Shown piece by piece: positions 1 to 57,138 of a stretch of DNA of 57,138 nt; the first letter of the stretch is position 1, and each line of letters starts with the position of its first letter. The DNA lies in the NCBI GenBank assembly GCA_046351535.1, contig JAXLYG010000023.1:128001-185138 (forward strand). The letters are read 5' to 3'. This DNA is from Polyangiales bacterium. GTDB taxonomy: Bacteria > Myxococcota_A > Polyangia > Polyangiales > Ga0077539. The position numbers were made by a program, and so were the translations under genes. Below the pieces are notes generated by a model. That model was not told the origin of the DNA and did no database searches. It worked only from the letters and a program-made list of their open reading frames with translations.

Positions 1-507
1 GCGCTCGGCGAGGTGCGCGCGGTCGTGGCGCCGAGCCTCTTTCACCACCTCTACGTGGGCCAGTGGATGCGCGCGTACCCGAAGGCCGTCTTCGCGGCCT
101 GTCCGGGCCTCGAGTGGAAGCGCCCCGACCTCGCGTTCACCTGCGTGCTCGCCGACGAGCCGCTCCCCGTCTGGGAGGCTGAGATCGAGCAGGTGTACTT
201 CTCGTCGCGCCGCGAGAACGAGGTGGTGTTCTTTCACCGCAGGAGCCGCACGATGGTGTGCTCCGACGCGCTGCTCAACCTCTCGACGCACCGCTCGCTC
301 GTGACGCGCGCCGTGGCGGCCTTCGCGCGCAACACCGCGCCGGGCTTCGGCTGGCCCGAGCGCCTCATGGTGCGAGACCGCCGCGTCGCGCGACGCCAGG
401 TCGACCGCATCCTCGCGTGGGACATCGACAAGATCGTGCTCGCCCACGGCGACCTCGTGGAGCGCGACGGCCGCGAGACCGTGCGACGCGCCTACGCGTG
501 GGTCTGA
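1..507 (+). CDS. DUF4336-family protein, 5' end cut by window edge
   Basis: Frame is open from base 1. Motifs HHLY..W.AYP, FFHRRSRT and ILAWD..VLAHG match DUF4336. Codon usage is GC3-rich. Confidence 0.5.
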   Translation, partial: ALGEVRAVVAPSLFHHLYVGQWMRAYPKAVFAACPGLEWKRPDLAFTCVLADEPLPVWEAEIEQVYFSSRRENEVVFFHRRSRTMVCSDALLNLSTHRSLVTRAVAAFARNTAPGFGWPERLMVRDRRVARRQVDRILAWDIDKIVLAHGDLVERDGRETVRRAYAWV

Positions 508-516
508 GCGATCACG

Positions 517-1206
517 TCACGCCGTGACCGGGAGCCGCCTCCGTCCGCCGCGCGCGGCCGTCTCGGCGACGAGCGCCGCGGCGACCTCTGCGACCGCGGG
601 GAGGAGGCGCGCCTCGGGGTCCGTGGCGAGTCGCGCGGCGTAGACCGAGATCCAGCGGGCCGTGTGCGACACGGCGAAGTCTGCCGCATCGACGACGGCG
701 AGACGCTGCGCTTCGAAGTCACCGCGATCGAGCGCGGCGACCTCACGCGCGGCGAGCTCCGCCAGAAACGCGAGCTCGCACCCCAGGTGATCGGGGAGCT
801 CGGGCGCATCGAGGGCGAAGCCCGCGACGGCGTACGCGCGCTTCACGGCGTCGCTCGACGCGCCCAGGAGGAGCCCTCCGACGACGCCCTCGTCGAGCTC
901 CCGCGCGTCGCAGTAGACCGACTCGAAGGGCGGCTTGTAGCGAGGGCCCGGGATGGCCACGAGGTCGAAGAACTCGCGTCGCGTCTCGTCACCGAAGCGC
1001 AGCGCGGCGATCGCCGAGAGCGGCGCGGCGACGCGATCACCGAGGAACTCCACGAGCACGTCTCTCGCGTCGGGGTCTTGAAGCGCCGCGACGACGGAGG
1101 CTTCGGGCGCGGCGAGAAAGAGCCCCGAGAGGAGCTTGTAGAGGTCACGACGAAGCGCCGCGACGGAGGCTTCTTCGGTGGGGTCGCGCGACGAGGCTTC
1201 GGTCAC
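517..1206 (-). CDS. TorD/DmsD-family redox-enzyme maturation chaperone
   Basis: C-terminal 229 aa of the ORF 517..1752. LYKLLSGLFLAAP and ELPDHLGCELAFLAELA resemble TorD-family chaperones. The proposed GTG start at 1206 overlaps the stop of the upstream ferredoxin gene (GTGA). The N-terminal part of the long ORF is a shadow frame of the ferredoxin gene. Confidence 0.55.
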   Translation of the reverse strand: MTEASSRDPTEEASVAALRRDLYKLLSGLFLAAPEASVVAALQDPDARDVLVEFLGDRVAAPLSAIAALRFGDETRREFFDLVAIPGPRYKPPFESVYCDARELDEGVVGGLLLGASSDAVKRAYAVAGFALDAPELPDHLGCELAFLAELAAREVAALDRGDFEAQRLAVVDAADFAVSHTARWISVYAARLATDPEARLLPAVAEVAAALVAETAARGGRRRLPVTA

Positions 1207-1766
1207 GGACGAATGAATCGGATCGAGGGGTTGGTGAGCGCGGGGTCCGCGAAGCCCGTGGGCGGCTCCGACGAGCCCGGGGTGAAGTCTCGCGTGAACT
1301 GGAGCGCGCCCGTGGGGCACGTCGAGACGCACGCGGGCGCGAGGTTCTCGGCGAGGCGATGCGCGCAGCCGGTACACTTCTCGACCTTGCCCGAGAGGTC
1401 GTTGAACTGCACCGAGCCGTAGGGGCACGCCCACTCGCAGTAGCGGCAGCCGATGCAGGTCGCGTTGTTGATCTGCACGAGGCCCGTGGCGGCGTCCTTG
1501 GTGATGGCCGCGACGGGGCACGCGGGCAGGCACGCGGGCGACGCGCAGTGGTTGCAGGCCGACGTGACGAACACCTTCGAGAGCGATGGAAAGGCGCCGC
1601 TCTCGACGGTGAGCACCGCGCGGTAGTTCACCTGGATGGGGTGCGTGTTGCGGAAGACGAGCGGCGAGGTCGCGGGCTCGGTGTTCATCTCCGACTTGCA
1701 GGCGACCGTGCAGGCGTTGCAGCCGACGCAGCGGCGGAGGTCTACGATCCAACCGAACTGAGCCAT
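1203..1766 (-). CDS. four-cluster 4Fe-4S ferredoxin subunit of a Mo-bisPGD oxidoreductase (PsrB/TtrB/DmsB-like)
   Basis: Four Cys clusters: CVGCNACTVAC, CNHCASPACLPACP, CIGCRYCEWACP and CTGC...CVSTCP. 187 aa with no signal peptide, consistent with hitchhiking on the TAT-exported catalytic subunit. It lies directly downstream of the catalytic subunit. Confidence 0.85.
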   Translation of the reverse strand: MAQFGWIVDLRRCVGCNACTVACKSEMNTEPATSPLVFRNTHPIQVNYRAVLTVESGAFPSLSKVFVTSACNHCASPACLPACPVAAITKDAATGLVQINNATCIGCRYCEWACPYGSVQFNDLSGKVEKCTGCAHRLAENLAPACVSTCPTGALQFTRDFTPGSSEPPTGFADPALTNPSIRFIRP

Positions 1767-1784
1767 GGTGGTCCGTCCTCCTGA

Positions 1785-4700
1785 TCAGCGCGTCACGACG
1801 GGCTCGATGCGAACCCAGGTGTCATTGAACGAAGCGCTCCCGCCGATGGGGTCCTGGAGCGTGACGTCTCCCGAGAAGTCGTCGAGGCGCATCACGGGGT
1901 TGGCCGTGATGCCCGCGCCGCGCGAGGGATCGAAGGCCGTCGCGCGTCCCGCGACGGTGTGCGCCTTCGCGCCGCCCTCCCAGTGACCGAAGCCGGTGGA
2001 GACGGCCACGACCCCGGGGCGCAGGCCCTTGATGACCTTCGCGAAGCCCACGACGCCGACGGGGTTCGACGCCGAGGTGATGCGCACGCGGTCGCCGGTC
2101 TCGACCCCCGCGGTGCGCGCGTCGGGCTCCGAGAGCTCGACGAAGTTCTTGGGCTGGATGCCCATGAGCCACGGGCTCGTGTGCGTTCGCGACTCGGCGT
2201 GCAGCGCGGGCGTGTACGTCACGAGCTGGAGCGGGAAGGCCGCGTCTCGCACGGGCGTCCCGTCGAGGTGGCGCTTCACGTCGTAGTGCGCGACGCCGCG
2301 GTACTTGCGACCCGTCACCGGGTTCACCGTCGTCGCGAGCTTCGGGACGTAGAAGTGCAGCACCGAGCCGTGCTTGTTGTTGAGCAGCGCGGCGTTGGTG
2401 GTGTCGTAGCCGCTGTTGAGCGCCGCGAAGGCGCCGCCGCGCGCCATGATGTCGCCCGCCGCGACGGTGGCGCCGTTGAGGGCCGTGCCCACGTTGCGCG
2501 CGAGGTTGGCGAACTGGTGGCGGTAGAAGTCCCACGCGCGGTCGAGGTTCACGCCCGCGCCGAGCGCGTTGGCGCCCACGCCGGGGAAGGTCGGCGAGAT
2601 CGCCTTCGCGAGCCCGATGAGAATGTCACCGTGCATCTTCGTGTCGGGCAGGAGCGGCGTGTACGCGTTGCGCGCCGAGGGGTCGAAGCTCCAGCGCCCC
2701 GTGGCGCCCACGGTGGTGCCGTCGAAGGCGCCGACCACGGGCTGCTGAATGGGCGTCTGCTTCGTCGAGATGGCCGCGCTCTGCCCGGGGAATCCCCACG
2801 ATTCCAGGTACGTCGCGTCGGGGAGCACGTAGTCGGCCCACGTCGCGACCTCGCCGAACACGGGGCTGATCGAGACGAGCAGCGGCAGCGCGGTCTCGTT
2901 CGAGACCGTGCGCTCCCACACCGACTTGCCGCCGGGGACCGCGTAGGGCCAGTCGGTCCACGCGGTGATGAGCGCCTTGATCGCGTACGGATACCCCTGC
3001 GCGATCGACGGGACGAGCTCCTGATAGTTGCCCTTCGCCGCGAAGGGGAACCACTGCCTCGGCGCCGGATAGCCTCGGAAATACGACTTGTCCGCGGTGT
3101 AGTCCGCGCCCGCGCGATCGATCCTCGGCCCCACGGGCGTCACGCCGCCGGTGACCGCGGCCGTGTTCACGCCGCCCGTCGCGTTGACCTCGGCCCAGCC
3201 TCCGCCGCCGCGCGAGAGACCGCCCGCGTAGTCGACGTTGCCGATCATCCAGTTGAGCGCCATCACCGCGAGCTGCGTGTACGTGCCGTTGGTGTGCTGC
3301 ACGGCGCCGCGGTACGCCCACGCCGACGCGCGCCGCCCCGACGAGGTGAGCTCCGTCGCGAGCTGCGAGATCACCGCCGCGCTCACGCCCGCCGCCGTGG
3401 CGTACTGATCGAGCGTGTATTCGAAGACCGCCGCGCGGTAGATCGCGAAGGCCGACCTGCAACGGATGCCGTTGACGGTCACGTAGTCGGCGCCCGTGTC
3501 GACGGGCTCGAGGGTGCCCACGACGGCCGTCGCGGTGCCGCCCGTGGGCGCGTTGATCTGCACCTCGACGGGCACGCCATCGCTCGACCGGATGCACACG
3601 GGATGAGCGGGGTTGACCACGCCCGTGAGGCCCGCCTCGGCGGGCGCGAGGAGCTTGCCCTCGTTGGGGTGTCCCGCCTCGACGATGACGAGCCAGGTCG
3701 CGTCGGTGTAGCAGGGCTCGCTCGCCGCCGTGGCCGCGGCCTTGTTGGCGTTGCGGAGGAAGGCCACGTTGTGCCGCGCGCCAGCGATCATCGCGCGGGC
3801 GATGCCGAGCGCGAGGGCCGCGTCGCCGCCGGGCTTGATGGGCACCCAGAGGTCGGCCTTCGCGGCGCTGTTCGAGAAGCGCGGATCGACCACGACGATG
3901 CGGCCCATGCCGCCCGTGCGACGCGGGTCGCGCATGTCGGTGGTCTTGCGCGCGAGGGCGAGCATCGGCGGCGACGACTCGACGGGGTTGGCGCCGAAGA
4001 CGAGCATGTAGGCGGCGCGGTCCATGTCGGTCTTGAGCTCGCTCAGACCGGGGGTCCCGTTGACGTGCTCGTAGGTCGCGAGCTGCGTCCCGACCTGCGC
4101 GCTGCCCTCGATGATCGAGGCGTCGTCGATGTCGTAGTTGGCGGTGCCGTAGCCCGACCTGAAGATCCGCTCGGCGAGGGATTTGTCGACGCCGCGGCCG
4201 GGGCAGTAGACGAGCCCGTTGGCGATCTTGCCGAGGTCGGCGTTGGCGGGGTCGATGTCTCGCGTCACGCGCTCGGCGAAGGGGATGAGCGCGTTGATGC
4301 GCGCGGCGATCTCGGTGAAGGCCTGGTCCCAGGTGATGACCTCCCAGCGCCCCGAGCCGCGCGCGCCGGCGCGGCGGAGCGGGTGCTGGATGCGGTACGG
4401 GTCATAGAGCGTCTGCACGCCGGCCTGGCCGCGGGGGCAGAGGCGCCCGAACTCGTTGCGAGAGTCCGTCGGCGTGCGCGTGAACGCGAGGCGCTCGTCG
4501 TCGCCGCGGTTGTTGGGGTGATACGGGTTGCCGTCGATCTTCACGACCTGACCCGCGCGGAGCTTCGCCTTGATGCCGCAGCGGCTCGGGCAGATGCGAC
4601 AGGTCGAGTGGAGGTAGAGCACCTCGGCGTCGGAGCTCGGCGGATCGGGGTCGGCGAGCACCTCGCGCGCCTTGAGCACCACCGGCGTCGCGGCCGCGGC

Positions 4701-4790
4701 GGCGCAGAGGAGGCCCGCGGCCTTCATGAACTGTCTGCGGCTTACGCCGCCTTCCGGGGTGCCGGGGCCCGTGTTGTTCGATCCGTCCAT
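1785..4790 (-). CDS. molybdopterin (Mo-bisPGD) oxidoreductase catalytic subunit with TAT signal (TtrA/PsrA-like, about 1000 aa)
   Basis: The chosen ATG at 4790 gives MDGSNN...SRRQFMKAAGLLCAAAAA, a twin-arginine signal. It is followed by the N-terminal FeS motif CRICPSRC...C. The long ORF has molybdopterin oxidoreductase character, and the upstream in-frame extension to 4949 is Arg/Thr-rich junk. Confidence 0.8.
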   Translation of the reverse strand: MDGSNNTGPGTPEGGVSRRQFMKAAGLLCAAAAATPVVLKAREVLADPDPPSSDAEVLYLHSTCRICPSRCGIKAKLRAGQVVKIDGNPYHPNNRGDDERLAFTRTPTDSRNEFGRLCPRGQAGVQTLYDPYRIQHPLRRAGARGSGRWEVITWDQAFTEIAARINALIPFAERVTRDIDPANADLGKIANGLVYCPGRGVDKSLAERIFRSGYGTANYDIDDASIIEGSAQVGTQLATYEHVNGTPGLSELKTDMDRAAYMLVFGANPVESSPPMLALARKTTDMRDPRRTGGMGRIVVVDPRFSNSAAKADLWVPIKPGGDAALALGIARAMIAGARHNVAFLRNANKAAATAASEPCYTDATWLVIVEAGHPNEGKLLAPAEAGLTGVVNPAHPVCIRSSDGVPVEVQINAPTGGTATAVVGTLEPVDTGADYVTVNGIRCRSAFAIYRAAVFEYTLDQYATAAGVSAAVISQLATELTSSGRRASAWAYRGAVQHTNGTYTQLAVMALNWMIGNVDYAGGLSRGGGGWAEVNATGGVNTAAVTGGVTPVGPRIDRAGADYTADKSYFRGYPAPRQWFPFAAKGNYQELVPSIAQGYPYAIKALITAWTDWPYAVPGGKSVWERTVSNETALPLLVSISPVFGEVATWADYVLPDATYLESWGFPGQSAAISTKQTPIQQPVVGAFDGTTVGATGRWSFDPSARNAYTPLLPDTKMHGDILIGLAKAISPTFPGVGANALGAGVNLDRAWDFYRHQFANLARNVGTALNGATVAAGDIMARGGAFAALNSGYDTTNAALLNNKHGSVLHFYVPKLATTVNPVTGRKYRGVAHYDVKRHLDGTPVRDAAFPLQLVTYTPALHAESRTHTSPWLMGIQPKNFVELSEPDARTAGVETGDRVRITSASNPVGVVGFAKVIKGLRPGVVAVSTGFGHWEGGAKAHTVAGRATAFDPSRGAGITANPVMRLDDFSGDVTLQDPIGGSASFNDTWVRIEPVVTR

Positions 4791-4818
4791 CTCGATTGCT
4801 CCGTTACCCACTGTGCTC

Positions 4819-5418
4819 TCAAGGGAGGTAGTAGTCCCAGCGCCCGTCGCGGTGGCATCCCGCGCAGTACTGCGTCGGCACCTGTCGCCGCAGGCCCGCC
4901 GCCGAGTGATCGCCGCTGAAGTCGACGCCGCCGCGGTGGCAGAACGCACAGTCCTCGTTGCGGGGCGTGCCTCGCCAGGTGCCCAGGTAGGGCAGCATCC
5001 GGCGGTGGATCTCCTGCACCCTGGGGTCGAGGGTGGTGCGATTGAGGATGTCCTGGTGACAGTGGAGGCAGTTGGCGTTGTAGCGGGTCGACTCGGGGTT
5101 GTGGATCGCCGTGAGGTTCAGCAGCGACACGTCGAGGCTCGGATGACAGCTCTGGCAGACCGCGCGCGGATCGGGCCTGCCCGCGTCATCGAGGACGACC
5201 GCGTCGGGCGACACATCGGGCGTCGCGCCGTCGGGCGTGTCGGTGGGGGTCACCGCGTCGGCGGGCACATCGACCGATGAATCGAGACCGGGCCCCGCGG
5301 GCCCACGCGGACCGGGAGGTCCCGCAGGTCCGACCGGCCCCTCACACCCGGCGAACATCGCCACCGCCAGAGGGAGCACGAGAATGACAAACTCCCTCTT
5401 CGAGCAAGCACCGGGCAT
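4819..5418 (-). CDS. tetraheme c-type cytochrome lipoprotein with collagen-like Gly-Pro linker
   Basis: Four CxxCH motifs: CQSCH, CLHCH, CAFCH and CAGCH. Signal peptide with lipobox (LAVAMFAGC) from the internal ATG at 5418, followed by GPAGPPGPRGPAGPG. It sits immediately upstream of the Mo enzyme genes on the same strand. Confidence 0.75.
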   Translation of the reverse strand: MPGACSKREFVILVLPLAVAMFAGCEGPVGPAGPPGPRGPAGPGLDSSVDVPADAVTPTDTPDGATPDVSPDAVVLDDAGRPDPRAVCQSCHPSLDVSLLNLTAIHNPESTRYNANCLHCHQDILNRTTLDPRVQEIHRRMLPYLGTWRGTPRNEDCAFCHRGGVDFSGDHSAAGLRRQVPTQYCAGCHRDGRWDYYLP

Positions 5419-5662
5419 GGTCCTCGACCTCCGTCGCTGTTCCGCGTCTGCCAACGCAGAACGGTCGCGACAAAGCACGCACCATACCCGTCATCCCCCG
5501 ATCCCCCGCCCGTTCCCCAACGGGCGAAAAGTCAGGGACTATGACCTTGCGCAGTCCGCGCGCACGCACCGCACGCACGCACAAGGCGCGCGAACGCGCT
5601 GCAACGATCGCGGGACAGTCCGCCACGTGGCGTGTTAGCGCTCTCGTTCACGAGGTGAATGA

Positions 5663-6724
5663 ATGAGGTTCGATCCGTCACGCGCCCGTGAGCGCGTCGA
5701 GAAATTCTGGTCGCTCAACGCCGAGTTCGGCCTGGAGCACAACGCCTATCGCGTCTACCTGAACGAGATCGTGAGCGACCGCTACGTGCTCGTGAACGGG
5801 CTCCAGCTCCTGCGCGACGAGCTCCAGCTCGCGGGCGAGCGCGACCTCGGCGACGACGTGATCGCGTGCGGCGCCGACCTCTCGATCCCCAGCGTGATGA
5901 CCACGCTGGCGCACACCAACTGCGGCGACCGCATCCACCAGGGCGAGGCGACGACCTCGTACGAGCAGGTCGTGGCGTCGCGCTTCGCCTGCATGTCCGA
6001 GATCGGCGAGCACAAGCTCGAGGCCTTCTCGCCCACGGGCGGCGGCACCGACGACGGCCACACGCTCGCGCACGTCACCGTGGCGCACGCCCTCGACGCG
6101 CCCATCCGCAAGCGGCTCTACGAGGGCAACGCGTCGACCTTCGTGCTCGTCAACATCGACCTCAAGACCCACGTGGGGCGCCTCGACGGCGAGAACGGCA
6201 AGCTCATCATCGGCCGCACGCAGGAGTCGAAGTGGCGCGAGCCCCGCACCGCGTGTGGCGCCGTCGTCGGGACCGTCAAGCACTACAACCCCGACAACGG
6301 CGTGCACCGGCGCATCCGCGAAGACCTCGGCGAGGCGAACTTCGAGCTCCTCTCGACGAAGGGCGTCCACAGCAAGGACGGCGTCGACATCACCGCCGCC
6401 GTGGCCGCGTCGATCGTCGCGATCCAGGGGATGCTCAACACCGCGAAGGCCCTCGAGACCGAGCTCGACGAGCGCGGCGTCGGGCACCTCACGGCCTCGA
6501 CCACCGTGAACCGCCCCCACATGGACGACACGATCATCTACCTCGCGCGCGCCACCGTGTTCAACGGCGAGACCCGCGTGCAGGGCTTCGGCACCGACGC
6601 CTCGAAGTACTCGGGGCGCACCGTGGAGCACCGCGGCGACAAGCGCCTCCTGCTCCTCTACGACCGCCTCGACTCGGGTGAGCACGAGATCCGGTCGAGC
6701 ACCTACGCGCCGCGTCCGGCCTGA
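5663..6724 (+). CDS. hypothetical cytoplasmic protein (353 aa)
   Basis: Long ORF with balanced amino-acid composition (W, F, Y, H, K, N all present). Strong SD GAGGTG 7 nt before the ATG. I recognise no domain. Confidence 0.5.
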   Translation: MRFDPSRARERVEKFWSLNAEFGLEHNAYRVYLNEIVSDRYVLVNGLQLLRDELQLAGERDLGDDVIACGADLSIPSVMTTLAHTNCGDRIHQGEATTSYEQVVASRFACMSEIGEHKLEAFSPTGGGTDDGHTLAHVTVAHALDAPIRKRLYEGNASTFVLVNIDLKTHVGRLDGENGKLIIGRTQESKWREPRTACGAVVGTVKHYNPDNGVHRRIREDLGEANFELLSTKGVHSKDGVDITAAVAASIVAIQGMLNTAKALETELDERGVGHLTASTTVNRPHMDDTIIYLARATVFNGETRVQGFGTDASKYSGRTVEHRGDKRLLLLYDRLDSGEHEIRSSTYAPRPA

Positions 6725-6735
6725 CGACGCCCCGG

Positions 6736-7842
6736 CTACGCGCCCCACGCGTCGCGCATCAGCACGCGCTCGAGCTTGGCCACGGCGGGCTCCAGCGACT
6801 CGGGGTCGAGGCCGCCGGAGCGCGCCACGGCGGTGAGCAGAAAGCGCTGCTCGCCCGCGCTGAAGATCCGGTGCGCGATCACGCGTCCGCCGAGGTCGAG
6901 CACGCGCACGCCGACGGGCGCGGGCTCGCCGTTCTCGACCACGCGATCGGCCACGATGAGGAGCTGCGACCAGACGCCCGCCAGCACGTCGGGTCGCTCG
7001 GAGCCGTCGCTCGCCGCCAGCGGCAGCCCCGAGTCATCGCTCAGCACCAGCGCGCTCAGGCTGCCCGCGGTCGCGATCGCGTTGAGGAGCCGCGGGAGCT
7101 CGTCGCGCGTCCCGCGGCCGAGGTCGATGTGCTGGATGGCCTGCGCCACGCGCTCTTTTTCGAGGAGCGGCGAGAGGATCCGCTCGACCTCGCGCAGGTC
7201 GCTGCGCCCCGTCTCTCGCACCTGCGCCACCGTCGCAGCGAGGCGCTTGAGCTCGCTCTGCGTCTGCGCGCTGAGCGCGTCGGAGCGCTTCACCTGCCCC
7301 ATCGCGGCGTTGAGCTCGGCCTCGGCGAAGGCGAGCCTGTCGCGCAGCTCGCGCACCTGCTTGAGCTCGCCCTGCGCCTGCGCGTTGAGCGCGTCGGCCC
7401 GCTGGAGCTGCGTCCGCACCGACTCGAGCTCGGCCTCGGCCCGCGCGACGCGCTCTCGGAGCTCCTGCGCGCGATCGGCCTGCGACCGCGCGGCCTCGAC
7501 CTCGGCCTCGGCCCGCGCGACGCGCTCTCGGAGCTCCTGCGCCTCGCGGCGCGCGCCGCCCTGCTCGGTCTCGAACTCTCGCGTGCGCCCGTGGACGCGC
7601 TCGAGCTCCGCCATCGCGAGCCCCGCGTTGACGGCCTCGCGCTTCGTGGCCTCCTGCGCCTCGGCGAGGGCGGCCTCGAGGCGCTGCGCGTCGGCGCGCG
7701 CGTGGCCCCGATCGGACTGGGCTGCCGAGAGCTCGGCGCGTAGCGCGTCGCGGGCCTCGAGGGCGCGACGGACGCCGACCATGTAACCGCCGAGCAGGAA
7801 GAGCCCGCACGCAAGCGCGACAAGAGTGAGTGAGAGAATCAC
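6736..7842 (-). CDS. membrane-anchored coiled-coil protein with internal repeats and roadblock/LC7-like C-terminal region
   Basis: N-terminal TM helix (ILSLTLVALACGLFLLGGYMVGV). Long Ala/Glu/Arg coiled coil with repeated ELRERVARAEAE modules; an imperfect DNA direct repeat (one mismatch over about 60 bp) lies in 7425..7550. C-terminal 130 aa (ALVLSDDSGLPLAAS...VRVLDLGGRVIAHRIF) resembles a roadblock fold. Last gene of a tightly packed minus-strand operon. Confidence 0.6.
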   Translation of the reverse strand: MILSLTLVALACGLFLLGGYMVGVRRALEARDALRAELSAAQSDRGHARADAQRLEAALAEAQEATKREAVNAGLAMAELERVHGRTREFETEQGGARREAQELRERVARAEAEVEAARSQADRAQELRERVARAEAELESVRTQLQRADALNAQAQGELKQVRELRDRLAFAEAELNAAMGQVKRSDALSAQTQSELKRLAATVAQVRETGRSDLREVERILSPLLEKERVAQAIQHIDLGRGTRDELPRLLNAIATAGSLSALVLSDDSGLPLAASDGSERPDVLAGVWSQLLIVADRVVENGEPAPVGVRVLDLGGRVIAHRIFSAGEQRFLLTAVARSGGLDPESLEPAVAKLERVLMRDAWGA

Positions 7843-8630
7843 GGGTCGACGACCTCCTCGGAGACACCTGCACAGGGCGCGACACCGCGCACGCGGACCT
7901 CGACCCGTCGAAGCGCGTCGGAGTCCTCCGCGCCCTCGACCTCCGCCGTGAACGCGCCCACGCCGCCGACGGTCACCTTCGTCGCGGGAACGCCCGCGCG
8001 ACGGATCGAGACCGCCACCGCCGCCGCGCGACGGACGCTGAGCGCGTGGTTGTCACGGTCGGTCCCGAGGGGGTCGGCGTAGCCGAGCACGAGCACGTTC
8101 GCGCGAGGGTTTCGCGCGAGGTATTCCCGCAGCGGGACGAAGTGAACCGCGAGCCTCGGCGGCGTCGACCACGACCCTCGACGAAAGCGAATCGACCACC
8201 GCGGCGGACATCGCGGATCGATGGGCCCCGAAGGCGCCGCGTCCGCCGACGCTACGAACGCGTGCGCCGTCGCGGGCGCCTCAGCGACCGTCGCGCTCGC
8301 GCCACCCGCGTCGACCGTCGCCACCGCGGGCGCGCCCGGCGACGCGGCGTCGGGCGACGTCGACGGCGCCGGCGCGGCAGGCTCCGCGGTCGTCGGAGAC
8401 GCGGGCGTCGGAGGCGCGGTCGTCGAAGACGCGATCGACGGCGCGGTCGTCGGTGGCGGCGCGACGGGCGCCGTGACGCGGAGCGCGGGCGGCGCGGGTT
8501 CGGCCCGTTGCGCGGCGGGAAACTGAAGCGCGCCGGTGACCGCGAGGCCCGTCGCCACGACGAAGATCGCGACGGTGACGCCGGGCGGCGTTCGCTCCCA
8601 CGGGAGCGAGTGGTGGAGCGCGGCGGTCAT
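7839..8630 (-). CDS. OmpA/MotB-like peptidoglycan-binding protein with N-terminal TM helix and Pro/Ala/Thr-rich linker
   Basis: The internal ATG at 8630 overlaps the stop of the upstream regulator gene (ATGA). TM helix VTVAIFVVATGLAVTGAL, then a PT-rich linker. C-terminus NVLVLGYADPLGTDRDNHALSVRRAAAV is an OmpA_C-like motif. The upstream part of the 462-aa ORF is a shadow frame. Confidence 0.65.
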   Translation of the reverse strand: MTAALHHSLPWERTPPGVTVAIFVVATGLAVTGALQFPAAQRAEPAPPALRVTAPVAPPPTTAPSIASSTTAPPTPASPTTAEPAAPAPSTSPDAASPGAPAVATVDAGGASATVAEAPATAHAFVASADAAPSGPIDPRCPPRWSIRFRRGSWSTPPRLAVHFVPLREYLARNPRANVLVLGYADPLGTDRDNHALSVRRAAAVAVSIRRAGVPATKVTVGGVGAFTAEVEGAEDSDALRRVEVRVRGVAPCAGVSEEVVDP

Positions 8631-9709
8631 GTTCCGAATCCCATCGTGCGGAGCCTCGCGAGGTTGGCCGTCAGGCTCGGCGACGCGCCCACGCGGCTCG
8701 CAGCCTCGAAGGCCTCGTAGGCGTCCTGGTAGCGTCGATCGAGGAGCGCCTCGACGCCCTTCGCGTAGAGCACTTCGAAGCTCAGCGAGCGCGTGGCCGA
8801 GGGCGGCGCCTGCTCGGGCGCGATGGCGCGCGGCGCGGGCGTGATGGGCCTGGACCCCGGCGTCTCTCGGAGCATCGGCCCGGGCTCGACGGTGCGCGGG
8901 GTGACGGGCTTCGGCGGCGCGGGCTCGGACTGAATCGGATACGGCATCGGACGCGCGGGCGTCGGGCGCGAGGGCGCCGGCCTCGACTGCGGGGGCCGCG
9001 AACCGACCACGCGACCGAGCTCCGCGAAGGCGAACTCCTCGCCCTCGCCCTGGACCTTGACCTCGTCTTGACGGCGGAGGCTGTCGAGGAGGAGCGCCTC
9101 GCAGCTCCCCGTGAGCGTGCGCGGGATCTCGACCCCCATGGGGTGGGCGCCGACGGTGACCCCGGTGGCCGCGACGAGCCGCGAGAAGGCCTCGACGCCC
9201 TGCCCGCCCTCGTCGCGCGCGTGCCACGCCTCGCCGCGGTGGATCACCACCTCGCCGAGCTGCTTGCCGTCGCGCGAGACGTCGAGCCGCACGGACCGTC
9301 GGCCCATGCTCGCGAGCTGGATGTAGTCCGCGAGGGTGAAGGGCGCGGCGACGTCGCGGAGCCCGAGCTGCTCGACGACGACCTCGCGGAGGTTGGCGAG
9401 CGCGACGGGCTTCTCGAGCACCACGATCCCGGGGCGCTGCGGCACCTTGAAGCGCCGCAGGTACGCCGACGCGATGACGATGGGGACGCGCGCGCCGATG
9501 CGGTCGAGCTCCGCGATGACCTCAAGGCCCGAGCGATCGGGGAGGTTCAGGTCGGTGATGAGGAGCTGCGGCACCGTCGCGCTGATGATGGCGTTGGCCT
9601 CGTCGACGGAGCCCGCCGCGAGCACCGACACACCGCTGAGCTTCGAGAGCCCGCGCACCATCGAGGCGCGCAGCATCGGCTCATCTTCGACGACGAGGAC
9701 GGTGGGCAT
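8627..9709 (-). CDS. response regulator: receiver domain + DUF4388 (PilZ-like) + Pro-rich linker + short helical C-terminus
   Basis: Receiver with LVVEDEP, ITDLNLPD and KPV. The middle region FTLADYIQLASMGRRSVRLDVSRDGKQLGEVVI matches DUF4388. A proline-rich segment follows. Confidence 0.75.
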   Translation of the reverse strand: MPTVLVVEDEPMLRASMVRGLSKLSGVSVLAAGSVDEANAIISATVPQLLITDLNLPDRSGLEVIAELDRIGARVPIVIASAYLRRFKVPQRPGIVVLEKPVALANLREVVVEQLGLRDVAAPFTLADYIQLASMGRRSVRLDVSRDGKQLGEVVIHRGEAWHARDEGGQGVEAFSRLVAATGVTVGAHPMGVEIPRTLTGSCEALLLDSLRRQDEVKVQGEGEEFAFAELGRVVGSRPPQSRPAPSRPTPARPMPYPIQSEPAPPKPVTPRTVEPGPMLRETPGSRPITPAPRAIAPEQAPPSATRSLSFEVLYAKGVEALLDRRYQDAYEAFEAASRVGASPSLTANLARLRTMGFGT

Positions 9710-9716
9710 CAGCGTT

Positions 9717-10481
9717 TCACTCGGGGATCTCGATGGGGTCGGTCATGAGGTCGGTGCCGCAGGGCAGCGCGTCGGCCCAGTCGATGAAGCGCTTGACCAG
9801 CGCGCGCCCGCGGAACATCGCCCCGTGCTGCGGCGCGATGATCTCGATGTCGAGGCGACGGGCGGCCGCGGCCCAGCGCTTCATCGCAGCGTTGTTGGCC
9901 ATGTACCGCCGGTGAAAACCCTCCATGAACTGGAGGTGCGCGTCGAAGTCGGCGACCTCGACGGCCTCGGTCCCCACGGAGGCCCCGAGGTCACCCGAGT
10001 AGAGGACCTTCGAAGTCGGGTCATAGACCTGGAAGTTGCCCGGCGAGTGGAGGAAGTGCGCGGGCAGGATGACGAGCTTCGCGCCGCCGAGCATGAGCAC
10101 CATGCCCTTGTCGGGGATGGGCTTGAGGCGCTCGACCACGAGGTGATCGAGGCCGAAGTGGGGCACGAAGCGGGTCCACAGGGCCGAGATGTACGCGTCG
10201 GCGTCGGTGGTCATGAGCCAGCCGTTGGAGGCCGCCACGATGTCGGGGTCCTGATGCGAGAGGAAGATGTACTTCAGCTTCGCGCTCTGGAGCTGCTGGC
10301 TCGTGGCCGCGAGGACGCGCGAATAGACCTTGTGCCCGCCGGGGTCGAGGATCATCCCCTCGCTGCCGTGGATGATGAGGTGCTGGTTGGCCTGCACGGC
10401 CACGCCGCCCGCGCTGAAGTCGGGCAGGAGGAGGTTGCGATGGGCTCCGCTGGCGTAGAGCGTGGTGACTTGATTCGACAT
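9717..10481 (-). CDS. MBL-fold metallo-hydrolase / ODP-like di-metal protein
   Basis: FLSHQDPD metal-binding motif and H/D ligands through the sequence; 254 aa. Lies between the roadblock gene and the response regulator with gaps of 8 to 25 nt. Confidence 0.7.
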   Translation of the reverse strand: MSNQVTTLYASGAHRNLLLPDFSAGGVAVQANQHLIIHGSEGMILDPGGHKVYSRVLAATSQQLQSAKLKYIFLSHQDPDIVAASNGWLMTTDADAYISALWTRFVPHFGLDHLVVERLKPIPDKGMVLMLGGAKLVILPAHFLHSPGNFQVYDPTSKVLYSGDLGASVGTEAVEVADFDAHLQFMEGFHRRYMANNAAMKRWAAAARRLDIEIIAPQHGAMFRGRALVKRFIDWADALPCGTDLMTDPIEIPE

Positions 10482-10505
10482 GGTCGGTTGCCTCTTCGCC
10501 CTCTC

Positions 10506-10871
10506 TCAGAGCACCTTGCGGACGTCTTCGATGGCGCGCCGCACATCGAGGAACAGCAGGCCCAGCTTGGCGCTCTTGCTCGCGAGCGCGAGGAGCAGCG
10601 TGCCCGAGCTCGAGCTCATCATCACGGCGTAGCCCTCGGTGCCGCGGACGAGCACCTCCTGCACGTCGCCGCGCGAGAGCTCCGTCGCGGCGCGCGTGCC
10701 GAGCGAGAGGAGCGTCGCGCTCATGGCGCCGACGCGGGCCTCGTCGACGTGCTGCGGCAGCGCGCTCGCGATGATGAGCCCGTCCTCCGAGATGAGCGCG
10801 CAGGCCTCGACGTCGGGCGACGAGCTCTGCAGCGAGCGCAGGATCCGGTTCAGTTGATCGACTCTCGACAT
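10506..10871 (-). CDS. roadblock/LC7 (MglB-like) domain protein
   Basis: 121 aa from the internal ATG at 10871: MSRVDQLNRILRSLQSSSPDVEACALISEDGLIIAS...GYAVMM...LLLALASKSAKLGLLFLDVRRA, the classic roadblock pattern. It starts 5 nt after the kinase stop. Confidence 0.7.
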   Translation of the reverse strand: MSRVDQLNRILRSLQSSSPDVEACALISEDGLIIASALPQHVDEARVGAMSATLLSLGTRAATELSRGDVQEVLVRGTEGYAVMMSSSSGTLLLALASKSAKLGLLFLDVRRAIEDVRKVL

Positions 10872-10875
10872 GACT

Positions 10876-11901
10876 TCAATCTCTCGGGGGAACGAGGGGA
10901 ATTCGCACGAGCACGGTGGTCCCCACTCCCGGCTCACTGGTGATCGTAAGGCTGCCCTGACCTCGCTCGGCGAGCTGTCGGCAGATCGCGAGCCCGATCC
11001 CCGAGCCGTTGGGCTTGCTCGTGTAGAAGAGCTCGGTGCAGCGCTCGAGCTCGTCGGGCGACATCCCCCGCCCCGTGTCGAGCACCGAGAGTTCGAACGC
11101 GTCTTCCTTCACGCCCGCCGAGACCACGACCTGATCGCCGGGCCTGCACGCGTCGATGGCGTTCCGCACGAGGTTGAACACCACGCCCTTGACCGCGGCG
11201 CGGTCGAGCAGGAGCAGCGGCATCGCCTCGACGGCGATCCGGAGCGACACGCCCACGGCGCGCGCGCTCGACGCGAGCACCTTGCAGGCCTCCTCGACGG
11301 CGCTGTCGATGGCCTCGGGCGTGATGCCGTGCACGACCTGGTTGAGCCCGCCGATGCCCTGGAGCCCGAGCCCCAGCCGACGCAGCTCCCAGAGCACCGC
11401 GTGGAGGTCTTGCTGGAGCCCGTCGGGCGCCTCTTCGACCAGCACCTCGAGCGTGGTGGTCACCGCGGCGAGCGGGTTTCGAAGCTCGTGCAGCAGCGAC
11501 GGGAGCACCTCTCCCACCACCGCGAGCTGAAGGAGCCTGTCGCGCTGCGTGCGGATCTCCTGCACGCCGTCGATCTGCTGATAGAGCACCGCGGTGAGGT
11601 CTTCGCCGTCGGCGCTCTTCCACCCCGACAGGGAGTACCCCAGGGTCCGCCGTCGGCCCGACGCCTCCGTGAGCGAGAGCTCGCCGCGCCGCTCGCGATT
11701 GCGAACGCCCTCGCGGAGCTGCTCCATCGGCGCGAGCAGCGCGCTCACGGGCATCCCTTCGAGCCCGTCGCCCGCGGGGCCGTGGAACGTGCTCGCGAAG
11801 CGATTCGCGTAGCGAACGATCCCGGCCGCGTCGACCACGACGACGCCCGCAGGCATGTGCTCCATCGCCTGTTGGGCGATCGGTGATGACCGGGTCTCCA
11901 T
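10876..11901 (-). CDS. PAS-domain sensor histidine kinase (cytoplasmic)
   Basis: ATG at 11901 (METRSSPIAQQAMEHMPAGVVVVDAAGIVRYAN..., a PAS fold). H-box LHELRNPLAAV, N-box NLVRNAIDA, G1 DTGRGM, G2 GSGIGLAI. The upstream 100 codons of the long ORF overlap the divergent gene and look non-coding. Confidence 0.75.
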   Translation of the reverse strand: METRSSPIAQQAMEHMPAGVVVVDAAGIVRYANRFASTFHGPAGDGLEGMPVSALLAPMEQLREGVRNRERRGELSLTEASGRRRTLGYSLSGWKSADGEDLTAVLYQQIDGVQEIRTQRDRLLQLAVVGEVLPSLLHELRNPLAAVTTTLEVLVEEAPDGLQQDLHAVLWELRRLGLGLQGIGGLNQVVHGITPEAIDSAVEEACKVLASSARAVGVSLRIAVEAMPLLLLDRAAVKGVVFNLVRNAIDACRPGDQVVVSAGVKEDAFELSVLDTGRGMSPDELERCTELFYTSKPNGSGIGLAICRQLAERGQGSLTITSEPGVGTTVLVRIPLVPPRD

Positions 11902-12196
11902 CCGAGGTGTTCGCGGGTTGAACGCTCGAAGAAAAATCGCAGAGCGACGGTTTCTGCAACGCCTGTGCGCAGCGCCGATCCGCGCCGTGATCGAGCGATT
12001 CTTCGGACGTACCGGGGAATTCTCTCCGCGGGGGGTCATCGTTGACGAGGTGCCGACGAACGTCGTTCTCGCGCGCGAACCGGATGCGTCTGCGTCGAGG
12101 CTTCGATGTGCGCGCGTCGCAGGATCGCAGCGCGAGAACCCGCGAAAAGCGCGAGGACGAACCCCCGACGGCACGTCGCGAGCACCCACCGGGGTC

Positions 12197-13666
12197 ATGT
12201 TGCCCGCACGCGAACCCGAGGCGACGGCGCTGCCTCCTGGCTGGCGTCGTCACGATGACCGCTGGAACGGCTTCGCCTTCGATCTCCCGCCCGCGTGGCG
12301 CGTGGTGATCGACGGGGCGAAGGTCTACGCCTTCGACGACGCCGACGACGCGGTGCTCTTCTGGCCCCGCGCCACGCACGGCGACGCGTCGCTCGCGTCG
12401 ATCACCGACGACGTGGTGCGCGAGCTCGCCGCGGGAGACTCAACCTTCGAAGCCTGGGGCGCGCCCGCCGGAGGGCGCTCGCAGACCGTGATGTTCCGTC
12501 GCGCGAGCCGCGCGGGCGCGCCGCTTCGTGGCGTGTTGCGCGTCGAGCGTCACGGGCCCGAGGCCGTGCTGGTGCGTGGCTTTCAGACCCGCGCCGAGCG
12601 TCAGGCCGAGATGCGCCCCACGATCGAGCGCGTCGCGCGGAGCTTCACGCCGGTGCCCGCGCCGAGGCGACAGCGCACCGTCGACCCGAGCGAGGGCGCG
12701 TGGAGCGTCGAGCACCCCGAGGGGTGGCGCGTCACGGGCGGCGTCGACCGCGCGAGGGCGCAGGGCGGAGGCATCATCGTGTGGCGCGTCGAAGACCCGC
12801 GCAGCGGCGCGAGCGTGGGCAACGACGGCACGATCATCCCCATGCAGGAGCCCGCGATGGGCGGCTGGATGAGCGCCATGATGGGCTTCGCCGCGCCGGG
12901 GATGGGCTGGAACGCGCGCCCCTTCTGCGACGCCGCGACCTGCGCGCGCGAGGTGCTTCTGCCGCTCGTTCGACAGCAGCGGCCCGACATCGTGATCGAG
13001 CAGACCGCGACCGACGCCGAGGTCGAGCGCATCACCCGCGCGCAGATGGAGGAGCCCGCGCGCAGGCTCGGCGGCGTCGCGGAGGTGAGCACCTGCCTCG
13101 CCTACACGCGCTACACCGAGGGCGGCGTCGCGTGGCGCGAGTGCGCGATCGTCGTCGCGTGGCGCGTGGTCCCGTCGGGCTTTCACATGGGCGGACCGAC
13201 GGCGCCCGCGGGGAGCTGGTTCATCTCCGTGGGGCCCGTGATGCGCGCGCCCGCGGCGCAGTTCGAAGCGACGCTCCCGATCCTCGCGGCCGTCGCGCGG
13301 TCGTTTCACGCCGACGCGGGGTGGGAGCACCGCGAGATGGATCGCGCGGGCCAGCGCATGGTCGCGGACCGCATGCGCGCCGAGGCCGAGCGCGCGAAGA
13401 TCCTCCGCGACACGATGGACTACATCCACAAGGTCGACGCCGAGATCGTGGCGCACCGGCAGGCCACGAACGCCGAGATCAGCCGCATCGGATACAACAC
13501 CGTGATGGGCAAGGAGGACGTGCTCGATTCCGACGGGTACTCCTACAAGGTCGACACGGGCTACGACACGTACTGGACGCGCGACGACCGCATCCTCGGG
13601 TCGAACTCCAGCGACCTCGACGCGCACCTCGAGAGCGACGGCTGGCACAAGATGAAGATCTTCTGA
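12197..13666 (+). CDS. hypothetical protein (489 aa)
   Basis: Real-looking composition from ATG 12197 (MLPAREPEATALPPGWRRHDDRWNGFAF...), rich in W/F/Y/H. I recognise no domain. The upstream part of the ORF overlaps the divergent kinase start. Confidence 0.45.
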   Translation: MLPAREPEATALPPGWRRHDDRWNGFAFDLPPAWRVVIDGAKVYAFDDADDAVLFWPRATHGDASLASITDDVVRELAAGDSTFEAWGAPAGGRSQTVMFRRASRAGAPLRGVLRVERHGPEAVLVRGFQTRAERQAEMRPTIERVARSFTPVPAPRRQRTVDPSEGAWSVEHPEGWRVTGGVDRARAQGGGIIVWRVEDPRSGASVGNDGTIIPMQEPAMGGWMSAMMGFAAPGMGWNARPFCDAATCAREVLLPLVRQQRPDIVIEQTATDAEVERITRAQMEEPARRLGGVAEVSTCLAYTRYTEGGVAWRECAIVVAWRVVPSGFHMGGPTAPAGSWFISVGPVMRAPAAQFEATLPILAAVARSFHADAGWEHREMDRAGQRMVADRMRAEAERAKILRDTMDYIHKVDAEIVAHRQATNAEISRIGYNTVMGKEDVLDSDGYSYKVDTGYDTYWTRDDRILGSNSSDLDAHLESDGWHKMKIF

Positions 13667-13689
13667 CGGCCGCTCGAAATTCGCTGGAA

Positions 13690-15198
13690 CTACCGCGCCG
13701 CGACGGTGATCGCGTGCACGCCCTCGCCGCCGCAGGGCACCTCGACGCGCCCCGTCGCGACGTCTCGCGTGACGGTCACGGCGCGACCGTCGCAGGTCAC
13801 TTCGAAGGTCGCGGAGAAGTCCTCGGGCGCGGGGACGTAGAGCACGTTGGACGCGGTCACCGCGGGGTCTCCGCGGAGGTCCATCGTGAAGCGCCGCGCG
13901 GCGCGGTCGTAGCCGTAGCGCAGGGGTGTTCCGGCGACGGCCTCGGGGCGCACGCGCGCGATGCGGCGGCGCATCGAAGGGCGCAGCGTCCACGACGAGC
14001 CGGCGTGATCGTGGAGGCCCCAGGCGCCCTGGCTGCTCTCCTTCCACACCCAGAGCATCGCGCTCGCCATCGCGCGCTCCTGAAGCGTCTGTTGAGCGTC
14101 GTAGTAGGCGTCTGCGCGGATGCCGTTCGGGTCGTAGCCCCACTCGGTGATGAGCAGCGGCGTCGCCCACGCGCGGGCCTCGTCTCTCGCGCTCTCCGTC
14201 GCGGGCGCCAGCGACTCGACGGTGAAGGCCATGCGCTGCGCGTCGGTGGCCGTGAACGACAGCGGGTACACGTGCGGCGCATACACGCCGCCCGCCACGG
14301 GAAAGGGCGTCGCCGAGACCTCGGAGCGGTTGAAGAAGCCCCGCTGCGTCACGTCGGGTTCGAAGGCGATGAGGTGCCCCGGGTCGGCCTCTCGCATGGC
14401 CCGCGCGACGGCGACGTTCAGCCGCGTCACCTGCGCGTCGGTGCCGATGGGCTCGTTGTAGATCTCGTAGCCGAGCACCGTGGCGTCGCCCGCGAAGCGC
14501 CTCGCGACGTGCGCCGCGGCCGCGGTGAAGCGCGCCCTGAGCCGCTCTCCGTCGGCCCCGTCGCCGAAGAAGGTCTCGAACGCGCGCAGCACCTGCCGCG
14601 AGGTCCGCCGCGCGCCGAGGTCTCCGAGCGGCCCCCCGAGGAGCATCTCGGGCGCGGGAACGATCGCCCATCGCGGCGCGCCGTCTTCGCCGATCTCCTT
14701 GGAGTACGCGTCTTGATGGAGGTCGAGGAGCACGAGCACGCCCGCCTGACGACACAGCGCGACGACGGCCGCGACGCGATCGAGGTACGCGCCGTCGAAG
14801 CCTCCCGCCTCGGTGGGCTCGATGGCCGACCACTGAATGGGCAGACGGAGCGCGTTGAACCCGAGGGCCCGCATCGACCGCGCGTCGTCGAGGGTGAACG
14901 CGGGGATCTCTTCGAGCGGCGCGCGCCCCATGTCGAGCGCCACGTCGAAGACCCCGTCGACGCGCGCGTTGACGCCGAAGATCAGCGCCGTGCGCCCCTG
15001 CGCGTCGAGGAAGTGACCGCAGCGGGTCGAGAGCGGCGCGAAGGCGCCCGCGCGCTCGACGCAGGTCGGCGCGACGTCGGGGGCTACGTCAGCGCGCGCG
15101 TCGAGGGCCGCGTCCGGGGGAGCCGAAGCGTCGCCCGAGGGCGAAGGCGACGAGGTGCACGCGGCGACGAGGGCGAGCGGGAGGAGCGCGAGACGCAT
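13690..15198 (-). CDS. glycoside hydrolase family 5 (cellulase-like) lipoprotein
   Basis: Signal peptide plus lipobox (LVAACTSS) from ATG 15198. GH5-like NEP catalytic acid (YEIYNEP) and ITEWG nucleophile context, followed by a C-terminal beta-rich domain. Confidence 0.7.
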   Translation of the reverse strand: MRLALLPLALVAACTSSPSPSGDASAPPDAALDARADVAPDVAPTCVERAGAFAPLSTRCGHFLDAQGRTALIFGVNARVDGVFDVALDMGRAPLEEIPAFTLDDARSMRALGFNALRLPIQWSAIEPTEAGGFDGAYLDRVAAVVALCRQAGVLVLLDLHQDAYSKEIGEDGAPRWAIVPAPEMLLGGPLGDLGARRTSRQVLRAFETFFGDGADGERLRARFTAAAAHVARRFAGDATVLGYEIYNEPIGTDAQVTRLNVAVARAMREADPGHLIAFEPDVTQRGFFNRSEVSATPFPVAGGVYAPHVYPLSFTATDAQRMAFTVESLAPATESARDEARAWATPLLITEWGYDPNGIRADAYYDAQQTLQERAMASAMLWVWKESSQGAWGLHDHAGSSWTLRPSMRRRIARVRPEAVAGTPLRYGYDRAARRFTMDLRGDPAVTASNVLYVPAPEDFSATFEVTCDGRAVTVTRDVATGRVEVPCGGEGVHAITVAAR

Positions 15199-15303
15199 CA
15201 ACCCGGTTGTCTCAGAACGCCGCCCCGGCGTCATCGGAGTACGATCGCCGCGCGACGCGACGTTGCCCGAGGCGCGACGACGTCACCGCGAGGGAGCCCC
15301 ACC

Positions 15304-16164
15304 ATGGCGCGCAACGGAACGCTGGTCACCGACGTCCCACCGTATCGACGTCTCGCGGCGATGCTCTTCACGCGCCGCAACGAGTCCGCGGTCTACTTCG
15401 AAGAGGCGATCGACGTCACCGACACGCTCCCGTGGATCGAGCGCTGGAACGCCGAGGGGCGCCCGCGCATGACGCTCTTCATCCTCTCGCTGCACGCGCT
15501 CGCGAAGACGCTGCACGCGCACCCGCGCATGAACCGCTTCATCGCCGCGGGGCGGCTCTACCAGCGCGACGGCGTGTGGCTGTCGTTCACGGCGAAGCGC
15601 TCGATGGAGCCCGCCGCGCCCCTCGTCGTGGTCAAGCGCCGCTTCGAAGCGAACGAGACGCTCGAAGACCTCGCGCGCTCGATGGACGCGCGGATCCGGG
15701 ACGTGCGCGCGCACGGCGACAGCCACGCGGACCGCGAGTTCGATCTGCTCCTGAAGGTCCCGCACCCGATCCTGAGGAGGCTGCTGGCGCTGGCGCCGTG
15801 GGCCGACGCGATGGGGCTCCTCCCCTCGTCGTTCACGCGCAACGACCCCTTCTTCGCGAGCTGCTTCATCAGCAACCTCGGCAGCGTCGGGGGCAACGCG
15901 GCGTGGCACCACCTCTACGAGTACGGCGACATCCCCCTCTTCGGCATGCTCGGGCGCACGGCCGAGGAGGTCGTGGCGCGCGAGGGCAAGGCCGTCGTTC
16001 GGACCCTGGCGCGGGTGCGCTTCACCTTCGATGAGCGCATCGAAGACGGCTTCAACGCCGTGCGCGCGGTCACGTATTTCCGCTGGCTGATGGAGCGCCC
16101 CGAGCGGCTCGTCGAGGGCGGCGGGGCCCTCACGGACGGAGCGCCACCCGCGTCGAAAGGCTGA
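15304..16164 (+). CDS. stand-alone 2-oxoacid dehydrogenase acyltransferase (E2) catalytic-domain-like protein
   Basis: ATG at 15304. LHALAKTLHAHPRMN, SNLGSVGG and the ...DERIEDGFNAVRAV (DHRxxDG-like) region resemble the E2 catalytic core. No lipoyl or E3-binding domains are present. Confidence 0.55.
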   Translation: MARNGTLVTDVPPYRRLAAMLFTRRNESAVYFEEAIDVTDTLPWIERWNAEGRPRMTLFILSLHALAKTLHAHPRMNRFIAAGRLYQRDGVWLSFTAKRSMEPAAPLVVVKRRFEANETLEDLARSMDARIRDVRAHGDSHADREFDLLLKVPHPILRRLLALAPWADAMGLLPSSFTRNDPFFASCFISNLGSVGGNAAWHHLYEYGDIPLFGMLGRTAEEVVAREGKAVVRTLARVRFTFDERIEDGFNAVRAVTYFRWLMERPERLVEGGGALTDGAPPASKG

Positions 16165-16783
16165 ACCCGTCGCGCCCGAGGTCGTGGAACTCGGCCTCGA
16201 GCGCGGCGAAATCGACGACCATCACGCAGGGGTCGTGGGGGCGGTAGAGCGTCCCCGCGTTGAGCACCGTGAGGTGATCGAAGCGGCGGACCATGCGCGT
16301 GTGCGTGTGGCCGCCGAGCATCCAGCGCACGTCGCCCGCGCCGTGGAGGCGCCAGAGCGCGGTGTTGTTCTCGAGGCCGTAGCCGTAGTCGTCGGGCTTG
16401 AGGCAGGCCATGTCGTCGCGGCCGATGCCGTGGCAGAGCAGCGCGGGGCCCGCGTCGGTCTCGAAGGCCCACGTCTCGGGGAGCCCTGCCAGAAAGGCGT
16501 TGGCGCGCTCGGACACGGCTTCGAAGCGCGTCCACTCGGGCACGAAGCGCTCGCCGCCCGCGAGGAACCACCGCTCGTGGTTGCCCCGCACGCAGACGAC
16601 CCCGCGCGCCTGGAGGAGCTCGCAGGTGCGCTCGGCGTCGCCGGGCCCGTCGACGATGTCGCCGACGCAGAGCACGGCGTCGAGCGACATCGCGTCGAAG
16701 TGGCGCAGCGCGAGGTCGAGGGAGGCGTCTTCGGTGTGGACGTCACCGATCACACCGACGCGACGGAGGGTTCTCTGTGACAC
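16130..16783 (-). CDS. calcineurin-like metallophosphoesterase
   Basis: Motifs GDVH, GDIVD, GNHE and GHTH. 217 aa. Its 3' end overlaps the convergent E2-like gene by 35 nt. Confidence 0.75.
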   Translation of the reverse strand: MSQRTLRRVGVIGDVHTEDASLDLALRHFDAMSLDAVLCVGDIVDGPGDAERTCELLQARGVVCVRGNHERWFLAGGERFVPEWTRFEAVSERANAFLAGLPETWAFETDAGPALLCHGIGRDDMACLKPDDYGYGLENNTALWRLHGAGDVRWMLGGHTHTRMVRRFDHLTVLNAGTLYRPHDPCVMVVDFAALEAEFHDLGRDGFSLSTRVALRP

Positions 16784-16816
16784 GCGGGGAGCGTATCGGA
16801 GGGAGCGGAAGCGGCG

Positions 16817-18859
16817 CTATCCCCTCGCGTCGGCGAGGGCCTTGCGACGGATGGCGACCACGCGCTCGGACTCCTTGGGGTCGACCTCGCGCATGTGATC
16901 GACGGCCCAGGTGAAGGTGCCGACGCCCTGCGTGACCGTGCGGAGCTCGGTGGCGAGCTCGCGGAGCTCGGCCTGGGGAACGAGCGCCTGGACGACGTCC
17001 CAGCCCTTCGTCTGCGGGTGCTGGTCGAAGCCGAGGAGCTGACCGCCGCGGCGCCCCGTCACGATGCGCTGCACGCGCGGCGTGAACTCGCTCGGCGTCG
17101 TGACGTGGAGCGCGAGCACGGGCTCGAGGAGCACCGGGTCGGCCTTGGGCATCGCCTCGGTGAGCGCCACGCGCGTGGCCTGCTGAAAGGCCATGTCGGA
17201 GCTGTCGACGGCGTGGTAGCTGCCGTGCGTGAGGACGACCTTCACGTCGACCACGGGGTAGCCGAGGGGGCCCTGCTTGAAGTACTCGCGCGAGCCCTTC
17301 TCCACCGAGGAGAAGTACTGCTTGGGCACCGCGCCGCCGGTCACGGTCTCGTCGAAGGCGAAGCCCTCGCCGCGGCCCATGGGGACGATGTCGATGAACA
17401 CGTCACCGAAGGCGCCGTGGCCGCCGCTCTGGTGCTTGAAGCGCCCGTGCTGCGAGACCTTCTTGCGCACGGTCTCGCGGTAGGGGACCTGCGGCGCCTC
17501 GGCGCGCACCTCGAGGCCGAAGCGGGCCTTGAGGCGGTCGAGGGCGAGGCGCAGGTGCTTGTCGCCCTGGCCCCAGAGGATGAGCTCGTGGGCCTCGGCG
17601 CTCTGCTCGACGCGGAGGCTCGGGTCTTCTTCGGTGATCTTGCCGAGGGCGCCCGAGAGCTTCACGTCGTCGCCCGCGCGCATGGGCTTGAGCGACAGCG
17701 CCACGAGGGGCTGCAGCGCGTCGACCCAGGGGAGCGCGACCATGTCCGACTCGCTCGCGCCCTGCCCCGTGTGGAGGGCGTCGAGGTGACCGAGCGCCAC
17801 GACCTCGCCCGCGCCGGCCTTCTGCACCTTGATCTGCTTGGAGCCCAGGAGCTTGTAGAGGCCCGAGACGCGGTCCTTGCCGAGGGTCATCCCGTCGGTG
17901 ACCTCGCCGCGCCAGACGCGCGCGTAGCTGAGCTTGCCGACGTGCTGTGCGTGGACGGTCTTGAAGCTCTGGACCAGCGTGTCGGCCACGGGGAGCGCGG
18001 CGCGAGAGGCCGACTCGTGGGCCTCGGGGGCCTCGTGGCGCAGGGCCTTGAGGAGGCGCCGCACGCCGTTGTCCTGCTCGGCGGAGCCGAAGAACACGTC
18101 GACGATGAGGTCCTGCTTGAGGTCGTTGCGGAGGCTCGCGTAGACCTCCTCCGGCGGCGGGTTCACGTCGTCGAGGAGCTCGGCGAGGAGGTGGTCGTCG
18201 AGGTCGGCGAGGTGCTCGAGCATCACGCGCCGCGCCTCGTGCTCCTCGGGCAGCACGGCCTCGGGGAGCTGCGCGATGGCGGCGTCTTCGTGGCCCTTGA
18301 AGCCGTACGCGCGCTCGCTCACGAGGTCGACGAAGCCCGTCACGTTCTGCCCGTCACGGAGCGGGAGCTCGCGCATGACGAGGGGCCGCGCGCTGAGCGC
18401 CTGGAGCGCCGAGAGCGTCTCCTTGAGCTTCACCGCGGAGCCCGGGACGTCGACCTTGTTCACGAACACCACGTGCGGGATCTTCCGCTCGTCGAGGAGG
18501 CTCAGCAGGGGCGAGACCGCCGCCGCGCGCGACGGGTCGGCGTCGACCACCACCACGGCCACGTCCGCCACGAGGAGCCCGTGCATCGACTCCTGCCAGA
18601 ACTCCGAGGAGCCCGGGCAATCGATGAAGGTCCATCGCTCTCCCTCGTACTCCGCGCTCGCGACCGCGAGCTCGGCGCCGACGCCGCGGCTCTTCGCGTC
18701 CGAGGCAAGGTCACCGAGGGTGCTGTGGTCCTTCGCGCTGCCCTTCTTCGCGAGCGCGCCGCACGAGAGCAGCAGCGCCTCGAGCAGCGAGGTCTTTCCA
18801 GTCATCGACGGCCCCACCAGGGCCGCCACGCGCGGTGCGCGCAGGGTCTTTCCTTCCAC
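16817..18859 (-). CDS. elongation factor G-like GTPase (EF-G paralogue)
   Basis: G1 GPSMTGKTS, DCPG, NKVD, and domains II-V with EF-G-like sequence to the C-terminus. The GTG start at 18859 is my choice; the ATG at 18967 adds a non-EF-G-like leader. Confidence 0.75.
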   Translation of the reverse strand: MEGKTLRAPRVAALVGPSMTGKTSLLEALLLSCGALAKKGSAKDHSTLGDLASDAKSRGVGAELAVASAEYEGERWTFIDCPGSSEFWQESMHGLLVADVAVVVVDADPSRAAAVSPLLSLLDERKIPHVVFVNKVDVPGSAVKLKETLSALQALSARPLVMRELPLRDGQNVTGFVDLVSERAYGFKGHEDAAIAQLPEAVLPEEHEARRVMLEHLADLDDHLLAELLDDVNPPPEEVYASLRNDLKQDLIVDVFFGSAEQDNGVRRLLKALRHEAPEAHESASRAALPVADTLVQSFKTVHAQHVGKLSYARVWRGEVTDGMTLGKDRVSGLYKLLGSKQIKVQKAGAGEVVALGHLDALHTGQGASESDMVALPWVDALQPLVALSLKPMRAGDDVKLSGALGKITEEDPSLRVEQSAEAHELILWGQGDKHLRLALDRLKARFGLEVRAEAPQVPYRETVRKKVSQHGRFKHQSGGHGAFGDVFIDIVPMGRGEGFAFDETVTGGAVPKQYFSSVEKGSREYFKQGPLGYPVVDVKVVLTHGSYHAVDSSDMAFQQATRVALTEAMPKADPVLLEPVLALHVTTPSEFTPRVQRIVTGRRGGQLLGFDQHPQTKGWDVVQALVPQAELRELATELRTVTQGVGTFTWAVDHMREVDPKESERVVAIRRKALADARG

Positions 18860-19037
18860 GTCTTCCTCCAACGAAACGGACGTTTCGTGGGCGCGCTCCG
18901 CTGCAAGTACGGTGCGCACGCACTGCGGCCGTAGAAGCGCCCACATCGCCGCCCATCTCGCGCACATTCATCGCAGGCGTTCGTGCGGCGGGTCAAGCGG
19001 TGCGCGGCCCCCGCGAGGGTTTCCGTCTGCCCCAAGT

Positions 19038-19077
19038 GATCAATTGGTGCGAGGGAGCCTCGATCCCTCGATTGATC
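19038..19077. promoter_or_regulatory. about 40-bp nested palindrome in divergent intergenic region (candidate operator)
   Basis: gatcaat-tggtg-cgaggga-gcctcga-tccctcg-attgatc. Outer arms gatcaat/attgatc and inner arms cgaggga/tccctcg. Locally AT-rich for this genome. Lies between the divergent EF-G-like and PAS genes. Confidence 0.4.
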
Positions 19078-19125
19078 GTGTGATAGCCACGGAGGCCCAC
19101 CCGCGCGTCGCCGCGCACGAGCCCG

Positions 19126-20481
19126 ATGGCCAAGAGCACCTCCACCGCGCCGACGCCTTTCGACCTCGCGACCGACCCGCTTCGAATCGTCCGACTCGCG
19201 ATCGACAACGCCAGCGAGGGGCTCTCGGTGACGACGCCCGACGGGGTGGTGATCTTCGCCAACGAGTCCGCCGCGAGCCTGCTCGGGCTCCCCCTCGACC
19301 AGATCGTCGGTCGCCACGTGTGGGACCTCGACCCGACCTACTCCTTCGAGCGCTGGTCGGCCACGCTCGCCGTGCTGCGCGCGCGGGGACGCTTCGAAGC
19401 CCGAGGCGCCCTCCTCCGCCCCGACGGCCACGAGGACATGCTCGAAGCGCTGGCCATCATGGTGCTCGACGAGGGCCGCGAGTTCGTCGTGACGCGGACC
19501 CGCGACGTCACCGCGGAGCACCTGCTCTCGATCGAGCGCCGCAAGAAGGACGAGCACGAGCGCGAGGAGGCCCTCCAGCGCGCGCGCCTCGAAGGCCTCG
19601 GTCATCGCATGAACGAGATCGAGCTCGTGCTCACCGAGGACGGCGCCGTCGTCGAGGCCAACGACCACGCCGTCACGGCCTACGGGCTCAGCCGCGACGA
19701 GCTCCGCACGCGCAACATCCGCGACCTGCGACCGCCGGACGGGCGGGGCAACGTGGGGGCCATGATGCAGCGCGCGATCTGCGAGGGCGGCCTGCGCTTT
19801 CGCGCGGAGCACCTCCGCAGCGACGGGACCGTGTTCCCCGTCGAGGTGAGCTCGCGGCCCTTCACGGTCAACGGCGCGCTCTACCTCCACAGCCTCGTGC
19901 GCGACCTCACCGAGGAGCTCCGCGTCGACGCCGACCGGCACCTCCTCGCGGGGCTCATCTCGAACATGCGCGACGCGGTGATCGTCACCGACGCGTCGCT
20001 GCGCATCACGCGCTTCGCGGGCGCCGCCGAGGCCATCTACGGCGTCCGCGAGTCCGACGTGGTCGGTCGCGAGCCGCTCGCGGGCATCGGCCTCGACGCC
20101 TCGGAGCCGTCGAGCGCCGACTTCATCGCGCGCATGCGCTCGGGCGAGAGCGCCCGCACGAGCCACACGCTCCGCCGCAGCGACGGCACCACGGTCGACC
20201 TCGACGTGATCGCGAGCCCCCTCCGAGACGCTGGCGGCGCGGTGACGGGCCACCTCCTCGTGAGCCGCGACGTGTCGGCGCAGAAGGCGCTCGAGCGCGA
20301 GCTCCGCGACGCGCTCCAGAGCGTGAAGACGCTGAGCGGGCTCGTGCCGATCTGCGCGTGGTGCAAGAAGATCCGCAACGACGAGGGCTACTGGGATCGC
20401 CTGGAGCACTACCTCAGCGAGCACACCGAGGCGCACTTCACCCACGGCATGTGCCCCGACTGCGCGAACAAGTGGCGTTGA
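19126..20481 (+). CDS. multi-PAS domain sensor protein with C-terminal Cys/His mini-domain
   Basis: Three PAS-like blocks, then LVPICAWCKKIRNDEGYWDRLEHYLSEHTEAHFTHGMCPDCANKWR (CxxC...H..H...CxxC). No kinase or GGDEF output domain. Confidence 0.7.
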   Translation: MAKSTSTAPTPFDLATDPLRIVRLAIDNASEGLSVTTPDGVVIFANESAASLLGLPLDQIVGRHVWDLDPTYSFERWSATLAVLRARGRFEARGALLRPDGHEDMLEALAIMVLDEGREFVVTRTRDVTAEHLLSIERRKKDEHEREEALQRARLEGLGHRMNEIELVLTEDGAVVEANDHAVTAYGLSRDELRTRNIRDLRPPDGRGNVGAMMQRAICEGGLRFRAEHLRSDGTVFPVEVSSRPFTVNGALYLHSLVRDLTEELRVDADRHLLAGLISNMRDAVIVTDASLRITRFAGAAEAIYGVRESDVVGREPLAGIGLDASEPSSADFIARMRSGESARTSHTLRRSDGTTVDLDVIASPLRDAGGAVTGHLLVSRDVSAQKALERELRDALQSVKTLSGLVPICAWCKKIRNDEGYWDRLEHYLSEHTEAHFTHGMCPDCANKWR

Positions 20482-20494
20482 GCCGCGCCGTCGC

Positions 20495-21520
20495 TCAGCC
20501 CGCGGTGCCCGTTCGCTCGTCGCTGCCGAGGAGGTCGTCGTTGCCCACGGCGTCGCCGATCTCTTCGGGTCGCTCGGTGTCGCGCGCGCCGGGCCCCTCG
20601 GACATGAGCGCGAGGCGGAGCGTGATCGCCGAGAGGGCCGCGCGCATCGCGCTGATCTCGCGCGCGGTCTCCTCCCAGCGGGCGTTGCTCGCGAGCTCCT
20701 GCGCGTCGTGCTGCGCGAGGCGTCGGCCCGTGGCGGCCTCGTCGCGCTGCCGCGGCGCCTGTCGCTCGGCGCGGGCGAGCTGCTTGCGCGCGCTGGCGGC
20801 GTCGGCGCGGGCCTGATCGGCCTCCTCGCGGCTGCGGCGCGCGTCCTCGTTCGCGCGACCGAGGAGCGAGCGGGCGCGCTCCTCGGACTCCTTGGTGCGT
20901 CGGAGGTCGTCGGTGAGCGCGCTCGCGAGGAGCCGGTAGCGCCCCGCGTCGTTGCGCGCCCGCGTGAGCTCCGCGGCGGCCTTCGAAGCGCCCTCCTTCG
21001 CGCGGTCGTGCTCCGTCGTGAGCCGCTCGACCTGCGCCTGGAGGCGCTCGCACTCGGCCCTCGCGCGATCGTCGACTGCCTGGAGCGACGCGTACGCCGC
21101 GCGCAGCGTCGAGAGCTCATCTTCGAGCTTCACGAGCTGGTCCCTGAGCTGCCCGTCGGGCGCCTCGGCGGTGTCTTTCTCTGTCACGGGCGCGTCGGTC
21201 TGCTTGCGGATCCGCGCCACCTCCGACTGGAGCGACATGCAGGTCTTCCGCGTGCGCTGGAGGGTCGTTCGCGTCTGCGTGAGCTCGATGTTGAGCCGCG
21301 TCGCCTCGACCTTCGCCTCCGCCGCGGAGCCGCGGAGCCACTCGGCCTCGGCGTGCGCGGTGGAGGCGACGGACCTCGCGTCGAAGGCGGACTTGCGCGC
21401 GCCTTCGAGCTCGATGCGCAGGGCCTCGCGCGCGCCCTGACCGCGCCACAGGCCGAAGAGGTAGCCCGCCAGGAGGGTCGACGTGACGGCGCCGACCACG
21501 AGCGCGACGGTGACGATCAT
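20495..21520 (-). CDS. membrane-anchored coiled-coil protein
   Basis: ATG at 21520 (MIVTVALVVGAVTSTLLAGYLFGLW, a TM helix), then about 300 aa of Ala/Glu/Arg coiled coil. The upstream part of the ORF is Arg/Pro shadow. Confidence 0.55.
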   Translation of the reverse strand: MIVTVALVVGAVTSTLLAGYLFGLWRGQGAREALRIELEGARKSAFDARSVASTAHAEAEWLRGSAAEAKVEATRLNIELTQTRTTLQRTRKTCMSLQSEVARIRKQTDAPVTEKDTAEAPDGQLRDQLVKLEDELSTLRAAYASLQAVDDRARAECERLQAQVERLTTEHDRAKEGASKAAAELTRARNDAGRYRLLASALTDDLRRTKESEERARSLLGRANEDARRSREEADQARADAASARKQLARAERQAPRQRDEAATGRRLAQHDAQELASNARWEETAREISAMRAALSAITLRLALMSEGPGARDTERPEEIGDAVGNDDLLGSDERTGTAG

Positions 21521-21816
21521 GAGCGCGCTCCGCGGAGCTCGGAGGTCGGGTCGGCGGGCGCGAGGGCGCGGTGCTGCGGCGCGGGAGGGAGCCCCGCGGC
21601 CGTGATGCGCCGGATGGCGAGCACCGTGAAGCACACGCCGAGGGCGCAGAACACGAGGGCGAAGACCACGGGGAGCGACTCGCCGAGGGGGCGATCGGCG
21701 CCGGGCGCCGGGGCCGTCGAAGCGTCGCGCGAGGCGAACCACCGGGGCAAGGCGAGGCGTCGCGCTCTCTGCCCGCGGGGGCCCTTCGACGGCTCAGGGT
21801 TCACCTGCTCGCTCAT
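21517..21816 (-). CDS. small membrane protein (99 aa)
   Basis: MSEQVNPEPS...LPVVFALVFCALGVCFTVLAIRR, one TM helix. Its stop overlaps the start of the coiled-coil gene (ATGA). Confidence 0.4.
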   Translation of the reverse strand: MSEQVNPEPSKGPRGQRARRLALPRWFASRDASTAPAPGADRPLGESLPVVFALVFCALGVCFTVLAIRRITAAGLPPAPQHRALAPADPTSELRGARS

Positions 21817-21983
21817 CGTGTCGCTCTCTCTGTGGAGGGGAGTGAAGTGCTGTGTCCGCGCGCCTCCGCGGTCGGCGACCCCGACGGCGCTCTCACCAGT
21901 GCTCAACGGAGGAACGAGGAGAAAACACGAGTCGGAAACGACCCCCGAAGCGCGCGGGCGTCGGGGCCGTGGTCGGGCCGCGG

Positions 21984-23591
21984 TCAGGGGCGGCAGATGC
22001 GGCGGCGTACGCGCGACGCGAAGCCCGCCATTGTCTCGGCGTACGAGCTCGCGCAGATGGAGCCGAGGACGCCGTTGCCGTAGCGGTCGTCGAAGCGGCG
22101 GACGACCTGCGCGATGCGCCGCGAGGGCCACGCGAAGTACTGGTCGGTGGCGGAGCACGAGGTCGTCGGCGAGGAGCCCTGGCGGCGGCACGCGGGGACG
22201 ACGCGCGTGGAGCACATGGGGTCCATGTTGCGCTGGCGCATCGAGACGGGGCCCTCGGCGCTCATGGCGACGTAGCCGTCGGAGCCGTCGGCGCTGCGTC
22301 CGAGGAGGGCGTCCCAGTCCGTCGATCCGTCGGCGCGTCGGGGCTGCGCGAGGGGAACGCCCGCGATGGCGCCCACCACGACGAGGTCGGGGCGGCCGGG
22401 CTTGAGCGAGGTGAAGCCTCGGGCGGGGCGCGCGGGATCCATGTAGCGGTCGAGGGACCACGTCGGGTCTTGCGGCCCGCCCGGCGTGTACATGTAGAAC
22501 CGGAGGTTGAGGTCCGACGACGCCCAGCTCATCGAGAGGAAGTCGAAGACCGCGATCGCGTCGTTGCAGGGCTGCCCCGCCTCGGCGTAGCGGCAGTCGC
22601 GCGTGGAGCCGTCTTCTTCATCGGTGACGAAGAGCACGCCGAGCACGGCGTCGTTGCGCACGAAGCCCGCGTTGGGGTCGCGGTTGCCGACCTGCTCGCG
22701 GGGGTTGCGGATCACGAGCGCGCGGTACGCCGACTCGAGCTGCTGTTCGAGTCCGCAGCCTCCGATCGAGAGGTACGCGTTGCACACGAAGTCCTCGCGG
22801 AACGCCGCCGTGTCCGAGGTCGCCGACGTGTACGAGAGGAAGCTCGGGTACTGCGTGGGGTCCATCGTGCAGCGCGCGGGGCGACGTCCGTCGGGCGCCG
22901 TCGTCCACGGCTGGTGCGCGCGCAGCGCGAAGCCGTTGCGAATGGGGTTGAGCAGCCCGTCGTCGCCCGTGTCGCTGTTGGCGCACGAGGGCACGACGAC
23001 GCCGGGCGTCCCGAGGTCCGCCGACACGACGCCGATGTGAACGTCTCGCAGCGGCGTGCTCGTCGCGTCGGCGCGAATGAGCCCGTCGAGGAGCGAGCCG
23101 AACTGGGCGGCGACGGTGGCCTGGTTCTCGGCCATCGAGTTCGAGTTGTCGATCACGAACAGGAGGTCGAGCGCGCCCGTGGGCGAGCAGCTCGAACCTC
23201 CATCGCTCGGCGGGAGATCGGGCGTGGGCACGTCGGGCGCGGGCACGTCGGGCGCGGGCACGTCGGGCGCGGGCGTGTCGCCGATGGGCAGGTCGGGTGC
23301 GGGCACATCGAGCGGCGCGTCACTCATCACGCGATCGAAGAGGGGCGCATCCGACACGGGCGTGTCCATCGCGGGCGTATCCGTCACGGGCGTGTCCGTC
23401 ACGGGCGCATCCGTCACGGGCGTGTCCATCACGGGCGCGTCGGTGATGGGTGTGTCGGTGATGGGCGTGTCGGTGACGGGCGCGTCGGGGCCTGCGTCGG
23501 GGGTGGCGGTGACCGACGACGAACAGGCCGCGAGGCCGAGCAGCGCGAAGGCCGCGAGGCGCGAGGTGGAGCGCGTTGAGGAGGGCTGCAT
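21984..23591 (-). CDS. secreted lipoprotein with P-[VI]-TDTP tandem repeats and von Willebrand factor A-like domain
   Basis: Lipobox LLGLAACSSS. About 15 repeats of PxTDTP/PAPDV (DNA tandem repeats 23215..23520). LDLLFVIDNSNSMAENQ is a vWA MIDAS-like DxSxS motif. Cys-rich C-terminus. Confidence 0.65.
   Translation of the reverse strand: MQPSSTRSTSRLAAFALLGLAACSSSVTATPDAGPDAPVTDTPITDTPITDAPVMDTPVTDAPVTDTPVTDTPAMDTPVSDAPLFDRVMSDAPLDVPAPDLPIGDTPAPDVPAPDVPAPDVPTPDLPPSDGGSSCSPTGALDLLFVIDNSNSMAENQATVAAQFGSLLDGLIRADATSTPLRDVHIGVVSADLGTPGVVVPSCANSDTGDDGLLNPIRNGFALRAHQPWTTAPDGRRPARCTMDPTQYPSFLSYTSATSDTAAFREDFVCNAYLSIGGCGLEQQLESAYRALVIRNPREQVGNRDPNAGFVRNDAVLGVLFVTDEEDGSTRDCRYAEAGQPCNDAIAVFDFLSMSWASSDLNLRFYMYTPGGPQDPTWSLDRYMDPARPARGFTSLKPGRPDLVVVGAIAGVPLAQPRRADGSTDWDALLGRSADGSDGYVAMSAEGPVSMRQRNMDPMCSTRVVPACRRQGSSPTTSCSATDQYFAWPSRRIAQVVRRFDDRYGNGVLGSICASSYAETMAGFASRVRRRICRP
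23215..23520. repeat. coding tandem repeats (18-bp units) encoding P-x-TDTP/PAPDV linker
   Basis: Repeated cacgtcgggcgcgggc and cgtcacgggcgtgtcc units visible in the sequence. Confidence 0.7.
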
Positions 23592-23773
23592 GCGAGAGAT
23601 CTCCCAGTGGGGTCACGTTGTCGCAGAGCGCCCTCGCGGGTGTCCAGCAGCACGGAATCGGAACGCTCTCGCAGCCGCGGGACATGGGCGTCCGAGGGGG
23701 AAATCACCGTTGACTTTCGATGTATTCTGATGTAGGCGTCGCGCCCGTCGAGAGACAAGAATCGAGGACGACG

Positions 23774-24748
23774 ATGCGCGCGATGAAGTGGGTGCTGGTG
23801 CTGTCGATGGCCGCGGGCTGCGGGCACGAGGCGCTCGACGAAGAGGGCGCGACGGTCTCCGCGGTCGAGTCGCCGACGCTGACGTTCAGGGCCGACTGGA
23901 CCCGCAGCGTGACGGGCGAGCTCACGGCGGGGAGCTCGGTGCGCGTGGTGTATGACGCCGCGCGGCTGCCCCAGTGCCGCGGCGAGCAGAACGGGTATCA
24001 GCTCTGGTCGATCACGGGGTACTACCGGGTGAACGGCGGAGCGGCGCAGAGCTTCCCCGTGGCGCCCGCGTCGGTGCAGACGCCGACGCCCGCGGTGATC
24101 ACGCTGCCCGACGTGCAGGGCACGCTGGAGATGTGGTTCCAGAACAACAACCGCTGGGGCTGCAACGCGTACGACTCGAACTACGGGGCGAACTACACCT
24201 TCCGCGTGGGCCCCAACGCGCGCGCGCCGGGCTGGATCGGCGACGGCGCCGTGGTGATCTCTCGCGCGACCTGCTCGGGCGGCTTCGCGTGCGACAGCGA
24301 CCGCAGGCCCATCACCACCCCGTGGACCTACGAGACCTGGGCCCGTCAGCGCGCGGCCATCCGCACCGTCTCCTTCGACGTGTGGAAGCAGGGCGTGACC
24401 GACCGCGACAACCCCGACCTCTGGCGTCAGCTCGACGTGCAGATGCGCTACCGCTTCGGCACCTCGGGCGCCTTCGCGATGCGCTACGTGAGCTTCGAAC
24501 GCCGCGTCGGCAACAACGCGCGCTACACCGTCGACCTCCGCGGCGTCGACCCGCTGCCCGACTTCCCCGCGCTCACGGCGTGCCCGAGCTTCGCGCTCAC
24601 GGCCTCGCCCGACGGGACGCTCGTCTCCACGAGCTTCGAGTACTACTTCACCGTCAACGGCGTCGAGTACCGCCCCTCCCCCGGCGCGACCTTCAGGGCC
24701 ACGTTCACCAACTACAAGACCCCGCTCCTCGCCACCTGCCTGCGCTGA
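23774..24748 (+). CDS. hypothetical lipoprotein (324 aa)
   Basis: ATG at 23774 (MRAMKWVLVLSMAAGCGHE, a lipobox). Balanced composition with many W/Y/N. I recognise no domain. Confidence 0.5.
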   Translation: MRAMKWVLVLSMAAGCGHEALDEEGATVSAVESPTLTFRADWTRSVTGELTAGSSVRVVYDAARLPQCRGEQNGYQLWSITGYYRVNGGAAQSFPVAPASVQTPTPAVITLPDVQGTLEMWFQNNNRWGCNAYDSNYGANYTFRVGPNARAPGWIGDGAVVISRATCSGGFACDSDRRPITTPWTYETWARQRAAIRTVSFDVWKQGVTDRDNPDLWRQLDVQMRYRFGTSGAFAMRYVSFERRVGNNARYTVDLRGVDPLPDFPALTACPSFALTASPDGTLVSTSFEYYFTVNGVEYRPSPGATFRATFTNYKTPLLATCLR

Positions 24749-24934
24749 CCGGCGCCTGTCGACGACCGTCGACACCTGTCGCGCCGCGACCTCACCCCGT
24801 CGACCGCCGCGCCCCTGCGAACAAAGCGAATTCCGTCTGGCTGCGCGCGTGCATCGCCGCGCCCTGGCCGCGGTACGCTTGCCGCGTCCTCGCAGACGAG
24901 CGCTGCCCCCACCCCACACCCCGACGCCAGCCCC

Positions 24935-26983
24935 ATGCGCAACCCCTCTGCCCTCGCGCTGACCCTCGCCCTCTTCGGCTGCGGCACCAGGAGCCCGACC
25001 ACGCCCGACGCCGCCGCCGATCGACCGCAGGGCAGCGATGCACCCGCCGATGTCGTCGTCGACACACCCGTCGCGGATACGCCCATCGCGGATACGCCCG
25101 TCGCAGATATGCCCGTCACCGACGTGCCCATCGCAGATAGGCCCATCGCAGATGTGCCCGACGCTGCGGTGATTCCGGGGTCGTCGGTGACGTACACCGA
25201 GACGCGCGCCGCGTGTCGTGACCGCAATCCGCTGCGGAACGCGTACTTCGGCGACTTTCACGTGCACACGTCGCTCTCGTTCGACGCGTACGGGTGGGAG
25301 AACCGCAACGACCAGTCGGCCGCGTACCGCTTCGCGCGGGGAGAGACCATCCGGCTCGCGCCCCTCGGCCCCGACGGTCAGGGCACGCGCCCCGTACGGC
25401 TGGAGCGTCCGCTCGACTTCACCGCGGTCACCGATCACTCGGAGTTCCTCGGCGAGGTGAGCATCTGCAACGACCCCACGGCCACGGGCTACGACTCGAC
25501 GATCTGCCGCGGCTTCCGCTCGGGGGGAATGATCGGCTTCGCGGAGTTCGGCCTCCAGCTCGCGCGCACCGACCCCTCGCGATACCCCTTCTGCGGCGCG
25601 GCGGGCGCCAACTGCCTCGCCGCCGAGGGGCGCGTGTGGCGCAACGTCCAGAGCGCCGCCGAGGGCGCGTACGACCGCACCGCCGACTGCCGCTTCACGT
25701 CCTTCGTGGCCTACGAGTGGACGGGCACCACGGGCGGCGCGACGCTCCACCGCAACGTGATCTTTCGCAACGGCCAGGTGCCCGCGCGGCCCATCACGTA
25801 CATCGACGAGCCCACGGCGCCGGGCCTCTGGGCCACGCTCCGCCAGCGCTGCAACGCCTCGACGCCGGGCTGCGACGTGCTCGCGATCCCGCACAACTCG
25901 AACCTCTCGAACAACCGCGCCTTCGCCGTCGAGTACCCGTCGGGCTCCACGATGGAGCAGCAGCGCATGCTCGCTTCGCTGCGCGCCGACATGGAGCCCC
26001 TCGTCGAGATGGTGCAGCACAAGGGCGCGTCGGAGTGCAACCGGGCCTTCAGCGCCACCGACGAGGCCTGCGGCTTCGAGATGGCCAACGACGCCCCCAT
26101 GTGCACCTCGATGCCGCCGGGGATGGGCGGCTGCGTCGGCCGCGGAGACTACGTGCGATACGCGCTCCAGACGGGACTCAGCGAGGAGCGGCGCCTCGGC
26201 GTCAACCCCCACCGCCTGGGCTTCATCGCGTCGACCGACACGCACAACTCCACGCCTGGCAACACCGCGGAGCAGAGCTTTCCCGGTCACGTCGGGACGC
26301 AGGACGACGCGCCCGACGAGCGGCTCACCGACTCGATCAAGGTCTTCAGCCCCGGCGGCCTCGTGGGCGTGTGGGCCATCGAGAACTCCCGCGACGCGAT
26401 CTTCGACGCCCTCCGCCGCCGCGAGACCTTCGCCACCAGCGGCAACCGCATCCGCGTGCGCATGTTCGGGGGATGGACCTATCCCGCATCGATCTGTTCG
26501 GACCCCGAACTTGTTCGTCGCGGCTACACCGAAGGCGTCGCGCAGGGCGGGTCTCTCCCCGCTCGTTCGGGGACGAACAATCCCCGCTTCGTGGTGATGG
26601 CGACGGCCGACGCGACGCCGCTCCAGCGCGTCGAGATCATCAAGGTCTGGATCGACGCCGCGGGCGAGGCCCACGAGCGCGTGGTCACCGCCGCGGGCTC
26701 GGCCTCGAACGGCGCCTCGGTCGACACCAACACCTGCGCCACCACGCCGGGCGCCGGTCAGATGTCGCTCTGCGGCGTGTGGACCGACGACCAGTACAAC
26801 CCCGCCGAGCGCGCGGCCTACTACGCCCGCGTCCTCGAGAACCCCACGTGCCGGTGGAGCACCTGGGCGTGCAACGCGCTCGCGGCGTCGAGCCGCCCCG
26901 CGGCCTGCACCGACGGGTCGATTCCCCGGAGCATCCAGGAGCGCGCGTGGAGCTCGCCGATCTACTCCTCGCCGACGCCCTGA
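24935..26983 (+). CDS. DUF3604-family lipoprotein with N-terminal P-[VI]-ADTP repeats
   Basis: Lipobox LALFGCGT. Repeats DTPVADTPIADTPVADMPVTDVPIADRPIADVPD. YFGDFHVHTSLSFDAY is the DUF3604/PHP-like metal motif. Confidence 0.7.
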   Translation: MRNPSALALTLALFGCGTRSPTTPDAAADRPQGSDAPADVVVDTPVADTPIADTPVADMPVTDVPIADRPIADVPDAAVIPGSSVTYTETRAACRDRNPLRNAYFGDFHVHTSLSFDAYGWENRNDQSAAYRFARGETIRLAPLGPDGQGTRPVRLERPLDFTAVTDHSEFLGEVSICNDPTATGYDSTICRGFRSGGMIGFAEFGLQLARTDPSRYPFCGAAGANCLAAEGRVWRNVQSAAEGAYDRTADCRFTSFVAYEWTGTTGGATLHRNVIFRNGQVPARPITYIDEPTAPGLWATLRQRCNASTPGCDVLAIPHNSNLSNNRAFAVEYPSGSTMEQQRMLASLRADMEPLVEMVQHKGASECNRAFSATDEACGFEMANDAPMCTSMPPGMGGCVGRGDYVRYALQTGLSEERRLGVNPHRLGFIASTDTHNSTPGNTAEQSFPGHVGTQDDAPDERLTDSIKVFSPGGLVGVWAIENSRDAIFDALRRRETFATSGNRIRVRMFGGWTYPASICSDPELVRRGYTEGVAQGGSLPARSGTNNPRFVVMATADATPLQRVEIIKVWIDAAGEAHERVVTAAGSASNGASVDTNTCATTPGAGQMSLCGVWTDDQYNPAERAAYYARVLENPTCRWSTWACNALAASSRPAACTDGSIPRSIQERAWSSPIYSSPTP

Positions 26984-27811
26984 ATGACCCCGCGTACCCG
27001 CTGGTGGCGCGAGCCCGCGCTTCATTTCGTGCTCCTCGGCGCCGGGGTGTTCGCCCTCGACGCGTGGCGACGCCCGAGGGCCTCTCCGCGCGACGTCGAG
27101 GTCTCGGCCACCTACGTGACCGGCCTGCGCGAGGAGTACACGCGGCGCTACGGCCGCGCGCCGACGCGCGACGAGCTGCGCGCCGAGGTCGACCGCTTCG
27201 TCCGCGAGGAGGTGCTCTACCGCGAGGCCCTCGCGCTCGGCCTCGACCGCGGCGACCTCATCATCCGAAGGCGCCTCGTGCAGAAGATGGAGTTCTTTCT
27301 CGAAGACGTCGCGCCGCCGCGGAGCCCTTCAGACGAGACCCTCGGGGCCTATCTCGCAGCCCACGCCGACCGCTACGCGTCGCCGCCGAGGGTGAGCCTG
27401 CGCCACGTCTTCTTCGACCGCGGTCGACGCGGCGCGCGCCTCGACGCCGACGCCCGCGCGGCCCTCGCGGCGCTCCGTGGCGGGGCCGATGCAGCGACGC
27501 TCGGCGATCCCTTCGTGAGCGGGAGTTCCATCGTCGACGCGGAGGTGTCGCGCGTGGCGGGCGACTTCGGCGACGGCTTCGCGCGCGCCGTCGAGGGCCT
27601 CTCGACGGGGAGCTGGCAGGGGCCCGTGGCGTCGTCGTACGGGCTCCACCTGGTGCTCGTCACGGCGCGCGCTGCGGGGACGGCGCGGCGCCTCGACGAG
27701 GTGCGCGATCGGGTGATCTCAGACTGGCGCGTCGACGACCGCGAGCGGGCCAACCGCGAGGCGTACCGCCGCGTCGCCGAGACCTACCGCGTGCGCGTGG
27801 AGGGGCTGTGA
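26984..27811 (+). CDS. parvulin/SurA-like peptidyl-prolyl isomerase family protein (weak)
   Basis: ATG immediately after the stop of the DUF3604 gene (TGAATG). N-terminal TM/signal anchor. The C-terminal region GSWQGPVASSYGLHLVLV resembles a PpiC-type PPIase core. The assignment is tentative. Confidence 0.45.
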   Translation: MTPRTRWWREPALHFVLLGAGVFALDAWRRPRASPRDVEVSATYVTGLREEYTRRYGRAPTRDELRAEVDRFVREEVLYREALALGLDRGDLIIRRRLVQKMEFFLEDVAPPRSPSDETLGAYLAAHADRYASPPRVSLRHVFFDRGRRGARLDADARAALAALRGGADAATLGDPFVSGSSIVDAEVSRVAGDFGDGFARAVEGLSTGSWQGPVASSYGLHLVLVTARAAGTARRLDEVRDRVISDWRVDDRERANREAYRRVAETYRVRVEGL

Positions 27812-28830
27812 GGGCGCGCGTCGCGGCGCTTCTTGCGGCGCTGATCGCGGCGCCCACGGTGGCGCGCGCGCACGGGTTCTCGCCCGCCTACCTCGAACTT
27901 CGTGAGCGCGCCGACGGCAGGGTCGAGGTGCTCTGGAAGGTCCCCCTCGCGGGCGAGGGCGGCGTCGAGGGGAGAGAGCCCGTGAGCGTGCGCCTCCCGC
28001 GCGCGTGCCGCGAGGTCGCGCGCAGGGAGCCCGCGAGCGTTCCGGGGGCCGTGATCGATCGCTACGCGGTCGACTGCGGACCGGGCGGAATCGGCGGCGC
28101 GACGGTCACCCTCGTGAGCCCCGAGGGACGCGGCTGCGACGTGATGGTCTCGCTGCGCTTCGCCTCGGGGCAGCGATACACCGGGCTCCTGCGCGCGGGC
28201 GCGGCCTCGCTGGAGCTTCCGCGGTCGACGGGCGGGTCCGCGTGGCGCGTGGCGAGGAGCTACCTCGGCGAGGGCGTGAAGCACATCGCGACGGGCGCCG
28301 ATCACCTGCTCTTCGTGCTCGGGTTGCTGCTCCTCGTGCGAGGCGTCGGCGCGCTCATTCGAACGGTGACCGCGTTCACCGTGGGGCACAGCGTGACCCT
28401 CGCCCTCGCGACGCTCGGCGTCGTGCGGATGCCCTCGGCGCCCGTCGAGGCCGTCATCGCCCTCAGCATTCTTCTGCTGGCCGTCGAGCTCTCGCGCGAG
28501 GGTGACGGCGAGACCCTCACGCGGCGCGCTCCGTGGCTCGTGGCGGGCGGCTTCGGGCTGCTCCACGGCTTCGGCTTCGCGGGGGCGCTCATGGAGGCGG
28601 GGCTCCCGGCGCGGAACGTTCCCCTCGCGCTGCTGTTCTTCAACGTGGGCGTCGAGCTCGGGCAGGTGGTCTTCGTGGCCTTCGCGCTCGCCGCGCTCGC
28701 CGCCGTGAAGCGCCTCTCGCGCGATCGTTCGGACACCGTACGATCGGCGCTCACCTACGGCATCGGCGCGGCGTCGACCTACTGGTTTCTCATGCGATTC
28801 GCTGTCGTCGCAGGATGGTTCGAACCCTGA
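27808..28830 (+). CDS. HupE/UreJ-family membrane protein with N-terminal periplasmic domain
   Basis: GTG start overlaps the stop of the preceding gene (GTGA). Signal peptide and a 130-aa soluble domain. TM region with HLLFVLGLLLL, TVGHS and HGFGFAGAL, which are HupE/UreJ signatures. Confidence 0.65.
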   Translation: MRARVAALLAALIAAPTVARAHGFSPAYLELRERADGRVEVLWKVPLAGEGGVEGREPVSVRLPRACREVARREPASVPGAVIDRYAVDCGPGGIGGATVTLVSPEGRGCDVMVSLRFASGQRYTGLLRAGAASLELPRSTGGSAWRVARSYLGEGVKHIATGADHLLFVLGLLLLVRGVGALIRTVTAFTVGHSVTLALATLGVVRMPSAPVEAVIALSILLLAVELSREGDGETLTRRAPWLVAGGFGLLHGFGFAGALMEAGLPARNVPLALLFFNVGVELGQVVFVAFALAALAAVKRLSRDRSDTVRSALTYGIGAASTYWFLMRFAVVAGWFEP

Positions 28831-28852
28831 ACGATCGGCGCGATCCGCCGCC

Positions 28853-30688
28853 TCACGCAGCGTCGCGCGGGATCGTCACGGTGAAGGTGCTCCCCGCCCC
28901 CGGCGCGCTCTGCACGCGGAGCTCGCCGCCGTGTTGCAGCACGATCTCTCGCGCGATGCTCATGCCGAGGCCGTGCCTCCACCCGCCCGACTGCGTGGGG
29001 CGCTGCCGCGCGGTCTCGCTGTCGAGCATGCGCGCGAGCTCGTCGACGGCGACCCCTTCGCCCGTGTCGACGATCGAGATCGAGAGCGCGCGCTCGTCGC
29101 ACGCGGCGCCGAGCGTGACGCTGCCTCCCGCGGGCGTGTGACGGATCGCGTTCGAAACGATGTTCGCGAGCACGATGCTGATCTTCTCGACGTCGAGCTC
29201 GACGTCGGGCAGGGCGCCGGGCTCCGTGAGGTCGAGCGAGACGCCCTTGTCGCGCGCGATGGCGCGGTGCATCTCGATGGCCGAGAGGAGCAGGCGCCGC
29301 GGCTGCACGGCCGTGCGTCGGAGGTCGCCTGCCTCGGTCTCGATGCGCACGAGGTCGAGGAGCTCGTCGACGAGCGCGCGGAGGCGCTCGGTGTCGTCGC
29401 GCGCGGAGGTCACGATCTCGCGCTGCGTGTCGGTGAGCGCGCCCGCGGATGGTTCGAGGAGCAGGTGCGTCGCCATGCGCAGCGAGGTGAGCGGCGTCTT
29501 GAACTCGTGGCTCACGGTGGCGACCATGTCGCTCTTGAGCTCGTCGATGCGGCGAAGGCGCGTGACGTCTTGCGCCACCACCACGGCCCCGCGAAGCGTC
29601 GCGCCGTCGCCCCGCAGCGGCGCCGCGCGCACGAGGAAGTACCGATCGCCGCCGCGGTCGCGCCAGCGCATCGCCTCGGAGAGGTTGCGCGGCGTGACGG
29701 GGCGCCCCGCGGCGAGCACCTCGTCTCGGGCGCGCGCGAAGGCCTCGGGGAGCGAGGCGTCGCGTGAGGGGGCGCCCTCGGCGTCGGCGCGGAGTCCGAA
29801 GGTGCGCACGGCGGCCTCGTTGGCGAGGAGCACGGCGTCGCCCTCGCCGCACACGACCACGGGGTCGACGAGGCAGCGCACGGTGGCGTCGGCGAGGTCC
29901 TGCGCGGCGCGGAGCTCGCCGAGGGAGCTCGCGCGGTACGCCCGCAGCCGCGTGAGCATCTTCTGGAACGACTCGACGAGGGGCGCCAGCTCGCGCACCT
30001 CGGGGTCTTCGATCACCACGTCGAGCTCGCCGTCGCCGATGGCCTTCGCCGCGTCGGAGAGCGCGCGGATGGGCCGCACGATGCCCGAGGGGACGCGCCA
30101 CGCGACCCACAGCGCGAGCGCGAGCGCCGCGGCCACGAGCGCGAGGGTCGTGAGCGTGCTCCGGCGCGCGAGGGCGCGGGCGTCGCGGTCGGCGGCCTCC
30201 ATCGCGGCCTGGTTCATGTGTCGCACGGCGAGCACGGCCGCCTTCACGCCCGCGAAGCGCGGGAGGAGCTCGCGGAGGTAGGTCGCGCGGCGCCCCGGCT
30301 CGGGGCTCGCGAGCGCCTCGTCGACGGCCGTCACGTAGGCCCGATAGCGCGCTTCGAGCGCGTGCACGGCGGCGCCCTCGGCGGCCAGGGTGATGTTCGA
30401 AGCCTCGACGCGAAAGGCCGTCTGAAAGCGCGCGCGGTGCTGTTCGAGCATCGTCCGCGCGATGTCGTCGCGGCCCGTCGACGCGAGGAGCGCCGCGGAG
30501 TCGAGGCGCTCGAGGGCCTCGTTCATCGCGTCGCAGGCCACGACGGAGCGGTAGTTCTCGCGGAGGATCGTGTCGATGGCGCCGCCGAGGCGCGTGAGCG
30601 AGACCATCGCCGAGCCCGCCACGACGGCGAGCGCGACGGTGATCGCCGCGAGGGCGAAGGTGACGCGGGCGCGCAGCGAGCGTTGCAT
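28853..30688 (-). CDS. membrane sensor histidine kinase (2 TM, periplasmic loop, HAMP, HisKA, HATPase)
   Basis: TM1 near the N-terminus and TM2 TLTTLALVAAALALALWVAW, followed by HAMP. H-box SHEFKTPLTSL, N-box LANIVSNAIRH, G1 DTGEGV, G2 GLGMSIA. Confidence 0.8.
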   Translation of the reverse strand: MQRSLRARVTFALAAITVALAVVAGSAMVSLTRLGGAIDTILRENYRSVVACDAMNEALERLDSAALLASTGRDDIARTMLEQHRARFQTAFRVEASNITLAAEGAAVHALEARYRAYVTAVDEALASPEPGRRATYLRELLPRFAGVKAAVLAVRHMNQAAMEAADRDARALARRSTLTTLALVAAALALALWVAWRVPSGIVRPIRALSDAAKAIGDGELDVVIEDPEVRELAPLVESFQKMLTRLRAYRASSLGELRAAQDLADATVRCLVDPVVVCGEGDAVLLANEAAVRTFGLRADAEGAPSRDASLPEAFARARDEVLAAGRPVTPRNLSEAMRWRDRGGDRYFLVRAAPLRGDGATLRGAVVVAQDVTRLRRIDELKSDMVATVSHEFKTPLTSLRMATHLLLEPSAGALTDTQREIVTSARDDTERLRALVDELLDLVRIETEAGDLRRTAVQPRRLLLSAIEMHRAIARDKGVSLDLTEPGALPDVELDVEKISIVLANIVSNAIRHTPAGGSVTLGAACDERALSISIVDTGEGVAVDELARMLDSETARQRPTQSGGWRHGLGMSIAREIVLQHGGELRVQSAPGAGSTFTVTIPRDAA

Positions 30689-30698
30689 CGTCGTCGCC

Positions 30699-32039
30699 TC
30701 AGCGAAGGCCGTAGCGCTCGCGCTTGCGGTAGAGCGTCGAGGGGTCGATGCCGAGGGCCTTCGCCGCGGCGTCGAGGGAGGGCGTCCGCGCGAGCACGTC
30801 GGCGATGTGCCTGCGCTCGGCCGCTTCGAGGGAGTCGTCGTCGAGGGCCGCGGCCGCGGGCGCGCCGCCGCGAATCTCTTCGGGCAGGAGGTCGGGCGTG
30901 ATCGTGTCGCTCTCGCAGAGGATCACCGCGCGCTCGATGACGTTCGCGAGCTCGCGCAGGTTGCCGGGCCAGCGGTACGCGCAGAGGGCCGCGCGCGTGG
31001 CGGGGGCGAGCGTGAGGGCGCCGCGGCGGTGCTGCGCGCCGAGGTCGGCCACGGCGGCGGCGCAGAGGTCGGCGAGGTCTTCGCGGCGCTCGCGCAGCGG
31101 AGGGAGCGTGGCGGACACGACGTCGAGCCTGAAATACAGGTCTTCGCGGAAGTTCCCCGCGGCGACGGAGGCCTTGAGGTCGCGGTGCGTGGCGGCGATC
31201 ACGCGGGCGTCGAAGCGCCGCGGCTCGGAGTCTCCGACGCGCACGTACTCGTGCTCCTCGAGGAGCCGCAGGAGCTTGCCCTGCGCGTCGCGCGGGAGGT
31301 CGCCCACCTCGTCGAGGAAGAGGGTTCCGTTGCCCGCGGCCTCGACGTGTCCGACGCGTCCGCGGTCGGCGCCGGTGAAGGCCCCCTTCGCGTGTCCGAA
31401 GAGCTCGCTCTCGACGAGCGAGGCCGCGACGACGGCGCAGTTGAAGGTCACGAAGGGCCGGTCGCGGCGCGGCGAGAGCGCGTGGATGTGCCTCGCGAGG
31501 AAGCCCTTTCCCGTACCCGTCTCGCCGAGGAGGAGGATCGTCGCGTCGGTCATCGCGGCGCGCGTGGCGACGGCGAGGCACTGCTGCATGGCGGGGCTCC
31601 GCGTGTCGAAGCGCGCGCGCACGCCGCGGCCGCCCGCGCGCTTGAGCTCCGCCAGCTCGTGCTGGACGCGCGCCTGCGAGAGCACCTTCTCGACGGCGTG
31701 GAGCACCTGCGCCGGGGTGAAGGGCTTGGCGAGGTAGTCGACGGCGCCCGCGCGCATCGCGTCGACGGCGTTGTCGATCGTGGCGTACGCGGTCATCAAG
31801 ATCACGGCCGTCGCGGGCGCGTCGTGGGCGAGCGCGCGCACCACGGCGAGGCCGTCGAGGCCCGGCATGCGCAAATCGACGAGGGCCACGTCGGGCGGCG
31901 CGCGCCGCGCGGCGGCGAGGCCCGCCTCGCCGTCGGGCGCGAGGGTAACGTGGTAGCCCGCGCCTTCGAGGCACACGCGGAGCATCATGCGGATGTTGGC
32001 CTCGTCGTCGACGACGAGCACGCGGCCGCTGGCGCTCAT
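30699..32039 (-). CDS. sigma-54-dependent response regulator (NtrC family: receiver + AAA+ + Fis HTH)
   Basis: ATG at 32039 (MSASGRVLVVDDEANIRMML). Walker A GETGTGKG, the sigma-54 contact motif ESELFGHAKGAFTGA (GAFTGA), and a C-terminal HTH LGIDPSTLYRKRERYG. Confidence 0.85.
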   Translation of the reverse strand: MSASGRVLVVDDEANIRMMLRVCLEGAGYHVTLAPDGEAGLAAARRAPPDVALVDLRMPGLDGLAVVRALAHDAPATAVILMTAYATIDNAVDAMRAGAVDYLAKPFTPAQVLHAVEKVLSQARVQHELAELKRAGGRGVRARFDTRSPAMQQCLAVATRAAMTDATILLLGETGTGKGFLARHIHALSPRRDRPFVTFNCAVVAASLVESELFGHAKGAFTGADRGRVGHVEAAGNGTLFLDEVGDLPRDAQGKLLRLLEEHEYVRVGDSEPRRFDARVIAATHRDLKASVAAGNFREDLYFRLDVVSATLPPLRERREDLADLCAAAVADLGAQHRRGALTLAPATRAALCAYRWPGNLRELANVIERAVILCESDTITPDLLPEEIRGGAPAAAALDDDSLEAAERRHIADVLARTPSLDAAAKALGIDPSTLYRKRERYGLR

Positions 32040-32992
32040 CGCGCGGCCTCGCGGGCGTCGAGGAGGGCCGCGGCGTCGAGGGGCGGATCGGCGGTGAGCG
32101 GTCCGTCGCCAAGGCGCGCGAGGAGCGGGCCGATGCGCTCGGGGCGGGCGTCGGTGAGGCACAGCGCGAAGGCCTCGGAGCCCCGCGCGCGGAGGTGCAT
32201 CGCGGGCGGCGTGTTGAGGGAGAGCGAGGCGGTCATCACGGTGATCCTCGGTTCGTCGGAGGGCGCGTCGACGCGCCGATGGTGCTCCGAAACGTGCTGC
32301 GGCACATGGGAGAATCGCGCGTCGAGGGAATCGACGGGGCGCGCGCCCTCGTAGCGCGCGACGCGGGCGATGGCCTCGTGGAGGTCGATGCCGAGGTCGT
32401 CGTCGCGGCGCAGCGCGAGGGCGGCGCGGTAGCCGCGGAGGGCGTCGTCGTCGCGTCCTTCGAGCTCGGCGCGGAGGGCTTCGAGCGAGAGCACCTCGGC
32501 GTCGAGGGGGGCGCGGGCCCAGGCGCGCGCGAGGGGCGCCGCGGCGCGCGCGGGGGCGTTCTGCGAGAGGGCGACGGAGGCCGCGCGCACGGCCGCGGCG
32601 TGGTCGAGCGACGAGGTCTCACCGGGCGCGGCGCGGACGAGGGTGCGCGCCACGGCGTCGCGGAGCTCGGTGGGGGTGAAGGGCTTGGGGAGCGCCTCGT
32701 ACACGCCGAGTCTCAGGAGCTCGACGAGCACCGGCGCCGTGAGCGTGGTGCCCGTCACGATCACCGCGACGCGGGGGAACTGCGTTCGAAGCAGGCGCAC
32801 CTCCTGAAGCGGCGCGCCGTCGCCCGCGAGCTGATCGATCACCGCGAGTTCGAAGGCCTCGTCGTCGAGGAGCACGCGGGCGTGTCGAACGGAGGCGAAC
32901 TCCTCGACGGTGTACCCCGCGGCCGTGAGGGCCCGGTCGAGCATGGTCCGCCCCGAGGCGTCGGGCTCCACGACGAGCAGACGGCGGGTCAC
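32036..32992 (-). CDS. orphan response-regulator receiver protein with long Ala-rich C-terminal extension
   Basis: GTG at 32992 overlaps the stop of the KdpD-N gene (GTGA). Its own stop overlaps the ATG of the sigma-54 regulator (ATGA). Receiver core LLVVEPD...VIDQ...KPF. No recognisable output domain. Confidence 0.55.
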   Translation of the reverse strand: MTRRLLVVEPDASGRTMLDRALTAAGYTVEEFASVRHARVLLDDEAFELAVIDQLAGDGAPLQEVRLLRTQFPRVAVIVTGTTLTAPVLVELLRLGVYEALPKPFTPTELRDAVARTLVRAAPGETSSLDHAAAVRAASVALSQNAPARAAAPLARAWARAPLDAEVLSLEALRAELEGRDDDALRGYRAALALRRDDDLGIDLHEAIARVARYEGARPVDSLDARFSHVPQHVSEHHRRVDAPSDEPRITVMTASLSLNTPPAMHLRARGSEAFALCLTDARPERIGPLLARLGDGPLTADPPLDAAALLDAREAAR

Positions 32993-34155
32993 GGCGACTC
33001 CGTGGTGCCGGGGTCGTCTTCGCGGGTGCCGACCACGAGCACGTCGACCTCGGGCGCCGTGCGCATGAAGCGATCGAGCACCGAGCCCAGGAGCCGGTCG
33101 CGCCACGCGGATCTGCGCGAGCGACCGAAGACCGCGTGGGTGATCCCGCGCTCACGGGCGAAGCGCGCGAGGGCCTCGGCCACGTCGCCGCCTTCGAGGC
33201 GAACGACCTCGGCGCCGAGCTCCTTCGCGAGCCGGATGTTCTCGGTGAGCGAGCGGAGGGCGGCGGTCTCGATGCGCTCGGGGGTCTCGTCGCGGGTGCG
33301 CACGTACACGACGAACCAGCGGCTGTTGAGCCCGCCCGCGAGGCGCGCGCCCTGACGGAGAAGCCTCCGCGTGGCGCTCGGGGCCGACGACATCGAGACC
33401 ATGACGCGCTCGGCGTCGACGACGGAGAGCGGTCCGCGAGTCTCGTCGCGTCCGCGCGTGGCGTTGGCGCGCGCCCTCGCCCGCTGCTCGACGGCGTTGG
33501 CGACCTCGCGCAGCGCGAGCTGACGGAGCGCGGTGAGGTTGTCGGCGCGAAAGAAGCCCTGCAGCGCCCGCTCGACGCGCGCGGGGGGGTAGACCTTGCC
33601 CGCGCGGAGGCGCTCTTGAAGCTCGTCGGGCGCGAGGTCGACGACGACGATCTCGTCGGCGCGGTGAAGCACCCGGTCGGGCACGCGCTCTCGCACGTCG
33701 ACGCCGGTGGCCCTCAGCACGAGGTCGTGGAGGCTCTCGAGGTGCTGCACGTTGAGGGCGGAGAGCACGCTGATGCCCGCGGTGAGGAGGGTCTCGACGT
33801 CCTGGTGGCGCTTCTCGTTGGTGCTGCCGGGCACGTTGGTGTGCGCGAGCTCGTCGACGACGGCCACGTCGGGCTTGCGCGCGAGCACGGCGGCGAGGTC
33901 CATCTCTTCGAGGGGTACGGCGCGGTACTCGAGGGTGCGTCGGGGGATGATCTCGAGGCCCTCGGTCTCGTCGACGGTCTCCTTGCGGCCGTGCGTCTCG
34001 ACGAAGGCGCACACGACGTCGACGCCCTCGTCGCGGAGGCGCCGCGCGTCGCGCAGCATGGCGACGGTCTTTCCGACGCCCGCGGCCATGCCGAGAAAGA
34101 CCTTGAGCCTCCCCTGCCTGGCCGTGCGGAGCCCGTCGAGAAACGAGTCGCCCAT
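32989..34155 (-). CDS. kdpD: KdpD N-terminal sensor domain + universal stress protein domain (stand-alone; no kinase domain)
   Basis: N-terminal Kdp-type P-loop region RLKVFLGMAAGVGKTVAMLRDARRL...VVCAFVETHGRKETV. C-terminal USP domain (VMVSMSS...FVVYV...AHAVFG). Ends without TM, GAF or HisKA domains. Confidence 0.75.
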   Translation of the reverse strand: MGDSFLDGLRTARQGRLKVFLGMAAGVGKTVAMLRDARRLRDEGVDVVCAFVETHGRKETVDETEGLEIIPRRTLEYRAVPLEEMDLAAVLARKPDVAVVDELAHTNVPGSTNEKRHQDVETLLTAGISVLSALNVQHLESLHDLVLRATGVDVRERVPDRVLHRADEIVVVDLAPDELQERLRAGKVYPPARVERALQGFFRADNLTALRQLALREVANAVEQRARARANATRGRDETRGPLSVVDAERVMVSMSSAPSATRRLLRQGARLAGGLNSRWFVVYVRTRDETPERIETAALRSLTENIRLAKELGAEVVRLEGGDVAEALARFARERGITHAVFGRSRRSAWRDRLLGSVLDRFMRTAPEVDVLVVGTREDDPGTTESP

Positions 34156-34191
34156 CGCGTCACGCGCTCTCTCGCAGGGGTCTCACCAGGG

Positions 34192-34431
34192 TCACGGTCG
34201 CCTCGCGCGAAGCCATCGCATCACGACGACGAGGGTCACGGCCACGAGCATCGCGGCCAGCGTGTCGACGCTCCCGATGATGCTCCGCGCGCGCAGCACG
34301 GTGTAGAGGTGCGCGGCGGTCGACGCGCCTGCGAGCAGCCACACGACCACCTCGTAGCGGGCGAGCGTGCGGTCCTCCTCCTCTTCGGGCGACTTTGGCT
34401 CCATGGGCTTCACGGGGAGGGTCGGGAGCAC
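34192..34431 (-). CDS. small hypothetical membrane protein (79 aa)
   Basis: Two hydrophobic stretches (VVVWLLAGASTAAHLYTVL; LAAMLVAVTLVVVM). Lies between the porin and kdpD-N genes. Coding status is uncertain. Confidence 0.3.
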   Translation of the reverse strand: MLPTLPVKPMEPKSPEEEEDRTLARYEVVVWLLAGASTAAHLYTVLRARSIIGSVDTLAAMLVAVTLVVVMRWLRARRP

Positions 34432-34549
34432 ACCGGGTGCCGTCGGCCACGACCGCGCGATTCGGGGCCTGCGCGCGTCGCGGTCGTGCGAATTGCACGA
34501 AGTCCCACGGCGGTGACCGTGCGCCGCCGCACGGCGATCTGGGAGCGGG

Positions 34550-35785
34550 TCAGAACCACGCGGTCATTCCGAGGGTGAGGGTGTCTTGCGCGCGGGCGTT
34601 GGCGACGGGCGCGTGCGTCGTCGCGTCGTTCGAGACGGCGCCGCGAAAGTACGTGTCTCCGTCGGCCTGATCGTGGCGGTACTCGAGGCGCATCGAGACG
34701 TTGTCGTGGGGGCGCGCGTCGACGGTGAGGGTCTGCGAGCTCACCCAGGCCGAGGGCCAGAAGATCGACGACGCCGCGCCCGACGCGTTGCTCGGGACGC
34801 TCTCGTAGAAGGCGTCACCGCGCGCGGCGACGAAGAGCCACGGGCGCACCCTGACGCGCGCGTAGAGGGCCCCGGCGCCCCACCACGACACGCCGAAGGC
34901 GTTCGGTTCGAAGCCTCCGTTGGCGTGCGCGAGGAGCGACAGCCACGGCGTCGGATAGAGCGCCACGTAGGCGTCGAAGACGCTGCGCCACGGGGTCGAG
35001 CCCGCGCGCTCGGGGGCGCCCGCGGCGCGCTCGACGCCGCCGAAGTAGAGCGCGTGAACCGTGATCCGATCGGTCACGACGTAGTCGAGCGCGACGGAGA
35101 CGGACTTCTCGTCGTTGTTGTCGACGACGCTGTTCCAGCCGTTGTAGCCCGCGAGCGAGAGGGTCGTGCGGTCGCCGAGGGGATACGAGAGCCGCGCGCC
35201 CGTGTGATAGAACGGGAGGCCGAAGAAGAGGTTCGAGCGCGACCAGTTCCACTGGTCCTTCACGGCCATCCCCTCGGGGCCGATGGGCGAGAGAAAGATC
35301 CCCGCTTCGACGAGGAGCCCCGCGCCCACGGGGGCACGCCACGCGACGGTGGCCTGCTGGATGAACTTCCACACGTTGCTGTTGCTCGCGCCCGCGCCGC
35401 TCGCCCCGGCGAACGAGGGCTCGCCGAGGTAGTACGACTCGGGCGTGTGCCCGAACTGCAGCGCGAGGTGCGCCGTGACGGGTCCGAGCGTCCCCGTGGC
35501 GTCGAGCACCACGTTCGAAAGCGTCACCGCGTTGTGTCGATTGTCGAAGCCGCGATAGTTCGTGATGCCGTTCGAGGGCGCGTTGAAATTCCACTGGTAG
35601 AAGGTCTCGACGTAGCCCGAGAGGGTGATGTCGGGTCGCGCGGCGCTGCGAGACGTCCCCTCCGACACGTTCGCGACGGGCGCCAGGGTGGGTGTCGCCG
35701 CGTCCGTGCTCTGCGCCGACGCCGCGCGCGCGCAGAGCGATCCGATCGTCGCGAGCGCGCTCGCGAGCCTCCGTGAAAGTCTCAT
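34550..35785 (-). CDS. outer-membrane beta-barrel porin, kdp-associated
   Basis: Signal peptide (ALATIGSLCARAASAQ). Alternating beta-strand pattern rich in aromatic and Gly residues. Ends with ...TLGMTAWF, a C-terminal Phe typical of OMPs. Lies between kdpC and kdpD-N. Confidence 0.6.
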   Translation of the reverse strand: MRLSRRLASALATIGSLCARAASAQSTDAATPTLAPVANVSEGTSRSAARPDITLSGYVETFYQWNFNAPSNGITNYRGFDNRHNAVTLSNVVLDATGTLGPVTAHLALQFGHTPESYYLGEPSFAGASGAGASNSNVWKFIQQATVAWRAPVGAGLLVEAGIFLSPIGPEGMAVKDQWNWSRSNLFFGLPFYHTGARLSYPLGDRTTLSLAGYNGWNSVVDNNDEKSVSVALDYVVTDRITVHALYFGGVERAAGAPERAGSTPWRSVFDAYVALYPTPWLSLLAHANGGFEPNAFGVSWWGAGALYARVRVRPWLFVAARGDAFYESVPSNASGAASSIFWPSAWVSSQTLTVDARPHDNVSMRLEYRHDQADGDTYFRGAVSNDATTHAPVANARAQDTLTLGMTAWF

Positions 35786-35813
35786 CGGTGATCTCCGTGT
35801 TCGCGGTCGGCGG

Positions 35814-36398
35814 TCAGCGCCCCGCGCGGGCGTCGAGGTCGAGGTTGAGCGCGAGCACGTTCACGCGGGCCTCGCCGAAGAGCCCGAGCGTGCGACCTTC
35901 GGTGTGCTTCGCGACGAGCGCGCGCAGCGAGGCCTCGGACATCGCGCGGGCCCTCGCCACGCGAGGGACCTGCACCTCGGCCGCCGCGGGGGAGATGTGC
36001 GGATCGAGTCCGCTCGCGCTCTTCGTCACGAGGTCGACGGGGATCGTGCCCGTGACGCCCGTGGCGCGGAGCGCGGCGACGCGAGCCGAGACCTCGTCGG
36101 TGAGCGAGGGGTTGAGCGGCCCGTAGTTGCTGCCCGACGAGTACGTGACGCCCGTCGCGCCGTCGACCGTCGCGGCCGAGGGCCTCCCCCAGAAATACTC
36201 GGGGTGCGCCGACGGATCCGCGAAGGTCTGACCGATCAGCATCGAGCCGCGCACGCGGCCGTCGCGCGCGATCAGGCTCCCGTTGGCCTCGCGCGGAAAC
36301 GCGGCCTGCGCCACGCCCGTGACGAATGCGGGATACGCCGCGCAGCAGAGCGCGAGGAGGAACGCGGTCACCACCAGACAGGGACGAATGAGCTTCAT
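35814..36398 (-). CDS. kdpC: potassium-transporting ATPase subunit C
   Basis: 194 aa. N-terminal TM helix. Conserved KdpC blocks (SGSNYGPLNPSL, SASGLDPHISPAAA). Directly downstream of kdpB. Confidence 0.85.
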   Translation of the reverse strand: MKLIRPCLVVTAFLLALCCAAYPAFVTGVAQAAFPREANGSLIARDGRVRGSMLIGQTFADPSAHPEYFWGRPSAATVDGATGVTYSSGSNYGPLNPSLTDEVSARVAALRATGVTGTIPVDLVTKSASGLDPHISPAAAEVQVPRVARARAMSEASLRALVAKHTEGRTLGLFGEARVNVLALNLDLDARAGR

Positions 36399-36413
36399 CG
36401 AAACACCAACCTC

Positions 36414-38528
36414 TCAAGCCAGTCCGAGCGCGCCGACGACCACGTCGATGGCCTTGATCGCGACGAAGGGCGCGACGACGCCACCCGCGCCGTAGACCAC
36501 GAGGTTCCGCCGCAAGAGGGCCGCGGCGCCGAGGGGGCGATACGCGACGCCGCGCAGCGCCAGGGGGATCAGCGCCACGATCACGAGCGCGTTGAAGATC
36601 ACCGCCGAGAGGATCGCGCTCTGCGGCGAGCCGAGGCGCATCACGTTGAGCGCCCAGAAGTGCGACGAGTGCGCGTCGCCGCGCGTCGTCTGAAAGGCCA
36701 CGAGGCCCGTGAACATCGCGGGCAGGATCGAGAAGTACTTCGCGACGTCGTTGGAGACCGAGAAGGTCGTGAGCGCGCCGCGCGTCATCAGGAGCTGCTT
36801 GCCGATCTCGACGACCTCGATGAGCTTGGTCGGGTCGCTGTCGAGGTCGACCATGTTGCCGGCCTCCTTCGCGGCCTGCGTGCCGGTGTTCATCGCGACG
36901 CCCACGTCGGCGCGCGCGAGGGCCGGCGCGTCGTTGGTGCCGTCGCCCGTCATCGCGACGAGGCGCCCGCCCTCCTGCATCTTGTGGATGTAGGCCCGCA
37001 TGGCCTCGGGGGTGGCCTCGGCGAGGTAGTCGTCGACGCCCGCCTCGGCGGCGATCGACTTCGCGGTGAGGGGGTTGTCGCCCGTCACCATCACGGTCTT
37101 GATGCCCATCGCGCGGAGGCGTTCGAAGCGCTCGCGCATGCCGGGCTTCACCGTGTCTTTGAGGTAGACCACGCCGAGGAGGCGCGGGCCGTCGGCCACG
37201 ACGAGGGGCGTTCCGCCGACATTGGCGACGCGGTCGACGAGGCCCTGGAGGTCCGCGGGGATGTCGGCGTTGGCGCGTCCGCCGACGTGCGAGAGCACCG
37301 CGTCGCTGGCGCCCTTTCGAAGCACGCGGTCGCCCGCGTCGATGCCGCTCATGCGGGTGCGCGCGGTGAAGGGCACGAACACGCTGCCCGCAGGGAGCGA
37401 CGGCGTCACGCCCATGCGCTCGGCGAGCGCGACGATGCTCCGCCCCTCGGGGGTCTCATCGGGGAGCGACGAGAGCGCCGCCACCGCCGCGAGCTCGCGC
37501 ACCTCGACGCCCTTCACGGGGAGAAACTCCGCCGCCTGGCGGTTCCCGTAGGTGATGGTGCCGGTCTTGTCGAGCATGAGCACGTCGATGTCGCCCGCGG
37601 CCTCGACGGCGCGACCCGAGGTGGCGAGCACGTTGTGCTGCACGAGCCTGTCCATGCCCGCGATGCCGATGGCCGAGAGCAGGCCGCCGATGGTCGTGGG
37701 GATGAGGCACACGAGCAGCGCGACGAGGGCGCCCACGCCGAGCGATCCGCCGAAGAAGCGCGCGAGCGCGTCGAGCGTGACCGTCGCCACGAGGAAGATC
37801 AGCGTGAGGCCCGCGAGGAGGATCGTGAGGGCGATCTCGTTGGGCGTCTTCTGCCGCTCGGAGCCCTCGACGAGGGCGATCATCCGGTCGACGAAGCCGC
37901 CGCCGGGGTCCTGCATCACCTCGATCTTGAGCCAGTCGCTCGTGACGCGCGTGCCGCCGGTGACCGCGCTGCGATCGCCGCCGGCCTCGCGCACGACGGG
38001 TGCGCTCTCGCCCGTGATGGCGCTCTCGTCGACGGAGGCGATGCCCTCGATGATCTCTCCGTCGGCGGGGATGAGCCCTCCGGCGGCCACGTACACGACG
38101 TCGCCGCGCTTGAGGTCCGCGGCGCTCACCTCGCCGCCCGTCGTGGGGTCGGGGCCGGCCGCGAGCGGGGTCTCGTCGCCCGCGTGACGGATGCGCCGCG
38201 CGGTGGTGGTCGTGCGCATCTTGCGGAGCGTGGCGGCCTGGGCCTTTCCGCGTCCCTCGGCCATGGCCTCGGCGAAGTTGGCGAACAGCACCGTGAACCA
38301 CAGCCACGCGATGAGCTGCGCGTTGAAGCGCACGTCGACGTGGGCGCCGCGCGCGAGGTCGTAGACGAAGAGCGTCGTGACGAGGAGGCTCCCCACCTCG
38401 ACGACGAACATCACGGGGTTCTTCGCCATGACGCGGGGGTCGAGCTTTCGAAGCGCGTCGACGAGGGCGGAGCGGACGATCTTCGCGTCCCAGAGCGACG
38501 CGGAGCGGTGTACCGGATGGGTTGTCAT
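36414..38528 (-). CDS. kdpB: potassium-transporting P-type ATPase subunit B
   Basis: 704 aa. Phosphorylation motif DKTGTIT and hinge [13 protein letters not shown] (GDGxND). TM helices typical of KdpB. Confidence 0.9.
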
Positions 38529-38537
38529 GGGTGGTGC

Positions 38538-40304
38538 CTATGCGTGACCGAGCATGAAGTGCTCGACGATCGGACCGAGCGAGAGGGCCGGGAAGAAGGT
38601 CAGCGCGCCCACCACGACGACCACGCCGACGAAGAGCCCGACGAAGAGCGCGCCGTCGACGGGAAAGGTCCCGGGCCCCGCGGGCACGAGGCGCTTCTTC
38701 GCCATGTTCCCCGCGATGGCGAGGGCCGCGACGATGAGCGGAAAGCGCCCGACGAACATCCCGAGGGCGAGCGTGAGCGAGTAGAAGACCGGGTGCGCGT
38801 CGGAGTACGCCGTGAGCCCCGCGAAGGCGCTGCCGTTGTTGCCCGCCGCCGAGCTGAACGCGTAGAGCATCTCCGAGAGCCCGTGCGGGTGCGGGTGCCA
38901 CGCGGGGCCCGGCGCGCCCTGCGACGCGACGTTCAAGACGCCCGCGCGCCCCGCCTCGGTGAGCGCCGCGACCGCCGTCAGCCCGAGGATCGCGAGCGCC
39001 GACACGAGGATGTAGATCGACGCGAAGCGCATGTCGCGGCTGTCGATCTTCTTGCCGAGGTACTCGGGCGTACGGCCCACCATGAGGCCCGCGAGAAAGA
39101 CCGCGATGATCACGTACACGAGGGCGCCGTAGAGCCCCGCGCCGACGCCGCCGAAGACCACCTCGCCGAGCTGGATGTTGAGCATCGGGATGAGCCCGCC
39201 GAGGGGCGTGAAGCTGTCGTGCATCCCGTTGACCGCGCCGCACGACGCGTCGGTGGTGACCGCGGCGAACAGGGCCGTGTCGGCGATGCCGAAGCGCAGC
39301 TCCTTGCCCTCCATGTTGCCGCCGGGCGAGAGGGCGCTCGCGACCTGGTCGACGCCGAGGTGCGAGAGCAGGGGATTGCCCTGCTGTTCGAAGCGCGCGA
39401 GGAGGGCGATGCCCGCGATCGAGAGGATCGCCATCGCGACGAAGAGCGCGGCGCCGTGGCGTCGGTTCTTGAGCGTCTCGCCGAGCGTCACGCAGAGCGC
39501 CGCGGGGAGCGCGAAGATCGAGAAGACCTCGACGAGGTTCGTGAGCGGCGAGGGGTTCTCCCAGGGGTGCGCGCTGTTGGCGTTGAAGAAGCCGCCGCCG
39601 TTGGTGCCGAGCATCTTGATGGCCTCCTGCGAGGCCACGGGGCCGCGGACGATCGACTGCGCGGCGCCGTCGAGCGTGGTCCAGTGCGCGGCGCCCGCCC
39701 ACGTCTGCACGACGCCCTGCGAGACCAGGAACACCGCGTAGACGACGCTGAGCGGCACGAGCACGTAGAGGTGCGCGCGCACGAGGTCGACCCAGAAGTT
39801 GCCGAGCTTGTCGGTCTCGCGGCGCGCGATTCCGCGCAGGAGCGCGATGGCGACGCAGAGCCCGACGGCCGCGGAGAAGAAGTTCTGCGACGTGAGCGCG
39901 ACGGACTGCGACGCGAGGCTCATCGTCGTCTCGCCGCCGTAGCTCTGCCAGTTGGTGTTGGTCGTGAAGCTCGTCGCGGTGTTGAACGCCAGCCACGGCG
40001 CCACGGCCCCGAGGCGCGAGGGGTTCATCGGCAGCGCCGACTGCGCGCGCATCAACACGTAGGTGATGAGCTGCGTGAAGGCCGAGAAGCCGAGGAGCGC
40101 GAGGGCGTACTGCTTCCAGTCGTGCTCGTCGGCGGGGTCGATGCCCGCGGCGCGGTAGAGGGCGCGCTCGACGGGGCCAAAGAGGCGCGCGCCGAGGTGG
40201 CGCTCCCCCGCGAACACGCGGGCGATGTAGCGGCCGAGGGGCACCGCGACGGCGGCGAGGAGGGCGAAGTACACGGCGATGACGGCCCACATGCGCGGGG
40301 TCAT
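38538..40304 (-). CDS. kdpA: potassium-transporting ATPase subunit A
   Basis: 588 aa polytopic membrane protein with KdpA selectivity-region motifs (TNGGGFFNANSAHPWENP, TAAGNNGSAF). Sits between kdpF and kdpB. Confidence 0.9.
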   Translation of the reverse strand: MTPRMWAVIAVYFALLAAVAVPLGRYIARVFAGERHLGARLFGPVERALYRAAGIDPADEHDWKQYALALLGFSAFTQLITYVLMRAQSALPMNPSRLGAVAPWLAFNTATSFTTNTNWQSYGGETTMSLASQSVALTSQNFFSAAVGLCVAIALLRGIARRETDKLGNFWVDLVRAHLYVLVPLSVVYAVFLVSQGVVQTWAGAAHWTTLDGAAQSIVRGPVASQEAIKMLGTNGGGFFNANSAHPWENPSPLTNLVEVFSIFALPAALCVTLGETLKNRRHGAALFVAMAILSIAGIALLARFEQQGNPLLSHLGVDQVASALSPGGNMEGKELRFGIADTALFAAVTTDASCGAVNGMHDSFTPLGGLIPMLNIQLGEVVFGGVGAGLYGALVYVIIAVFLAGLMVGRTPEYLGKKIDSRDMRFASIYILVSALAILGLTAVAALTEAGRAGVLNVASQGAPGPAWHPHPHGLSEMLYAFSSAAGNNGSAFAGLTAYSDAHPVFYSLTLALGMFVGRFPLIVAALAIAGNMAKKRLVPAGPGTFPVDGALFVGLFVGVVVVVGALTFFPALSLGPIVEHFMLGHA

Positions 40305-40306
40305 GG

Positions 40307-40396
40307 TCAGAACCTCTCGGGTCGAGCGAGCACGTAGAACAGGTAGAGCGCGAGCCCCGCGGCGGTCGCGAGGCCGAGGATCACGTCGAGGCTCAT
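40307..40396 (-). CDS. kdpF: potassium-transporting ATPase subunit F (29 aa)
   Basis: MSLDVILGLATAAGLALYLFYVLARPERF matches the KdpF pattern (single TM, YL.Y.L..PE.F). It is the C-terminal part of a longer shadow ORF, immediately upstream of kdpA. Confidence 0.6.
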   Translation of the reverse strand: MSLDVILGLATAAGLALYLFYVLARPERF

Positions 40397-40401
40397 GGCG
40401 G

Positions 40402-40485
40402 TCACATCCGGTCGAAGAGCGTCACGAGGCCCGCGGTCGCCGCGTAGAGGCACGCCGTGAGCGCGAGGATCAGCAGGTCGGTCAT
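40402..40485 (-). CDS. additional 27-aa single-TM micro-protein upstream of kdpF
   Basis: Hand translation of the reverse strand gives ATG...TGA MTDLLILALTACLYAATAGLVTLFDRM. It ends 6 nt before kdpF. Below the ORF-track size cutoff. Confidence 0.3.
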   Translation of the reverse strand: MTDLLILALTACLYAATAGLVTLFDRM

Positions 40486-40698
40486 GCCCGCGCTCTCTCC
40501 ACGCCTCGTGCCGAGACCTGGAATCACAGCGATTTCTGCGATCTCGCGGGCGCCTCGTGCAGCGCTGCACGATCGCCGCGAGGGCCCCTCGTGCGGGGTC
40601 GCACGGCCTCACGCGGCACGGCGCCCGCGCGTCTGACGTCGCCGCGGACGAGAACGCGCGCCTCGCGAGGGCAGAGCGCGGGTACACTCGCGGCCCCC

Positions 40699-41943
40699 AT
40701 GGCACAGGTACGCGAACTCACGAACGCTCTCTGGAACGGCTCCCTCGACACGACGGACGCGCACCCCTTCACGGCCCTCGTGGGCCTCGAGGAGTACCGC
40801 CCCGGCCTCGCGTTCGTGTCGAGCCTGGCCAACGTCATCGCCGCGCGCACGGGCGAAGGCATCGTGCTCATCGACACGGGGAGCTTTCTCTCCGGCGAGA
40901 TGATCCGCGCGCAGCTCCGCGAGTGGTCGACGGACGCGATTCACACGGCGGTGTACACGCACGGCCACGTCGATCACGCGACGGGCATCGGCGCCTTCGA
41001 AGCCGAGGAGAGGCCCGCGAACGCTGCGCCCATGCGCGTCGTGGCGCACCGCGCGGTCAACGCCCGCTTCGCGCGGTACAAGCGCACCGCGGGGTACAAC
41101 GGCGCGATCAACGCGCGGCAGTTCCGCGCGGCGTTGGATTGGCCCACGGAGTACCGCGCGCCCGACGCGGTCTACGACGACCGCCTCGACCTCGACGTGG
41201 GCGGCGTGCGCTTCGAGCTCCACCACGCGCGCGGCGAGACCGACGACCACACGTGGCTCTGGATCCCCGAGCACCGCGCGGTCTGCACGGGCGACCTCTT
41301 CATCTGGGCCTCGCCCAACTGCGGCAATCCCCAGAAGGTGCAGCGCTTCGCGGGCGATCAGGCCGAGGCGCTCGACCGCATGGCCGCCCTCGACGGAGAG
41401 CTTCTCTTTCCCGGTCACGGCCCCGCGATCGAGGGCGCGGCGCGCGTGCGTGAGGCGCTCACGACGACGGCGGCGCTCTTGCGGTACCTCCACGACGAGA
41501 CCGTGGCGCGCATGAACGAGGGCGCCTCGCTCGACGCGATCATCGCGAGCGTCAAGGCCCCGAAGGAGCTGCTCGAACGCCCCTGGCTGCGGCCCGTGTA
41601 CGACGAGCCCGAGTTCGTGGTGCGCAACGTGTGGCGTCAGTACGGCGGCTGGTGGGACGGCGACGCCTCGCGGCTCAAGCCCGCGCGCGACGAGGCCCTC
41701 GCGAAGGAGATCGCGGCGCTCACGGGCGGCGCGTCGAAGCTCTCGTCGCGCGCAGCGGAGCTGTCGTCGCAGGGCGAGCACGCGCTCGCGTGTCACCTCG
41801 CGGAGTGGGCCGCGCGCGCCGCGCCCGAGGACGCAGACGTCGCCGCGACGCGGTCGGAGATCTACGCGCGCCGCGCGGAGTTCGAGACGAGCCTCATGGC
41901 GAAGGGTGTGTACTTCGACGCTTCGAACACGAAGCCGCGGTAG
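40699..41943 (+). CDS. alkyl/aryl-sulfatase-like MBL-fold hydrolase (SdsA1/BDS1-like core, no SCP2 tail)
   Basis: ATG at 40699 (MAQVRELTNALWNGS...). MBL motif YTHGHVDHATG, then ETDDHTWLWIPEHRAVCTGDLF and the dimerisation region typical of alkyl sulfatases. 414 aa. Confidence 0.6.
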   Translation: MAQVRELTNALWNGSLDTTDAHPFTALVGLEEYRPGLAFVSSLANVIAARTGEGIVLIDTGSFLSGEMIRAQLREWSTDAIHTAVYTHGHVDHATGIGAFEAEERPANAAPMRVVAHRAVNARFARYKRTAGYNGAINARQFRAALDWPTEYRAPDAVYDDRLDLDVGGVRFELHHARGETDDHTWLWIPEHRAVCTGDLFIWASPNCGNPQKVQRFAGDQAEALDRMAALDGELLFPGHGPAIEGAARVREALTTTAALLRYLHDETVARMNEGASLDAIIASVKAPKELLERPWLRPVYDEPEFVVRNVWRQYGGWWDGDASRLKPARDEALAKEIAALTGGASKLSSRAAELSSQGEHALACHLAEWAARAAPEDADVAATRSEIYARRAEFETSLMAKGVYFDASNTKPR

Positions 41944-42987
41944 TCACGCGGTCTGAGCGCGGGTCATGGGGAGGCCGAGTCGGCCCACGGCCGCGGGCTC
42001 CATGAACACGCGGATCGCGGAGATCTCACCGAAGGCGTCGAGCTCGATGACGTGCACGCTGTGAGCGTGGAGCGTCTTCGGGTCGGCGCGGTCGGGCGCG
42101 TAGAGCGCCAAGGAGGGAGCCCCGTTCACCGAAGGGCCGTCGATCATGTCGAAGGGGACCTTCATCGCGAAGACGAAGCCCGAGAGGAAGCGCTCCACGG
42201 CCTCGCGACCGGCGTACCACGCGGGCGACGGAGGCATCGCGAGCGTCGCGTCGTCGCGCAGCGTCGAGGCGAGGAGCGTCGCGTCACCCGTTCTCCACGC
42301 GCGGGCGTAGCGGCTGAGCACGTCGGTGTCGGAGGGCTTCGGCGCGCGGGCGGACCTTCGCCACGAGGGCGCGCGCTCGTCGAGCGTGGCGCGGGCGCGC
42401 TGCGCGGCGCTGTTCACCGCGGCGACCGTGATGTCGAGCGCGTCGGCCACCTCGGCGGCGCTCCACCCGGCGACTTCGAGCAGGAGCAGGGCCGCGCGCT
42501 GCGTGCCGGGGAGGAGGTGAATCGCCGCGAGGAAGGCGATGGCGACGCTCTGCCTACGCGTGAGTCCCGCCTCGGGGCACTCGCCCGCGTCGAGGCTGCC
42601 CTCACACCATGCGGCATCGGGGAGCGCTTCGAGCCACACGGGGTCGAGGAGCGGATCGGTCGGCGGCGACGATGGATCGGCGGGGCCGCTGTCGTCGAGC
42701 GAGGGGTAGCGACGCGCGGGACGGTCGCCGAGGTGATCGAGGCACACCCTCGTCGCGATGGCGTAGAGCCACGACCGAAACGACGATCGCCCTTCGAACG
42801 ATCCGACGTGGCGCCACGCGCGGAGGAGCGCCTCCTGCACGGCGTCTTCGGCCTCACCGGCCGCGCCGAGCATGCGGTAGCAGTGCGCGAGGAGCCGCTT
42901 GCGGTGGGGGTTCACGAGCGCGTCGAAGGCGCCGCGGTCCCCAGCTCGCACGGCCTCGATGAGAGACGCGTCCACGCCCTGTTCCAT
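41944..42987 (-). CDS. ECF sigma-70 factor with C-terminal SnoaL-like extension (SigJ/ECF41-56-like)
   Basis: Region 2 (AEDAVQEALLRAWR, FRSWLYAIATRVCLDHL), region 4 (RQSVAIAFLAAIHLLPGTQRAALLLLEVAGWSAAEVADAL), and a 130-aa C-terminal extension. Confidence 0.8.
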   Translation of the reverse strand: MEQGVDASLIEAVRAGDRGAFDALVNPHRKRLLAHCYRMLGAAGEAEDAVQEALLRAWRHVGSFEGRSSFRSWLYAIATRVCLDHLGDRPARRYPSLDDSGPADPSSPPTDPLLDPVWLEALPDAAWCEGSLDAGECPEAGLTRRQSVAIAFLAAIHLLPGTQRAALLLLEVAGWSAAEVADALDITVAAVNSAAQRARATLDERAPSWRRSARAPKPSDTDVLSRYARAWRTGDATLLASTLRDDATLAMPPSPAWYAGREAVERFLSGFVFAMKVPFDMIDGPSVNGAPSLALYAPDRADPKTLHAHSVHVIELDAFGEISAIRVFMEPAAVGRLGLPMTRAQTA

Positions 42988-43140
42988 GGCTCACCGCGAT
43001 ACCACGAAAACGTGCCGCGGGAGGCATTCGTACGGGTCGTGACGATTCACCGATGAGTCTCCGCGGGCGGCGCGCCGGTCTCTGTGAATGTGAGGGCGAC
43101 GCGACGGACGCGACGCCGCTCCTACGGAGGTCCAACGGTC

Positions 43141-43524
43141 ATGGCGATTCCCGTCACTGCGCTCTTCGGTGCGATCCACGGTGTGCTCAACGTCGCGCTC
43201 GCGATCGGCGTCACGAGGGCCCGCGCCCAGTCGAACATCTTCCTCGGTACGGGCGACTCCGACGCGCTCCTGCTCGCCTCGCGGCGCCACGGGAACAACG
43301 CCGAGTACGTGCCCCTCGCCCTGCTGCTCCTCCTCGTGGCAGAGGTCGCGGGCGGCGGCGCGACGGTGCTCTACGCCCTCGGCGGCGCGCTCACGCTCGG
43401 GCGCATCCTGCACGCGATCGGCGTCGGCTCGAAGCCCTCTCCGCTGCGCGCGATCGGCGCGGTGCTGACGTGGCTCACCATCGTCGGCGCGGGCATCTAC
43501 GGACTCATCGCCTCGATGCACTGA
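43141..43524 (+). CDS. MAPEG-family small membrane protein
   Basis: 127 aa from ATG 43141. Three or four TM helices. RRHGNNAEYVPLALLLL resembles the MAPEG motif. Confidence 0.55.
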   Translation: MAIPVTALFGAIHGVLNVALAIGVTRARAQSNIFLGTGDSDALLLASRRHGNNAEYVPLALLLLLVAEVAGGGATVLYALGGALTLGRILHAIGVGSKPSPLRAIGAVLTWLTIVGAGIYGLIASMH

Positions 43525-43543
43525 CACGAGAGGACCACGCACC

Positions 43544-43894
43544 ATGACGAGCTTCGGACGCAACATGAAGGTCGATGTCGACAACGCGCAGCGCGACGCC
43601 GTGCGGCGCTTCTGGGAGGAGGGCCTCGGCTGCAAGCGCCGCAGCCCCAAGGAGCAGTTCGACCTCTTCGACTTCGAAGACGGCGGCTGCCTCGGCGTCT
43701 TCTACGTCGAGGGCGGCGCGCTCGAACCCGCGCTCTGGGCGAAGACCGTGTGGCTCGAGTTCATCGTCGACGACCCCGCGGTCACCGCCGAACGGCTCCT
43801 GTCGCTCGGCGGAACGAGCGTGAAGGGCATGACGGAACACCCGTACGTCATGGCCCCCGGCGGCCCCATCTTCAGGCTCGCCCCCCGGGGCTGA
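43544..43894 (+). CDS. small hypothetical protein (possibly VOC/glyoxalase-like)
   Basis: 116-aa ORF with balanced composition. No confident domain. Confidence 0.4.
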   Translation: MTSFGRNMKVDVDNAQRDAVRRFWEEGLGCKRRSPKEQFDLFDFEDGGCLGVFYVEGGALEPALWAKTVWLEFIVDDPAVTAERLLSLGGTSVKGMTEHPYVMAPGGPIFRLAPRG

Positions 43895-43970
43895 CCCCCG
43901 CTCCCCGCGTCGCGGACCGTGGAGTGACTCGCAACGACCGCGCGCGTCCCGTACGATCCGCGCCCTCGTC

Positions 43971-45503
43971 ATGGCACCCCCTTCACTTCGGTCTCTCACT
44001 GCGGCGCTGCTCCTCGCGGCGTGTGGCACGTCGGAGCCCGTCGCCCCGCGCGACGCGGGCAACGACCTCGCCGACTCGCCCCCCACGTCTGATGTCACCG
44101 CCGACGCGGCCGACGTCACCGACGTCACCGACATCACCGATGTCCCGACGCGACGATTGCCCGTGATTGAAGGGCTCTCCGAGCTGCCCGACAGGAACCC
44201 CGACCCCCGCATCGTCGAGGTGAACCTCACCTCGGCGCCCGCGGTCGCGCACTGGCGCGAGGGCGTCGACTCCGACGTGCTCGCCTACAACGGGATGATC
44301 CCCGGGCCCATGATCCACGCGCGCGTCGGCGACCGGGTGATCGTCCACTTTCGCAACGAGATGGAGGACGACACCACCGTGCACTGGCACGGCCTGCGGA
44401 TCTCGGACCTGATGGACGGCTCGCCCGCCCTTCAGGAGCCCGTGCGACCGGGCGGTGAGTTCACCTACGACTTCGTCGTCCCCGACGCGGCGACCTTCTG
44501 GTACCACTCGCACATCGGCACGGCCGAGCAGATCGAGCGGGGGCTCTACGGCGCGCTCGTCGTCCACGAGGCCGATCCGCCCGCGGTCGATCGCGAGCGC
44601 ATCTTCGTGCTCGACGACGTGAAGCTCGCGTCGAGCGGACAGATCGCGCCGGCCCTCACGAGCGGCCCCGACATCGGCCGCGGACGCTACGGCAACGTGC
44701 TCCTCACCAACGGCCAGGCGACGCCCGTCACGGCCACGGCCGCCCGCAACGCCGTCGAGCGCTGGCGCATCGTGAGCGCAGCCAACGCGCGCTCCCTCCG
44801 CGTGCGCGTCGACGGCGCCGTGTGGAAGGTCGTCGGCACCGACGGGGGGCTTCTCCCGACGCCCTATGAAACAAGCGAGATCGTGGTGGGGCCCGGCCAG
44901 CGCTACGACCTCGAGGTGCGCATGGAAGACGGCTCCGCGAGCGCCGCCGAGCTCGTCACCACGGTGCTCACGGCGCTCTCTGACGGCGGCATCGCGGACC
45001 GCGACTACACCCTCGCCTCGGTCACCCTCGACGGAGAGGTCGCGCCCAGGCCCGCGTGGGTCGCGCCCGCGGTGACGCTCCCCAACGCGGCGCCCGCGAT
45101 GGCGCAGGCGCTCAACTGGGCGCTCAGCGGTCGCGTCGTCGACGCCGGCGTGGAGTTCACCATCAACGGCGTCGCGGGCCTCGGCCACGGGAGTCACACG
45201 GCCACGCACGACTACATCGAGCGGGTGCCGCAGAACGCGCCCGTGCGCATCACGCTGCGGAGCGACGTGAGCCCCGAGCACCCCTTTCACCTCCACGGGC
45301 AGTTCTTTCAGATCGTGGCGCCGCAGTCGCGCGCGCGCCTCGAGCCGGGCTTGAAAGACGTGGTGCTGGTGCGCGGCGCCGAGCCCGTCACGATCCTCTC
45401 GTACTTCGAAAACCCCGGGCGCTGGATGGTCCACTGCCACATCTCGGAGCACGCCGAGCGCGGGATGATGAGCGAGATCATGGTGCTCCCCCCGTCGCCA
45501 TGA
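43971..45503 (+). CDS. multicopper oxidase (laccase/CueO-like) lipoprotein
   Basis: Lipobox LLLAACGTS. DVTDVTDITDV repeat linker. Copper ligand motifs HWHG, HSH, HPFHLHG and HCHISEHAERGMM. Confidence 0.85.
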   Translation: MAPPSLRSLTAALLLAACGTSEPVAPRDAGNDLADSPPTSDVTADAADVTDVTDITDVPTRRLPVIEGLSELPDRNPDPRIVEVNLTSAPAVAHWREGVDSDVLAYNGMIPGPMIHARVGDRVIVHFRNEMEDDTTVHWHGLRISDLMDGSPALQEPVRPGGEFTYDFVVPDAATFWYHSHIGTAEQIERGLYGALVVHEADPPAVDRERIFVLDDVKLASSGQIAPALTSGPDIGRGRYGNVLLTNGQATPVTATAARNAVERWRIVSAANARSLRVRVDGAVWKVVGTDGGLLPTPYETSEIVVGPGQRYDLEVRMEDGSASAAELVTTVLTALSDGGIADRDYTLASVTLDGEVAPRPAWVAPAVTLPNAAPAMAQALNWALSGRVVDAGVEFTINGVAGLGHGSHTATHDYIERVPQNAPVRITLRSDVSPEHPFHLHGQFFQIVAPQSRARLEPGLKDVVLVRGAEPVTILSYFENPGRWMVHCHISEHAERGMMSEIMVLPPSP

Positions 45504-46222
45504 GCATCGACCGAAGCATCGATGACGTGCTCCGTGACGCGGGCACGCCCGAGCGCGCCGAGCAGGAGAGGCGCTACCTCAAGAGCGAGCTCACCCACTA
45601 CGGCGTGCCCGTTCCCGCGATCCGTCGCGCGGTGAAGGGCGCCCTCGCGGAGGCGCCCGACCTCACGCGGGTGGAGCTCGTGCGCGCCGTCGCGGCGCTG
45701 TGGTCTCAGCCCGTGCACGAGCGCCGCTCGGCGGCGATCGAGCTGCTGGTGCAGCGGGTGAGGCTCCTCGAAGACGGCGACCTCGCGCTCGTCGAGCGGC
45801 TCTTGCGAGACTCGAAGACGTGGGCCTACGTCGACGTGCTCTCGGCGCACGTGGCGGGCGCGCTCGTCGAGCGCTCGCCGAAGCTCAACGCGACGCTCGA
45901 CCGCTGGGCCACGGACGAGAACTTCTGGCTCCGTCGCTCGGCGATGCTCGCGCTCCTCGTGCCGCTTCGAAAGGGCGGCGGAGACTTCGACCGCTTCGGT
46001 CGCTACGCCGACGCGATGCTCGACGAGAAGGAGTTCTTCATTCGCAAGGCCATCGGGTGGGTGCTCCGCGAGGTGGCGAAGAAGCGCCCCGCGCTCGTCG
46101 CGGCGTGGATGCTCCCGCGGGCGAAGCGGGCGTCGGGCCTGACCTTCCGCGAGGCGACGCGCGCCCTCCCCGACGCGCAGCGCGCGAAGCTGGAGCGGGC
46201 GAGAGACGCGAAATCCCGGTAG
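45500..46222 (+). CDS. DNA alkylation repair (AlkD-like HEAT-repeat) protein
   Basis: ATG overlaps the oxidase stop (ATGA). ERRYLKSEL..YGVPVP and WAYVDVLS...FWLRRSAMLALL...FIRKAIGWVLRE are AlkC/AlkD-family blocks. 240 aa. Confidence 0.6.
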   Translation: MSIDRSIDDVLRDAGTPERAEQERRYLKSELTHYGVPVPAIRRAVKGALAEAPDLTRVELVRAVAALWSQPVHERRSAAIELLVQRVRLLEDGDLALVERLLRDSKTWAYVDVLSAHVAGALVERSPKLNATLDRWATDENFWLRRSAMLALLVPLRKGGGDFDRFGRYADAMLDEKEFFIRKAIGWVLREVAKKRPALVAAWMLPRAKRASGLTFREATRALPDAQRAKLERARDAKSR

Positions 46223-46354
46223 ACGGGGGTTCGGCGCACCCCGGCGCGCGGCGCTCGCGAGGGGGCGAAGGCGCTCTGCGCTGGATCGGCGACGCGATTC
46301 GTCCGAGGATGCGCCCGCGACCCGCGAGCGGAGCGGAACCGGGAGTGTGCGCAC

Positions 46355-47872
46355 GTGCGATCGGCGGAGACCGTCATCATCGGAGCTGGCGCAGCCGGGT
46401 CGGTGATCGCCGCACGCATGACCGAGCGCAGCGACCACGAGGTGCTCCTCCTCGAAGCGGGCGTCGACTATCCCTCGCCCGACGACCTCCCGAGCGACCT
46501 CCGCGACGGGACGCGCAACTCCACGAAGCTCCACGACTGGGGCTACAAGCACCGCGTGAACTCCGTGGCGGCGCTGCGCTTTCCGCTGCCGCGGGGGCGC
46601 GTCGTCGGGGGGTCGTCGGCGGTCAACACGTGCATCGCGCTGCGCGGCGTTCCCTCGGACTTCGACGAGTGGGCCGCGCTCGGCCTCGACGACTGGTCGT
46701 GGGCGCGGTGCCTCCCCGCGTTCAAGCGCCTCGAGCGCGACCTCGACCACCGCAACGAATGGCACGGCGCCGACGGCCCGATCCCCATTCGCCGTCACAC
46801 GCGCGACGAGCTCGTGCCGTGGCAGGCCGCGTTCCTCGACGCGTGCGAGCGCATGGGCCTCCCGCGAACGGACGATTCGAATCACCCCGAGGCCACGGGC
46901 GCCGGCGCGCACCCGATGAACAAGATCGACGGAGAGCGCATGGGCGCCGCGCGCTGCTACCTCACGCCCGAGGTCCGCGCGAGGCCCAACCTGCGCATCC
47001 AGCCCGGCGCGCTCGTGCGCAGGGTCATCGCGCGCGGAGGCCGCGTGACGGGCGTCGAGTTCGAATCGCTCGGCGTGGTGCGCATGGTGGCCGCGAAGCG
47101 CGTGGTGCTCTGCGGCGGCGCCATCGCGACGCCGGGCGTGCTCCTGCGGTCGGGCATCGGACCGAAGGCGCGCGTCGAGGCCATCGGCGTGACGCCCCTG
47201 CTCGACGTCGCGAACGTGGGCGCGCGCCTCCTCGATCACCCCGGCGCGGCCTTCTTTCTGTGGCCGAAGCGCGGCGTGTGCGACGTGAAGCACCCGCTCA
47301 TCCAGACGGCGTATCGCTTTCGATCGGAGCGCGGCGCGCACCTCAACGACCTCCAGGTGCAGCCGGGGTCGGCGGTGGTGCTCCCCTTCGCGTCGCTGCC
47401 CCTCGTCTCGATCATGTGTCACGTCGGCAAGCCGCGCGGACGCGGCTCGATCACCTACGCCACCGCGCGCGCCGACGAGCGCCCGATGATCGAGTCGCGG
47501 CTGCTCGATGACCCCTACGACCGCGCCCTCGCCGTCGAGGCCCTCTCGATGGCGTGGGCGATCTCGCAGACCGCGCCGATGAAGGACATGGCGAAGGTCG
47601 TGTGGCCTCCCCCGCGCGCGGTGGCCGACCGGGCCTCGCTCGACGGATGGATCCGGCGCGTGTGCGACTCGGGCTATCACGCGTGCGGGACGGTTCCGAT
47701 GGGGCGACCGGGCGAAGGCGCCGTCGACGGACGCGGGCGCTTCGACGGCATCGAGGGGCTCATCGTCGCCGACGCGAGCCTCATGCCCACGGTGCCCACG
47801 GGGAACATCCACCTCCCCTCGCTGATGATCGGCGAGCGCTTCGGCGAGTGGCTCCGCGACGGCGCGCTCTGA
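46355..47872 (+). CDS. GMC-family FAD oxidoreductase (choline dehydrogenase-like)
   Basis: GTG start. Rossmann motif IIGAGAAGSVIAARMTE. GGSSAVN. C-terminal HACGTVPMG active-site region (His) and GLIVADASLMP. Confidence 0.8.
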   Translation: MRSAETVIIGAGAAGSVIAARMTERSDHEVLLLEAGVDYPSPDDLPSDLRDGTRNSTKLHDWGYKHRVNSVAALRFPLPRGRVVGGSSAVNTCIALRGVPSDFDEWAALGLDDWSWARCLPAFKRLERDLDHRNEWHGADGPIPIRRHTRDELVPWQAAFLDACERMGLPRTDDSNHPEATGAGAHPMNKIDGERMGAARCYLTPEVRARPNLRIQPGALVRRVIARGGRVTGVEFESLGVVRMVAAKRVVLCGGAIATPGVLLRSGIGPKARVEAIGVTPLLDVANVGARLLDHPGAAFFLWPKRGVCDVKHPLIQTAYRFRSERGAHLNDLQVQPGSAVVLPFASLPLVSIMCHVGKPRGRGSITYATARADERPMIESRLLDDPYDRALAVEALSMAWAISQTAPMKDMAKVVWPPPRAVADRASLDGWIRRVCDSGYHACGTVPMGRPGEGAVDGRGRFDGIEGLIVADASLMPTVPTGNIHLPSLMIGERFGEWLRDGAL

Positions 47873-49642
47873 TCAGATGCAGTAGCTCCCCGAGCACCGC
47901 GCGGGCGCGACGCAGGTCCCGGCGCAGCAGAGCTGTCCTCGCGCGCCGCACGCGCGGCAGTAGCCCGCGGAGCAGGCGTTCCCCGCGGAGCAGGAGCTGC
48001 CCGGGCAGCAGGTCTGGTTCGCGAGCCCGCACACGCGGCAGAAGCCTGCGGAGCAGTAGTTCCCCGCGGAGCAAGAGCTCCCGGGGCAGCAGGTCTGGTT
48101 GGTGAGCCCGCACACGCGGCAGAAGCCCGCAGAGCAGTAGTTCCCCGCGGAGCAGGAGCTCCCCGGACAGCAGGTCTGGTTGGTGAGCCCGCACACGCGA
48201 CAGAAGCCCGCGGAGCAGTAGTTCCCTGCCGAGCAGGAGCTCCCGGGGCAGCAGGTCTGGTTGGTGAGCCCGCACACGCGGCAGTAGCCCGCGGAGCAGT
48301 AGTTCCCCGCCTCGCAGACGCTGCCGGGGCAGCACACGGCGCTCGTCGATCCGCACGCGCGGCAGTAGCCCGCGGAGCAGTAGTTCCCTGCGCCGCAGAC
48401 GCTGCCGGGGCAGCAAAGCTGGCTGGTGGTCCCGCACGCGCGACAGAGGCCGCCGGAGCAGTAGCTCCCCGCCGCGCAGACGCTCCCGGTGCAACACGTC
48501 TGGCCCGCGGAGCCGCAGGTGGTGCCCGTCACGCAGGTGCCCGAGAGGCAGCGGAGTCCCGTTCCGCAGATCGTGCCCGAGCAGCACGCGGCGCCGAGCG
48601 TCCCGCATGCCGTGGTCATCGTCACGCAGAGGCCCGACGCGCACATGAGCCCCGCGCCGCAGAGCGTCCCCGCGCAGCACGCGGCGCCGAGCGTCCCGCA
48701 CGTGGTCGACGTCGTGGAGCACGTCCCCGACGAGCAGGTGAGGCCCGCGTTGCAGACCGATCCGCCGCAGCACGCCTGCCCCGCCATGCCGCACGGAGGC
48801 GGCGTGCACGCGCCCGCGGCGCACGTGAGCCCCGCGTTGCAGACGCTCCCCGAGCAGCACGGTTGACCGCTCGCGCCGCAGGTCACCGTCGACATGATGC
48901 AGCTCCCCGCGGAGCACTCGAGGCCCGTGTCGCAGAGGCGTCCGCCGCAGCACGTCTGACCGAGCATCCCGCACGCGGTCGAGGTGATGCAGCTCCCCGA
49001 GGAGCACTCGAGGCCCATGTCGCAGAGGCGTCCGCCGCAGCAGGTCTGACCGCGCATGCCGCACACGGTCGACGAGGCCACGCAGCGGTTGTCGACGCAC
49101 GACGCGCCCGAGCCGCAGACGTTGCCCGCGCAGCACACCTGATCGACCATGCCGCAGGGCGGCGCCGCGCAGGTCCCCGCGGTGCAGAGGAGGTCGCGCT
49201 CGCAGCTATCGCCGCGGCAGCAGAGGGCGCCCATCCCCCCGCACGCGACGCACATCCCCATGCGGCACACGCCGCCCGAGTCGCACACGTCGCCGCAGCA
49301 CGGCGCGCCCACGGGTCCGCACGCGACCATCGCGTCCATCGCGTCCATCGCGGGCGCGGTGTCGATGCTCACATCGGGAGGGCTCACCGCGTCGATCGAC
49401 GCGTCGAGGTCGACATCGGCCGCGGGCGCGTCGTCGCCCAGATCCGAGACGTCGTCGGCGTCGGCGGCGTCGGCGGGGTCAGCGTCCGCGGTCAGCGCGT
49501 CGTCGGCGTCTTTCGCGTCGGGGCGATCGTCGTAGATCGTGAGGGCGTCGTCGAAGTCGACGGGGGGCGGGACGAACACCTCCGCGGCGCGCGCGCAGGC
49601 GAGCGTCGAGAAGCAGAGCAGCACCCACGCGATACGACGCAT
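47873..49642 (-). CDS. secreted cysteine-rich tandem-repeat protein (Myxococcus-type Cys-rich repeat, about 19 modules)
   Basis: Signal peptide from ATG 49642 (MRRIAWVLLCFSTLACARA). Acidic linker. Then repeated 24-27-aa modules C-G-x2-G-Q-x-C-C-x-G-x2-C-x-x-G-x-x-C-x-x-G-x-C. Three or four consecutive modules are identical (RVCGLTNQTCCPGSSCSAGNYCSAGFC), reflecting about 81-bp near-identical DNA repeats in 47900..48320. Confidence 0.7.
   Translation of the reverse strand: MRRIAWVLLCFSTLACARAAEVFVPPPVDFDDALTIYDDRPDAKDADDALTADADPADAADADDVSDLGDDAPAADVDLDASIDAVSPPDVSIDTAPAMDAMDAMVACGPVGAPCCGDVCDSGGVCRMGMCVACGGMGALCCRGDSCERDLLCTAGTCAAPPCGMVDQVCCAGNVCGSGASCVDNRCVASSTVCGMRGQTCCGGRLCDMGLECSSGSCITSTACGMLGQTCCGGRLCDTGLECSAGSCIMSTVTCGASGQPCCSGSVCNAGLTCAAGACTPPPCGMAGQACCGGSVCNAGLTCSSGTCSTTSTTCGTLGAACCAGTLCGAGLMCASGLCVTMTTACGTLGAACCSGTICGTGLRCLSGTCVTGTTCGSAGQTCCTGSVCAAGSYCSGGLCRACGTTSQLCCPGSVCGAGNYCSAGYCRACGSTSAVCCPGSVCEAGNYCSAGYCRVCGLTNQTCCPGSSCSAGNYCSAGFCRVCGLTNQTCCPGSSCSAGNYCSAGFCRVCGLTNQTCCPGSSCSAGNYCSAGFCRVCGLANQTCCPGSSCSAGNACSAGYCRACGARGQLCCAGTCVAPARCSGSYCI
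47900..48520. repeat. coding tandem repeats, about 81-bp units, several near-identical
   Basis: Repeated gcaggagctcccggggcagcaggtctggttggtgagcccgcacacgcggcagaagcc... units. They correspond to identical 27-aa protein modules. Confidence 0.75.
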
Positions 49643-49921
49643 TCGAGCGCGATTCGAGCACCTCACGACGGCCCGTGTCCAGCGGCGCGCAGCGGAACGA
49701 CCCGCGGGTCATCCCCCGACGCCGCCCGCCCCGTTGCCCTGAGAGTGACGCCCCTCGATCTGGCGGGTCGAGACGCGCGACCGTCGCGCCCATTCGTGCT
49801 CGGGACTCACCCCGCGAGCGACGGCGAGAATCCCTGAACACCCGTCGTTCAAGGGCAAATGCGAAGGTCGATCGACGCGCTTCCCCTCGCGGAGGGCGAG
49901 GTGATAGCGGTCAGTGACCCC

Positions 49922-51547
49922 ATGCAACGACACGTCATGCTCCTCGCGGGCGCGCTCCTCGGCGCGTGTGACGCCGGCACGCAGCAGCCGACCTACAAGC
50001 CCGATGTCGACGCGTCGGTGCCCGTCGATGCGCCCGCGAGCGTCGACGTGCGACCCGCGAGCGACGTGAGCGCCACGGTCGATCGCCCCGTGGCGGTCGA
50101 TCGACCGGCGGGCGACGTGACGACGCAGTCCGACGCGAGCGGCGACGTGAACAGCCGCTACGACGTGACGCCCGCGAGCGACGCGCCGACCTGCGACGCG
50201 GGCGGCGCGTGCGCCACGCGGCCCGAGGGGTGTGTCGCCACGGAGGTCTGCTACGACGGCCTCGACAACAACTGCGACACGCGCGTCGACGAGGGGTGTC
50301 CGTGCATCCCCGGCGCGGTGCAGCGGTGCTCGCTCGCGCCGCCCGGACACCGCGGCGTCGGAACGTGCAGCGACGGCAACCAGACCTGCGTGGGCACCGG
50401 AGAGTTCGGGTCGTGGAGCGCCTGCGTGGGCGCGATCTCTCCGTCGGCCGAGACGTGTGACGGCGCCGACAACGACTGCGACGGATGCCCCGACGACGGC
50501 CTCTGCTGCCGCCCCGCGGGGACGTGTCCTTCGGCGGGCGACCCGCGCGTGCCGACGGGGAGGCCCTTCGCGGCGTACTCGCTCCGCGGCTCGACCTTCT
50601 TCCCCGGGACCGCACGCGCGTGGCGCTGGCGCGTGGTGGGCGGCCCCTGCGATCAGCTCCTCTACGCGACGCGCTCGCGCGTGTCGTACCGCGTCGACGG
50701 CGCGAGCGCAGACCCGCGCGAGTCGAGCGCCGAGACGCTCTCGTTCACGCCGACGCTCTCGGGCGACTACACCGTCACGCTCACGGTCACCGCGGCCGAC
50801 GGGTCGACCTTCGAATGCACCTTCGTGGTCTCGGTGCGCGCCCCGGGACTCCGCGTCGAGCTCTGCTGGGACCGCACCGGCAACCCCCGCGCGACCGATG
50901 GAACCGCGGGCGCCGACGTCGACCTCTGGGTGCGCCGCCCCGGCGCCGGCGGACCGTGGGCCTTCACCGTCTTCGACCCCGACGAGACCTGCGGCGCCTA
51001 CAACTGCTTCAACCGCGACGCCGACATCCCGTCGATCTATCGCTCCGACCGCCCCGACTGGGGATACGCGCCCTCGACGGGCGGCGCGTGCCGCACGCCC
51101 GACGTCGGCGGGGTGTGCAAGAACCCGCGCCTCGACCTCGACAACAACGGCCTCAACGACGCGACGCACAGCGACACCGACCCCGAGAACATCAACGTCG
51201 ACAGCCCCCGCGACGGAGACTCGTTCCGCGTCGGCGCCTACTACTGGCGGGGCTCCGTGGCGACGCAGCCGATGGTGAACATCTACTGCGGCGGCGCGCT
51301 CCGCGCGACCTTCGGCGGCGCGACGGTCGGCGGCACGCTCTACGGCTCGGCGCCCATCTCGGGCTTCACCACGGGCCGCGGCGGCTTCGACACGGCGTCG
51401 TCGTTCTGGCGCGTCGCCGACGTCACGATGCGCGACGCGGGCAACGCGTGCGACGTCACGCCGCTCGTGCTGAACGACGGCAGCCGCGCGGCCTGCGTGC
51501 AGACCGACACCGACCGCAGCTACAACGGCCGGTGCCAGCGTCGCTGA
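49922..51547 (+). CDS. lipoprotein with MopE-like CxDxxDNDCD putative metal-binding motifs and a PKD/Ig-like region
   Basis: ATG at 49922 (MQRHVMLLAGALLGACDAG, a lipobox). VDxP repeats. CYDGLDNNCDTRVDEGC and CDGADNDCDGCPDDG. SFTPTLSGDYTVTLTVTAADGSTFECTFVVSV is PKD-like. Confidence 0.55.
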   Translation: MQRHVMLLAGALLGACDAGTQQPTYKPDVDASVPVDAPASVDVRPASDVSATVDRPVAVDRPAGDVTTQSDASGDVNSRYDVTPASDAPTCDAGGACATRPEGCVATEVCYDGLDNNCDTRVDEGCPCIPGAVQRCSLAPPGHRGVGTCSDGNQTCVGTGEFGSWSACVGAISPSAETCDGADNDCDGCPDDGLCCRPAGTCPSAGDPRVPTGRPFAAYSLRGSTFFPGTARAWRWRVVGGPCDQLLYATRSRVSYRVDGASADPRESSAETLSFTPTLSGDYTVTLTVTAADGSTFECTFVVSVRAPGLRVELCWDRTGNPRATDGTAGADVDLWVRRPGAGGPWAFTVFDPDETCGAYNCFNRDADIPSIYRSDRPDWGYAPSTGGACRTPDVGGVCKNPRLDLDNNGLNDATHSDTDPENINVDSPRDGDSFRVGAYYWRGSVATQPMVNIYCGGALRATFGGATVGGTLYGSAPISGFTTGRGGFDTASSFWRVADVTMRDAGNACDVTPLVLNDGSRAACVQTDTDRSYNGRCQRR

Positions 51548-51759
51548 TCAGACGCGACACGCGCTCACGGCCACGAGCGGGCGCGCTCCTCGACGACGCC
51601 CCATCGCAGCGCACGTTCCGCCTTGAAAATAGGGCTTTCGTGCGGTCCGTTGTGCGGCCCCCTCGCGTCGCTGCCCCCGACGACTGCGCGGCGGGGCGCG
51701 CTTCGTCGCGCGACGCGGCCGCCATTGACGCAGGCGCGGCGCCGGGGGAGCGTCGGCCC

Positions 51760-52263
51760 GTGCGAGTCGTGGCAGCGGTGTTCTTCGGCGCGATGATGTT
51801 CTTCCTCGCGGCGACGTCGTGCGGCGGGTTTCAGCGGTCGGGCTCGTCGACCTCGGTGCCGCCGTTGAGTCCGCGCGTCACGGTCTTCGGCGCGACCGTC
51901 GCGACTGCGACGCCGGTGCCGCGAGGAGAGGCCATCGAGGCGCCGCTCGCGTGCGGTCAGACGGGCTTCGCGGGCCCCTTCTGGCTCTCGTCGCGCGGTG
52001 AGCTTCTGGTGCTACGGGTGACGGTGCGGGGCGCCGAGACGGCCGAGACCTGCGCGCGCGCGACGTGGATCGACGCGAGCGGCGCGACGCTCGAAGAGGC
52101 CGGCGGCCTGGGGTGCAGCGTCAACGGGGCCGCGGCGTTCACGACGATCCAGCGGTTTCTCCCGCCGAAGGAGGGACCGGAGCGCGAGACCGCGGTGTTC
52201 CTCTCGGTGTCCGCGGCGCGCGCGCGCTGTCACGCCGCGACGATCACGCTCCACCGCCCCTGA
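51760..52263 (+). CDS. hypothetical lipoprotein
   Basis: GTG (or ATG at 51793) followed by FFGAMMFFLAATSCGG, a lipobox. Real-looking composition. It is the 3' part of a long shadow ORF. Confidence 0.4.
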   Translation: MRVVAAVFFGAMMFFLAATSCGGFQRSGSSTSVPPLSPRVTVFGATVATATPVPRGEAIEAPLACGQTGFAGPFWLSSRGELLVLRVTVRGAETAETCARATWIDASGATLEEAGGLGCSVNGAAAFTTIQRFLPPKEGPERETAVFLSVSAARARCHAATITLHRP

Positions 52264-52816
52264 CCGGCGGCCGCTGGAGCGGAGGACGCGCCCCGCCCGG
52301 TCGCACCACGCCCCGGCCCCGCGCGACGGGCGGCGGCGGCGCGTTGGGATCGGGCTCGCCGCACGCGCGCACGGCCACGGCGGCGCGCTCCATGCCGATC
52401 GAGCGACGCAGCGCGGGCACGGCGGCGCGGAGGTAATCGCACGACTCGTAGACGGTGTTGACCCCCGCGTCCCAGAGGTCTGTCGCGTGGAGCTCGACGG
52501 AGTCGTCGTCGCGCACGACCACTTGAATCCCGGAGCCCTCGTAGGTGCCGGGGACGCCCACGCTCTGCGCCGCCTGCTCCGTCGCCGCGTCGTCGGCGAC
52601 GAGGGGCGCGGCCACGGGGACCGCGGCGTCGACCTCTGCGATGTTCTCGGCCACGGCCGCGGCGTGGGCCACGGGGACGCTCGGATCACGCTGCGCAGGA
52701 GGGGTCACCATCGGTCGCTCGGGGCCTCGCCCCCCGCGGGGCTGCGAGGGCGCGTCGCGCTTGCACGCGACGAGCAGGAGGAGAGCTGCGATGGAGAACA
52801 TCCGCGTCATCACCAT
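52244..52816 (-). CDS. hypothetical lipoprotein
   Basis: MVMTRMFSIAALLLLVACKRD (lipobox), with a low-complexity Pro/Gly/Arg C-terminus. Overlaps the convergent gene by 20 nt. Confidence 0.4.
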   Translation of the reverse strand: MVMTRMFSIAALLLLVACKRDAPSQPRGGRGPERPMVTPPAQRDPSVPVAHAAAVAENIAEVDAAVPVAAPLVADDAATEQAAQSVGVPGTYEGSGIQVVVRDDDSVELHATDLWDAGVNTVYESCDYLRAAVPALRRSIGMERAAVAVRACGEPDPNAPPPPVARGRGVVRPGGARPPLQRPPVRGGGA

Positions 52817-53011
52817 GAAACCACCTCTCGATGCGCGACGCGGTCATCCTCTGCTGACGCCGCGCGAGTCGCCGGGAGGATACGTCGCGCGGAGAAGGAG
52901 AGTACAGCCTCGCCATGCGCGGAGGGCCCGCGGAGAAAACGCCCCTATCGTCGTATCGGGTCTCCGAGCGGCGCCGCGGGGCCCCACCGTTCGCGCTACG
53001 ATCGCACGGTC

Positions 53012-53650
53012 GTGAGCGTGACGTCGGCCCCCTCCCCCATCGTGTGGCTCCTGCTCGTCGCGCTGGTGCTCGGCTGCGACGCGCTGGCGCGCTGGGCCGA
53101 CGTGTACGCCGCGACGCTCGAAGGGTGGCGCGCGCGCTGGCGTCTTCGAAGCGTCCAGCGCTCCGATGCCGAGGCGCCCTACCGCAGCGCCGTGCACGGA
53201 GACTGGGAGGAGGTCTCCCCCGCGGGGATTCCGCGCCTCGTCTCGTGCGCGCTCCTCCCCGTCGTGGGCCTGACGCTGGCCTGGACGATCGCCGTGTTCC
53301 TCTCGTTCGGTGACCTCCTCGGCGTGATCGCGGGTCATCGAACCCTCGCCCGCACGCTCGCGGTGATCGTGTTCTGCGTGATCCGCGGCGGCCTCGGGTG
53401 GGCCGTCCTCGGCGCGGGCTACGCGCGCAACGTCCAGCCGATGGTGCTCTGCAGCATGGCGGCGTTGACGCTCGACGGGGCGCTGTCGCAGTTCGAGATC
53501 CCCTGCTCCGACGTGCGTGCGGAAGACGTTCGCATGGGCTACTGGGGCGCCGCGATCGACGCGCTCGCGCTGCTCGCGTTCGCGCTGAAGACGCTGCGCC
53601 CCCGCGGCACGACCGAGGTCGACCCCACCTCGCTCCCTCGCATGAACTGA
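53012..53650 (+). CDS. hypothetical polytopic membrane protein
   Basis: GTG start (alternative at 53018). Four predicted TM helices: IVWLLLVALVLGC, LVSCALLPVVGLTLAWTIAVFL, LAVIVFCVIRGGLGWAVLGAG and MVLCSMAALTL. Confidence 0.4.
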   Translation: MSVTSAPSPIVWLLLVALVLGCDALARWADVYAATLEGWRARWRLRSVQRSDAEAPYRSAVHGDWEEVSPAGIPRLVSCALLPVVGLTLAWTIAVFLSFGDLLGVIAGHRTLARTLAVIVFCVIRGGLGWAVLGAGYARNVQPMVLCSMAALTLDGALSQFEIPCSDVRAEDVRMGYWGAAIDALALLAFALKTLRPRGTTEVDPTSLPRMN

Positions 53651-53707
53651 CCCCTCCCCCGAGCCCCGCGGGAAGGTCTCCTCCGCGCCGCGGGTTGCGC
53701 CCCTACG

Positions 53708-54187
53708 ATGACCGCGACGGAGGCTCCCATGCTCGCGATCGCGCGCGCCGTGGCTCACACCTCGGGCGCGGCGGCGATGCGACGCGCGTGGCCCCTCGCG
53801 CTCGGCCTCGGCGTGGTGGGCGCGGTGCTCTTCGGCCCCAACGGACTCTCGGCGCGAGACCTCACGCTGCCCGCGCGTCACAGCCCGCTCCTCCGCGCGG
53901 TCCTGTGGAGCGCGTGGATGCTCGCGTCGTTGCCCTTCGCGCGCGCGCTCCTCGGCGACCGCTCGCTGCGCCTGGTGCTCTCGCAGCCCGTGTCTCGCCC
54001 GCGCCTCGCGGCGGTGCTCTCGGCCTGGCTCGTCGTGGGCCACGCGCCGTGGATCGCGTTTCGCGCGCGCGGCGAGGGCCTCCGCGACGCGCTCGCCTCG
54101 GCCCTCGTCGGCGTCGTGGGGGCTGGACTGGCCGCCCGCCCCCGCCGTCGCCCGCTGCGCCTCGCGTCGACGCTGCTTTCGCGGTGA
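53708..54187 (+). CDS. hypothetical membrane protein (possible ABC-associated permease component)
   Basis: 159 aa with 3-4 hydrophobic helices. Stop overlaps the GTG of the next membrane gene (GTGA). Confidence 0.4.
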   Translation: MTATEAPMLAIARAVAHTSGAAAMRRAWPLALGLGVVGAVLFGPNGLSARDLTLPARHSPLLRAVLWSAWMLASLPFARALLGDRSLRLVLSQPVSRPRLAAVLSAWLVVGHAPWIAFRARGEGLRDALASALVGVVGAGLAARPRRRPLRLASTLLSR

Positions 54188-54939
54188 CGCTCGTGATGAC
54201 GCCGGAGCCGTGGGCGCTCGCGGCCGTCGCGGCGCTCGTCGGGGCCGTGTTGATCCCCGCGGCGATGGCCGCGCTCGGCGCGCCGACGGCGCTCGAACGA
54301 TCGACGAAATCGCTGCCAGAGAAGCCGTTTTCGGCGCTCGTCGCGGTGCACGCGAGGCTCCTCGCGCGCACGTCGTCGTGGCCGCTCGCGCGGCAGGCGG
54401 CGCTCGTCTGCGCGGGCGCGGCGCTCATCGTCCCGACGCTTCGAAACAACCCCCACGAGGCCACGGAGGCGCGCATCCGACTCGCGCTCGCGTGCGTCAC
54501 GCTCCCGATGGCGACCTTCGGCGCGGCGCTCTCTGACGCCTTCGATCGCACCGACCGCGCGCTCCGCGCGAGGCTCACCGCAGAGGCCGTCGCGCCCTCG
54601 ACGCGCGCGGGCGTGGCGCTGGCGGTGACCTGCCTCCCGACGGCGGCGATCGGGGCCTTGCTCGTGACCGTCGCGACGACGTATTCGGGCGCGCGTGACG
54701 CGCTCACGCTCGGGGCGTCGGCGTCGTTGTGGGGCGCGGGTCTCGCGGCCTCGTCGCTCGTCGCGTCGAGGCGCGTCGAGGGCGCCGACGTGTTGAAGGG
54801 CGCCGGCCGTACGGCGTTGGTGGTGGCGGCCGCGTTCGGACTCCTTCTGGGCGCGGGGCCGCTGGCGCTCGCCGCGCCGATGCTCGCGCTGATGTTCGCG
54901 GCGCGCGCCGAATTCGTGGAGGCTGCGCGATGCGCTTGA
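54184..54939 (+). CDS. hypothetical polytopic membrane protein (possible ABC-associated permease component)
   Basis: 251 aa, about 6 hydrophobic helices. Its 3' end overlaps the ABC ATPase start by 10 nt. Confidence 0.4.
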   Translation: MTLVMTPEPWALAAVAALVGAVLIPAAMAALGAPTALERSTKSLPEKPFSALVAVHARLLARTSSWPLARQAALVCAGAALIVPTLRNNPHEATEARIRLALACVTLPMATFGAALSDAFDRTDRALRARLTAEAVAPSTRAGVALAVTCLPTAAIGALLVTVATTYSGARDALTLGASASLWGAGLAASSLVASRRVEGADVLKGAGRTALVVAAAFGLLLGAGPLALAAPMLALMFAARAEFVEAARCA

Positions 54940-55544
54940 AGGTCACCGGGCTCGGGCTCTCGCTCGGCGGGCGACGCGTGCTCGACGGGGTCGACCTCGC
55001 GCTCGACGCGGGCGTCGTGGCGCTGCGCGGCGACAACGGGAGCGGCAAGACGACGCTCCTCAACGCGCTGGCGGGCCTTGTTTCATGGGACGACGGCGAG
55101 ATCGAGATCGTCGGACGCTCGCTCGCACGCGACCGCGTCGCGCTCCGTTCGGTCGGTTGGGTGCCTGAGCGCAGCGACGCGCCCGACGCGCTCACGGGCC
55201 GCGAGGTGGTCGAACTCGTGGCCGCGCTGCGCAGCCGCGAAGCTGGCGAGGCCGAGATCGATCGCTTCGGGCTCCGCGACGTGTACGACGTGCGACGCGA
55301 CGCGGTCTCGCTCGGTCAGCGCCGGCGCGCGGACCTCCTCGCGGCCTTCGTGGGATCGCCGCCGGTGCTCCTCCTCGACGAGCCCACCAACGGCCTCGAC
55401 GCCGCGACGACGCGGTGGCTCGCGGAACGGCTTCGCGCGCACGCCGACGGCGGCGGACTCGCGCTCGTCGCCACGCACGACGCGGCCTTCGTCGAGGCCT
55501 GCGCCGACCGATCGCTCCGGATGCGCGCGGGGCGCGTCTCGTAG
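54930..55544 (+). CDS. ABC transporter ATP-binding protein (short, CcmA-like)
   Basis: Walker A GDNGSGKTT, Q-loop, signature LSLGQRRR, Walker B VLLLDEPT, H-loop ATHD. 204 aa. Confidence 0.75.
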   Translation: MRLKVTGLGLSLGGRRVLDGVDLALDAGVVALRGDNGSGKTTLLNALAGLVSWDDGEIEIVGRSLARDRVALRSVGWVPERSDAPDALTGREVVELVAALRSREAGEAEIDRFGLRDVYDVRRDAVSLGQRRRADLLAAFVGSPPVLLLDEPTNGLDAATTRWLAERLRAHADGGGLALVATHDAAFVEACADRSLRMRAGRVS

Positions 55545-55573
55545 CGCGCCGCGAGGAGCGATATCATCGCGCG

Positions 55574-55846
55574 ATGAGCGCCACCTGCCCCACCTGCGGA
55601 CCTCGCCAGGACTCGGACCTCGAGCCGCTGCCCTTCAGACCTGCGTACTTCGCGCTGCTCAAGGACTGGCGCACCTGGGCCGCCGCGATCGCGATGATGG
55701 CGTTCAGCGGCCTGCTCGTGGGCGTGCTCCGCCTGCCGAGCGCATCGGCGGGCGCGGGCGGAGGTGTAGCGATCGCGTTCTACATGATGTCTCGCCTGGG
55801 TCGCGTGAGGCGCTGCCGCACGTGCGGCGCGACGATTCAAGCCTGA
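55574..55846 (+). CDS. small zinc-ribbon membrane protein (90 aa)
   Basis: Internal ATG at 55574. CPTC...CRTC pairs flank one TM segment (AAIAMMAFSGLLVGVL). The upstream part of the ORF is Arg-rich shadow. Confidence 0.4.
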   Translation: MSATCPTCGPRQDSDLEPLPFRPAYFALLKDWRTWAAAIAMMAFSGLLVGVLRLPSASAGAGGGVAIAFYMMSRLGRVRRCRTCGATIQA

Positions 55847-56388
55847 TGCGCTCACCCCTCGACGAGGGAACACAGTGGCGCTGGCCGCTCGCGCGGAGGC
55901 TTCACCCGGTGCCGGCGTCGCCCTCACAGGGCGCGTTCGGGGCCCTTCGCCGTCACGACGTTCACACGGGGGTCGACCTCTACGCGGAGCCCGGCGACGC
56001 GGTGTTCGCCGTCGAGGCGGGCGTCGTCGTGGCGATCGAAGAATTCACCGGCGCGCGCGCGGGTTCGCCGTGGTGGCACGACACGCTCGCGGTGCTGATC
56101 GAGGGCCCGAGCGGCGTGGTGCTCTACGGCGAGCTCGCCCCTGCGGTGGCCGTCGGCGCGCGCGTGGAGCGCGGCGACCTCGTGGGCCGCGTGCTCACAG
56201 TGCTCAAACACAACAAGGGGCTCCCGATGACGATGCTGCACCTCGAGCTCTACGAGCCGGGGACGCGCGCCTCGGTGTGGTGGCACCACGACGCGCCGAA
56301 ACCCTCCGGGCTCCGAGATCCTTCGGACTCGCTCCGAGCGGCGACCGACGCGGACATGGAGCTTCGCGCGCCCGACCGGGTACGGTAG
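55846..56388 (+). CDS. M23/LytM-like metallopeptidase domain protein (small)
   Basis: ATG overlaps the previous stop. HTGVDLYAEPGDAVFAVEAGVV (HxxxD) and MLHLELYE (HxH-like) resemble an M23 fold. The assignment is tentative. Confidence 0.4.
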   Translation: MRSPLDEGTQWRWPLARRLHPVPASPSQGAFGALRRHDVHTGVDLYAEPGDAVFAVEAGVVVAIEEFTGARAGSPWWHDTLAVLIEGPSGVVLYGELAPAVAVGARVERGDLVGRVLTVLKHNKGLPMTMLHLELYEPGTRASVWWHHDAPKPSGLRDPSDSLRAATDADMELRAPDRVR

Positions 56389-56398
56389 AACCGATCGG

Positions 56399-57055
56399 GT
56401 GACGACACCCCGCACGCGCTTCGCGACCGCTCTCTGTGCGCTGCTCTCGGCCTGCGGCGACGACGCGACGACGCCAACGCCTCCGACGCCGACGGTGACC
56501 CCGCCGACGGAGCAGCCGTCGCGGGTGAGCGTGCGCTTCGAGCTCTCGGGCGGATCGGGCTTCGCCGTGACGCGCGGCCGGTCGTGCAGGACCTTCGAAA
56601 TCGAACGGGTCACCGACGGAGGCTTCGAACGGGTCCCCCTCGATCTGGGTGCGAGCTGCGTGTGCGAGTGCTCGCCGCCGGGCGCGCCCTCGTCGATCGA
56701 GCTCGCGCCGGTGAGCGTCGCGACGCGGGTGATCCCGTGGGACGGTCGGCAGATGGTGTCGGTGACGCGCACGATCGACTGCTCGACGCGGTCGTTCACG
56801 GTCCACGGACGGGCGACGGAGATCGTCGGCGCGCTCCAGCCCCTCCCCGCGGGGCGGTACCGGGTGAGCGTCGCGGTGGTCGACGCGGCGCCGAGCGGTT
56901 GCCAGAAGCTCATGGAGGGCTACTGGTGTCCGCCCTCGAACGCGACGGCGACGATCCCCGCGGGGTCCTACGCGCTGTGTCCCGGCAGGCGCGTGTCGAC
57001 AGAGTTCGACCTGCCGAGCGAGGGCGCGGTCACGGTCCCCGTCGCGATCCGCTGA
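56399..57055 (+). CDS. hypothetical lipoprotein
   Basis: GTG start. LCALLSACGDD lipobox. TPTPPTPTVTPPT linker. Cys-containing beta-rich domain. Confidence 0.45.
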   Translation: MTTPRTRFATALCALLSACGDDATTPTPPTPTVTPPTEQPSRVSVRFELSGGSGFAVTRGRSCRTFEIERVTDGGFERVPLDLGASCVCECSPPGAPSSIELAPVSVATRVIPWDGRQMVSVTRTIDCSTRSFTVHGRATEIVGALQPLPAGRYRVSVAVVDAAPSGCQKLMEGYWCPPSNATATIPAGSYALCPGRRVSTEFDLPSEGAVTVPVAIR

Positions 57056-57138
57056 GGGGAGCGCGCCCTGTCGGTGACCAGGACTCGCGAGCGCGAGCCG
57101 TCACTGCGGACTTCGAAAAGCGAGAAGCCCCGCATGGC

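Follow-up and report, generated by a model that had tools for sequence, protein, structure and literature searches.

A four-gene Arr/Ttr-like operon from a Polyangiales bacterium with a MopB subunit lacking the molybdenum-ligand cysteine

The four genes and their products

The stretch of DNA analysed here, referred to as the window (57,138 nucleotides from a Polyangiales bacterium), carries on its minus strand four genes encoding a cytochrome c, a MopB subunit, a four-cluster ferredoxin and a NarJ/TorD-type chaperone, all of them lying where an earlier note on this DNA had put them. The first gene (positions 4819 to 5418, minus strand), preceded by the ribosome-binding site GGAGG 8 nt upstream of its ATG, encodes a tetraheme cytochrome c of 199 aa, as recognised from its open reading frame and translation, Pfam and alignment. 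Based on an SPII signal with n-region and h-region and the lipobox FAGC, which ends in Cys25, the protein is predicted to be a lipoprotein. The lipobox cysteine is directly followed by GPVGPAGPPGPRGPAGPG, and the collagen-like Gly-X-Y run GCEGPVGPAGPPGPRGPA (5296 to 5349, minus strand) begins at the lipobox, in agreement with the earlier description of a lipoprotein with four CxxCH motifs and a collagen-like spacer. Within the window this is the only Gly-X-Y run of at least five triplets in an open reading frame of high GC3. It is not a product of chance, since five to eight such triplets stand right behind the lipobox cysteine in all 12 cytochrome homologues aligned; in one relative (L010) the run extends to about 29 triplets. 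An acidic, proline-rich linker of about 45 aa then leads to a compact domain of about 113 aa that holds the four hemes. The cytochrome matches the Pfam family PF22113 (MtrC/MtrF domain II/IV) with 38.6 bits at a gathering score of 30, and no match to the NapC/NirT Pfam domain was obtained for it. Invariant across the 12 homologues in the alignment are Cys25, the four CxxCH motifs, His106, His119, His138 and Met141. The family as such is narrow, comprising 13 protein clusters in 5.8 billion.

The second gene (1785 to 4790, minus strand) encodes a TAT-exported, Arr/Ttr-like MopB protein of the Mo-bisPGD type with 1001 aa. The corresponding open reading frame as listed (1785 to 4949, 1054 aa) is too long at its upstream end, as gene callers and the ribosome-binding site place the start at the ATG at 4790. 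The twin-arginine motif SRRQFMK comprises residues 17-23 (4722 to 4742, minus strand), and the TAT model TIGR01409 scores 21.4 bits at a cut-off of 16.7. All three domains of the superfamily, i.e. the Fe4S4, molybdopterin and dinucleotide-binding domains, exceed their Pfam gathering scores (PF04879, 47.4 bits against 22.7; PF00384, 68.2 against 24; PF01568, 44.6 against 26.8). The top sequence matches among PDB entries are ArrA (6cz7, E 1.5e-36) and PsrA (2vpw), while the top fold match is likewise ArrA 6cz7 (E 1e-34), with ArrA, PcrA, Nap and Psr all below E 1e-29. A protein of 100% identity (cluster P0001) is annotated as molybdopterin-dependent oxidoreductase of a Polyangiales bacterium. 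The four ligands of the [4Fe-4S] cluster FS0, Cys64, Cys67, Cys71 and Cys118, are invariant alignment columns and are followed by Pro119-Arg120 (4437 to 4601, minus strand), an ArrA-like CPR sequence; this region matches the ArrA segment SSCPRQH, the FS0 ligands of ArrA being Cys61/64/68/96 (PMC10654088).

Assignment to a curated family fails for this protein. The top NCBIfam model is TtrA (NF011567), which agrees with the TtrA-like size of about 1000 aa remarked on earlier, but with 355 bits the protein stays below the cut-off of 1750, which rules out membership in TtrA. ArrA reaches 154.7 bits against 1600 (NF041714 and NF041715 being the ArrAB models) and QrcB 121 bits (E 3e-35) against 440, while the AioA model TIGR02693 gave no match to the window MopB. 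The wider family of the protein likewise stays below every curated model cut-off.

The third gene (1203 to 1766, minus strand) encodes the four-cluster ferredoxin (187 aa, 16 cysteines, no signal peptide; Pfam Fer4_11, 93 bits). It is matched by the DmsB, ArrB and TtrB models, all under their cut-offs, with 110 bits against 416 for TtrB (NF011569) and 111.4 bits against 450 for ArrB. Its TGA stop codon is overlapped by the GTG start of the fourth gene in the sequence GTGA (1203 to 1206), just as the earlier note had read it. The fourth gene (517 to 1206, minus strand) encodes a redox-enzyme maturation chaperone of 229 aa, which belongs to the NarJ/TorD family according to PF02613 (56 bits, gathering score 22.2); the type II chaperone model TIGR03482 matches with E 7e-11 but under its cut-off, and the specific equivalog models all remain under theirs as well.

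A membrane anchor of the NrfD/PsrC type is lacking, as claimed before. A tblastn search with a DsrP/NrfD protein query gave no match with E<1 in the 57 kb window and in contig L001, which continues for 7 kb to the left of the window, where such a gene would have spoken against an anchor-less complex. Apart from KdpA and KdpB, no ORF of the window encodes a polytopic membrane protein. TtrC and TtrRS are absent from the cluster, the operon contains no Rieske gene, the window holds no ArrX-like binding protein, and no sigma-54-like promoter was found upstream of the cytochrome gene. Without a quinol-oxidising subunit of the NrfD type, a connection to the quinone pool would have to run via cytochromes or via a module encoded elsewhere. 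Among 81 related loci from many phyla, 49 likewise have their genes in the order cytochrome-MopB-ferredoxin-chaperone, and an NrfD-type gene occurs within 10 kb in just three of these 49. The idea of a periplasmic AB-type heterodimer with its own cytochrome c and no membrane anchor is supported, and this part of the earlier interpretation stands, while the working molybdenum site and the pessimism about the substrate, discussed below, do not. In two relatives, a DsrJOP-like cytochrome-FeS-NrfD module was observed near the operon.

The active-site loop and the family chemistry

According to sequence and alignments, residues 218-235 of the window MopB form a remodelled active-site loop, NYDIDDASIIEGSAQVGT (4086 to 4139, minus strand). 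In 79 sequences of the family, this region bears the motif DHTSICExSHH, whose cysteine aligns to Cys173 of PsrA when counted directly in the profile alignment. For ArrA, the equivalent is Cys193 (chain index 153, to which an offset of 40 is added), and His189, Ser190 and Lys198, which have roles in substrate binding (PMC10654088), correspond to family positions H223, T224 and H232. At the four positions (Cys193, His189, Ser190, Lys198 in ArrA), the residues are C, H, T and H in Cys-bearing relatives, but Ile227 (ATC, 4110 to 4112), Asp223, Ala224 and Gln232 in the window protein. An assembly artefact is unlikely, because Ile227 is seen in three independent assemblies (the window, L005 and L008) as well as in 12 sequences belonging to cluster P0001. 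The working Mo-bisPGD catalytic subunit assumed in the earlier note is thus not borne out, as inspection of the ligand residue, which it had itself proposed, yields neither Cys nor Sec, Ser or Asp and the flanking ArrA-type substrate-binding residues are gone as well. With the ligand cysteine and the neighbouring substrate-binding residues lost, the window MopB probably no longer carries out the ancestral Cys-ligated oxyanion chemistry of its family.

The substrate of this ancestral chemistry had been regarded as beyond inference, which is too pessimistic for the family, since its Cys-bearing members are linked to ArrX/AioX-type sensors and ars genes. Altogether, 34 of the 81 loci adjoin ArrX-like arsenic sensors or ars genes: an ArrX-like binding protein is encoded in 30, accompanied in 29 of these 30 by a histidine kinase or sigma-54 regulator, and Acr3, ArsA or ArsC in 14. 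For the binding protein of locus L007, matches were obtained to ArrX (6x6b, E 1.8e-49) and to AioX (E about 1e-28), and Acr3 and ArsA near the relatives score above their NCBIfam cut-offs. Within the TtrA clade, arsenate-induced or ars-linked Ttr-like enzymes have been described from Pyrobaculum and from Melioribacter roseus (MROS_1076) (PMC5492636), and the 'SreA' of Methanoperedens has arrXSR upstream (PMC13444090). Together with the ArrA-like H-T-S-I-C...H-H loop of the Cys-bearing members, the sensors and ars genes make an arsenic-type oxyanion the probable ancestral substrate, as judged from gene neighbourhoods of relatives, the link itself being absent from the window.

In light of these data, a working Cys-ligated enzyme of the tetrathionate or thiosulfate type, drawing electrons from periplasmic cytochromes in place of TtrC/PsrC, is highly improbable at this locus. 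Such an enzyme would fit the top rank of the TtrA model, the length of about 1000 aa, the TAT signal, FS0, the four-cluster partner and the chaperone. It is contradicted, however, by the sequence itself, with Ile227 in place of the cysteine and the neighbouring His, Thr and His also missing, and furthermore by a TtrA score of one fifth of the cut-off, a TtrB score that is likewise under its cut-off, the missing TtrC and TtrRS, and the sensors next to Cys-bearing relatives, which are arsenic sensors and not tetrathionate regulators.

Apart from the loop, much of the protein has been preserved. The window MopB retains 113 of 123 family-conserved columns, among them most of the pterin-binding motifs of its relatives (VVVDPRFSNSAAKAD, YRGAVQHTNG, ADYVLPD, R868-T869 and GHWE), Arg199, which equals ArrA Arg165 by ungapped spacing, and a basic residue behind FS0. 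As the TAT signal and the chaperone are kept in addition, insertion of the cofactor is possible.

The Cys-less clade and its present role

The sequences without the ligand cysteine form a Myxococcota-only clade, which is monophyletic in 93 of 100 bootstraps of a neighbour-joining tree (not a maximum-likelihood one) computed with the active-site columns removed and without characterised TtrA, SrdA and SreA sequences; its sister, in 100 of 100 bootstraps, is the Cys-bearing P0002/L006. The positions lost in all nine Cys-less sequences are exactly K120, H223, T224, C227, H232 and F274. At the ligand position, I, R, A, D or H is found within the clade (I, R, R, A, R, H, D, H), and variation at positions 231 and 232 is as great as at 227. 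Position 223, on the other hand, is acidic in seven of nine and Gly229 is present in eight of nine sequences. Other Cys-less members have additionally lost the pterin-binding residues Y493, R494, H499, N501, D323 and R868.

The four-gene operon is intact in the window and in loci L008, L011, L031, L088 and L090, each time between unrelated flanks. These represent at least six lineages that are mutually just 54-72% identical, with all four ORFs at full length. All four CxxCH motifs of the cytochrome are conserved in the Cys-less operons, and an alignment of three Cys-less with seven Cys-bearing loci shows all 16 ferredoxin cysteines to be conserved too. The chaperone gene is kept in six of seven Cys-less loci, the contig of the seventh (L089) stopping inside the ferredoxin gene. 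In one further assembly (P0004/L005), the MopB gene contains a frameshift; this is probably a sequencing error, because flanking genes of the same assembly are fragmented too and the sister genome L008 is intact.

Selection on the Cys-less MopB is relaxed yet purifying, as simple Nei-Gojobori estimates, made on genomes of 71% GC in which dS is constrained, give dN/dS values of 0.247 (window versus L008), 0.46 (window versus L089) and 0.535 (L011 versus L031), compared to 0.036-0.145 in nine Cys-bearing pairs, which corresponds to a 2- to 10-fold increase. Values for the cytochrome and the chaperone are raised as well, while the ferredoxin gives 0.126 against L008 and ranges from 0.13 to 0.20. 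Within one and the same genome pair, flanking genes display dN/dS values of 0.075-0.113 and protein identities of 98-99.7%, versus identities of 93% for MopB, 86% for the cytochrome and 89% for the chaperone, with dN in the cluster about 5-fold that of both flanks. Since dS also differs, at 0.16-0.20 in the cluster versus 0.09 in the flanks, recombination could add to this apparent acceleration.

These patterns can be read in different ways. If the operon had become functionless after loss of the active site, it would now be on its way to a pseudogene, and the remaining constraint would be residual or an artefact of the estimates. The raised dN/dS of MopB, cytochrome and chaperone, the excess of dN over both flanks, the stepwise loss of motifs in deeper clade members and the L005 frameshift would all agree with such a decaying relic. 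Full-length reading frames of all four genes in so many divergent lineages with differing flanks argue against it, however, as do the low dN/dS and complete cysteine set of the ferredoxin, the invariant heme motifs and lipobox of the cytochrome and the probable origin of the frameshift in sequencing, so that decay appears unlikely.

Alternatively, MopB might have been neofunctionalised, with Mo- or W-bisPGD still being inserted at a site without a cysteine ligand and a different reaction being catalyzed, for which the tetraheme cytochrome would act as acceptor or donor. The metal could then be ligand-free as in AioA or held by Asp223, Glu228 or Ser225. AioA, whose Mo-bisPGD centre has no amino-acid ligand and carries Ala at the ligand position, offers a precedent; the preserved columns with pterin motifs, Arg199 and the basic residue behind FS0, the TAT signal and chaperone of the Cys-less operons, their intact ORFs with dN/dS below 1 in three of three pairs, and the mostly acidic position 223 and widespread Gly229 are all consistent with this possibility. 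Yet, a shared new active site should be conserved, whereas the loop varies inside the clade at positions 227, 231 and 232, further members drop pterin-binding motifs and MopB evolves faster than in Cys-bearing relatives; moreover, neither similarity to AioA nor a Rieske partner was detected. Overall, a new reaction is considered somewhat unlikely, although the retained pterin motifs, Arg199, basic residue behind FS0, TAT signal and chaperone suggest that a ligand-free or otherwise-ligated site could be active.

The interpretation favoured here, with moderate confidence, is that of an Arr/Ttr-like periplasmic complex which, after losing the active site of its ancestors, has been kept as an electron-transfer or redox module. 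Accordingly arranged as a soluble complex of the arsenate-reductase/tetrathionate-reductase (Arr/Ttr) type, MopB would presumably be folded in the cytoplasm with the aid of the NarJ/TorD-type chaperone, and the signal-less ferredoxin would be co-exported with it through the TAT pathway, as family knowledge suggests. The presumably lipid-anchored tetraheme cytochrome c on its Gly-X-Y/acidic linker would serve as redox partner. In the Myxococcota-only subclade, the cysteine and the equivalents of ArrA His189, Ser190 and Lys198 were lost once, after which the ligand position drifted, while the electron wire of FS0, 16 ferredoxin cysteines and four hemes is intact. Under relaxed but real purifying selection, the complex most likely survives as such a module, the fate also met by QrcB and ActB. 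One objection to such an electron-transfer module is that a soluble wire with neither a catalytic end nor a membrane partner has no obvious use.

Comparison with known systems

ArrAB of Shewanella sp. ANA-3 (6cz7) is the closest solved structure to the window MopB in both sequence and fold. It is a soluble periplasmic AB complex without a C subunit, which receives its electrons from the membrane-attached tetraheme cytochrome c CymA (PMC2762525), an arrangement that the window operon with its predicted lipoprotein cytochrome would mirror. Both MopB proteins have FS0 followed by C-P-R, and the loop H-[ST]-S-[IV]-C-x3-H-[KH] of ArrA is shared with the Cys-bearing relatives of the window protein, which are also adjoined by ArrX-like sensors. 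In contrast, the window itself has no ArrXSR, its MopB measures 1001 aa versus about 850 aa for ArrA and does not have the combination of Cys193, His189, Ser190 and Lys198, and CymA, a quinol dehydrogenase of the NapC/NirT type, has a transmembrane helix, whereas the window cytochrome is a predicted lipoprotein matching an MtrC-type domain. TtrABC has in common with the window complex an A subunit of some 1000 aa with TAT signal and FS0 as well as a B subunit with four clusters, but here a cytochrome c gene takes the place of the TtrC/NrfD anchor, and TtrRS and the Mo-ligand cysteine are missing. With the TtrA model, NrfD-linked relatives reach 573 (L079) and 534 bits (L044), the cytochrome-linked subgroup 355-370 bits.

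AioAB resembles the window complex in being periplasmic; its partner is soluble, either cytochrome c or azurin, and it is regulated by AioXSR, the sensor of which is related to the ArrX-like proteins adjoining the relatives of the window protein. AioA, however, combines a [3Fe-4S] cluster with a Rieske partner, whereas FS0 and a four-cluster ferredoxin are found here, and no specific similarity was detected. QrcB of the Qrc complex and ActB of alternative complex III, finally, are MopB-type proteins that have lost the catalytic site and act in electron transfer, and their operons encode a multiheme cytochrome c and a four-cluster ferredoxin. The ligand-less MopB of the window with its multiheme cytochrome c and four-cluster ferredoxin resembles them functionally, without being a member of either group. 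Both complexes contain an NrfD-type quinone-interacting subunit, which the window operon does not encode, and their operons are not known to carry a NarJ/TorD chaperone gene. Unlike QrcB and ActB, the window MopB still keeps most of its pterin-binding motifs.

Operon anatomy and the tethered cytochrome

The operon comprises four co-directional genes on the minus strand (517-5418) of the window, which stems from a Polyangiales MAG and has a G+C content of 71%. Its first gene (4819-5418), with a GGAGG ribosome-binding site before the ATG, codes for a lipoprotein tetraheme cytochrome c of 199 aa, whose signal peptide ends in the lipobox FAGC and is directly followed by GPVGPAGPPGPRGPAGPG, an acidic Pro-rich linker and a compact domain with four CxxCH motifs. 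The second gene (1785-4790) encodes a 1001-aa protein, here referred to as MopB, with the twin-arginine motif SRRQFMK and the three Mo-bisPGD-enzyme Pfam domains; its start is the ATG at 4790, and an upstream GTG of the mechanical ORF was rejected. Next come a ferredoxin of 187 aa (1203-1766), which lacks a signal peptide and has its 16 Cys arranged in four cluster motifs, as well as a NarJ/TorD-family chaperone (517-1206), whose GTG start codon shares the sequence GTGA (1203-1206) with the stop codon of the ferredoxin gene. An earlier note had described these genes, the overlap, the four hemes and the collagen-like spacer correctly in every detail.

That note had also reported the absence of an NrfD-type membrane subunit, and this observation stands. 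Using a DsrP/NrfD protein query, tblastn returned no homologue at E<1 in the window, in the identical contig L001 from an activated-sludge metagenome or in the related contigs L005 and L006, and the only polytopic membrane ORFs of the window are KdpA (38538-40304) and KdpB (36414-38528) on the minus strand. Contig L001 reaches 7 kb past the left window edge, where an NrfD gene would have spoken against the note's reading; this region holds DUF4336, an ADP-forming acyl-CoA synthetase and unrelated genes. As a robust statement, the operon codes for a periplasmic AB complex of Arr/Ttr type that has a dedicated chaperone and a tetraheme cytochrome on a tether but lacks a quinol-interacting subunit. 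The Kdp genes (36414-40304) belong to a potassium-transporting ATPase unrelated to this finding.

On one side, the operon ends 9 bp from the convergent DUF4336 gene; on the other, orf353 (5663-6724, plus strand; 353 aa, GC3 0.97, no Pfam or NCBIfam match) is divergent from the cytochrome gene. Further upstream, all on the minus strand, lie a response regulator with a DUF4388/PatA_N domain (8627-9709), syntenic in L005, an ODP-family metallo-beta-lactamase-fold protein (9717-10481) and, alongside, a small ORF (10506-10937). No sigma-54-like promoter was found ahead of the cytochrome gene, matches in the rest of the window are below chance, and sigma-70 and terminator scans of positions 1-6000 were uninformative.

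Invariant in the cytochrome are the four CxxCH motifs, the lipobox, three distal His (His106, His119, His138) and one Met (Met141). As additional potential axial ligands, the three His and the Met would fit three hemes with bis-His and one with His-Met ligation, a pattern suggestive of an electron wire, not of a high-potential acceptor. An AlphaFold2 model of the cytochrome from a 12-sequence alignment (pLDDT 43, pTM 0.28) was unusable. In the homologous cytochrome of a Myxococcales relative that retains the Mo-ligand Cys (L010, 4876-5577), about 29 Gly-X-Y triplets follow the lipobox, a length sufficient for a real triple helix, and runs shorter than this one occur in L076, L077, L081 and L084.

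Loss of the Mo ligand in a Myxococcota clade

Scored against NCBIfam, the window MopB reaches no curated model (TtrA 355 bits with a cut-off of 1750, PhsA 202, ArrA 155, QrcB 121); among solved structures, it best matches ArrA and PsrA in sequence and ArrA in fold, the AlphaFold2 model having a pLDDT of only 70, which sufficed for the fold match. The placement hence reflects NCBIfam scores and PDB matches rather than a tree with characterised TtrA, SrdA, SreA and Pyrobaculum enzymes. In the protein database, MopB belongs to a large family of 950-1030 aa (33-72% identity), all members of which are uncharacterised and whose alignment displays the nearly invariant motif DHTSICExSHH. By profile search against solved structures, the Cys of this motif aligns with PsrA Cys173 (counted directly, W160...C173) and with ArrA chain index 153, corresponding to Cys193 after a 40-residue offset, which are the Mo ligands of both enzymes. 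In the window MopB the loop reads DDASIIEGSAQ, with Ile227 (ATC, 4110-4112) in place of the ligand Cys, so that the Mo-ligand inspection proposed in the earlier note speaks against the working Mo-bisPGD catalytic subunit assumed there. Applying the same offset, ArrA His189, Ser190 and Lys198, listed as hydrogen-bonding the substrate (PMC10654088), correspond to family positions 223, 224 and 232, which are Asp, Ala and Gln in the window protein. As a robust statement from the sequence, the canonical active site is erased, and a canonical TtrA-like reductase is essentially excluded.

The remainder of the protein is largely preserved: of 123 columns conserved at 93% or more in 79 sequences retaining the ligand Cys (Cys-bearing), the window MopB keeps 113, including the [4Fe-4S] site FS0, DPR, YRGAVQHTNG, ADYVLPD and Arg199. 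Lost in all nine sequences lacking the ligand (Cys-less) are K120, H223, T224, C227, H232 and F274, of which the K120R change is considered harmless, as ArrA likewise reads C-P-R after the fourth Cys of FS0. Position 227 is Ile in the window, L008 and L005/P0004, Arg in P0005, P0006 and L011/P0011, Ala in P0009, His in P0012 and P0017, and Asp in L031, all clade members originating from Myxococcota or 'Deltaproteobacteria' MAGs. In a neighbour-joining tree with the active-site columns removed, the Cys-less sequences are monophyletic in 93 of 100 bootstraps, and the Cys-bearing P0002/L006 is their sister group in 100 of 100. Since they are monophyletic while the residue at position 227 varies, the data point to one loss of the ligand Cys followed by drift at this position.

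Deeper Cys-less members have further lost the pterin-motif residues Y493, R494, H499, N501, D323 and R868, and the window MopB is the least degenerate of the clade. FS0 of P0005 (L089, 4194-7175) has the shortened motif C-x-C-x3-C (STCACGGRCG) and Val, not Lys or Arg, after the fourth Cys, so that degeneration extends to the first cluster in some Cys-less lineages. The order cytochrome (188-200 aa)-MopB-ferredoxin (187 aa)-chaperone is kept in the window, L008, L011, L031, L088 and L090, whose operons sit in unrelated flanks (the L089 sequence stops inside the ferredoxin gene), and all 16 Cys of the ferredoxin are retained in each aligned locus. Scanning of the genome collection revealed one member in each Cys-less MAG and no second, Cys-bearing one.

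A second, independent loss of the ligand Cys occurs elsewhere in the family, in L044 (3992-6916), L045, L046, L052 and L078. These genes carry the motif DDTSIRQSSYR, with Arg at the ligand position in 5/5, and lie in ferredoxin-NrfD-MopB operons of Deltaproteobacteria/Syntrophaceae MAGs. Together with the three Arg-bearing Myxococcota lineages, this group hints at a recurrent His-to-Asp and Cys-to-Arg replacement.

Gene context and the possible arsenic link of the parent family

The parent family is found in Methylomirabilota/NC10, Nitrospinota, Planctomycetota, Acidobacteriota, Gammaproteobacteria and Myxococcota. Among 81 non-redundant related loci, with features counted within 10 kb, 49 have a homologous cytochrome gene directly upstream, 30 an ArrX/AioX-like periplasmic binding protein (29 of them with a histidine kinase or sigma-54 regulator) and 14 Acr3, ArsA or ArsC, so that binding protein or ars genes are present in 34; an NrfD homologue accompanies 9/81 loci and only 3/49 of the cytochrome-linked ones. 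Both Acr3 and ArsA exceed their NCBIfam cut-offs. In L007, the binding protein encoded beside the Cys-bearing family member resembles the arsenate sensor ArrX (6x6b, E-value 1.8e-49) and AioX (about 1e-28). In this locus (4769-8587), as in 29 others of L010-L087, the ArrX-like protein, histidine kinase and sigma-54 response regulator lie directly upstream of the Cys-bearing member; L007 also has a sigma-54-like TGGCAT-N5-GGTGC element (TGGCATGCTTGGTGC, 8775-8789) between the regulator and cytochrome genes. Isolates with a homologue beside an ArrX-like sensor include Desulfosporosinus metallidurans OL, Desulfoferrobacter suflitae DRH4 and Neomoorella carbonis ACPs. In the literature, TtrA, SrdA and an 'alternative arsenate reductase' have already been placed in one clade (PMC10100899), an arsenate-induced, ars-linked Ttr-type enzyme has been described for Melioribacter roseus (PMC5492636), and a Methanoperedens 'SreA' has arrXSR upstream (PMC13444090). 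Because of this gene context, these reports and the ArrA-like H-T-S-I-C...H-H loop, the ancestral substrate was most likely an arsenic-type oxyanion. Two further literature leads, SoeABC of Thioalkalivibrio and the NapA-like Sb(III) oxidase NaoABC, proved unrelated.

The window itself contains neither an ArrX-like nor an ars gene. In the contigs of its 93-94% orthologues, L008 (4592-9138) and L005 (4589-9140), an arsA-acr3-arsC-orf295 block of about 5.5 kb (orf295 without Pfam match) lies between orf353 and the cytochrome gene. Its position adjoining the operon is suggestive; a direct functional link for the window copy was rejected, as the block is an insertion absent from the window.

Only a few kb from the MopB operon, one Cys-bearing locus (L007, 1826-4576) and one Cys-less locus (L011, 101-2656) have a module that encodes a cytochrome c of 190 aa, a ferredoxin of 292 aa and NrfD; the NrfD of L007 passes the DsrP cut-off (406 vs 350 bits). 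This module is a candidate for a separately encoded quinone-coupling partner and shows a possible route by which soluble complexes of this kind could be connected to quinones. Additionally, the chaperone gene of Cys-bearing relatives is often followed by one for a polyferredoxin of about 375 aa with several Fer4 domains and no signal peptide seen (L007, 14335-15462). Homologues occupy this downstream position in 25 loci; neither the window nor any Cys-less locus with sequence beyond the chaperone gene has one. The protein may act in maturation, like NapF, and may have disappeared along with the active site.

Selection and the probable role of the complex

Between the window and L008, dN/dS is 0.247 for MopB, 0.359 for the cytochrome, 0.325 for the chaperone and 0.126 for the ferredoxin, compared to 0.113 and 0.075 for the flanking DUF4336 and acyl-CoA synthetase genes of the window lineage and L008, these being simple Nei-Gojobori estimates in high-GC genomes with somewhat higher dS in the cluster than in the flanks. 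For MopB, the values are 0.46 between window and L089 and 0.535 between L011 and L031, while nine Cys-bearing pairs give 0.036-0.145. The flanking proteins DUF4336, synthetase and orf353 are 98-99.7% identical between the window lineage and L008, whereas MopB (93%), cytochrome (86%) and chaperone (89%) are less so. Based on these dN/dS values and identities, purifying selection acts on the cluster but is clearly relaxed, the ferredoxin excepted. The orf353 protein, 99.7% identical in L008 and 92% in L089, where it again adjoins a Cys-less operon, is far more conserved than the operon. A frameshift in P0004/L005 was rejected as a sign of pseudogenisation, since fragmentation also affects flanking genes in that assembly and the L008 copy is intact.

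Relaxed selection raises the question of a decaying relic without function, a quite improbable reading because all four genes have stayed intact in deeply diverged lineages and the residues for electron transfer do not vary. Alternatively, the retained fold could house a neofunctionalised, differently ligated Mo enzyme; such a clade-wide new catalytic function is unlikely, as the subclades do not share one form of the remodelled loop and cofactor motifs continue to be lost in other members. With both shared new catalysis and a relic disfavoured, a redox module that is non-catalytic or catalytically crippled is the reading we lean towards, with modest confidence.

Annotation pipelines label such proteins 'molybdopterin-dependent oxidoreductase', or tetrathionate reductase subunit A in relatives, and metabolic reconstructions from these labels would credit the organism with a respiratory reductase unsupported by its active site. 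Beyond the Cys-less clade, the parent family is widespread and cytochrome-coupled, and its neighbourhood of ArrX-like sensor, sigma-54 regulator and Acr3/ArsA/ArsC renders an arsenic-cycling role directly testable; with its ArrX-like-sensor link, it may represent an unrecognised class of arsenic-oxyanion respiratory enzyme or oxidoreductase.

MopB homologues without a catalytic centre and AB-type periplasmic molybdoenzymes fed by tetraheme cytochromes are already known. The new elements are a monophyletic lineage without the ligand Cys that is still at an early stage, the persistence in it of TAT signal, chaperone and most cofactor motifs, and the dedicated collagen-tethered lipoprotein cytochrome, none of which was found described in the literature searched. 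A precedent for a functional outcome is the ligand-free centre of AioA: the Cys-less clade would then have reached a like state independently from an Arr/Ttr-type ancestor, as a Mo/W-bisPGD enzyme binding its metal without a cysteine ligand (ligand-free or carboxylate-ligated) and served by its dedicated tethered cytochrome. This has a small chance of being correct and, if true, would establish a new reaction class in the DMSO-reductase superfamily. As a non-catalytic or crippled redox module, the window complex would instead share the fate of QrcB and ActB, MopB-fold subunits without a catalytic Mo centre. The Cys-less state would be an intermediate on the road to these proteins, a dated, monophyletic example of a complex iron-sulfur molybdoenzyme losing its catalytic centre while keeping electron wire, export signal and chaperone; the window copy, as the least degenerate member, is the most suitable one for biochemical work.

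Follow-up and report, generated by a model that had tools for sequence, protein, structure and literature searches.

A six-gene operon of a Polyangiales bacterium joins two-component and envelope-anchor modules to a conserved roadblock and ODP gene pair

Roadblock/LC7 proteins are classic platforms for GTPases. In the actinobacterial conservon (CvnABCD), a tightly packed operon, a histidine kinase gene is followed by a Roadblock/LC7 gene, and the roadblock protein serves as an adaptor between the kinase and a switch protein; the set also includes the MglA-type GTPase CvnD and the DUF742 protein CvnC. In Myxococcus xanthus, the roadblock proteins MglB and MglC work with MglA and RomR/RomX, and MglA is found in the phylum Myxococcota. 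Bacteria have hundreds of MglB-like roadblock proteins without a linked GTPase; none of these “orphans” had been characterized as of 2014 (PMC4316618). In Group 1 Rup GTPase clusters, a coiled-coil protein is combined with an inner-membrane protein that ends in an OmpA domain and with a kinase-type output (Wuichet and Sogaard-Andersen 2014; PMC4316618).

Two further families, ODP and the PatA-type regulators, are relevant to the locus described here. Muok and colleagues reportedly found in 2019 that ODP forms a stable peroxo adduct with O2 and destabilizes phospho-CheA; to our knowledge, ODP has so far been described only in chemotaxis, as a sensor in a spirochete and Thermotoga. In the characterized cases, ODP is coupled to CheA and to a sensor-less cytoplasmic chemoreceptor (PMC7666581). 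PatA-type regulators of cyanobacteria (PatA, PixG, and PixE) carry a PATAN/DUF4388 domain followed by REC, are encoded in chemotaxis-like operons, and exert their effect at the membrane through contacts with other proteins. In Synechocystis, PATAN binds PilB1 and localizes to the membrane (bioRxiv 10.1101/2021.06.11.447907).

We examined a six-gene minus-strand operon (Table 1) in a 57,138-nucleotide stretch of DNA from a Polyangiales bacterium (GCA_046351535.1 JAXLYG010000023.1:128001-185138), here called the window. The genes, G1 to G6, are co-directional with coding-type GC3 of 0.86-0.95, and their junctions are gaps of 4, 24, and 7 nt followed by two 4-nt overlaps. This bears out the close packing noted in an earlier sequence-only reading of the window and supports its proposal that G1 to G6 are co-transcribed and translationally coupled. 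That reading gave both overlaps as ATGA, which is correct for G4/G5 (8627-8630); the G5/G6 overlap (7839-7842) reads GTGA because the start codon of G6 is GTG. Its domain assignments held for all six products, by Pfam for G1 to G5 and by structure prediction for the roadblock C-terminus of G6. The 295 nt upstream of G1 lack coding-type GC3, which in the plus-strand frame is absent until about 12215; a divergent plus-strand gene most likely starts at the ATG at 12197, the first plausible start, and the stretch between it and G1 is probably a divergent promoter region. A consensus scan, which is uninformative in a genome of 72% GC, gave a single hit (11936-11948, upstream of G1), with no match to the sigma-70 promoter consensus; neither the junctions nor the stretch after G6 held a terminator-like site.

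Table 1. Features of the operon, with positions counted from the first letter of the window.
Feature	Position	Strand	Description
G1	10876..11901	-	Soluble PAS histidine kinase, 341 aa
G2	10506..10871	-	Stand-alone Roadblock/LC7 protein, 121 aa
G3	9717..10481	-	ODP-family di-iron metallo-beta-lactamase-fold protein, 254 aa; probable O2/Fe(II) sensor
G4	8627..9709	-	Response regulator, REC-PATAN, 360 aa
G5	7839..8630	-	Bitopic inner-membrane OmpA-like protein, 263 aa
G6	6736..7842	-	Single-pass membrane coiled-coil protein with C-terminal roadblock-fold domain, 368 aa
Roadblock-fold domain of G6	6742..7107	-	Residues about 246-367
Probable divergent promoter region 5' of G1	11902..12196		Inferred

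We compared 82 loci around the closest ODP homologs; the ODP loci covered were the 80 nearest G3 among at least 554 found. A roadblock gene adjoins the ODP gene, directly upstream of it, in all but one of these loci (81 of 82), and no other family is conserved across the set. The invariant core is this roadblock and ODP pair, and the window operon joins two separable modules to it. The PAS kinase and REC-PATAN regulator occur mainly in loci labeled Myxococcota. OmpA and the membrane roadblock protein accompany the core alone in about 43 loci, labeled mostly alpha-, beta-, or gammaproteobacteria. The core usually comes with a second roadblock protein, a divergent one, and in sister Myxococcota the anchor pair is swapped for a ParA-like ATPase and a soluble homolog of this second roadblock. 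The sequence-only reading had called for a check of gene order, and the identical six-gene order was found amid other flanking genes in three loci (L003-L005), where G6 is only 40% identical, and again in L010, L012, L069, and L076. Because the same order recurs amid different flanking genes, the arrangement is not due to chance. A rough neighbor-joining tree of ODP, too star-like to date the fusions found in some relatives, places class II and III loci interspersed among Myxococcota.

Like the conservon, the operon places a histidine kinase gene before a Roadblock/LC7 gene, with G2 beginning 4 nt past the G1 stop. G2 matches Robl_LC7 (Pfam, 56 bits, E 2.4e-15), and its best solved relatives are a Thorarchaeota roadblock (7f8m, E 1.2e-27) and CvnB5 (3leq, E 2.9e-9). 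Its homologs are mostly 58-99% identical across loci labeled as several phyla, and 36-40% identical in class IV gammaproteobacterial loci. In proteobacteria this first roadblock frequently occurs as a fusion with a P-loop NTPase or a receiver domain; the partner is an AAA_22/AAA_16 P-loop NTPase carrying a Walker A motif in at least 10 proteobacterial loci and a REC domain in L063. These fusions, together with the 26 of 82 loci in which the kinase gene adjoins the roadblock gene and the latter follows it, point to an adaptor role for the roadblock protein. The sequence-only reading likened the locus to a conservon with replaced parts, and it was right that the GTPase and the DUF742 protein are missing from the six products (Pfam). 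We rejected conservon membership on these two absences and on the kinase, which is a soluble PAS-type protein without HAMP, a transmembrane (TM) helix, or LPxR; a conserved C-terminal LPxR is absent among 22 homologous kinases. In further contrast to the conservon, a cognate response regulator is present and the roadblock protein has a di-iron ODP as its conserved partner. Because the two modules are separable and the kinase lacks conservon features, the operon is better read as a roadblock-ODP core with a kinase/REC-PATAN module and an OmpA/membrane-roadblock module.

The second roadblock invites comparison with the Mgl proteins. No Pfam family matched G6 above threshold, and an hhalign comparison of its C-terminus with the G2 family was suggestive (probability 25%, P 7.7e-4). 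Because this was not decisive, we took the fold from structure prediction, which gave a roadblock fold, as the sequence-only reading had proposed, with M. xanthus MglB as the closest structure at a sequence identity of about 10%. The operon might therefore be an MglB/MglC-like polarity module, in which the two roadblocks regulate or scaffold a Ras-like GTPase encoded elsewhere and set polarity or the direction of motility under input from ODP and the two-component pair. The standing of roadblock proteins as GTPase platforms and the host's place in Myxococcota, a phylum with MglA, speak for this, as do the resemblance of G6 to MglB and the bona fide Robl_LC7 domain of G2. MglB homologs near PATAN proteins have also been noted earlier (PMC4316618). 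We nevertheless consider a polarity module unlikely. No small GTPase is linked to the core in any of the 82 loci, let alone conserved among them, and the window's sole GTPase is an EF-G paralog (16817-18967). The strictly conserved partner is ODP rather than a GTPase, and the attached NTPase, where present, is an AAA_22-type P-loop domain fused to the roadblock. The core is also common in loci labeled Bradyrhizobium, Nitrosomonas, Dechloromonas, and Competibacter, a taxonomic breadth resting partly on labels of metagenome-assembled genomes that can be wrong (e.g., “Acidimicrobiales” for L084).

With no small GTPase linked in any locus, the operon is neither a conservon nor an MglAB module. It does encode roadblock-fold regulator proteins as Mgl systems do, but a cognate GTPase within about four genes, which defines “coupled” systems (PMC4316618), is absent from the window and from related loci. 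Moreover, unlike M. xanthus MglB and MglC, the second roadblock here has a TM helix and coiled coil that anchor it in the membrane, and it pairs with an OmpA-like protein. A parallel for that pairing is the Group 1 Rup neighborhood, likewise a signaling cluster with a coiled-coil protein, an OmpA inner-membrane protein, and a kinase-type output; those clusters, however, are defined by the Rup GTPase and have no roadblock or ODP, whereas the window operon has no GTPase. The polarity suggested by the sequence-only reading could hold only as localization, to which the exchange of the OmpA/TM anchor for a ParA-like ATPase points.

The other half of the core, G3, is a full-length member of the ODP family (PF19583, 234.4 bits, E 1.4e-69, cut-off 27.2) that also matches Lactamase_B. 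Over residues 8-247 it aligns with the solved ODPs 6qrq/6qwo (E 3.5e-68), and it aligns with 6qnm/6r9n at E 1.1e-63. The motifs H76-Q-D78-P-D80, H142-F-L-H145, S-G-D164, and P-Q-H219, which hold the presumed di-metal ligands, are matched in the alignments to both. G3 thus shares its family over its full length, with metal-site motifs kept, with the ODPs of Treponema denticola and Thermotoga maritima (6qwo, 6r9n), and all three are encoded beside a histidine-kinase pathway. The partners differ: a chemoreceptor and CheA in Treponema and Thermotoga, and for G3 a roadblock protein, joined in Myxococcota by a HisKA-type kinase. No MCP or Che family is conserved around ODP in the 82 loci. An exact-sequence look-up of G3 returned no record. 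From these similarities, G3 is a probable O2/Fe(II) sensor. It is the only recognizable sensor in the operon, which leaves the mechanosensing role suggested by the sequence-only reading unsupported.

G3 could instead be an enzyme, such as a scavenger of O2, NO, or peroxide akin to flavodiiron proteins, with the roadblock, OmpA, and kinase proteins regulating or localizing a protective activity at the envelope. Its fold and metal site are related to those of flavodiiron NO/O2 reductases, and it weakly matches flavorubredoxin and the A-type flavoproteins 2q9u and 4fek. However, G3 has no flavodoxin or other electron-entry domain, is far nearer over its full length to sensor ODPs (E 1e-68) than to reductases (E 1e-4), and is set among signaling proteins, with no reductase partner conserved nearby in the 82 loci. 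An enzymatic role therefore seems improbable.

G1 and G4 have the features of a classical two-component pair. G1 contains PAS (PAS_4/PAS_8; residues 10-105), HisKA, and HATPase_c domains by Pfam, with the H-box at His138 (HELRNP), the N-box at 243, DxGxG at 275, and GxGxGL at 299. By hydropathy it has no hydrophobic segment (maximum KD19 1.53). G4 matches Response_reg (53.8 bits) and DUF4388/PatA_N (29.9 bits, cut-off 25), and comprises REC (4-109), PATAN/DUF4388 (124-217), a Pro-rich linker (about 225-300), and a TPR-like tail (about 300-360). The tail by itself matches TPR_2 weakly (E 0.025) and is conserved in 24 loci. The REC residues D9, D53, S81, and K100 supply the acidic pocket, phospho-Asp, Ser/Thr, and Lys, and alongside the H, N, G1, and G2 boxes of the kinase they suggest a working phosphorelay from G1 to G4. 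The PAS domain may make G1 a second, independent sensor. G4 resembles the PatA-type regulators in combining REC with PATAN/DUF4388 but reverses their domain order and adds the linker and conserved tail, and no che genes lie near it in the window or are conserved in the 82 loci.

The remaining module, G5 and G6, is a pair of membrane proteins. G5 has a short cytoplasmic N-terminus and a TM helix (residues 17-35 by hydropathy); in the periplasm, a linker rich in Pro, Ala, and Thr leads to an OmpA-like peptidoglycan-binding domain (about residues 157-250; OmpA, 33.4 bits, cut-off 27.2). It carries the motifs G-Y-A-D186 and N194-x-x-L-S-x-R200-R201-A, whose Asp and Arg residues are presumably the peptidoglycan-binding site, and an N-terminal G-E-[DG]-x-P (E-x-x-P) motif ahead of the TM helix that is conserved across the family. 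G6 begins with a TM helix (residues 1-22 by hydropathy) and a juxtamembrane motif, GGYxxGVRRA, followed by a coiled coil at about residues 25-215. OmpA-like and G6-like genes occur together in 51 loci, both encoding proteins with conserved juxtamembrane motifs, and in 31 of these the OmpA stop and the G6 start share 4 nt, including in Bradyrhizobium ORS 285. Class II loci of Myxococcota lack OmpA and G6 but encode, beside a ParA/MinD-like ATPase, a soluble protein with a domain homologous to the G6 roadblock (hhalign probability 90%, E 1.7e-6); in L044 the domain is fused to the ATPase.

Since each half is found without the other in some genomes, the locus might consist of two unrelated abutting operons, kinase-roadblock-ODP-regulator and OmpA-G6, with no functional link. 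We regard this as very improbable. OmpA-G6 lies directly after roadblock-ODP in the roughly 43 loci that lack the kinase and regulator, which ties it to the shared core and not to a neighboring operon. The ATGA overlap of G4 and G5 leaves no space for a separate promoter, the scan, though uninformative at 72% GC, showed no terminator-like site between the genes, and the soluble G6-type roadblock of class II loci shows that a second roadblock belongs to the system. An anti-phage defense system or a MotAB/Tol-Pal-type envelope energy transducer is scarcely credible, even though some relatives encode a STAND-like NTPase-roadblock fusion and the G5 OmpA domain resembles MotB/ZorB: PADLOC gave generic matches only (OmpA domain, coiled coil; all E above 1e-6), on which we rejected defense; the G5 TM helix (GVTVAIFVVATGLAVTGAL) contains no Asp or Glu, G6 is single-pass, and no MotA/ExbB/TolQ-like multi-pass partner is present, on which we rejected a MotB/ExbD/TolR-type stator; and the flanking genes are housekeeping genes that differ between genomes.

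With moderate confidence, we read the operon as a spatially anchored two-component signaling complex, probably responsive to O2/Fe(II), built on the conserved ODP and roadblock core. In such a complex, ODP would bind O2 at its di-iron site and change its conformation or oligomeric state. Gene linkage suggests that ODP binds the roadblock protein, and G2 might then act as an adaptor that reads the state of ODP and passes the signal to the soluble kinase, by analogy with CvnB and CvnA. G1 would autophosphorylate at His138 and transfer the phosphoryl group to Asp53 of G4, whose PATAN domain may provide the output by binding other proteins rather than DNA. G5 and G6, produced in a fixed ratio, would form the anchor: G6, N-out/C-in, would carry the second roadblock domain into the cytoplasm at the end of a coiled-coil stalk whose length varies, and G5, N-in/C-out, would use its OmpA-like domain to fasten the two proteins to peptidoglycan. 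The roadblock head of G6 could dock the soluble roadblock-ODP complex, perhaps with the kinase, and so confine signaling to a fixed envelope site. Docking to G2 is complicated in that G6 probably forms a homodimer through its coiled coil; going by this stalk, a G6 homodimer is at least as likely as a G2-G6 heterodimer. Alternatively, the kinase could be a direct target of ODP, as CheA is, and the roadblock protein could have some other role. Because most class I proteobacterial loci have neither kinase nor regulator, the core must also have an output beyond this model.

We found no report of a link between ODP and roadblock proteins and no description of the system in the literature searched, in agreement with the sequence-only reading, which considered it undescribed. 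The locus and its relatives offer one clade of orphan roadblocks a concrete, testable partner in the O2-binding di-iron ODP. If the signaling reading is correct, ODP signaling extends to classical two-component systems and reaches many environmentally important bacteria, by their labels nitrifiers, polyphosphate- and glycogen-accumulating organisms, photosynthetic Bradyrhizobium, and Myxococcota, and a roadblock scaffold works with a metalloprotein in place of a GTPase. More speculatively, roadblock/LC7 proteins without a small GTPase may be dedicated receptors for a di-iron gas or metal sensor, a new partner class for many orphan MglB homologs. Roadblock, ODP, and the second roadblock might then form an ancient, widely distributed module in which O2/Fe(II) status drives a complex to assemble or be positioned, either at a fixed envelope site (OmpA and TM-coiled-coil anchor) or on a ParA-type positioning ATPase, with two-component, receiver, or AAA+ NTPase parts as lineage-specific readers. 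The exchange of a cell-wall anchor for a ParA-like ATPase points to spatial control of O2 signaling.

The analysis also defines a membrane-anchored roadblock family, previously unannotated, with 378 representatives at 50% identity. A full-length G6 search, swamped by low-complexity coiled coil, gave 13 clusters, and a word-index-limited search with the C-terminal domain gave only 8 close relatives; the wider family was reached through an alignment of domains excised from related loci. In the family alignment, the TM region and C-terminus are conserved and the coil varies in length. The coil-coding DNA of G6 contains tandem duplications of 114 bp and 72 bp, and the linker-coding DNA of G5 contains tandem repeats at 8385-8471.

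Because the window has a G+C content of about 72%, genes were called by their third-position GC content (GC3). The six minus-strand genes that span 6736-11901 have GC3 values of 0.86-0.95, and the junctions between them, in order from G1 to G6, measure +4, +24, +7, -4 and -4 nt. These calls and junctions bear out the six-gene physical arrangement described in the sequence-only reading. One of the two ATGA overlaps proposed there is present, at G4/G5; the G5/G6 overlap is also 4 nt long but reads GTGA. A scan found no terminator-like sites between the six genes. Coding-type GC3 is absent from the 295 nt upstream of G1, and a divergent plus-strand gene most likely starts at 12197.

Genes of the six-gene operon
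Gene	Product	Position	Strand	Length
G1	PAS kinase	10876-11901	-	341 aa
G2	roadblock protein	10506-10871	-	121 aa
G3	oxygen-binding di-iron protein (ODP)	9717-10481	-	254 aa
G4	receiver-PATAN regulator	8627-9709	-	360 aa
G5	OmpA-like protein	7839-8630	-	263 aa
G6	membrane coiled-coil roadblock protein	6736-7842	-	368 aa

The product of G3 is an ODP. It matches the Pfam families ODP (E 1.4e-69) and Lactamase_B, aligns full-length with both crystallised oxygen-binding di-iron proteins (E 3.5e-68 and 1.1e-63), and its H-x-D-x-D, HFLH, SGD and PQH motifs align with those of both. The characterised ODPs reportedly hold O2 in a stable peroxo adduct and exert their effect on the kinase CheA (Muok et al. 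2019). ODP is also described as a chemotaxis oxygen sensor genetically coupled to a sensor-less receptor (PMC7666581).

G2, encoded directly upstream, has a roadblock fold (Robl_LC7, E 2.4e-15). Its nearest structure is the Thorarchaeota roadblock 7f8m (E 1.2e-27), and it also matches the CvnB5 structure 3leq (E 2.9e-9). The full-length likeness to this Asgard protein (Thorarchaeota SMTZ1-45) is striking and closer than that to MglB or CvnB structures. G1 matches PAS, HisKA and HATPase_c, with an H-box histidine (His138) and the N, G1 and G2 boxes, and G4 matches Response_reg and DUF4388 (currently named PatA_N/PATAN), with receiver residues D9, D53, S81 and K100. Since these kinase boxes and receiver residues are present, a G1/G4 phosphorelay looks functional.

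The last two genes encode a putative anchor pair. G5 is an OmpA-type wall binder (Pfam OmpA) comprising a short N-terminus, one transmembrane (TM) helix (residues 17-35) that lacks acidic residues, a linker rich in Pro/Ala/Thr, and an OmpA-like domain in which the D and R-R-A motif is retained. G6 has no Pfam match above threshold and consists of an N-terminal TM helix with basic residues after it, then an extended coiled coil and about 150 aa of conserved C-terminal sequence; the position of the basic residues implies an N-out/C-in topology. The guess that its C-terminus is a second roadblock was sound. Sub-threshold Pfam matches among 107 members of the G6 family are to Robl_LC7 (82 members) and LAMTOR5 (65 members), profile-profile comparison with the G2 family places 103 columns in register (P 7.7e-4), and an AlphaFold2 model from an alignment of 107 sequences (pLDDT 91, pTM 0.83) has the topology alpha-beta-beta-alpha-beta-beta-beta-alpha. 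The family is small: 1.84 billion proteins yield 378 representatives at 50% identity, and 171 of these score E <= 1e-30; it carries no Pfam annotation, and a few members are labelled 'Roadblock/LC7/MglB family' by JGI.

The genes for OmpA-like and G6-like proteins act as a pair, the G6 start codon overlapping the OmpA-like stop by 4 nt in 31 of 51 loci, Bradyrhizobium sp. ORS 285 included. A cytoplasmic G-E-[DG]-x-P motif directly before the TM helix is common to the OmpA-like proteins, as is a juxtamembrane AGYxxGxR...AR..LR motif to the G6 proteins. Coil length in the G6 family ranges from almost none (proteins of about 210 aa) to about 170 residues. In the window, the coil-coding DNA of G6 contains tandem duplications with 114-bp and 72-bp units (7245-7542), and 15/27-bp repeats at 8385-8471 fall within the periplasmic Pro/Ala/Thr-rich linker of G5; these repeats fit rapid length variation of both spacers.

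For comparison we sampled the 80 loci closest to G3, the best 80 of at least 554 ODP homologues, from one-genome-per-species contigs. Neighbourhood genes were classified by tblastn and iterated HMMs, and taxa are named after the record titles, which are in many cases MAG labels. The closest relatives of the window are contigs labelled Myxococcota bacterium (locus L006, ODP 95% identical). A metagenomic relative with a G6 of only 40% identity keeps all six genes in this order between unrelated flanks, and the genes flanking the module in the window are unrelated to it and not conserved with it. In 81 of the 82 loci the gene immediately upstream of ODP encodes a roadblock, and no other family, and no GTPase, is conserved across the 82. 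The sole GTPase found in the window is an EF-G-like translational GTPase paralogue within 16130-18967 (-), where a calcineurin-like metallophosphoesterase gene follows it.

Five architectures were found. Class I (about 43 loci) is Robl-ODP-OmpA-G6-type, without kinase or regulator, mostly in alpha-, beta- and gammaproteobacteria (Bradyrhizobium, Nitrosomonas, Dechloromonas, Competibacter, Defluviicoccus and others), with single loci labelled Deltaproteobacteria (L072), Acidimicrobiales (L084) and plain metagenome (L014). Class II (about 12 loci, mostly Myxococcota, including Archangium) is Kinase-Robl-ODP-REC/PATAN (REC, receiver), without OmpA or membrane G6. The six-gene form, class III, is found in the window, L003, L010 (Labilithrix), L012, L069 and L076, with variants that are truncated (L001, L006), lack the kinase (L033) or are rearranged (L021). 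Class IV has Robl-ODP only, mostly in gammaproteobacteria, whose roadblock has diverged (about 38% identity), and class V is Robl-ODP-G6-type, to which a PATAN protein lacking REC may be added (L039, L054, L048, L065). On the evidence of these classes, the window operon consists of two modules attached to a common Robl-ODP core and is not a conservon with exchanged parts.

In class II the regulator is followed by two more conserved genes, encoding a ParA/MinD-like ATPase and a soluble, roughly 190-aa protein, which replace the OmpA and membrane roadblock pair (L034, L036, L041, L042, L050, L062, L070, L079, L082). In L044, a Phycisphaerales MAG, the ATPase and the G6-type roadblock are fused in one 450-aa protein (10662-12014). 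The soluble protein shares homology at its C-terminus with the roadblock domain of G6 (hhalign probability 90%, E 1.7e-6). Classes I, II, III and V therefore all include a second roadblock of the G6 type, which is joined to an anchor in the wall/membrane or to a positioning ATPase of the ParA type. That the OmpA/G6 anchor alternates with a ParA-like ATPase speaks for localisation as the role of the second roadblock. In class I, the first roadblock frequently forms the C-terminal domain of a longer protein; at least 10 loci fuse it to an AAA_22/AAA_16 P-loop NTPase that has a Walker A motif (STAND-like NTPase-roadblock fusions of 450-630 aa in L008, L011, L015, L018, L023, L025, L026, L031, L055, L087 and L088), and a receiver-roadblock fusion occurs in L063 and, weakly, L040.

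Among described systems, the locus comes closest to the conservon, MglB/MglC, the ODP chemosensor, PatA-type regulators and Rup group 1 neighbourhoods, every one of which has one or two features in common with it and differs in at least one defining feature. No ODP-roadblock link or description of the gene cluster was found among the open-access papers searched; one may exist in a subscription journal. Wuichet and Sogaard-Andersen (PMC4316618) counted 328 orphan MglB homologues, none characterised, and mentioned an MglB-PATAN association in passing only. We classify the locus as roadblock-scaffolded signalling in which a putative di-iron sensor replaces the GTPase.

We favour, with moderate confidence, a spatially anchored ODP-roadblock signalling complex that responds to O2 or Fe(II); its output target and exact contacts are put forward with far less assurance. 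ODP would sense O2 and/or Fe(II), and G2 may act as the adaptor between ODP and a lineage-specific reader, whether kinase, fused receiver or fused NTPase. The reader in the window would be the PAS kinase G1, phosphorylating G4, whose PATAN domain may act through protein-protein contact. This mode of action has been demonstrated in cyanobacterial PatA-type regulators, which bind the pilus motor (bioRxiv 10.1101/2021.06.11.447907), although the domain order in G4 is reversed relative to theirs. G5 and G6 could form a stoichiometric anchor fixing the assembly to peptidoglycan, with G6 holding the second roadblock head in the cytoplasm and its coiled coil setting the distance from the membrane.

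The locus might instead be a polarity module of the MglB/MglC kind acting on a GTPase, which may be unlinked and lie beyond the 57-kb window; we regard this as unlikely, as linked GTPases are completely absent and the invariant partner is ODP. It is somewhat less probable still that the ODP is a detoxifying enzyme, since G3 is without an electron-entry domain and far more like sensor ODPs than flavodiiron reductases. That two operons abut by chance is very improbable, being contradicted by the class I loci and by the ATGA overlap. Least credible are a defence system, rejected on the PADLOC result, and a stator, rejected on the composition of the G5 TM helix.

Two genes beside the operon encode proteins without a family match. 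The convergent gene at 5663-6724 (+) encodes a 353-aa protein with a strong coding signal (GC3 0.97) and no Pfam or NCBIfam match; its stop codon lies 11 nt from that of G6, and L001 and L002, both close relatives, keep it beside G6, which L003 does not. The divergent gene (12197-13666, +) encodes a protein of about 490 aa, for which an annotated-style start at 11855 would overlap G1 and GC3 points to about 12197.

Further out, 1203-5117 (-) encodes a TAT-dependent molybdopterin oxidoreductase of about 1110 aa with a TAT signal, and a 4Fe-4S dicluster subunit is encoded downstream. A similar enzyme in L001 adjoins an ars cluster (ArsD/ArsA/ACR3/LMWP), which hints at arsenic respiration or oxidation. 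At 23714-26983 (+), DUF6209 adjoins DUF3604 (E 4.7e-163), a pair for which we know of no function, followed by a PpiC-type rotamase. The window also has a GH5 glycosidase gene and, at 19087-20481 (+), a gene for a protein of about 460 aa with three PAS domains and no recognisable output domain. A kdp potassium-uptake cluster (KdpA, KdpB, KdpC), then an OmpL-like beta-barrel porin, occupies 32989-40421 (-) and includes a stand-alone KdpD N-terminal sensor plus Usp protein without the kinase part; downstream lie a REC protein (32036-33151) and a HAMP-PAS kinase (28853-30922).

Follow-up and report, generated by a model that had tools for sequence, protein, structure and literature searches.

The closest described relatives of the permease discussed here are the anglerase-HupE/UreJ-2 proteins (Ang-1 and Ang-2; Nat Commun 2025, PMC12537917), with a structure for RbAng-1a (9GCE). 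Binding of Cu2+ and Ni2+ by a mono-histidine brace is a defining trait of Ang-1 and Ang-2. In the only biochemistry on PF13795 proteins, the N-terminal domain bound Cu2+ with a Kd of 74 nM and Ni2+ with a Kd of 220 nM, and Co2+ did not stabilise it, but destabilised it slightly (PMC12537917). According to the published model, these proteins first capture the metal and then take it up (PMC12537917). Characterised HupE proteins carry Ni into the cytoplasm, according to the statement in PMC4965479 that cites Brito 2010. Supply of metal to exported metalloenzymes has been well studied only for TerC in Bacillus (PMC10550928).

The window, i.e. the whole stretch of 57,138 nucleotides that was analysed, contains a gene for a PF13795 protein at the end of a three-gene unit:

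24935..26983, + strand: DUF3604 gene, 682 aa; PHP-fold catalytic core, C-terminal beta-sandwich, lipoprotein
26981..26986, + strand: TGAATG, in which the DUF3604 stop TGA (26981-26983) abuts the parvulin-like start ATG (26984-26986); read from the sequence
26984..27811, + strand: parvulin-like gene, 275 aa; membrane anchor at the N-terminus, conserved helical segment, Rotamase_2 domain
27808..27811, + strand: GTGA, in which the permease start GTG (27808-27810) overlaps the parvulin stop TGA (27809-27811); read from the sequence
27808..28830, + strand: HupE_UreJ_2 gene, GTG-initiated, 340 aa; signal peptide, then a beta-sandwich domain in the periplasm and six membrane helices

A sequence-only reading of this DNA had described an overlapping-stop/start unit at 24935-28830 with the same reading frames and junctions, and HMM searches gave Pfam matches above the curated cut-offs for all three proteins. 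With its GTG lying across the parvulin TGA, the permease gene is translationally coupled to its neighbour. Such a stop/start overlap is found in 66 of 84 related loci (4-nt NTGA in 53/84, 1-nt in 13/84), and the spacing between the DUF3604 and parvulin-like genes varies among relatives from -4 to +229 nt. The neighbours of the cassette in the window encode a histidine kinase, a sigma54 regulator, a P-type (Kdp-like) ATPase and a porin. The gene content of the window shows no genes for urease, hydrogenase or B12 near the cassette, and an Rfam search of the window gave no match, and thus no riboswitch.

The first protein matches PF12228 (DUF3604) along profile positions 2-591 of 591 (E=3.5e-163, 544.6 bits against a cut-off of 20.4). 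With over 7,200 clusters at the 90% identity level found at E<=1e-10, the family is large; the literature searched mentions it once, as an annotation label. Four features are relevant to its likely activity and location:

24935..24982, + strand: signal peptide MRNPSALALTLALFGC of Sec/lipoprotein type, with the codon for the lipobox Cys16 at 24980-24982; read from the sequence
25067..25164, + strand: 15-nt tandem repeat encoding a D-x-P-[VI]-[AT] linker from lipid anchor to catalytic domain (TRF: period 15, 6.2 copies)
25259..25267, + strand: codons of H109-V-H111, an HxH motif after the first barrel strand (H109 25259-25261, H111 25265-25267; strand E102-107 in the model)
26237..26245, + strand: codons of D435-T-H437, a DxH motif as commonly seen for the final metal-binding motif of PHP proteins, following strand E429-432 in the model

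The AF2 model shows a distorted (beta/alpha)7 barrel, as expected for a PHP fold, preceded by residues 15-70 at pLDDT <50. The PHP-like metal motif claimed for this protein, FGDFHVHTSLSFDAY, is indeed present, and 78 sequences share without exception H109/H111, D167-H168, E261, H272, H320, H362 and D435/H437. Most of the invariant ligand residues are located at or just past barrel strands, and they follow the PHP ligand order HxH, H, E, H, H, DxH. Their presumed equivalence to the ligands of YcdX is deduced from the fold and from the order of the motifs, and not from structures aligned residue by residue. PHP Pfam families do not match DUF3604 even at E<=10, and PDB sequences do not match it with either the single sequence or a profile. 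In view of the PHP-fold barrel and the invariant motifs that would ligate a di- or tri-nuclear metal site of PHP type, DUF3604 is a probable metal-dependent hydrolase. The metals of characterised PHP enzymes are Zn, Mn or Fe, and no PHP-fold enzyme is known to have Ni or Co as its native metal. The suggested lipoprotein nature is borne out by the lipobox LFGC (MRNPSALALTLALFG-C16), with Cys16 conserved in at least 90% of 78 homologues. The signal contains no twin-arginine motif, and 15 cysteines of the protein are invariant. A Sec-type lipoprotein signal without twin-arginine, together with these cysteines, indicates that DUF3604 folds and gains its metal outside the cytoplasm. It is thus most likely a metal-dependent hydrolase that acts outside the cytoplasm, and probably a phosphoesterase.

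The second protein was correctly recognised as parvulin-like, with residues 115-242 matching Rotamase_2 (PF13145; domain positions 1-121 of 121) at E=2.3e-13 and 51.4 bits, above the gathering cut-off of 27. Invariant columns in the alignment of this family (A4) are E76, R80, D91, R95, R97, Q100, K101, G174, F177, W211, S217, G220 and H222. Of the two parvulin histidines, the second (H222) is invariant; in place of the first, within RHVF, several homologues have Q. The copy of the gene on a fusion contig (L084) has a faint match to SurA_N_3. The PrsA-type peptidylprolyl isomerase model NF000809 of NCBIfam scores 19.8 bits, against an equivalog cut-off of 303.

The third protein had been assigned to HupE/UreJ. 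This holds for the HupE_UreJ_2 family, since residues 152-302 match PF13795 with E=7.5e-46 (156.1 bits against 24.5), but not for the canonical HupE_UreJ family PF04955, which does not match the window protein at E<=0.01 and is matched only weakly by some of its homologues. The following features stand out:

27808..27873, + strand: signal peptide MRARVAALLAALIAAPTVARA, then His22 (codon 27871-27873) as the predicted mature N-terminus (ARA|H22, cleavage site predicted)
27871..28245, + strand: putative metal-capture ('anglerase-like') periplasmic beta-sandwich domain, with invariant Cys67/Cys90 and model strands at 27-136
28282..28305, + strand: codons of H159-x5-D165-H166, a HupE-type metal motif within membrane helix 1 (H159-IATGA-D165-H166; invariant across 41 sequences)

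His22 is invariant in 41/41 homologues; in the sequences shown, the residue before it is always A, G or S. The AF2 model (pLDDT 85.8) places the strands at 27-136 ahead of six helices. The best PDB match of the anglerase-like domain in Foldseek is the zinc-binding ZrgA (8ezw; E=2e-3, probability 1.0, TM 0.56), and the profile of the domain family does not match PDB sequences at E<=10. The domain is found in 408 cluster representatives, mostly at the N-terminus of proteins of ~330 aa. Further invariant residues of the permease are H194, E214, E227, H253, N279, E283 and Q286. The role of the HX5DH motif in Ni-transporting HupE is known from HupE mutagenesis.

It had been proposed to look for the linkage in relatives, and the association of DUF3604, parvulin and HupE_UreJ_2 genes does recur across several phyla and is kept among clades with less than 38% identity. 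The parvulin gene adjoins DUF3604 in 21 of 80 loci from different species, about 15 of which also contain HupE_UreJ_2, and no other family accounts for more than 4 of 103 ORFs flanking DUF3604. When the search starts from the permease, the parvulin gene is found directly upstream in 45/47 loci. The gene order is either DUF-PPI-HupE or PPI-HupE-DUF, and two lineages have independent in-frame fusions of the type HupE_UreJ_2::DUF3604, with lipoboxes (IGGC and LAGC) retained at the junctions. The retained overlaps, the linkage across phyla and the lack of a comparable neighbour family place the arrangement beyond chance. Among 15 loci whose flanks are long, DUF3604 adjoins the parvulin-permease pair in 10; the remaining five pairs have unrelated neighbours. 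Conversely, about two thirds of the informative DUF3604 loci (41) have no pair nearby, DUF3604 paralogues are far more numerous than pairs, and tandem DUF3604 arrays occur (L037, L054, L126, L140). Five loci (L003, L010, L040, L048, L051) have parvulin and DUF3604 genes, but no permease. A DUF3604-centred operon, as first suggested, is thus correct in describing a conserved coupled unit, but the invariant core is the pair of parvulin and permease, and DUF3604 is a frequent third member that is not obligatory. The partial unlinking means that any dependence between the pair and DUF3604 is non-obligatory, or acts in trans.

We propose, with confidence that falls just short of even, that the parvulin chaperone and the permease together act as an accessory unit that helps the periplasmic DUF3604 protein to fold and to receive its metal. 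The analysis itself establishes the gene architecture, the family and fold assignments, the linkage and the fusions; hydrolase chemistry, metal, direction of transport and the relationship of accessory to client are inferred. The three genes would then constitute one conserved extracytoplasmic module. DUF3604 would be exported by Sec as a lipoprotein, and the membrane-anchored parvulin chaperone, of SurA/PpiD type, would hold this large, disulfide-rich protein during folding. The HupE/UreJ-2 permease, with its N-terminal-His periplasmic domain, may capture or gate a metal ion at the membrane surface, so that DUF3604 could be loaded correctly; candidate metals are Zn, Mn, Fe, Cu and Ni. Some observations count against the accessory model. 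Many DUF3604 loci lack the pair and 5/15 pairs lack DUF3604, Ni import by HupE does not itself supply a periplasmic client, and a permanent permease-enzyme fusion suits hand-over of substrate or product at least as well as one-off maturation. The variable first parvulin histidine and the missing PHP Pfam match of DUF3604 also belong here.

Such a hand-over would be expected if the locus served metal or cation acquisition. DUF3604 would then hydrolyse an outside or periplasmic compound, e.g. a metal-chelating phosphoester, the His1 domain would catch the ion, the HupE/UreJ-2 channel would import it, and the chaperone would serve the permease. Apart from the in-frame fusions, the existence of the invariant core pair without DUF3604, the published sequence of capture and uptake (PMC12537917) and Ni import by canonical HupE speak for this role. 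We nevertheless consider it unlikely, because the five loci without permease tie the chaperone to the enzyme and not to transport, a metal-responsive regulator, riboswitch or TonB receptor is not consistently nearby, and the abundant paralogues and tandem arrays are more in keeping with a family of catabolic enzymes than with an accessory of uptake. The independent fusions and the persistence of the association at low identity and across phyla also render it distinctly improbable that the genes are co-regulated without direct interaction. In that case, they would respond to a shared cue, e.g. metal or phosphate limitation, with the permease adjusting cytoplasmic metal and DUF3604 performing unrelated chemistry. 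Linkage that is partial in both directions, variable DUF3604-to-parvulin spacing and the flipped gene order would be in line with this, but shared regulation alone does not readily account for the parvulin-DUF3604 pairs without permease. Finally, the original interpretation of DUF3604 as a Ni- or Co-dependent hydrolase with HupE as its dedicated importer is very improbable despite the conserved HX5DH motif, the weak PF04955 matches of some homologues and the Ni2+ affinity of the published anglerase domain (PMC12537917), because the window permease belongs to PF13795 and not to the Ni family PF04955, the published domain binds Cu2+ more tightly and is slightly destabilised by Co2+ (PMC12537917), Ni/Co enzymes and B12 or NiCo riboswitches are absent from the window, and a permease directed to the cytoplasm would deliver metal inside, and not directly to a Sec-exported lipoprotein that acquires it outside. 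The observation behind the sequence-only reading is thus confirmed, and its interpretation is supported only in part; neither of the two outcomes that it had named as refuting came about.

If the accessory model is taken further, the pair could be a dedicated inner-membrane metalation-and-folding station for more than 7,000 clusters of exported PHP-fold lipoproteins. It would then be a Gram-negative counterpart of TerC exoenzyme metalation, with a third, undescribed anglerase class (as judged by sequence comparison with Ang-1), and DUF3604 would be a new class of extracytoplasmic metal-dependent phosphoesterases, plentiful among the Myxococcota, Binatia, Acidobacteriota and Halieaceae of soil, sludge and the sea. 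This extended version is doubtful as a whole. The cassette does provide the first testable functional context for the large DUF3604 family, in which an exported metalloenzyme with a PHP fold has two dedicated partners. A chaperone-permease module that is genetically tied, and in some cases fused, to a presumed client would offer a second system in which to study how exported enzymes come by the correct metal. The anglerase concept of 2025 is extended by a new class of N-terminal domains, a regular parvulin partner missed by the published neighbourhood analysis, and an enzyme that is a candidate client. A phosphoesterase role of DUF3604, if real, may make it relevant to the turnover of organic phosphorus in soil, sludge and marine sediments.

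Among known systems, the PHP proteins used for comparison were 3e38/BVU_3505, TM0559 (2anu), YcdX, histidinol phosphatase, RNase AM, EndoQ and the PHP domain of Pol III alpha, together with PsfC as a non-hydrolytic member of the superfamily. DUF3604 differs from the PHP phosphoesterases in lacking a sequence-level match to PHP models or the PDB, in its about twofold size with large insertions, in its 15 invariant cysteines, and in being an exported lipoprotein, whereas to our knowledge the characterised PHP enzymes are cytoplasmic. The parvulin-like protein resembles PpiD, SurA and PrsA in that a membrane anchor at the N-terminus is combined with a helical segment of chaperone-like type and a parvulin domain that scores above the Pfam cut-off. 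Its length is far below that of PpiD and SurA, and it is set apart from all three by its own invariant motif, LYREAxxxGLDxxDxIVRRRLxQKM, and by the translational coupling of its gene to that of a metal permease.

The TerC-family proteins MeeF and MeeY of Bacillus subtilis, membrane metal transporters that load exported metalloenzymes at or after secretion (PMC10550928), are a functional analogy only. The window permease is from an unrelated protein family, and the analysis gave no sign of export-direction transport or Sec translocon association for it. The canonical PF04955 HupE/UreJ proteins, such as HupE of Rhizobium leguminosarum (Brito et al. 2010), have a related membrane domain, and some homologues match both models. 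H-x5-D-H in the first helix and the histidine after the signal peptide are shared. In contrast to canonical HupE, the window permease has an extra periplasmic domain of ~125 aa, does not match PF04955, and is not encoded beside hydrogenase or urease genes. The anglerase-HupE/UreJ-2 proteins have the same layout of signal peptide, invariant first mature histidine, non-cytoplasmic beta-sandwich and PF13795 membrane domain. V. cholerae ZrgA is the nearest solved fold for both the published anglerase domain (PMC12537917) and the window model. The membrane part of the window permease is 44% identical to that of RbAng-1a-HupE/UreJ-2 over 108 residues, whereas BLASTP aligns this part only and leaves the N-terminal domains of the window protein and Ang-1 unaligned. 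The window domain is also shorter than the published one (~115-125 versus ~175 residues) and has the invariant cysteine pair. The published census of anglerase neighbourhoods lists Rotamase_2 3 times and DUF3604 never (PMC12537917), whereas in the class described here a parvulin gene is the nearly constant upstream partner.

The three cassette genes lie head to tail on the forward strand, in a window of 72% G+C, with the following features in and around them.

23720-24748, + strand: DUF6209 gene (E=6.2e-38), 187 nt upstream of the DUF3604 gene
24935-26983, + strand: DUF3604 ORF, 682 aa
25067-25164: 15-nt tandem repeat, encoding part of the disordered linker of the DUF3604 protein
26981-26986, + strand: DUF3604/parvulin junction, TGA (26981-26983) abutting ATG (26984-26986)
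26984-27811, + strand: parvulin-like ORF, 275 aa
27808-27811, + strand: parvulin/permease junction, GTG (27808-27810) overlapping TGA (27809-27811)
27808-28830, + strand: HupE_UreJ_2 permease ORF, 340 aa, GTG start
28853-30688, - strand: HAMP/PAS histidine kinase, converging on the cassette
30699-32162, - strand: sigma54-dependent response regulator, beyond the kinase

Both stop/start junctions described in the sequence-only reading are borne out by direct reading of the DNA. Its family assignments hold as well, all three matches lying above the curated Pfam cut-offs: DUF3604 (PF12228; 544.6 bits, E=3.5e-163), Rotamase_2 (PF13145; 51.4 bits, E=2.3e-13) and HupE_UreJ_2 (PF13795; 156.1 bits, E=7.5e-46). 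The last match places the permease in PF13795, a sister family of the canonical nickel permeases (PF04955), to which the Pfam scan gave no match. A 1198-aa antisense ORF that spans the whole DUF3604 gene (23429-27025, - strand) has an arginine-, glycine- and alanine-rich translation and looks like an artefact of high G+C content rather than a gene.

The cassette ends at 28830, where it converges on the kinase gene; a further receiver-domain protein belongs to the same reverse-strand group (28853-33106). Region 23500-29300 showed neither a sigma-70-like promoter nor a convincing terminator. The search for sigma54 promoters gave no site ahead of the cassette, with 8 matches across the window where 12 were expected, and the whole window contains no Rfam family. 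An activated-sludge metagenome contig (L167), with a permease 99% identical to that of the window, has the same order of DUF6209 (171-1145 in that contig), DUF3604, Rotamase_2, HupE_UreJ_2, kinase and regulator genes. The upstream position of DUF6209 is common only to these two near-identical loci, and the family is absent from the recurrent neighbours of DUF3604 elsewhere. The divergent upstream gene (21984-23591, - strand) encodes a 535-aa lipoprotein-like protein, with a Pro/Thr/Asp linker built from 15-nt tandem repeats (TDTPI, TDAPV; 23218-23486) that resembles the DUF3604 linker, and its match to a MIDAS-family adhesin model is weak and partial (23.3 bits, cut-off 700). Further away, likely potassium-uptake genes occupy 32989-40304 (- strand): a P-type ATPase (36414-38528, - strand) flanked by 588-aa and 194-aa ORFs, Kdp-like by size and order, and an ORF for a KdpD-like N-terminal sensor (32989-34155, - strand), judged by eye from its translation. 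A BBP2 beta-barrel porin is encoded at 34550-35785 (- strand). A three-domain multicopper oxidase (43971-45503, + strand) and a protein with a MopE-type copper-binding motif (49859-51547, + strand) are encoded 15-20 kb downstream of the cassette, and no evidence was found that ties either to it.

The linkage was surveyed from both ends. In the forward sample of 80 DUF3604 loci, one per GTDB species representative, six-frame ORFs were scanned with HMMs built from 350 homologues; genes in fetched loci were called from HMM matches on such ORFs together with a codon-position G+C filter. A parvulin-like gene adjoins DUF3604 in 21 loci, and 14 of these also have an adjacent HupE_UreJ_2 gene on the same strand, in the order parvulin-permease-DUF3604 or DUF3604-parvulin-permease. 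The permease gene is on the opposite strand in one locus (L021), the parvulin-permease pair is transcribed divergently from DUF3604 in another (L024), and five loci (L003, L010, L040, L048, L051) combine parvulin and DUF3604 without a permease. Neither partner was present in 41 DUF3604 loci, counted among those with at least 2.5 kb on each side. The reverse sample comprised 80 metagenome loci seeded on HupE_UreJ_2 and hence ascertained through the permease; many metagenome contigs in the samples are too short to be informative. Where upstream sequence sufficed, a parvulin gene directly preceded the permease in 45 of 47 loci. A same-strand DUF3604 gene lay no more than 2 kb away in 32/80 reverse loci, and in 10/15 of those flanked by 2.5 kb or more on each side; the neighbours of the five long-flank pairs without it are unrelated to each other. 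In one Myxococcota genome, a DUF4197 gene follows the pair in place of DUF3604 (L082, 7033-7812). The DUF3604-HupE linkage recurs in other genomes, in 14/80 forward and 10/15 long-flank reverse loci.

The parvulin and permease genes overlap by 4 nt in 53/84 loci and by 1 nt in 13/84, and the GTGA of the window is therefore a family trait; the spacing from DUF3604 to the parvulin gene varies from -4 to +229 nt. The cassette is conserved and translationally coupled. No fourth conserved gene was found: among the 103 ORFs that are the nearest others on each side of the block in the DUF3604 loci, no Pfam family occurred more than four times, and extra genes in L112, L025 and L021 share no consistent family. 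Carriers of the linkage include Myxococcota (such as the cultured Enhygromyxa salina DSM 15201 and Nannocystis sp. RBIL2), Candidatus Binatia, Vicinamibacterales and Spirochaetales-labelled MAGs. Linked DUF3604 genes split into two clades with less than 38% mutual identity, and loci L030 and L058, one linked and the other not, come from a single MAG. Tandem DUF3604 genes occur in L037, L054, L126 and L140, with L045 and L054 on one contig; such tandem or multiple copies per genome are frequent and suggest a paralogue expansion of the enzyme.

The DUF3604 protein is exported as a lipoprotein, has a PHP fold and retains an intact set of metal ligands. It begins with a Sec lipoprotein signal, MRNPSALALTLALFG-C16, that has no twin-arginine motif; the lipobox cysteine (C16) is at least 90% conserved among homologues and leads into a disordered linker of about 70 residues. 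In the comparison with PHP proteins, the figures were 14.8 for TM0559 (2anu), 12.5 for PsfC and EndoQ, 8.3 for RNase AM, about 8 for Pol III alpha PHP domains, and about 7 for YcdX and histidinol phosphatases. PDB sequence and profile searches returned nothing, and the PHP Pfam families gave no match at E<=10. Across 78 homologues, H109/H111, D167-H168, E261, H272, H320, H362 and D435/H437 are invariant, as are 15 cysteines. Most of the invariant His, Asp and Glu residues sit at or just past barrel strands in the predicted structure. The motifs occur in the same order as in the PHP metal-ligand pattern; the exact ligand equivalences, drawn from fold and motif order, are tentative. The family also has larger members, of about 880 aa (P0020, P0042, P0076, P0079, P0084, P0095, P0120) and about 890 aa (L112, 2492-5173; L122, 5878-8541). 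Some have an N-terminal extension of about 280 aa (several labelled Binatia), others a C-terminal one of about 250 aa, and the extensions of those scanned (P0020, P0120, L112, L122) had no Pfam match. The only mention of DUF3604 in the literature searched lists a 622-aa Chlamydia trachomatis protein (CT_425/CTL0684) with a transposon insertion at the last codon (PMC11925237), so that the family is also present in an obligate intracellular pathogen.

The parvulin-like protein is chaperone-like. An alignment of 40 homologues resolves an N-terminal hydrophobic anchor, a helical signature, LYREAxxxGLDxxDxIVRRRLxQKM, with invariant E76, R80, D91, R95, R97, Q100 and K101, and a parvulin domain with invariant G174, F177, W211, S217, G220 and H222, in which the first parvulin histidine varies. 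From these sequence features it is read as a probable membrane-anchored chaperone of the SurA/PpiD type. Its earlier description as a folding helper is consistent with this reading, with DUF3604 as its presumed client.

The permease is a HupE/UreJ-2 membrane protein with a His1 domain. Directly after a predicted signal peptide with the ending ARA comes His22, which is the same in 41/41 homologues. Cys67 and Cys90 do not vary either, nor do several polar residues of the membrane part (H159-x5-D165-H166, H194, E214, E227, H253, N279, E283, Q286). In the AF2 model (pLDDT 85.8), six helices come after a beta-sandwich at residues 27-136, an arrangement that would place both termini in the periplasm. 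[quoted passage not shown] In Pfam at E<=10, the N-domain matched only FixH (E=0.23). At 50% identity, the N-domain family comprises 408 representatives, most of them N-terminal in proteins about 330 aa long. A match to a 3,054-aa Calx-beta protein (E=4.9e-23) was dismissed, as it covers 68 residues at 26% identity and is multiplied by identical repeats. In P0380, P0381 and P0401 (709-727 aa), the same N-domain precedes two tandem HupE-type membrane domains (PF13795 and/or PF04955), which suggests internal permease duplication in some lineages.

Occasionally, permease and enzyme are covalently fused. In-frame HupE_UreJ_2::DUF3604 proteins were found in two lineages, P0015 (936 aa; three contigs from separate assemblies) and P0107 (942 aa); both genes are preceded by a parvulin gene with overlapping start, and the fusion topology keeps the enzyme part periplasmic. 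Only these two were counted, and later apparent fusions, which are sequences of low quality, were left out: P0506 has neither a signal peptide nor His1 at the junction, P0508 includes frameshifted junk, and P0400 would have an impossible topology. One MAG contig (L084) carries two copies of the system, DUF3604 then a parvulin gene (1-2525, - strand) and a parvulin gene then a fused HupE_UreJ_2::DUF3604 (5225-8811, + strand); the second copy of the parvulin gene on it has a faint SurA_N_3 match.

We infer that the parvulin-permease pair serves DUF3604. The chaperone would assist a disulfide-rich client some 600 residues long, while the permease, by capturing or gating metal at the membrane surface, may ensure correct loading of the PHP site. 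This accessory role is favoured over the alternatives because the chaperone is the hub, with the permease in nearly every reverse locus that has enough upstream sequence and with DUF3604 alone in five forward loci. An accessory-client relation also fits the finding that most pairs have DUF3604 nearby, yet most DUF3604 genes have no pair, and that linked and unlinked DUF3604 copies can coexist in one genome. TerC proteins, which metalate exported enzymes (PMC10550928), would offer a precedent by analogy. The main rival, that DUF3604 acts upstream of uptake and releases an ion that the permease imports, is suited well by the fusions but not by the parvulin-DUF3604 pairs without a permease, and we regard it as unlikely. 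Mere co-regulation of the cassette genes, which is hard to square with either the fusions or a linkage across deep clades, appears somewhat less probable still. The sequence-only proposal that DUF3604 is served by its own Ni/Co-specific importer is very improbable: it names the wrong HupE family (the permease is PF13795, not PF04955), the window offers no Ni or Co context, Cu is the metal bound best by the one homologous domain that has been characterised (PMC12537917), and import into the cytoplasm could not load a Sec-exported enzyme.

Each of the three families is already known, and so is the combination of signal peptide, His1, N-domain and PF13795 membrane part, described in 2025 (PMC12537917). 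In the "anglerase" domains Ang-1 and Ang-2 defined there, His1 after the signal peptide is 100% conserved; Ang-1 of a Rhodobacteraceae protein binds Cu2+ (Kd 74 nM) and Ni2+ (220 nM) through a mono-histidine brace (structure 9GCE), and on the authors' proposal this domain would catch metal ions and bring them into the permease (PMC12537917). The strict parvulin partnership, the DUF3604 link, the PHP-fold assignment and a distinct N-domain class were not found in the literature searched. The window permease shares its architecture, PF13795 membrane part and His1, with the Ang-1 protein, but BLASTP aligns only the membrane parts (44% identity) and not the N-domains. The gene context differs too: in the published census of neighbouring genes, Rotamase_2 appears three times and DUF3604 not at all (PMC12537917), whereas here Rotamase_2 is upstream of the permease in 45/47 loci. 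The N-domain of the window permease looks like a third anglerase-like class, with a gene context of its own.

Follow-up and report, generated by a model that had tools for sequence, protein, structure and literature searches.

Gene content of the kdp locus

All genes of the kdp locus described here lie on the minus strand of a 57-kb stretch of DNA from a Polyangiales bacterium, referred to below as the window. Two small membrane ORFs (sORF1 and sORF2), both conserved, were absent from the gene list of an earlier note on this DNA; the genes which it did name are present at the positions it gave, as judged by Pfam and NCBIfam matches. The genes are predicted to form two units, sORF1-kdpF-kdpA-kdpB-kdpC-porin and sORF2-KdpD-N/USP-REC-TPR-CTD-NtrC-type activator-membrane kinase, as follows:

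40403..40485, minus strand: sORF1, encoding a hydrophobic peptide of 27 aa (MTDLLILALTACLYAATAGLVTLFDRM) that is conserved in relatives; it heads the kdp unit
40307..40396, minus strand: kdpF (PF09604, 35.6 bits; TIGR02115)
38538..40304, minus strand: kdpA (PF03814, 762 bits; TIGR00680, 718 bits)
36414..38528, minus strand: kdpB, P-type ATPase (TIGR01497, 991 bits)
35814..36398, minus strand: kdpC (PF02669, 230 bits)
34550..35785, minus strand: BBP2/OmpL-like outer-membrane beta-barrel porin (PF07642, 197 bits)
34192..34404, minus strand: sORF2, conserved ORF for a two-TM protein of ~70 aa, first gene of the regulator unit
32989..34155, minus strand: KdpD-N + Usp protein, 388 aa (PF02702, 309 bits; PF00582)
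32036..32992, minus strand: REC-TPR-CTD protein, 318 aa (PF00072, 40 bits)
30699..32039, minus strand: NtrC-type sigma-54 enhancer-binding response regulator (PF00158, 215 bits; PF00072, 101 bits; PF02954)
28853..30688, minus strand: membrane histidine kinase (HAMP, PAS, HisKA, HATPase; two hydrophobic segments)

Position 40485, at which the earlier note had ended the locus, is the start of the separate 27-aa ORF (40403-40485) and not that of kdpF. The sORF1 peptide is conserved in the related loci L001, L002/L061, L003, L059 and L062 and has no match in Pfam or NCBIfam. sORF2 sits within the 394-bp gap preceding the KdpD-N gene; L001, L058 and L062 have homologues of it by position and, weakly, by sequence, and it has no match in Pfam. 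The KdpFABC proteins all exceed the cut-offs of their equivalog HMMs (TIGR02115, TIGR00680, TIGR01497 and NF001454/TIGR00681), and the KdpB translation contains both the catalytic DKTGT (LDKTGTIT) and the A-domain TGES (ITGESAP), the latter with the serine that KdpD-N targets in E. coli (PMC11018627). The porin gene is embedded between kdpC and the KdpD-N gene, as had been described; its product scores far above the PF07642 cut-off of 26.2 bits, covers model positions 2-335 of 339 and carries a signal peptide (N-terminus ...ARAASA/QS in translation). Porin homologues adjoin kdpC in L002/L061, L057 and L058 and in Acidobacteria loci, with a remnant in L001 and none in L003. The porin would supply an outer-membrane path for K+.

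The KdpD N-terminal and USP domains are indeed encoded as a stand-alone protein, which stops after the Usp domain and lacks TM, GAF and kinase domains; NF007793 aligned to its residues 3-382 over model positions 11-379 of 895 only. With NF038185 (KdpD-like non-kinase potassium sensor) it scored 369 bits, under the cut-off of 550. Its Walker A and Walker B motifs read GMAAGVGKT and VVDE (VAVVDELAHT), respectively. Motifs of the E. coli type (RXXXR-X8-WXAVY) and of the S. aureus c-di-AMP type (SXS-X20-FTAXY) have been defined for Usp domains (PMC4686210); the Usp domain here reads RQGAR-LAGGLNSR-WFVVY, i.e. the former, and inspection of its translation revealed no SXS-X20-FTAXY.

The next gene had been taken for a single-domain receiver. 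Of its 318-aa product, Response_reg covers residues 6-114 only; the rest adopts the fold of a TPR domain, recognisable in the middle of the protein as a superhelix of helix-turn-helix repeats, and of a further alpha/beta domain. Residues E9 and D11 (acidic pocket), D53 (phospho-acceptor) and K103 of the receiver are invariant in 32 family members. The gene overlaps those for KdpD-N (GTGA) and for the activator (ATGA), junctions which the earlier note had read correctly, and the 4-nt overlap with the KdpD-N gene occurs in every full-length locus examined, among them the window, L002 and L057-L060. No fusion of KdpD-N with REC-TPR was found among 1.84 billion representatives. The REC-TPR-CTD protein is restricted to Polyangia and is a new element of the locus.

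The activator has the architecture REC, AAA+ Sigma54_activat and HTH_8 (with PF25601 also matched) and, in agreement with the previous description, an intact GAFTGA loop (HAKGAFTGADRG in translation). The kinase gene begins 10 nt past the activator stop. Its product, previously described as a two-TM HAMP histidine kinase, does possess two hydrophobic segments and HAMP, and in addition a PAS domain that had been overlooked; the order is TM1, a periplasmic helical region of ~145 aa, TM2, HAMP, PAS, HisKA and HATPase, and the periplasmic region has no Pfam match and belongs to no recognisable family. The reported lack of an OmpR-type KdpE was borne out, with no Trans_reg_C match among the locus proteins; by tblastn, further receiver, KdpD-like or OmpR-type genes were not detectable in the 57-kb window.

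Promoter regions and gene order in relatives

The two gaps that precede the units contain the following elements:

40590..40605, minus strand: distal enhancer-like palindrome of the kdp unit, CGTGCGACCCCGCACG, exact CGTGC-N6-GCACG, one of three in the window
40556..40571, minus strand: proximal enhancer-like palindrome of the kdp unit, CGTGCAGCGCTGCACG, exact CGTGC-N6-GCACG
40498..40513, minus strand: sigma-54-type -24/-12-like element of the kdp unit, CGGCACGaggcGTGGa (CGGCACGaggcGTGG at 40513-40499), YGGCAYG-N4-KTG
34518..34533, minus strand: distal enhancer-like palindrome of the regulator unit, CGTGCGGCGGCGCACG, third exact match in the window
34485..34499, minus strand: proximal palindrome of the regulator unit, CGTGCAATTCGCACG, with an N5 spacer
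34427..34442, minus strand: putative sigma-54 -24/-12 element of the regulator unit, CGGCACccggtGTGCt (GGCACccggtGTGC at 34441-34428), GGYAY-N5-KTGC

Exact CGTGC-N6-GCACG palindromes number three in 57 kb versus 0.54 expected, and all three fall in the two promoter regions of the locus. A scan for a minus-strand -24/-12 promoter upstream of kdpF, which the earlier note had suggested, yielded CGGCACGaggcGTGG, the sole YGGCAYG-N4-KTG match in the window, preceded by two exact palindromes; the element is aligned and conserved in L001-L003, and its position and the palindrome spacing are conserved in relatives, as is the position of the distal palindrome in L001, L002 and L003. The TGC of the -12 element is near-invariant in sigma-54 promoters. 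In the window the kdp element has a good -24 (GGCACG) and TGG instead of TGC at -12; the kdp promoters of L003, L059 and L062 have TGC, and those of L001 and L002 have TGA. The regulator-unit element is the better -24/-12 of the two. It is one of two GGYAY-N5-KTGC matches in the window, contains GG-N10-GC and is preceded by its two palindromes at 50 and 84 bp; it is conserved in L001, and equivalents lie ahead of the regulator unit in L002/L061, L057, L058 and L062.

The centre of the proximal palindrome lies 51 bp (kdp unit) and 50.5 bp (regulator unit) upstream of the -24 GG, and this distance is 50-52 bp in 7/7 kdp promoters as well as in the regulator promoters of the window and L062, with the paired palindromes 32-35 bp apart. 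These motif blocks are conserved where the flanking sequence diverges. In L062, a single palindrome pair is located between the divergent sORF1-kdpF and sORF2-KdpD-N, with a GG-N10-GC element for each gene set. Across the window, -24/-12-like matches are no more numerous than expected by chance; the argument for sigma-54 rests on their position (on the right strand and in the right gaps), their conservation and their pairing with palindromes. No match to a sigma-70-type consensus was found in 28700-40800, which at 72% GC is weak evidence.

In relatives, the regulator module adjoins kdp whether the arrangement is same-strand, permuted, convergent or divergent, and the promoter geometry recurs where gene order has been reshuffled. 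The linkage of the KdpD-N, receiver, activator and kinase genes to kdp is thus kept across four gene orders, which answers the point, raised in the earlier note as a possible refutation, that the cluster might be unlinked to kdp in relatives. In one locus, L060, the regulator module stands without kdp genes within 10 kb, and no promoter motif could be recognised. In most relatives an additional, sensor-less kinase is encoded between the REC-TPR gene and that of the activator; the ancestral circuit would therefore have been more complex than the model below, and the locus in the window may be a reduced form of it.

Proposed regulation and its alternatives

From these sequence data we consider it fairly probable (approx. 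60%) that the locus serves high-affinity K+ uptake in a Polyangiales myxobacterium and is organised as two sigma-54-dependent units with one common enhancer motif. A sigma-54 activator with its own kinase appears to switch on kdp in place of KdpD/KdpE, and the two units look to be co-regulated and autoregulated; the proposal that kdp control is routed through sigma-54 thus gains support from the elements, palindromes, conservation and linkage. The membrane kinase (2TM-HAMP-PAS) would sense K+ limitation or turgor and phosphorylate the receiver of the activator. The activator, as motif and geometry suggest, would bind the pairs of CGTGC-N5/6-GCACG palindromes located ~50 bp upstream of -24 and remodel the sigma-54 holoenzyme at both promoters, whereby pump and regulators would rise together under positive autoregulation.

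KdpD-N/USP would not be the sensor of this two-component pair. KdpD-N has been described as an atypical serine kinase that acts on KdpB and is inhibitory, and KdpD/Usp-only forms occur mostly in species without KdpE (PMC11018627). Given this published activity, a role as the gate of a relay, as earlier suggested, is not needed; the protein is most likely a KdpB-inhibiting atypical serine kinase, a better reading than that of a gate. Judging from homology and retained motifs, it would phosphorylate the TGES serine of KdpB and so turn the pump off post-translationally, a shut-off demonstrated for E. coli KdpD-N and for Deinococcus KdpD/Usp (PMC11018627). In the weakest step of the model, REC-TPR-CTD would serve the locus kinase(s) as a second substrate, and would most likely relay the state of the kinase to KdpD-N via its TPR, or else drain phosphate.

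The earlier note had proposed, as a possibility, a phosphorelay in which the kinase passes phosphate to the orphan receiver and this in turn to the sigma-54 activator, with KdpD-N/USP as the gate and K+ sensor. This agrees with the 4-nt overlaps that tie KdpD-N, receiver and activator genes together and with the phospho-acceptor residues retained in the receiver, but receiver-to-receiver transfer requires an Hpt or DHp intermediate, and Pfam detected no Hpt domain in any of the nine locus proteins. Moreover, a complete receiver forms part of the activator itself, whose gene is closely followed by that of the kinase, and the TPR and CTD output domains argue against a bare relay module; we regard such a relay as very unlikely. 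A different view would be that KdpD has been disassembled, with KdpD-N/USP and REC-TPR acting as the input of the relatives' sensor-less kinase, which feeds the same activator; the window would have lost the small kinase, and the branch would be vestigial there or rewired to the membrane kinase. Such an arrangement would mirror that in E. coli KdpD, whose N-terminal half modulates its C-terminal kinase, and it has a precedent in M. xanthus Nmp, where an NtrC-like regulator lies downstream of two kinases, one controlling the other by way of a receiver domain (PMC11841059). In L057, L058, L059 and L062, 4-nt overlaps do link the genes for KdpD-N, REC-TPR, a HisKA+HATPase protein of 213-251 aa and the activator, and the H-box of the small kinase is similar to that of the membrane kinase. 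However, the small kinase bears no specific likeness to KdpD, and in the window, L002/L061, L003 and L060 the KdpD-N and REC-TPR pair is intact and coupled in its absence, so that the pair has a role independent of it; we hold this view to be possible, if unlikely.

Rather doubtful, too, is the notion that REC-TPR is a mere phosphate sink or an unrelated kinase output and that KdpD-N/USP is controlled independently, e.g. by a Usp-bound nucleotide. Receivers acting as sinks have been proposed in myxobacterial multi-component systems (NmpT, PMC11841059), and the Deinococcus KdpD/Usp protein is under the control of c-di-AMP (PMC11018627). A sink would not, however, require the TPR and the additional domain, both of which are conserved, and the overlap with KdpD-N is retained in every full-length locus examined; the Usp motif is of the E. 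coli type and not the S. aureus c-di-AMP motif. Finally, the motifs might be non-functional, with kdp expressed from a housekeeping-sigma promoter and the activator-kinase pair regulating other genes. The departure of the window's kdp -12 from TGC, motif counts at chance level in the window and the occurrence of the module without kdp nearby in L060 would fit. For both motif types, position, strand and spacing speak against chance, and so does their conservation across genera; the palindrome pair common to the divergent promoters of L062 points the same way, as does, weakly at this GC content, the lack of a sigma-70-type match in 28700-40800. We give this last explanation hardly any credence.

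Comparison with known systems

A kdp locus under sigma-54 control and with a split KdpD is already known from Desulfovibrio vulgaris Hildenborough, where the GAFTGA response regulator DVU3334 binds upstream of, and regulates, kdpFABC and the split KdpD, and regulates its own operon (Rajeev et al. 2011, PMC3333781; Kazakov et al. 2015, PMC4641369). As in the window, DVU3334-DVU3339.1 comprises kdpFABC and, after it, KdpD-N+Usp, a separate sensory histidine kinase and the GAFTGA regulator, without KdpE. In contrast to the window, the Desulfovibrio operon lacks REC-TPR, the porin and reported small ORFs and has the order KdpD-N, kinase, activator, whereas two separate promoters, with palindromes in a defined geometry, are predicted in the window; the likeness considered here is one of architecture.

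With E. coli KdpD/KdpE the locus shares the kdpFABC target, a homologous KdpD-N + Usp and the E. coli-like Usp motif, but its KdpD lacks the 4-TM, GAF and DHp-CA parts, no OmpR-type KdpE occurs in the window, and sigma-54 with an AAA+ activator is predicted in place of sigma-70 with a winged-helix activator. The two-domain architecture with Walker A/B kept is that of Deinococcus geothermalis DgKdpD and cyanobacterial non-kinase KdpD (PMC11018627; NF038185), and, as for the KdpD/Usp-only kinases (Silberberg et al. 2024, PMC11018627), the protein is encoded next to kdpC and the KdpB TGES target is present. It differs from those kinases in scoring under the NF038185 cut-off (369 vs 550 bits), in lacking the S. 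aureus-type c-di-AMP motif and in being translationally coupled to a receiver-TPR protein.

The M. xanthus NmpRSTU system (PMC11841059) is likewise a myxobacterial circuit of several components: besides two kinases it has a further receiver protein, and its NtrC-like activator is autoregulated and binds palindromes ahead of sigma-54 promoters, as the activator in the window is predicted to do. Nmp responds to oxygen and controls a different regulon; its parts include a REC-kinase hybrid and a double-receiver protein (PMC11841059), where the window has REC-TPR-CTD and its KdpD-N/USP partner. What is new with respect to known kdp control is this uncharacterised receiver-TPR protein coupled to a kinase-less KdpD.

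Genes of the kdp locus and their conservation

The window has a G+C content of 72% and is most closely related to Polyangiales (Myxococcota) assemblies: the stand-alone KdpD N-terminal (KdpD-N/USP) protein shares 87% identity with that of L001, one of the loci from relatives (L numbers) compared with the window, and the receiver-containing protein shares 93% with the related protein P0001. An exact match to the KdpD-N protein was not found in the assembly collection.

Genes of the kdp locus (window coordinates; all but sORF1 and sORF2 identified by HMM search)
40403-40485, minus: sORF1, 27-aa hydrophobic peptide directly before kdpF, conserved in six Polyangia relatives
40307-40396, minus: kdpF
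38538-40304, minus: kdpA
36414-38528, minus: kdpB
35814-36398, minus: kdpC
34550-35785, minus: BBP2/OmpL-like porin
34192-34404, minus: sORF2, two-TM protein of ~70 aa before KdpD-N, first gene of the regulator unit
32989-34155, minus: KdpD-N + Usp protein, 388 aa, stopping after the Usp domain
32036-32992, minus: receiver-containing protein (receiver, TPR and C-terminal domain; REC-TPR-CTD)
30699-32039, minus: NtrC-type activator with REC, GAFTGA AAA+ domain and HTH_8
28853-30688, minus: 2TM-HAMP-PAS-HisKA-HATPase kinase (membrane kinase)

An earlier note, made from the sequence alone, was largely right in its observation of the locus: its genes were confirmed, as were the GTGA and ATGA overlaps that it described, and the activator and kinase genes are 10 nt apart; sORF1 and sORF2 had been overlooked. 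No further receiver or KdpD-like gene was found across the window, no tRNA genes were found, no Rfam family (the c-di-AMP riboswitch included) matched in the locus, and the periplasmic region of the membrane kinase had no Pfam match. The neighbours outside the locus are unrelated (PPIase, HupE/UreJ, alkyl-sulfatase-type MBL and an ECF sigma factor). The gene for the HupE/UreJ-family membrane protein (28084-28830, plus) is convergent with the kinase gene and ends 22 nt from its stop; a 1178-aa ORF called over it (25294-28830, plus) was rejected as an artefact of high G+C content.

The sORF1 peptide, exemplified by MPDLWVLALTLVSFAAAWGFVRLCDAI in L059 and MLDIWIIVLTLGLFGVAAGFVRVLERL in L062, matched nothing in Pfam or NCBIfam and could be an additional small subunit of Kdp. 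Positional homologues of sORF2 with weak sequence similarity occur in L001 (5647-5865), L058 (8554-8826) and L062 (2940-3275). A kdp-linked porin is present in most Polyangia loci and many Acidobacteria loci; only the last 28 codons remain in L001 (5432-5515) and the gene is absent from L003, so it is dispensable in some lineages. In several Acidobacteria loci (L021, L032, L038, L044-L048, L055) a BBP2-like porin lies between kdpC and KdpD-N, so that the linkage of a porin to kdp extends beyond Myxococcota. A literature search on kdp-linked porins and on myxobacterial kdp regulation returned nothing relevant.

In all full-length loci with a REC-TPR-CTD gene (the window, L002/L061 and L057-L060), KdpD-N/USP directly precedes it with a 4-nt overlap, and the shorter L001, L003, L004 and L062 share this order; next come the sigma-54 activator and the HAMP-PAS kinase. 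This module adjoins kdp in all loci except L060, in four arrangements: downstream of kdp (window, L001, L003, L059), upstream of it (L002/L061), convergent with it (L057, L058) or divergent from it (L062). As the linkage persists through rearrangement, kdp and the regulators can be argued to form a functional unit. The earlier note had named an unlinked cluster in relatives as evidence against its reading; only L060 shows one, with KdpD-N, REC-TPR-CTD, activator and kinase but no kdp genes within 10 kb, and with no recognisable palindrome or promoter in the 305 bp upstream of the module. A metagenome scan added two useful loci. Outside Polyangia, no AAA+ activator was found near KdpD-N in the loci retrieved (cyanobacteria, Acidobacteria, Hyphomicrobium, actinobacteria). 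Many loci from Acidobacteria and Nitrospirae carry two tandem KdpD-N/Usp paralogues (L017, L020, L021, L027-L032, L034, L036-L040, L051, L053, L055).

Four relatives have a sensor-less HisKA+HATPase kinase of 213-251 aa between REC-TPR-CTD and the activator, joined by 4-nt overlaps (L057 11002-11643, L058 10999-11697, L059 10399-11154, L062 5057-5713), with an H-box resembling that of the membrane kinase. It is missing from the window's clade, where it was lost. Its identification as the missing C-terminal half of KdpD was rejected, as generic HisKA kinases match it better than KdpD.

Predicted promoters and enhancers

Three copies of the exact palindrome CGTGC-N6-GCACG are present in the window, where 0.54 would be expected, and one -24/-12-like element lies downstream of each palindrome pair, before the kdp unit (sORF1 to porin) and the regulator unit (sORF2 to kinase).

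Predicted regulatory elements (window coordinates)
40590-40605 and 40556-40571: two exact palindromes upstream of sORF1/kdpF
40513-40498: kdp -24/-12-like element, CGGCACGaggcGTGGa, the only YGGCAYG-N4-KTG match in the window
34518-34533: third exact palindrome, in the 394-bp gap before sORF2/KdpD-N
34485-34499: N5 variant of the palindrome, 34 bp downstream of the third exact copy
34442-34427: regulator-unit -24/-12-like element, CGGCACccggtGTGCt, one of two GGYAY-N5-KTGC matches in the window

The number of -24/-12-like matches in the window is at chance level, unlike their placement, conservation and geometry: those listed lie in the right two gaps and on the right strand, and in alignments with L001-L003 the promoter motifs form islands of conservation. 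The distance from the centre of the proximal palindrome to the GG of the -24 element is 50-52 bp in 7/7 kdp promoters and in the regulator promoters of the window and L062, and palindromes within a pair are spaced by 32-35 bp. In L062, where the two units diverge, a single palindrome pair lies between two outward-facing GG-N10-GC elements. The earlier proposal that kdp control is routed via sigma-54 is thus supported by comparative evidence, namely motif placement, conservation and a geometry fixed across relatives. The weak point of the case is the -12 of the predicted kdp promoter in the window, which reads TGG (TGA in L001 and L002; TGC in L003, L059 and L062). A second suggested site, the 28 nt between kdpC and the porin gene (35786-35813), gave no -24/-12 match, and a sigma-70 consensus scan of the locus gave none either. 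In the window and L002, just ~13-15 nt separate the end of the -12 element from the start codon of sORF1, so that the predicted transcript would be nearly leaderless in both.

Similar elements occur elsewhere in the relatives. In Minicystis L057, beside kdp, extra GG-N10-GC elements (15161-15283, 16152-16255, 18906-18919 (-)) stand ahead of genes for a 77-aa protein, a HATPase-only protein and a CorA-like protein; the same palindrome accompanies the first two elements. This suggests a regulon larger than the units of the kdp locus. Two copies of the palindrome stand in tandem in L059 (17258-17316), flanked by a Kup (K_trans) K+ transporter gene and a 412-aa gene, a hint that a second K+ uptake system may also be under the control of the activator. 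In Byssovorax L058 a run of GGCAAC/GGCGAC hexamers (8270-8370) lies directly upstream of the regulator-unit enhancer, and the 95-aa gene called over it is probably spurious.

The REC-TPR-CTD protein and the proposed circuit

What had been taken for a single-domain receiver is a 318-aa protein in which the Response_reg match is confined to residues 6-114. A family alignment and two AlphaFold models (pLDDT 89.7 and 91.0) divide it into three parts, among them a receiver domain (1-121) and an alpha/beta domain (218-317), the latter with no recognisable relatives. E9, D11, D53 and K103 are invariant in the alignment, so that the receiver can probably be phosphorylated. The family is small: 72 matches came from a word-indexed search and 73 from an exhaustive profile search across 1.84 billion representatives, the few source-named members being Polyangia (Minicystis, Byssovorax). 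Strong matches across most of the profile were proteins of the same size and architecture, or fragments, and no fusion of the TPR-CTD part with KdpD-N or other domains was found in that search.

From the gene content, motifs, geometry, conservation and synteny observed, we infer the protein-protein, protein-DNA and phosphotransfer steps of a circuit in which one activator, bound at the shared palindromes, would drive both sigma-54 units, with positive autoregulation, and would receive phosphate from the adjacent membrane kinase, while KdpD-N/USP would act on KdpB post-translationally. REC-TPR-CTD would be a second phospho-acceptor. The relay proposed earlier, from kinase through this receiver to the activator, is unlikely because no Hpt domain is present and the activator comes with a receiver and a kinase of its own. 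REC-TPR-CTD might instead be a phosphate sink; more plausibly, it would couple the state of the kinase to KdpD-N. In the full form of this coupling model, to which we give a probability of roughly one in four, REC-TPR-CTD would be a trans-acting coupler through which a single membrane histidine kinase would set both kdp transcription, via the sigma-54 activator, and the KdpB-inhibiting serine kinase activity of soluble KdpD-N/USP. If true, such a coupler would represent a disassembled tandem serine/histidine kinase KdpD, the phosphorylated receiver replacing the intramolecular link, and would explain how kinase-less KdpD/Usp proteins without a c-di-AMP motif receive a K+ signal.

Comparison with known systems

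Full-length KdpD is missing from about a quarter of Kdp-bearing species, many of them also without KdpE, and KdpD/Usp-only versions are a recognised class, mostly in KdpE-less species; c-di-AMP drives the one from Deinococcus (PMC11018627). As an atypical serine kinase, the N-terminal domain of KdpD phosphorylates KdpB on S162, within its TGES motif, and inhibits the pump (PMC11018627). In the window translations, Walker A and B are kept in KdpD-N and TGES in KdpB; the Usp domain has the E. coli-type RXXXR-X8-WXAVY motif, not the c-di-AMP motif of S. aureus (motifs from PMC4686210).

Sigma-54 control of kdp is a concept already published for another phylum. In D. vulgaris, DVU3334, a GAFTGA response regulator listed as a sigma-54 regulator of potassium uptake (PMC4641369), has a DAP-chip site upstream of its own operon, in which kdpFABC is joined by genes for DVU3336, a KdpD-N+Usp protein, and for DVU3335, a separate kinase (PMC3333781). 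The present locus adds a second phylum, with other accessory genes, to this single precedent; among them is a BBP2 porin, linked to kdp in Myxococcota and Acidobacteria alike. It offers a concrete, conserved alternative circuit for kdp without full-length KdpD, in which an enhancer and two sigma-54 promoters are predicted and REC-TPR-CTD is the candidate coupler. What is new is REC-TPR-CTD, a partner of a kinase-less KdpD that is specific to Polyangia, along with a defined enhancer architecture, an accessory porin and small ORFs.
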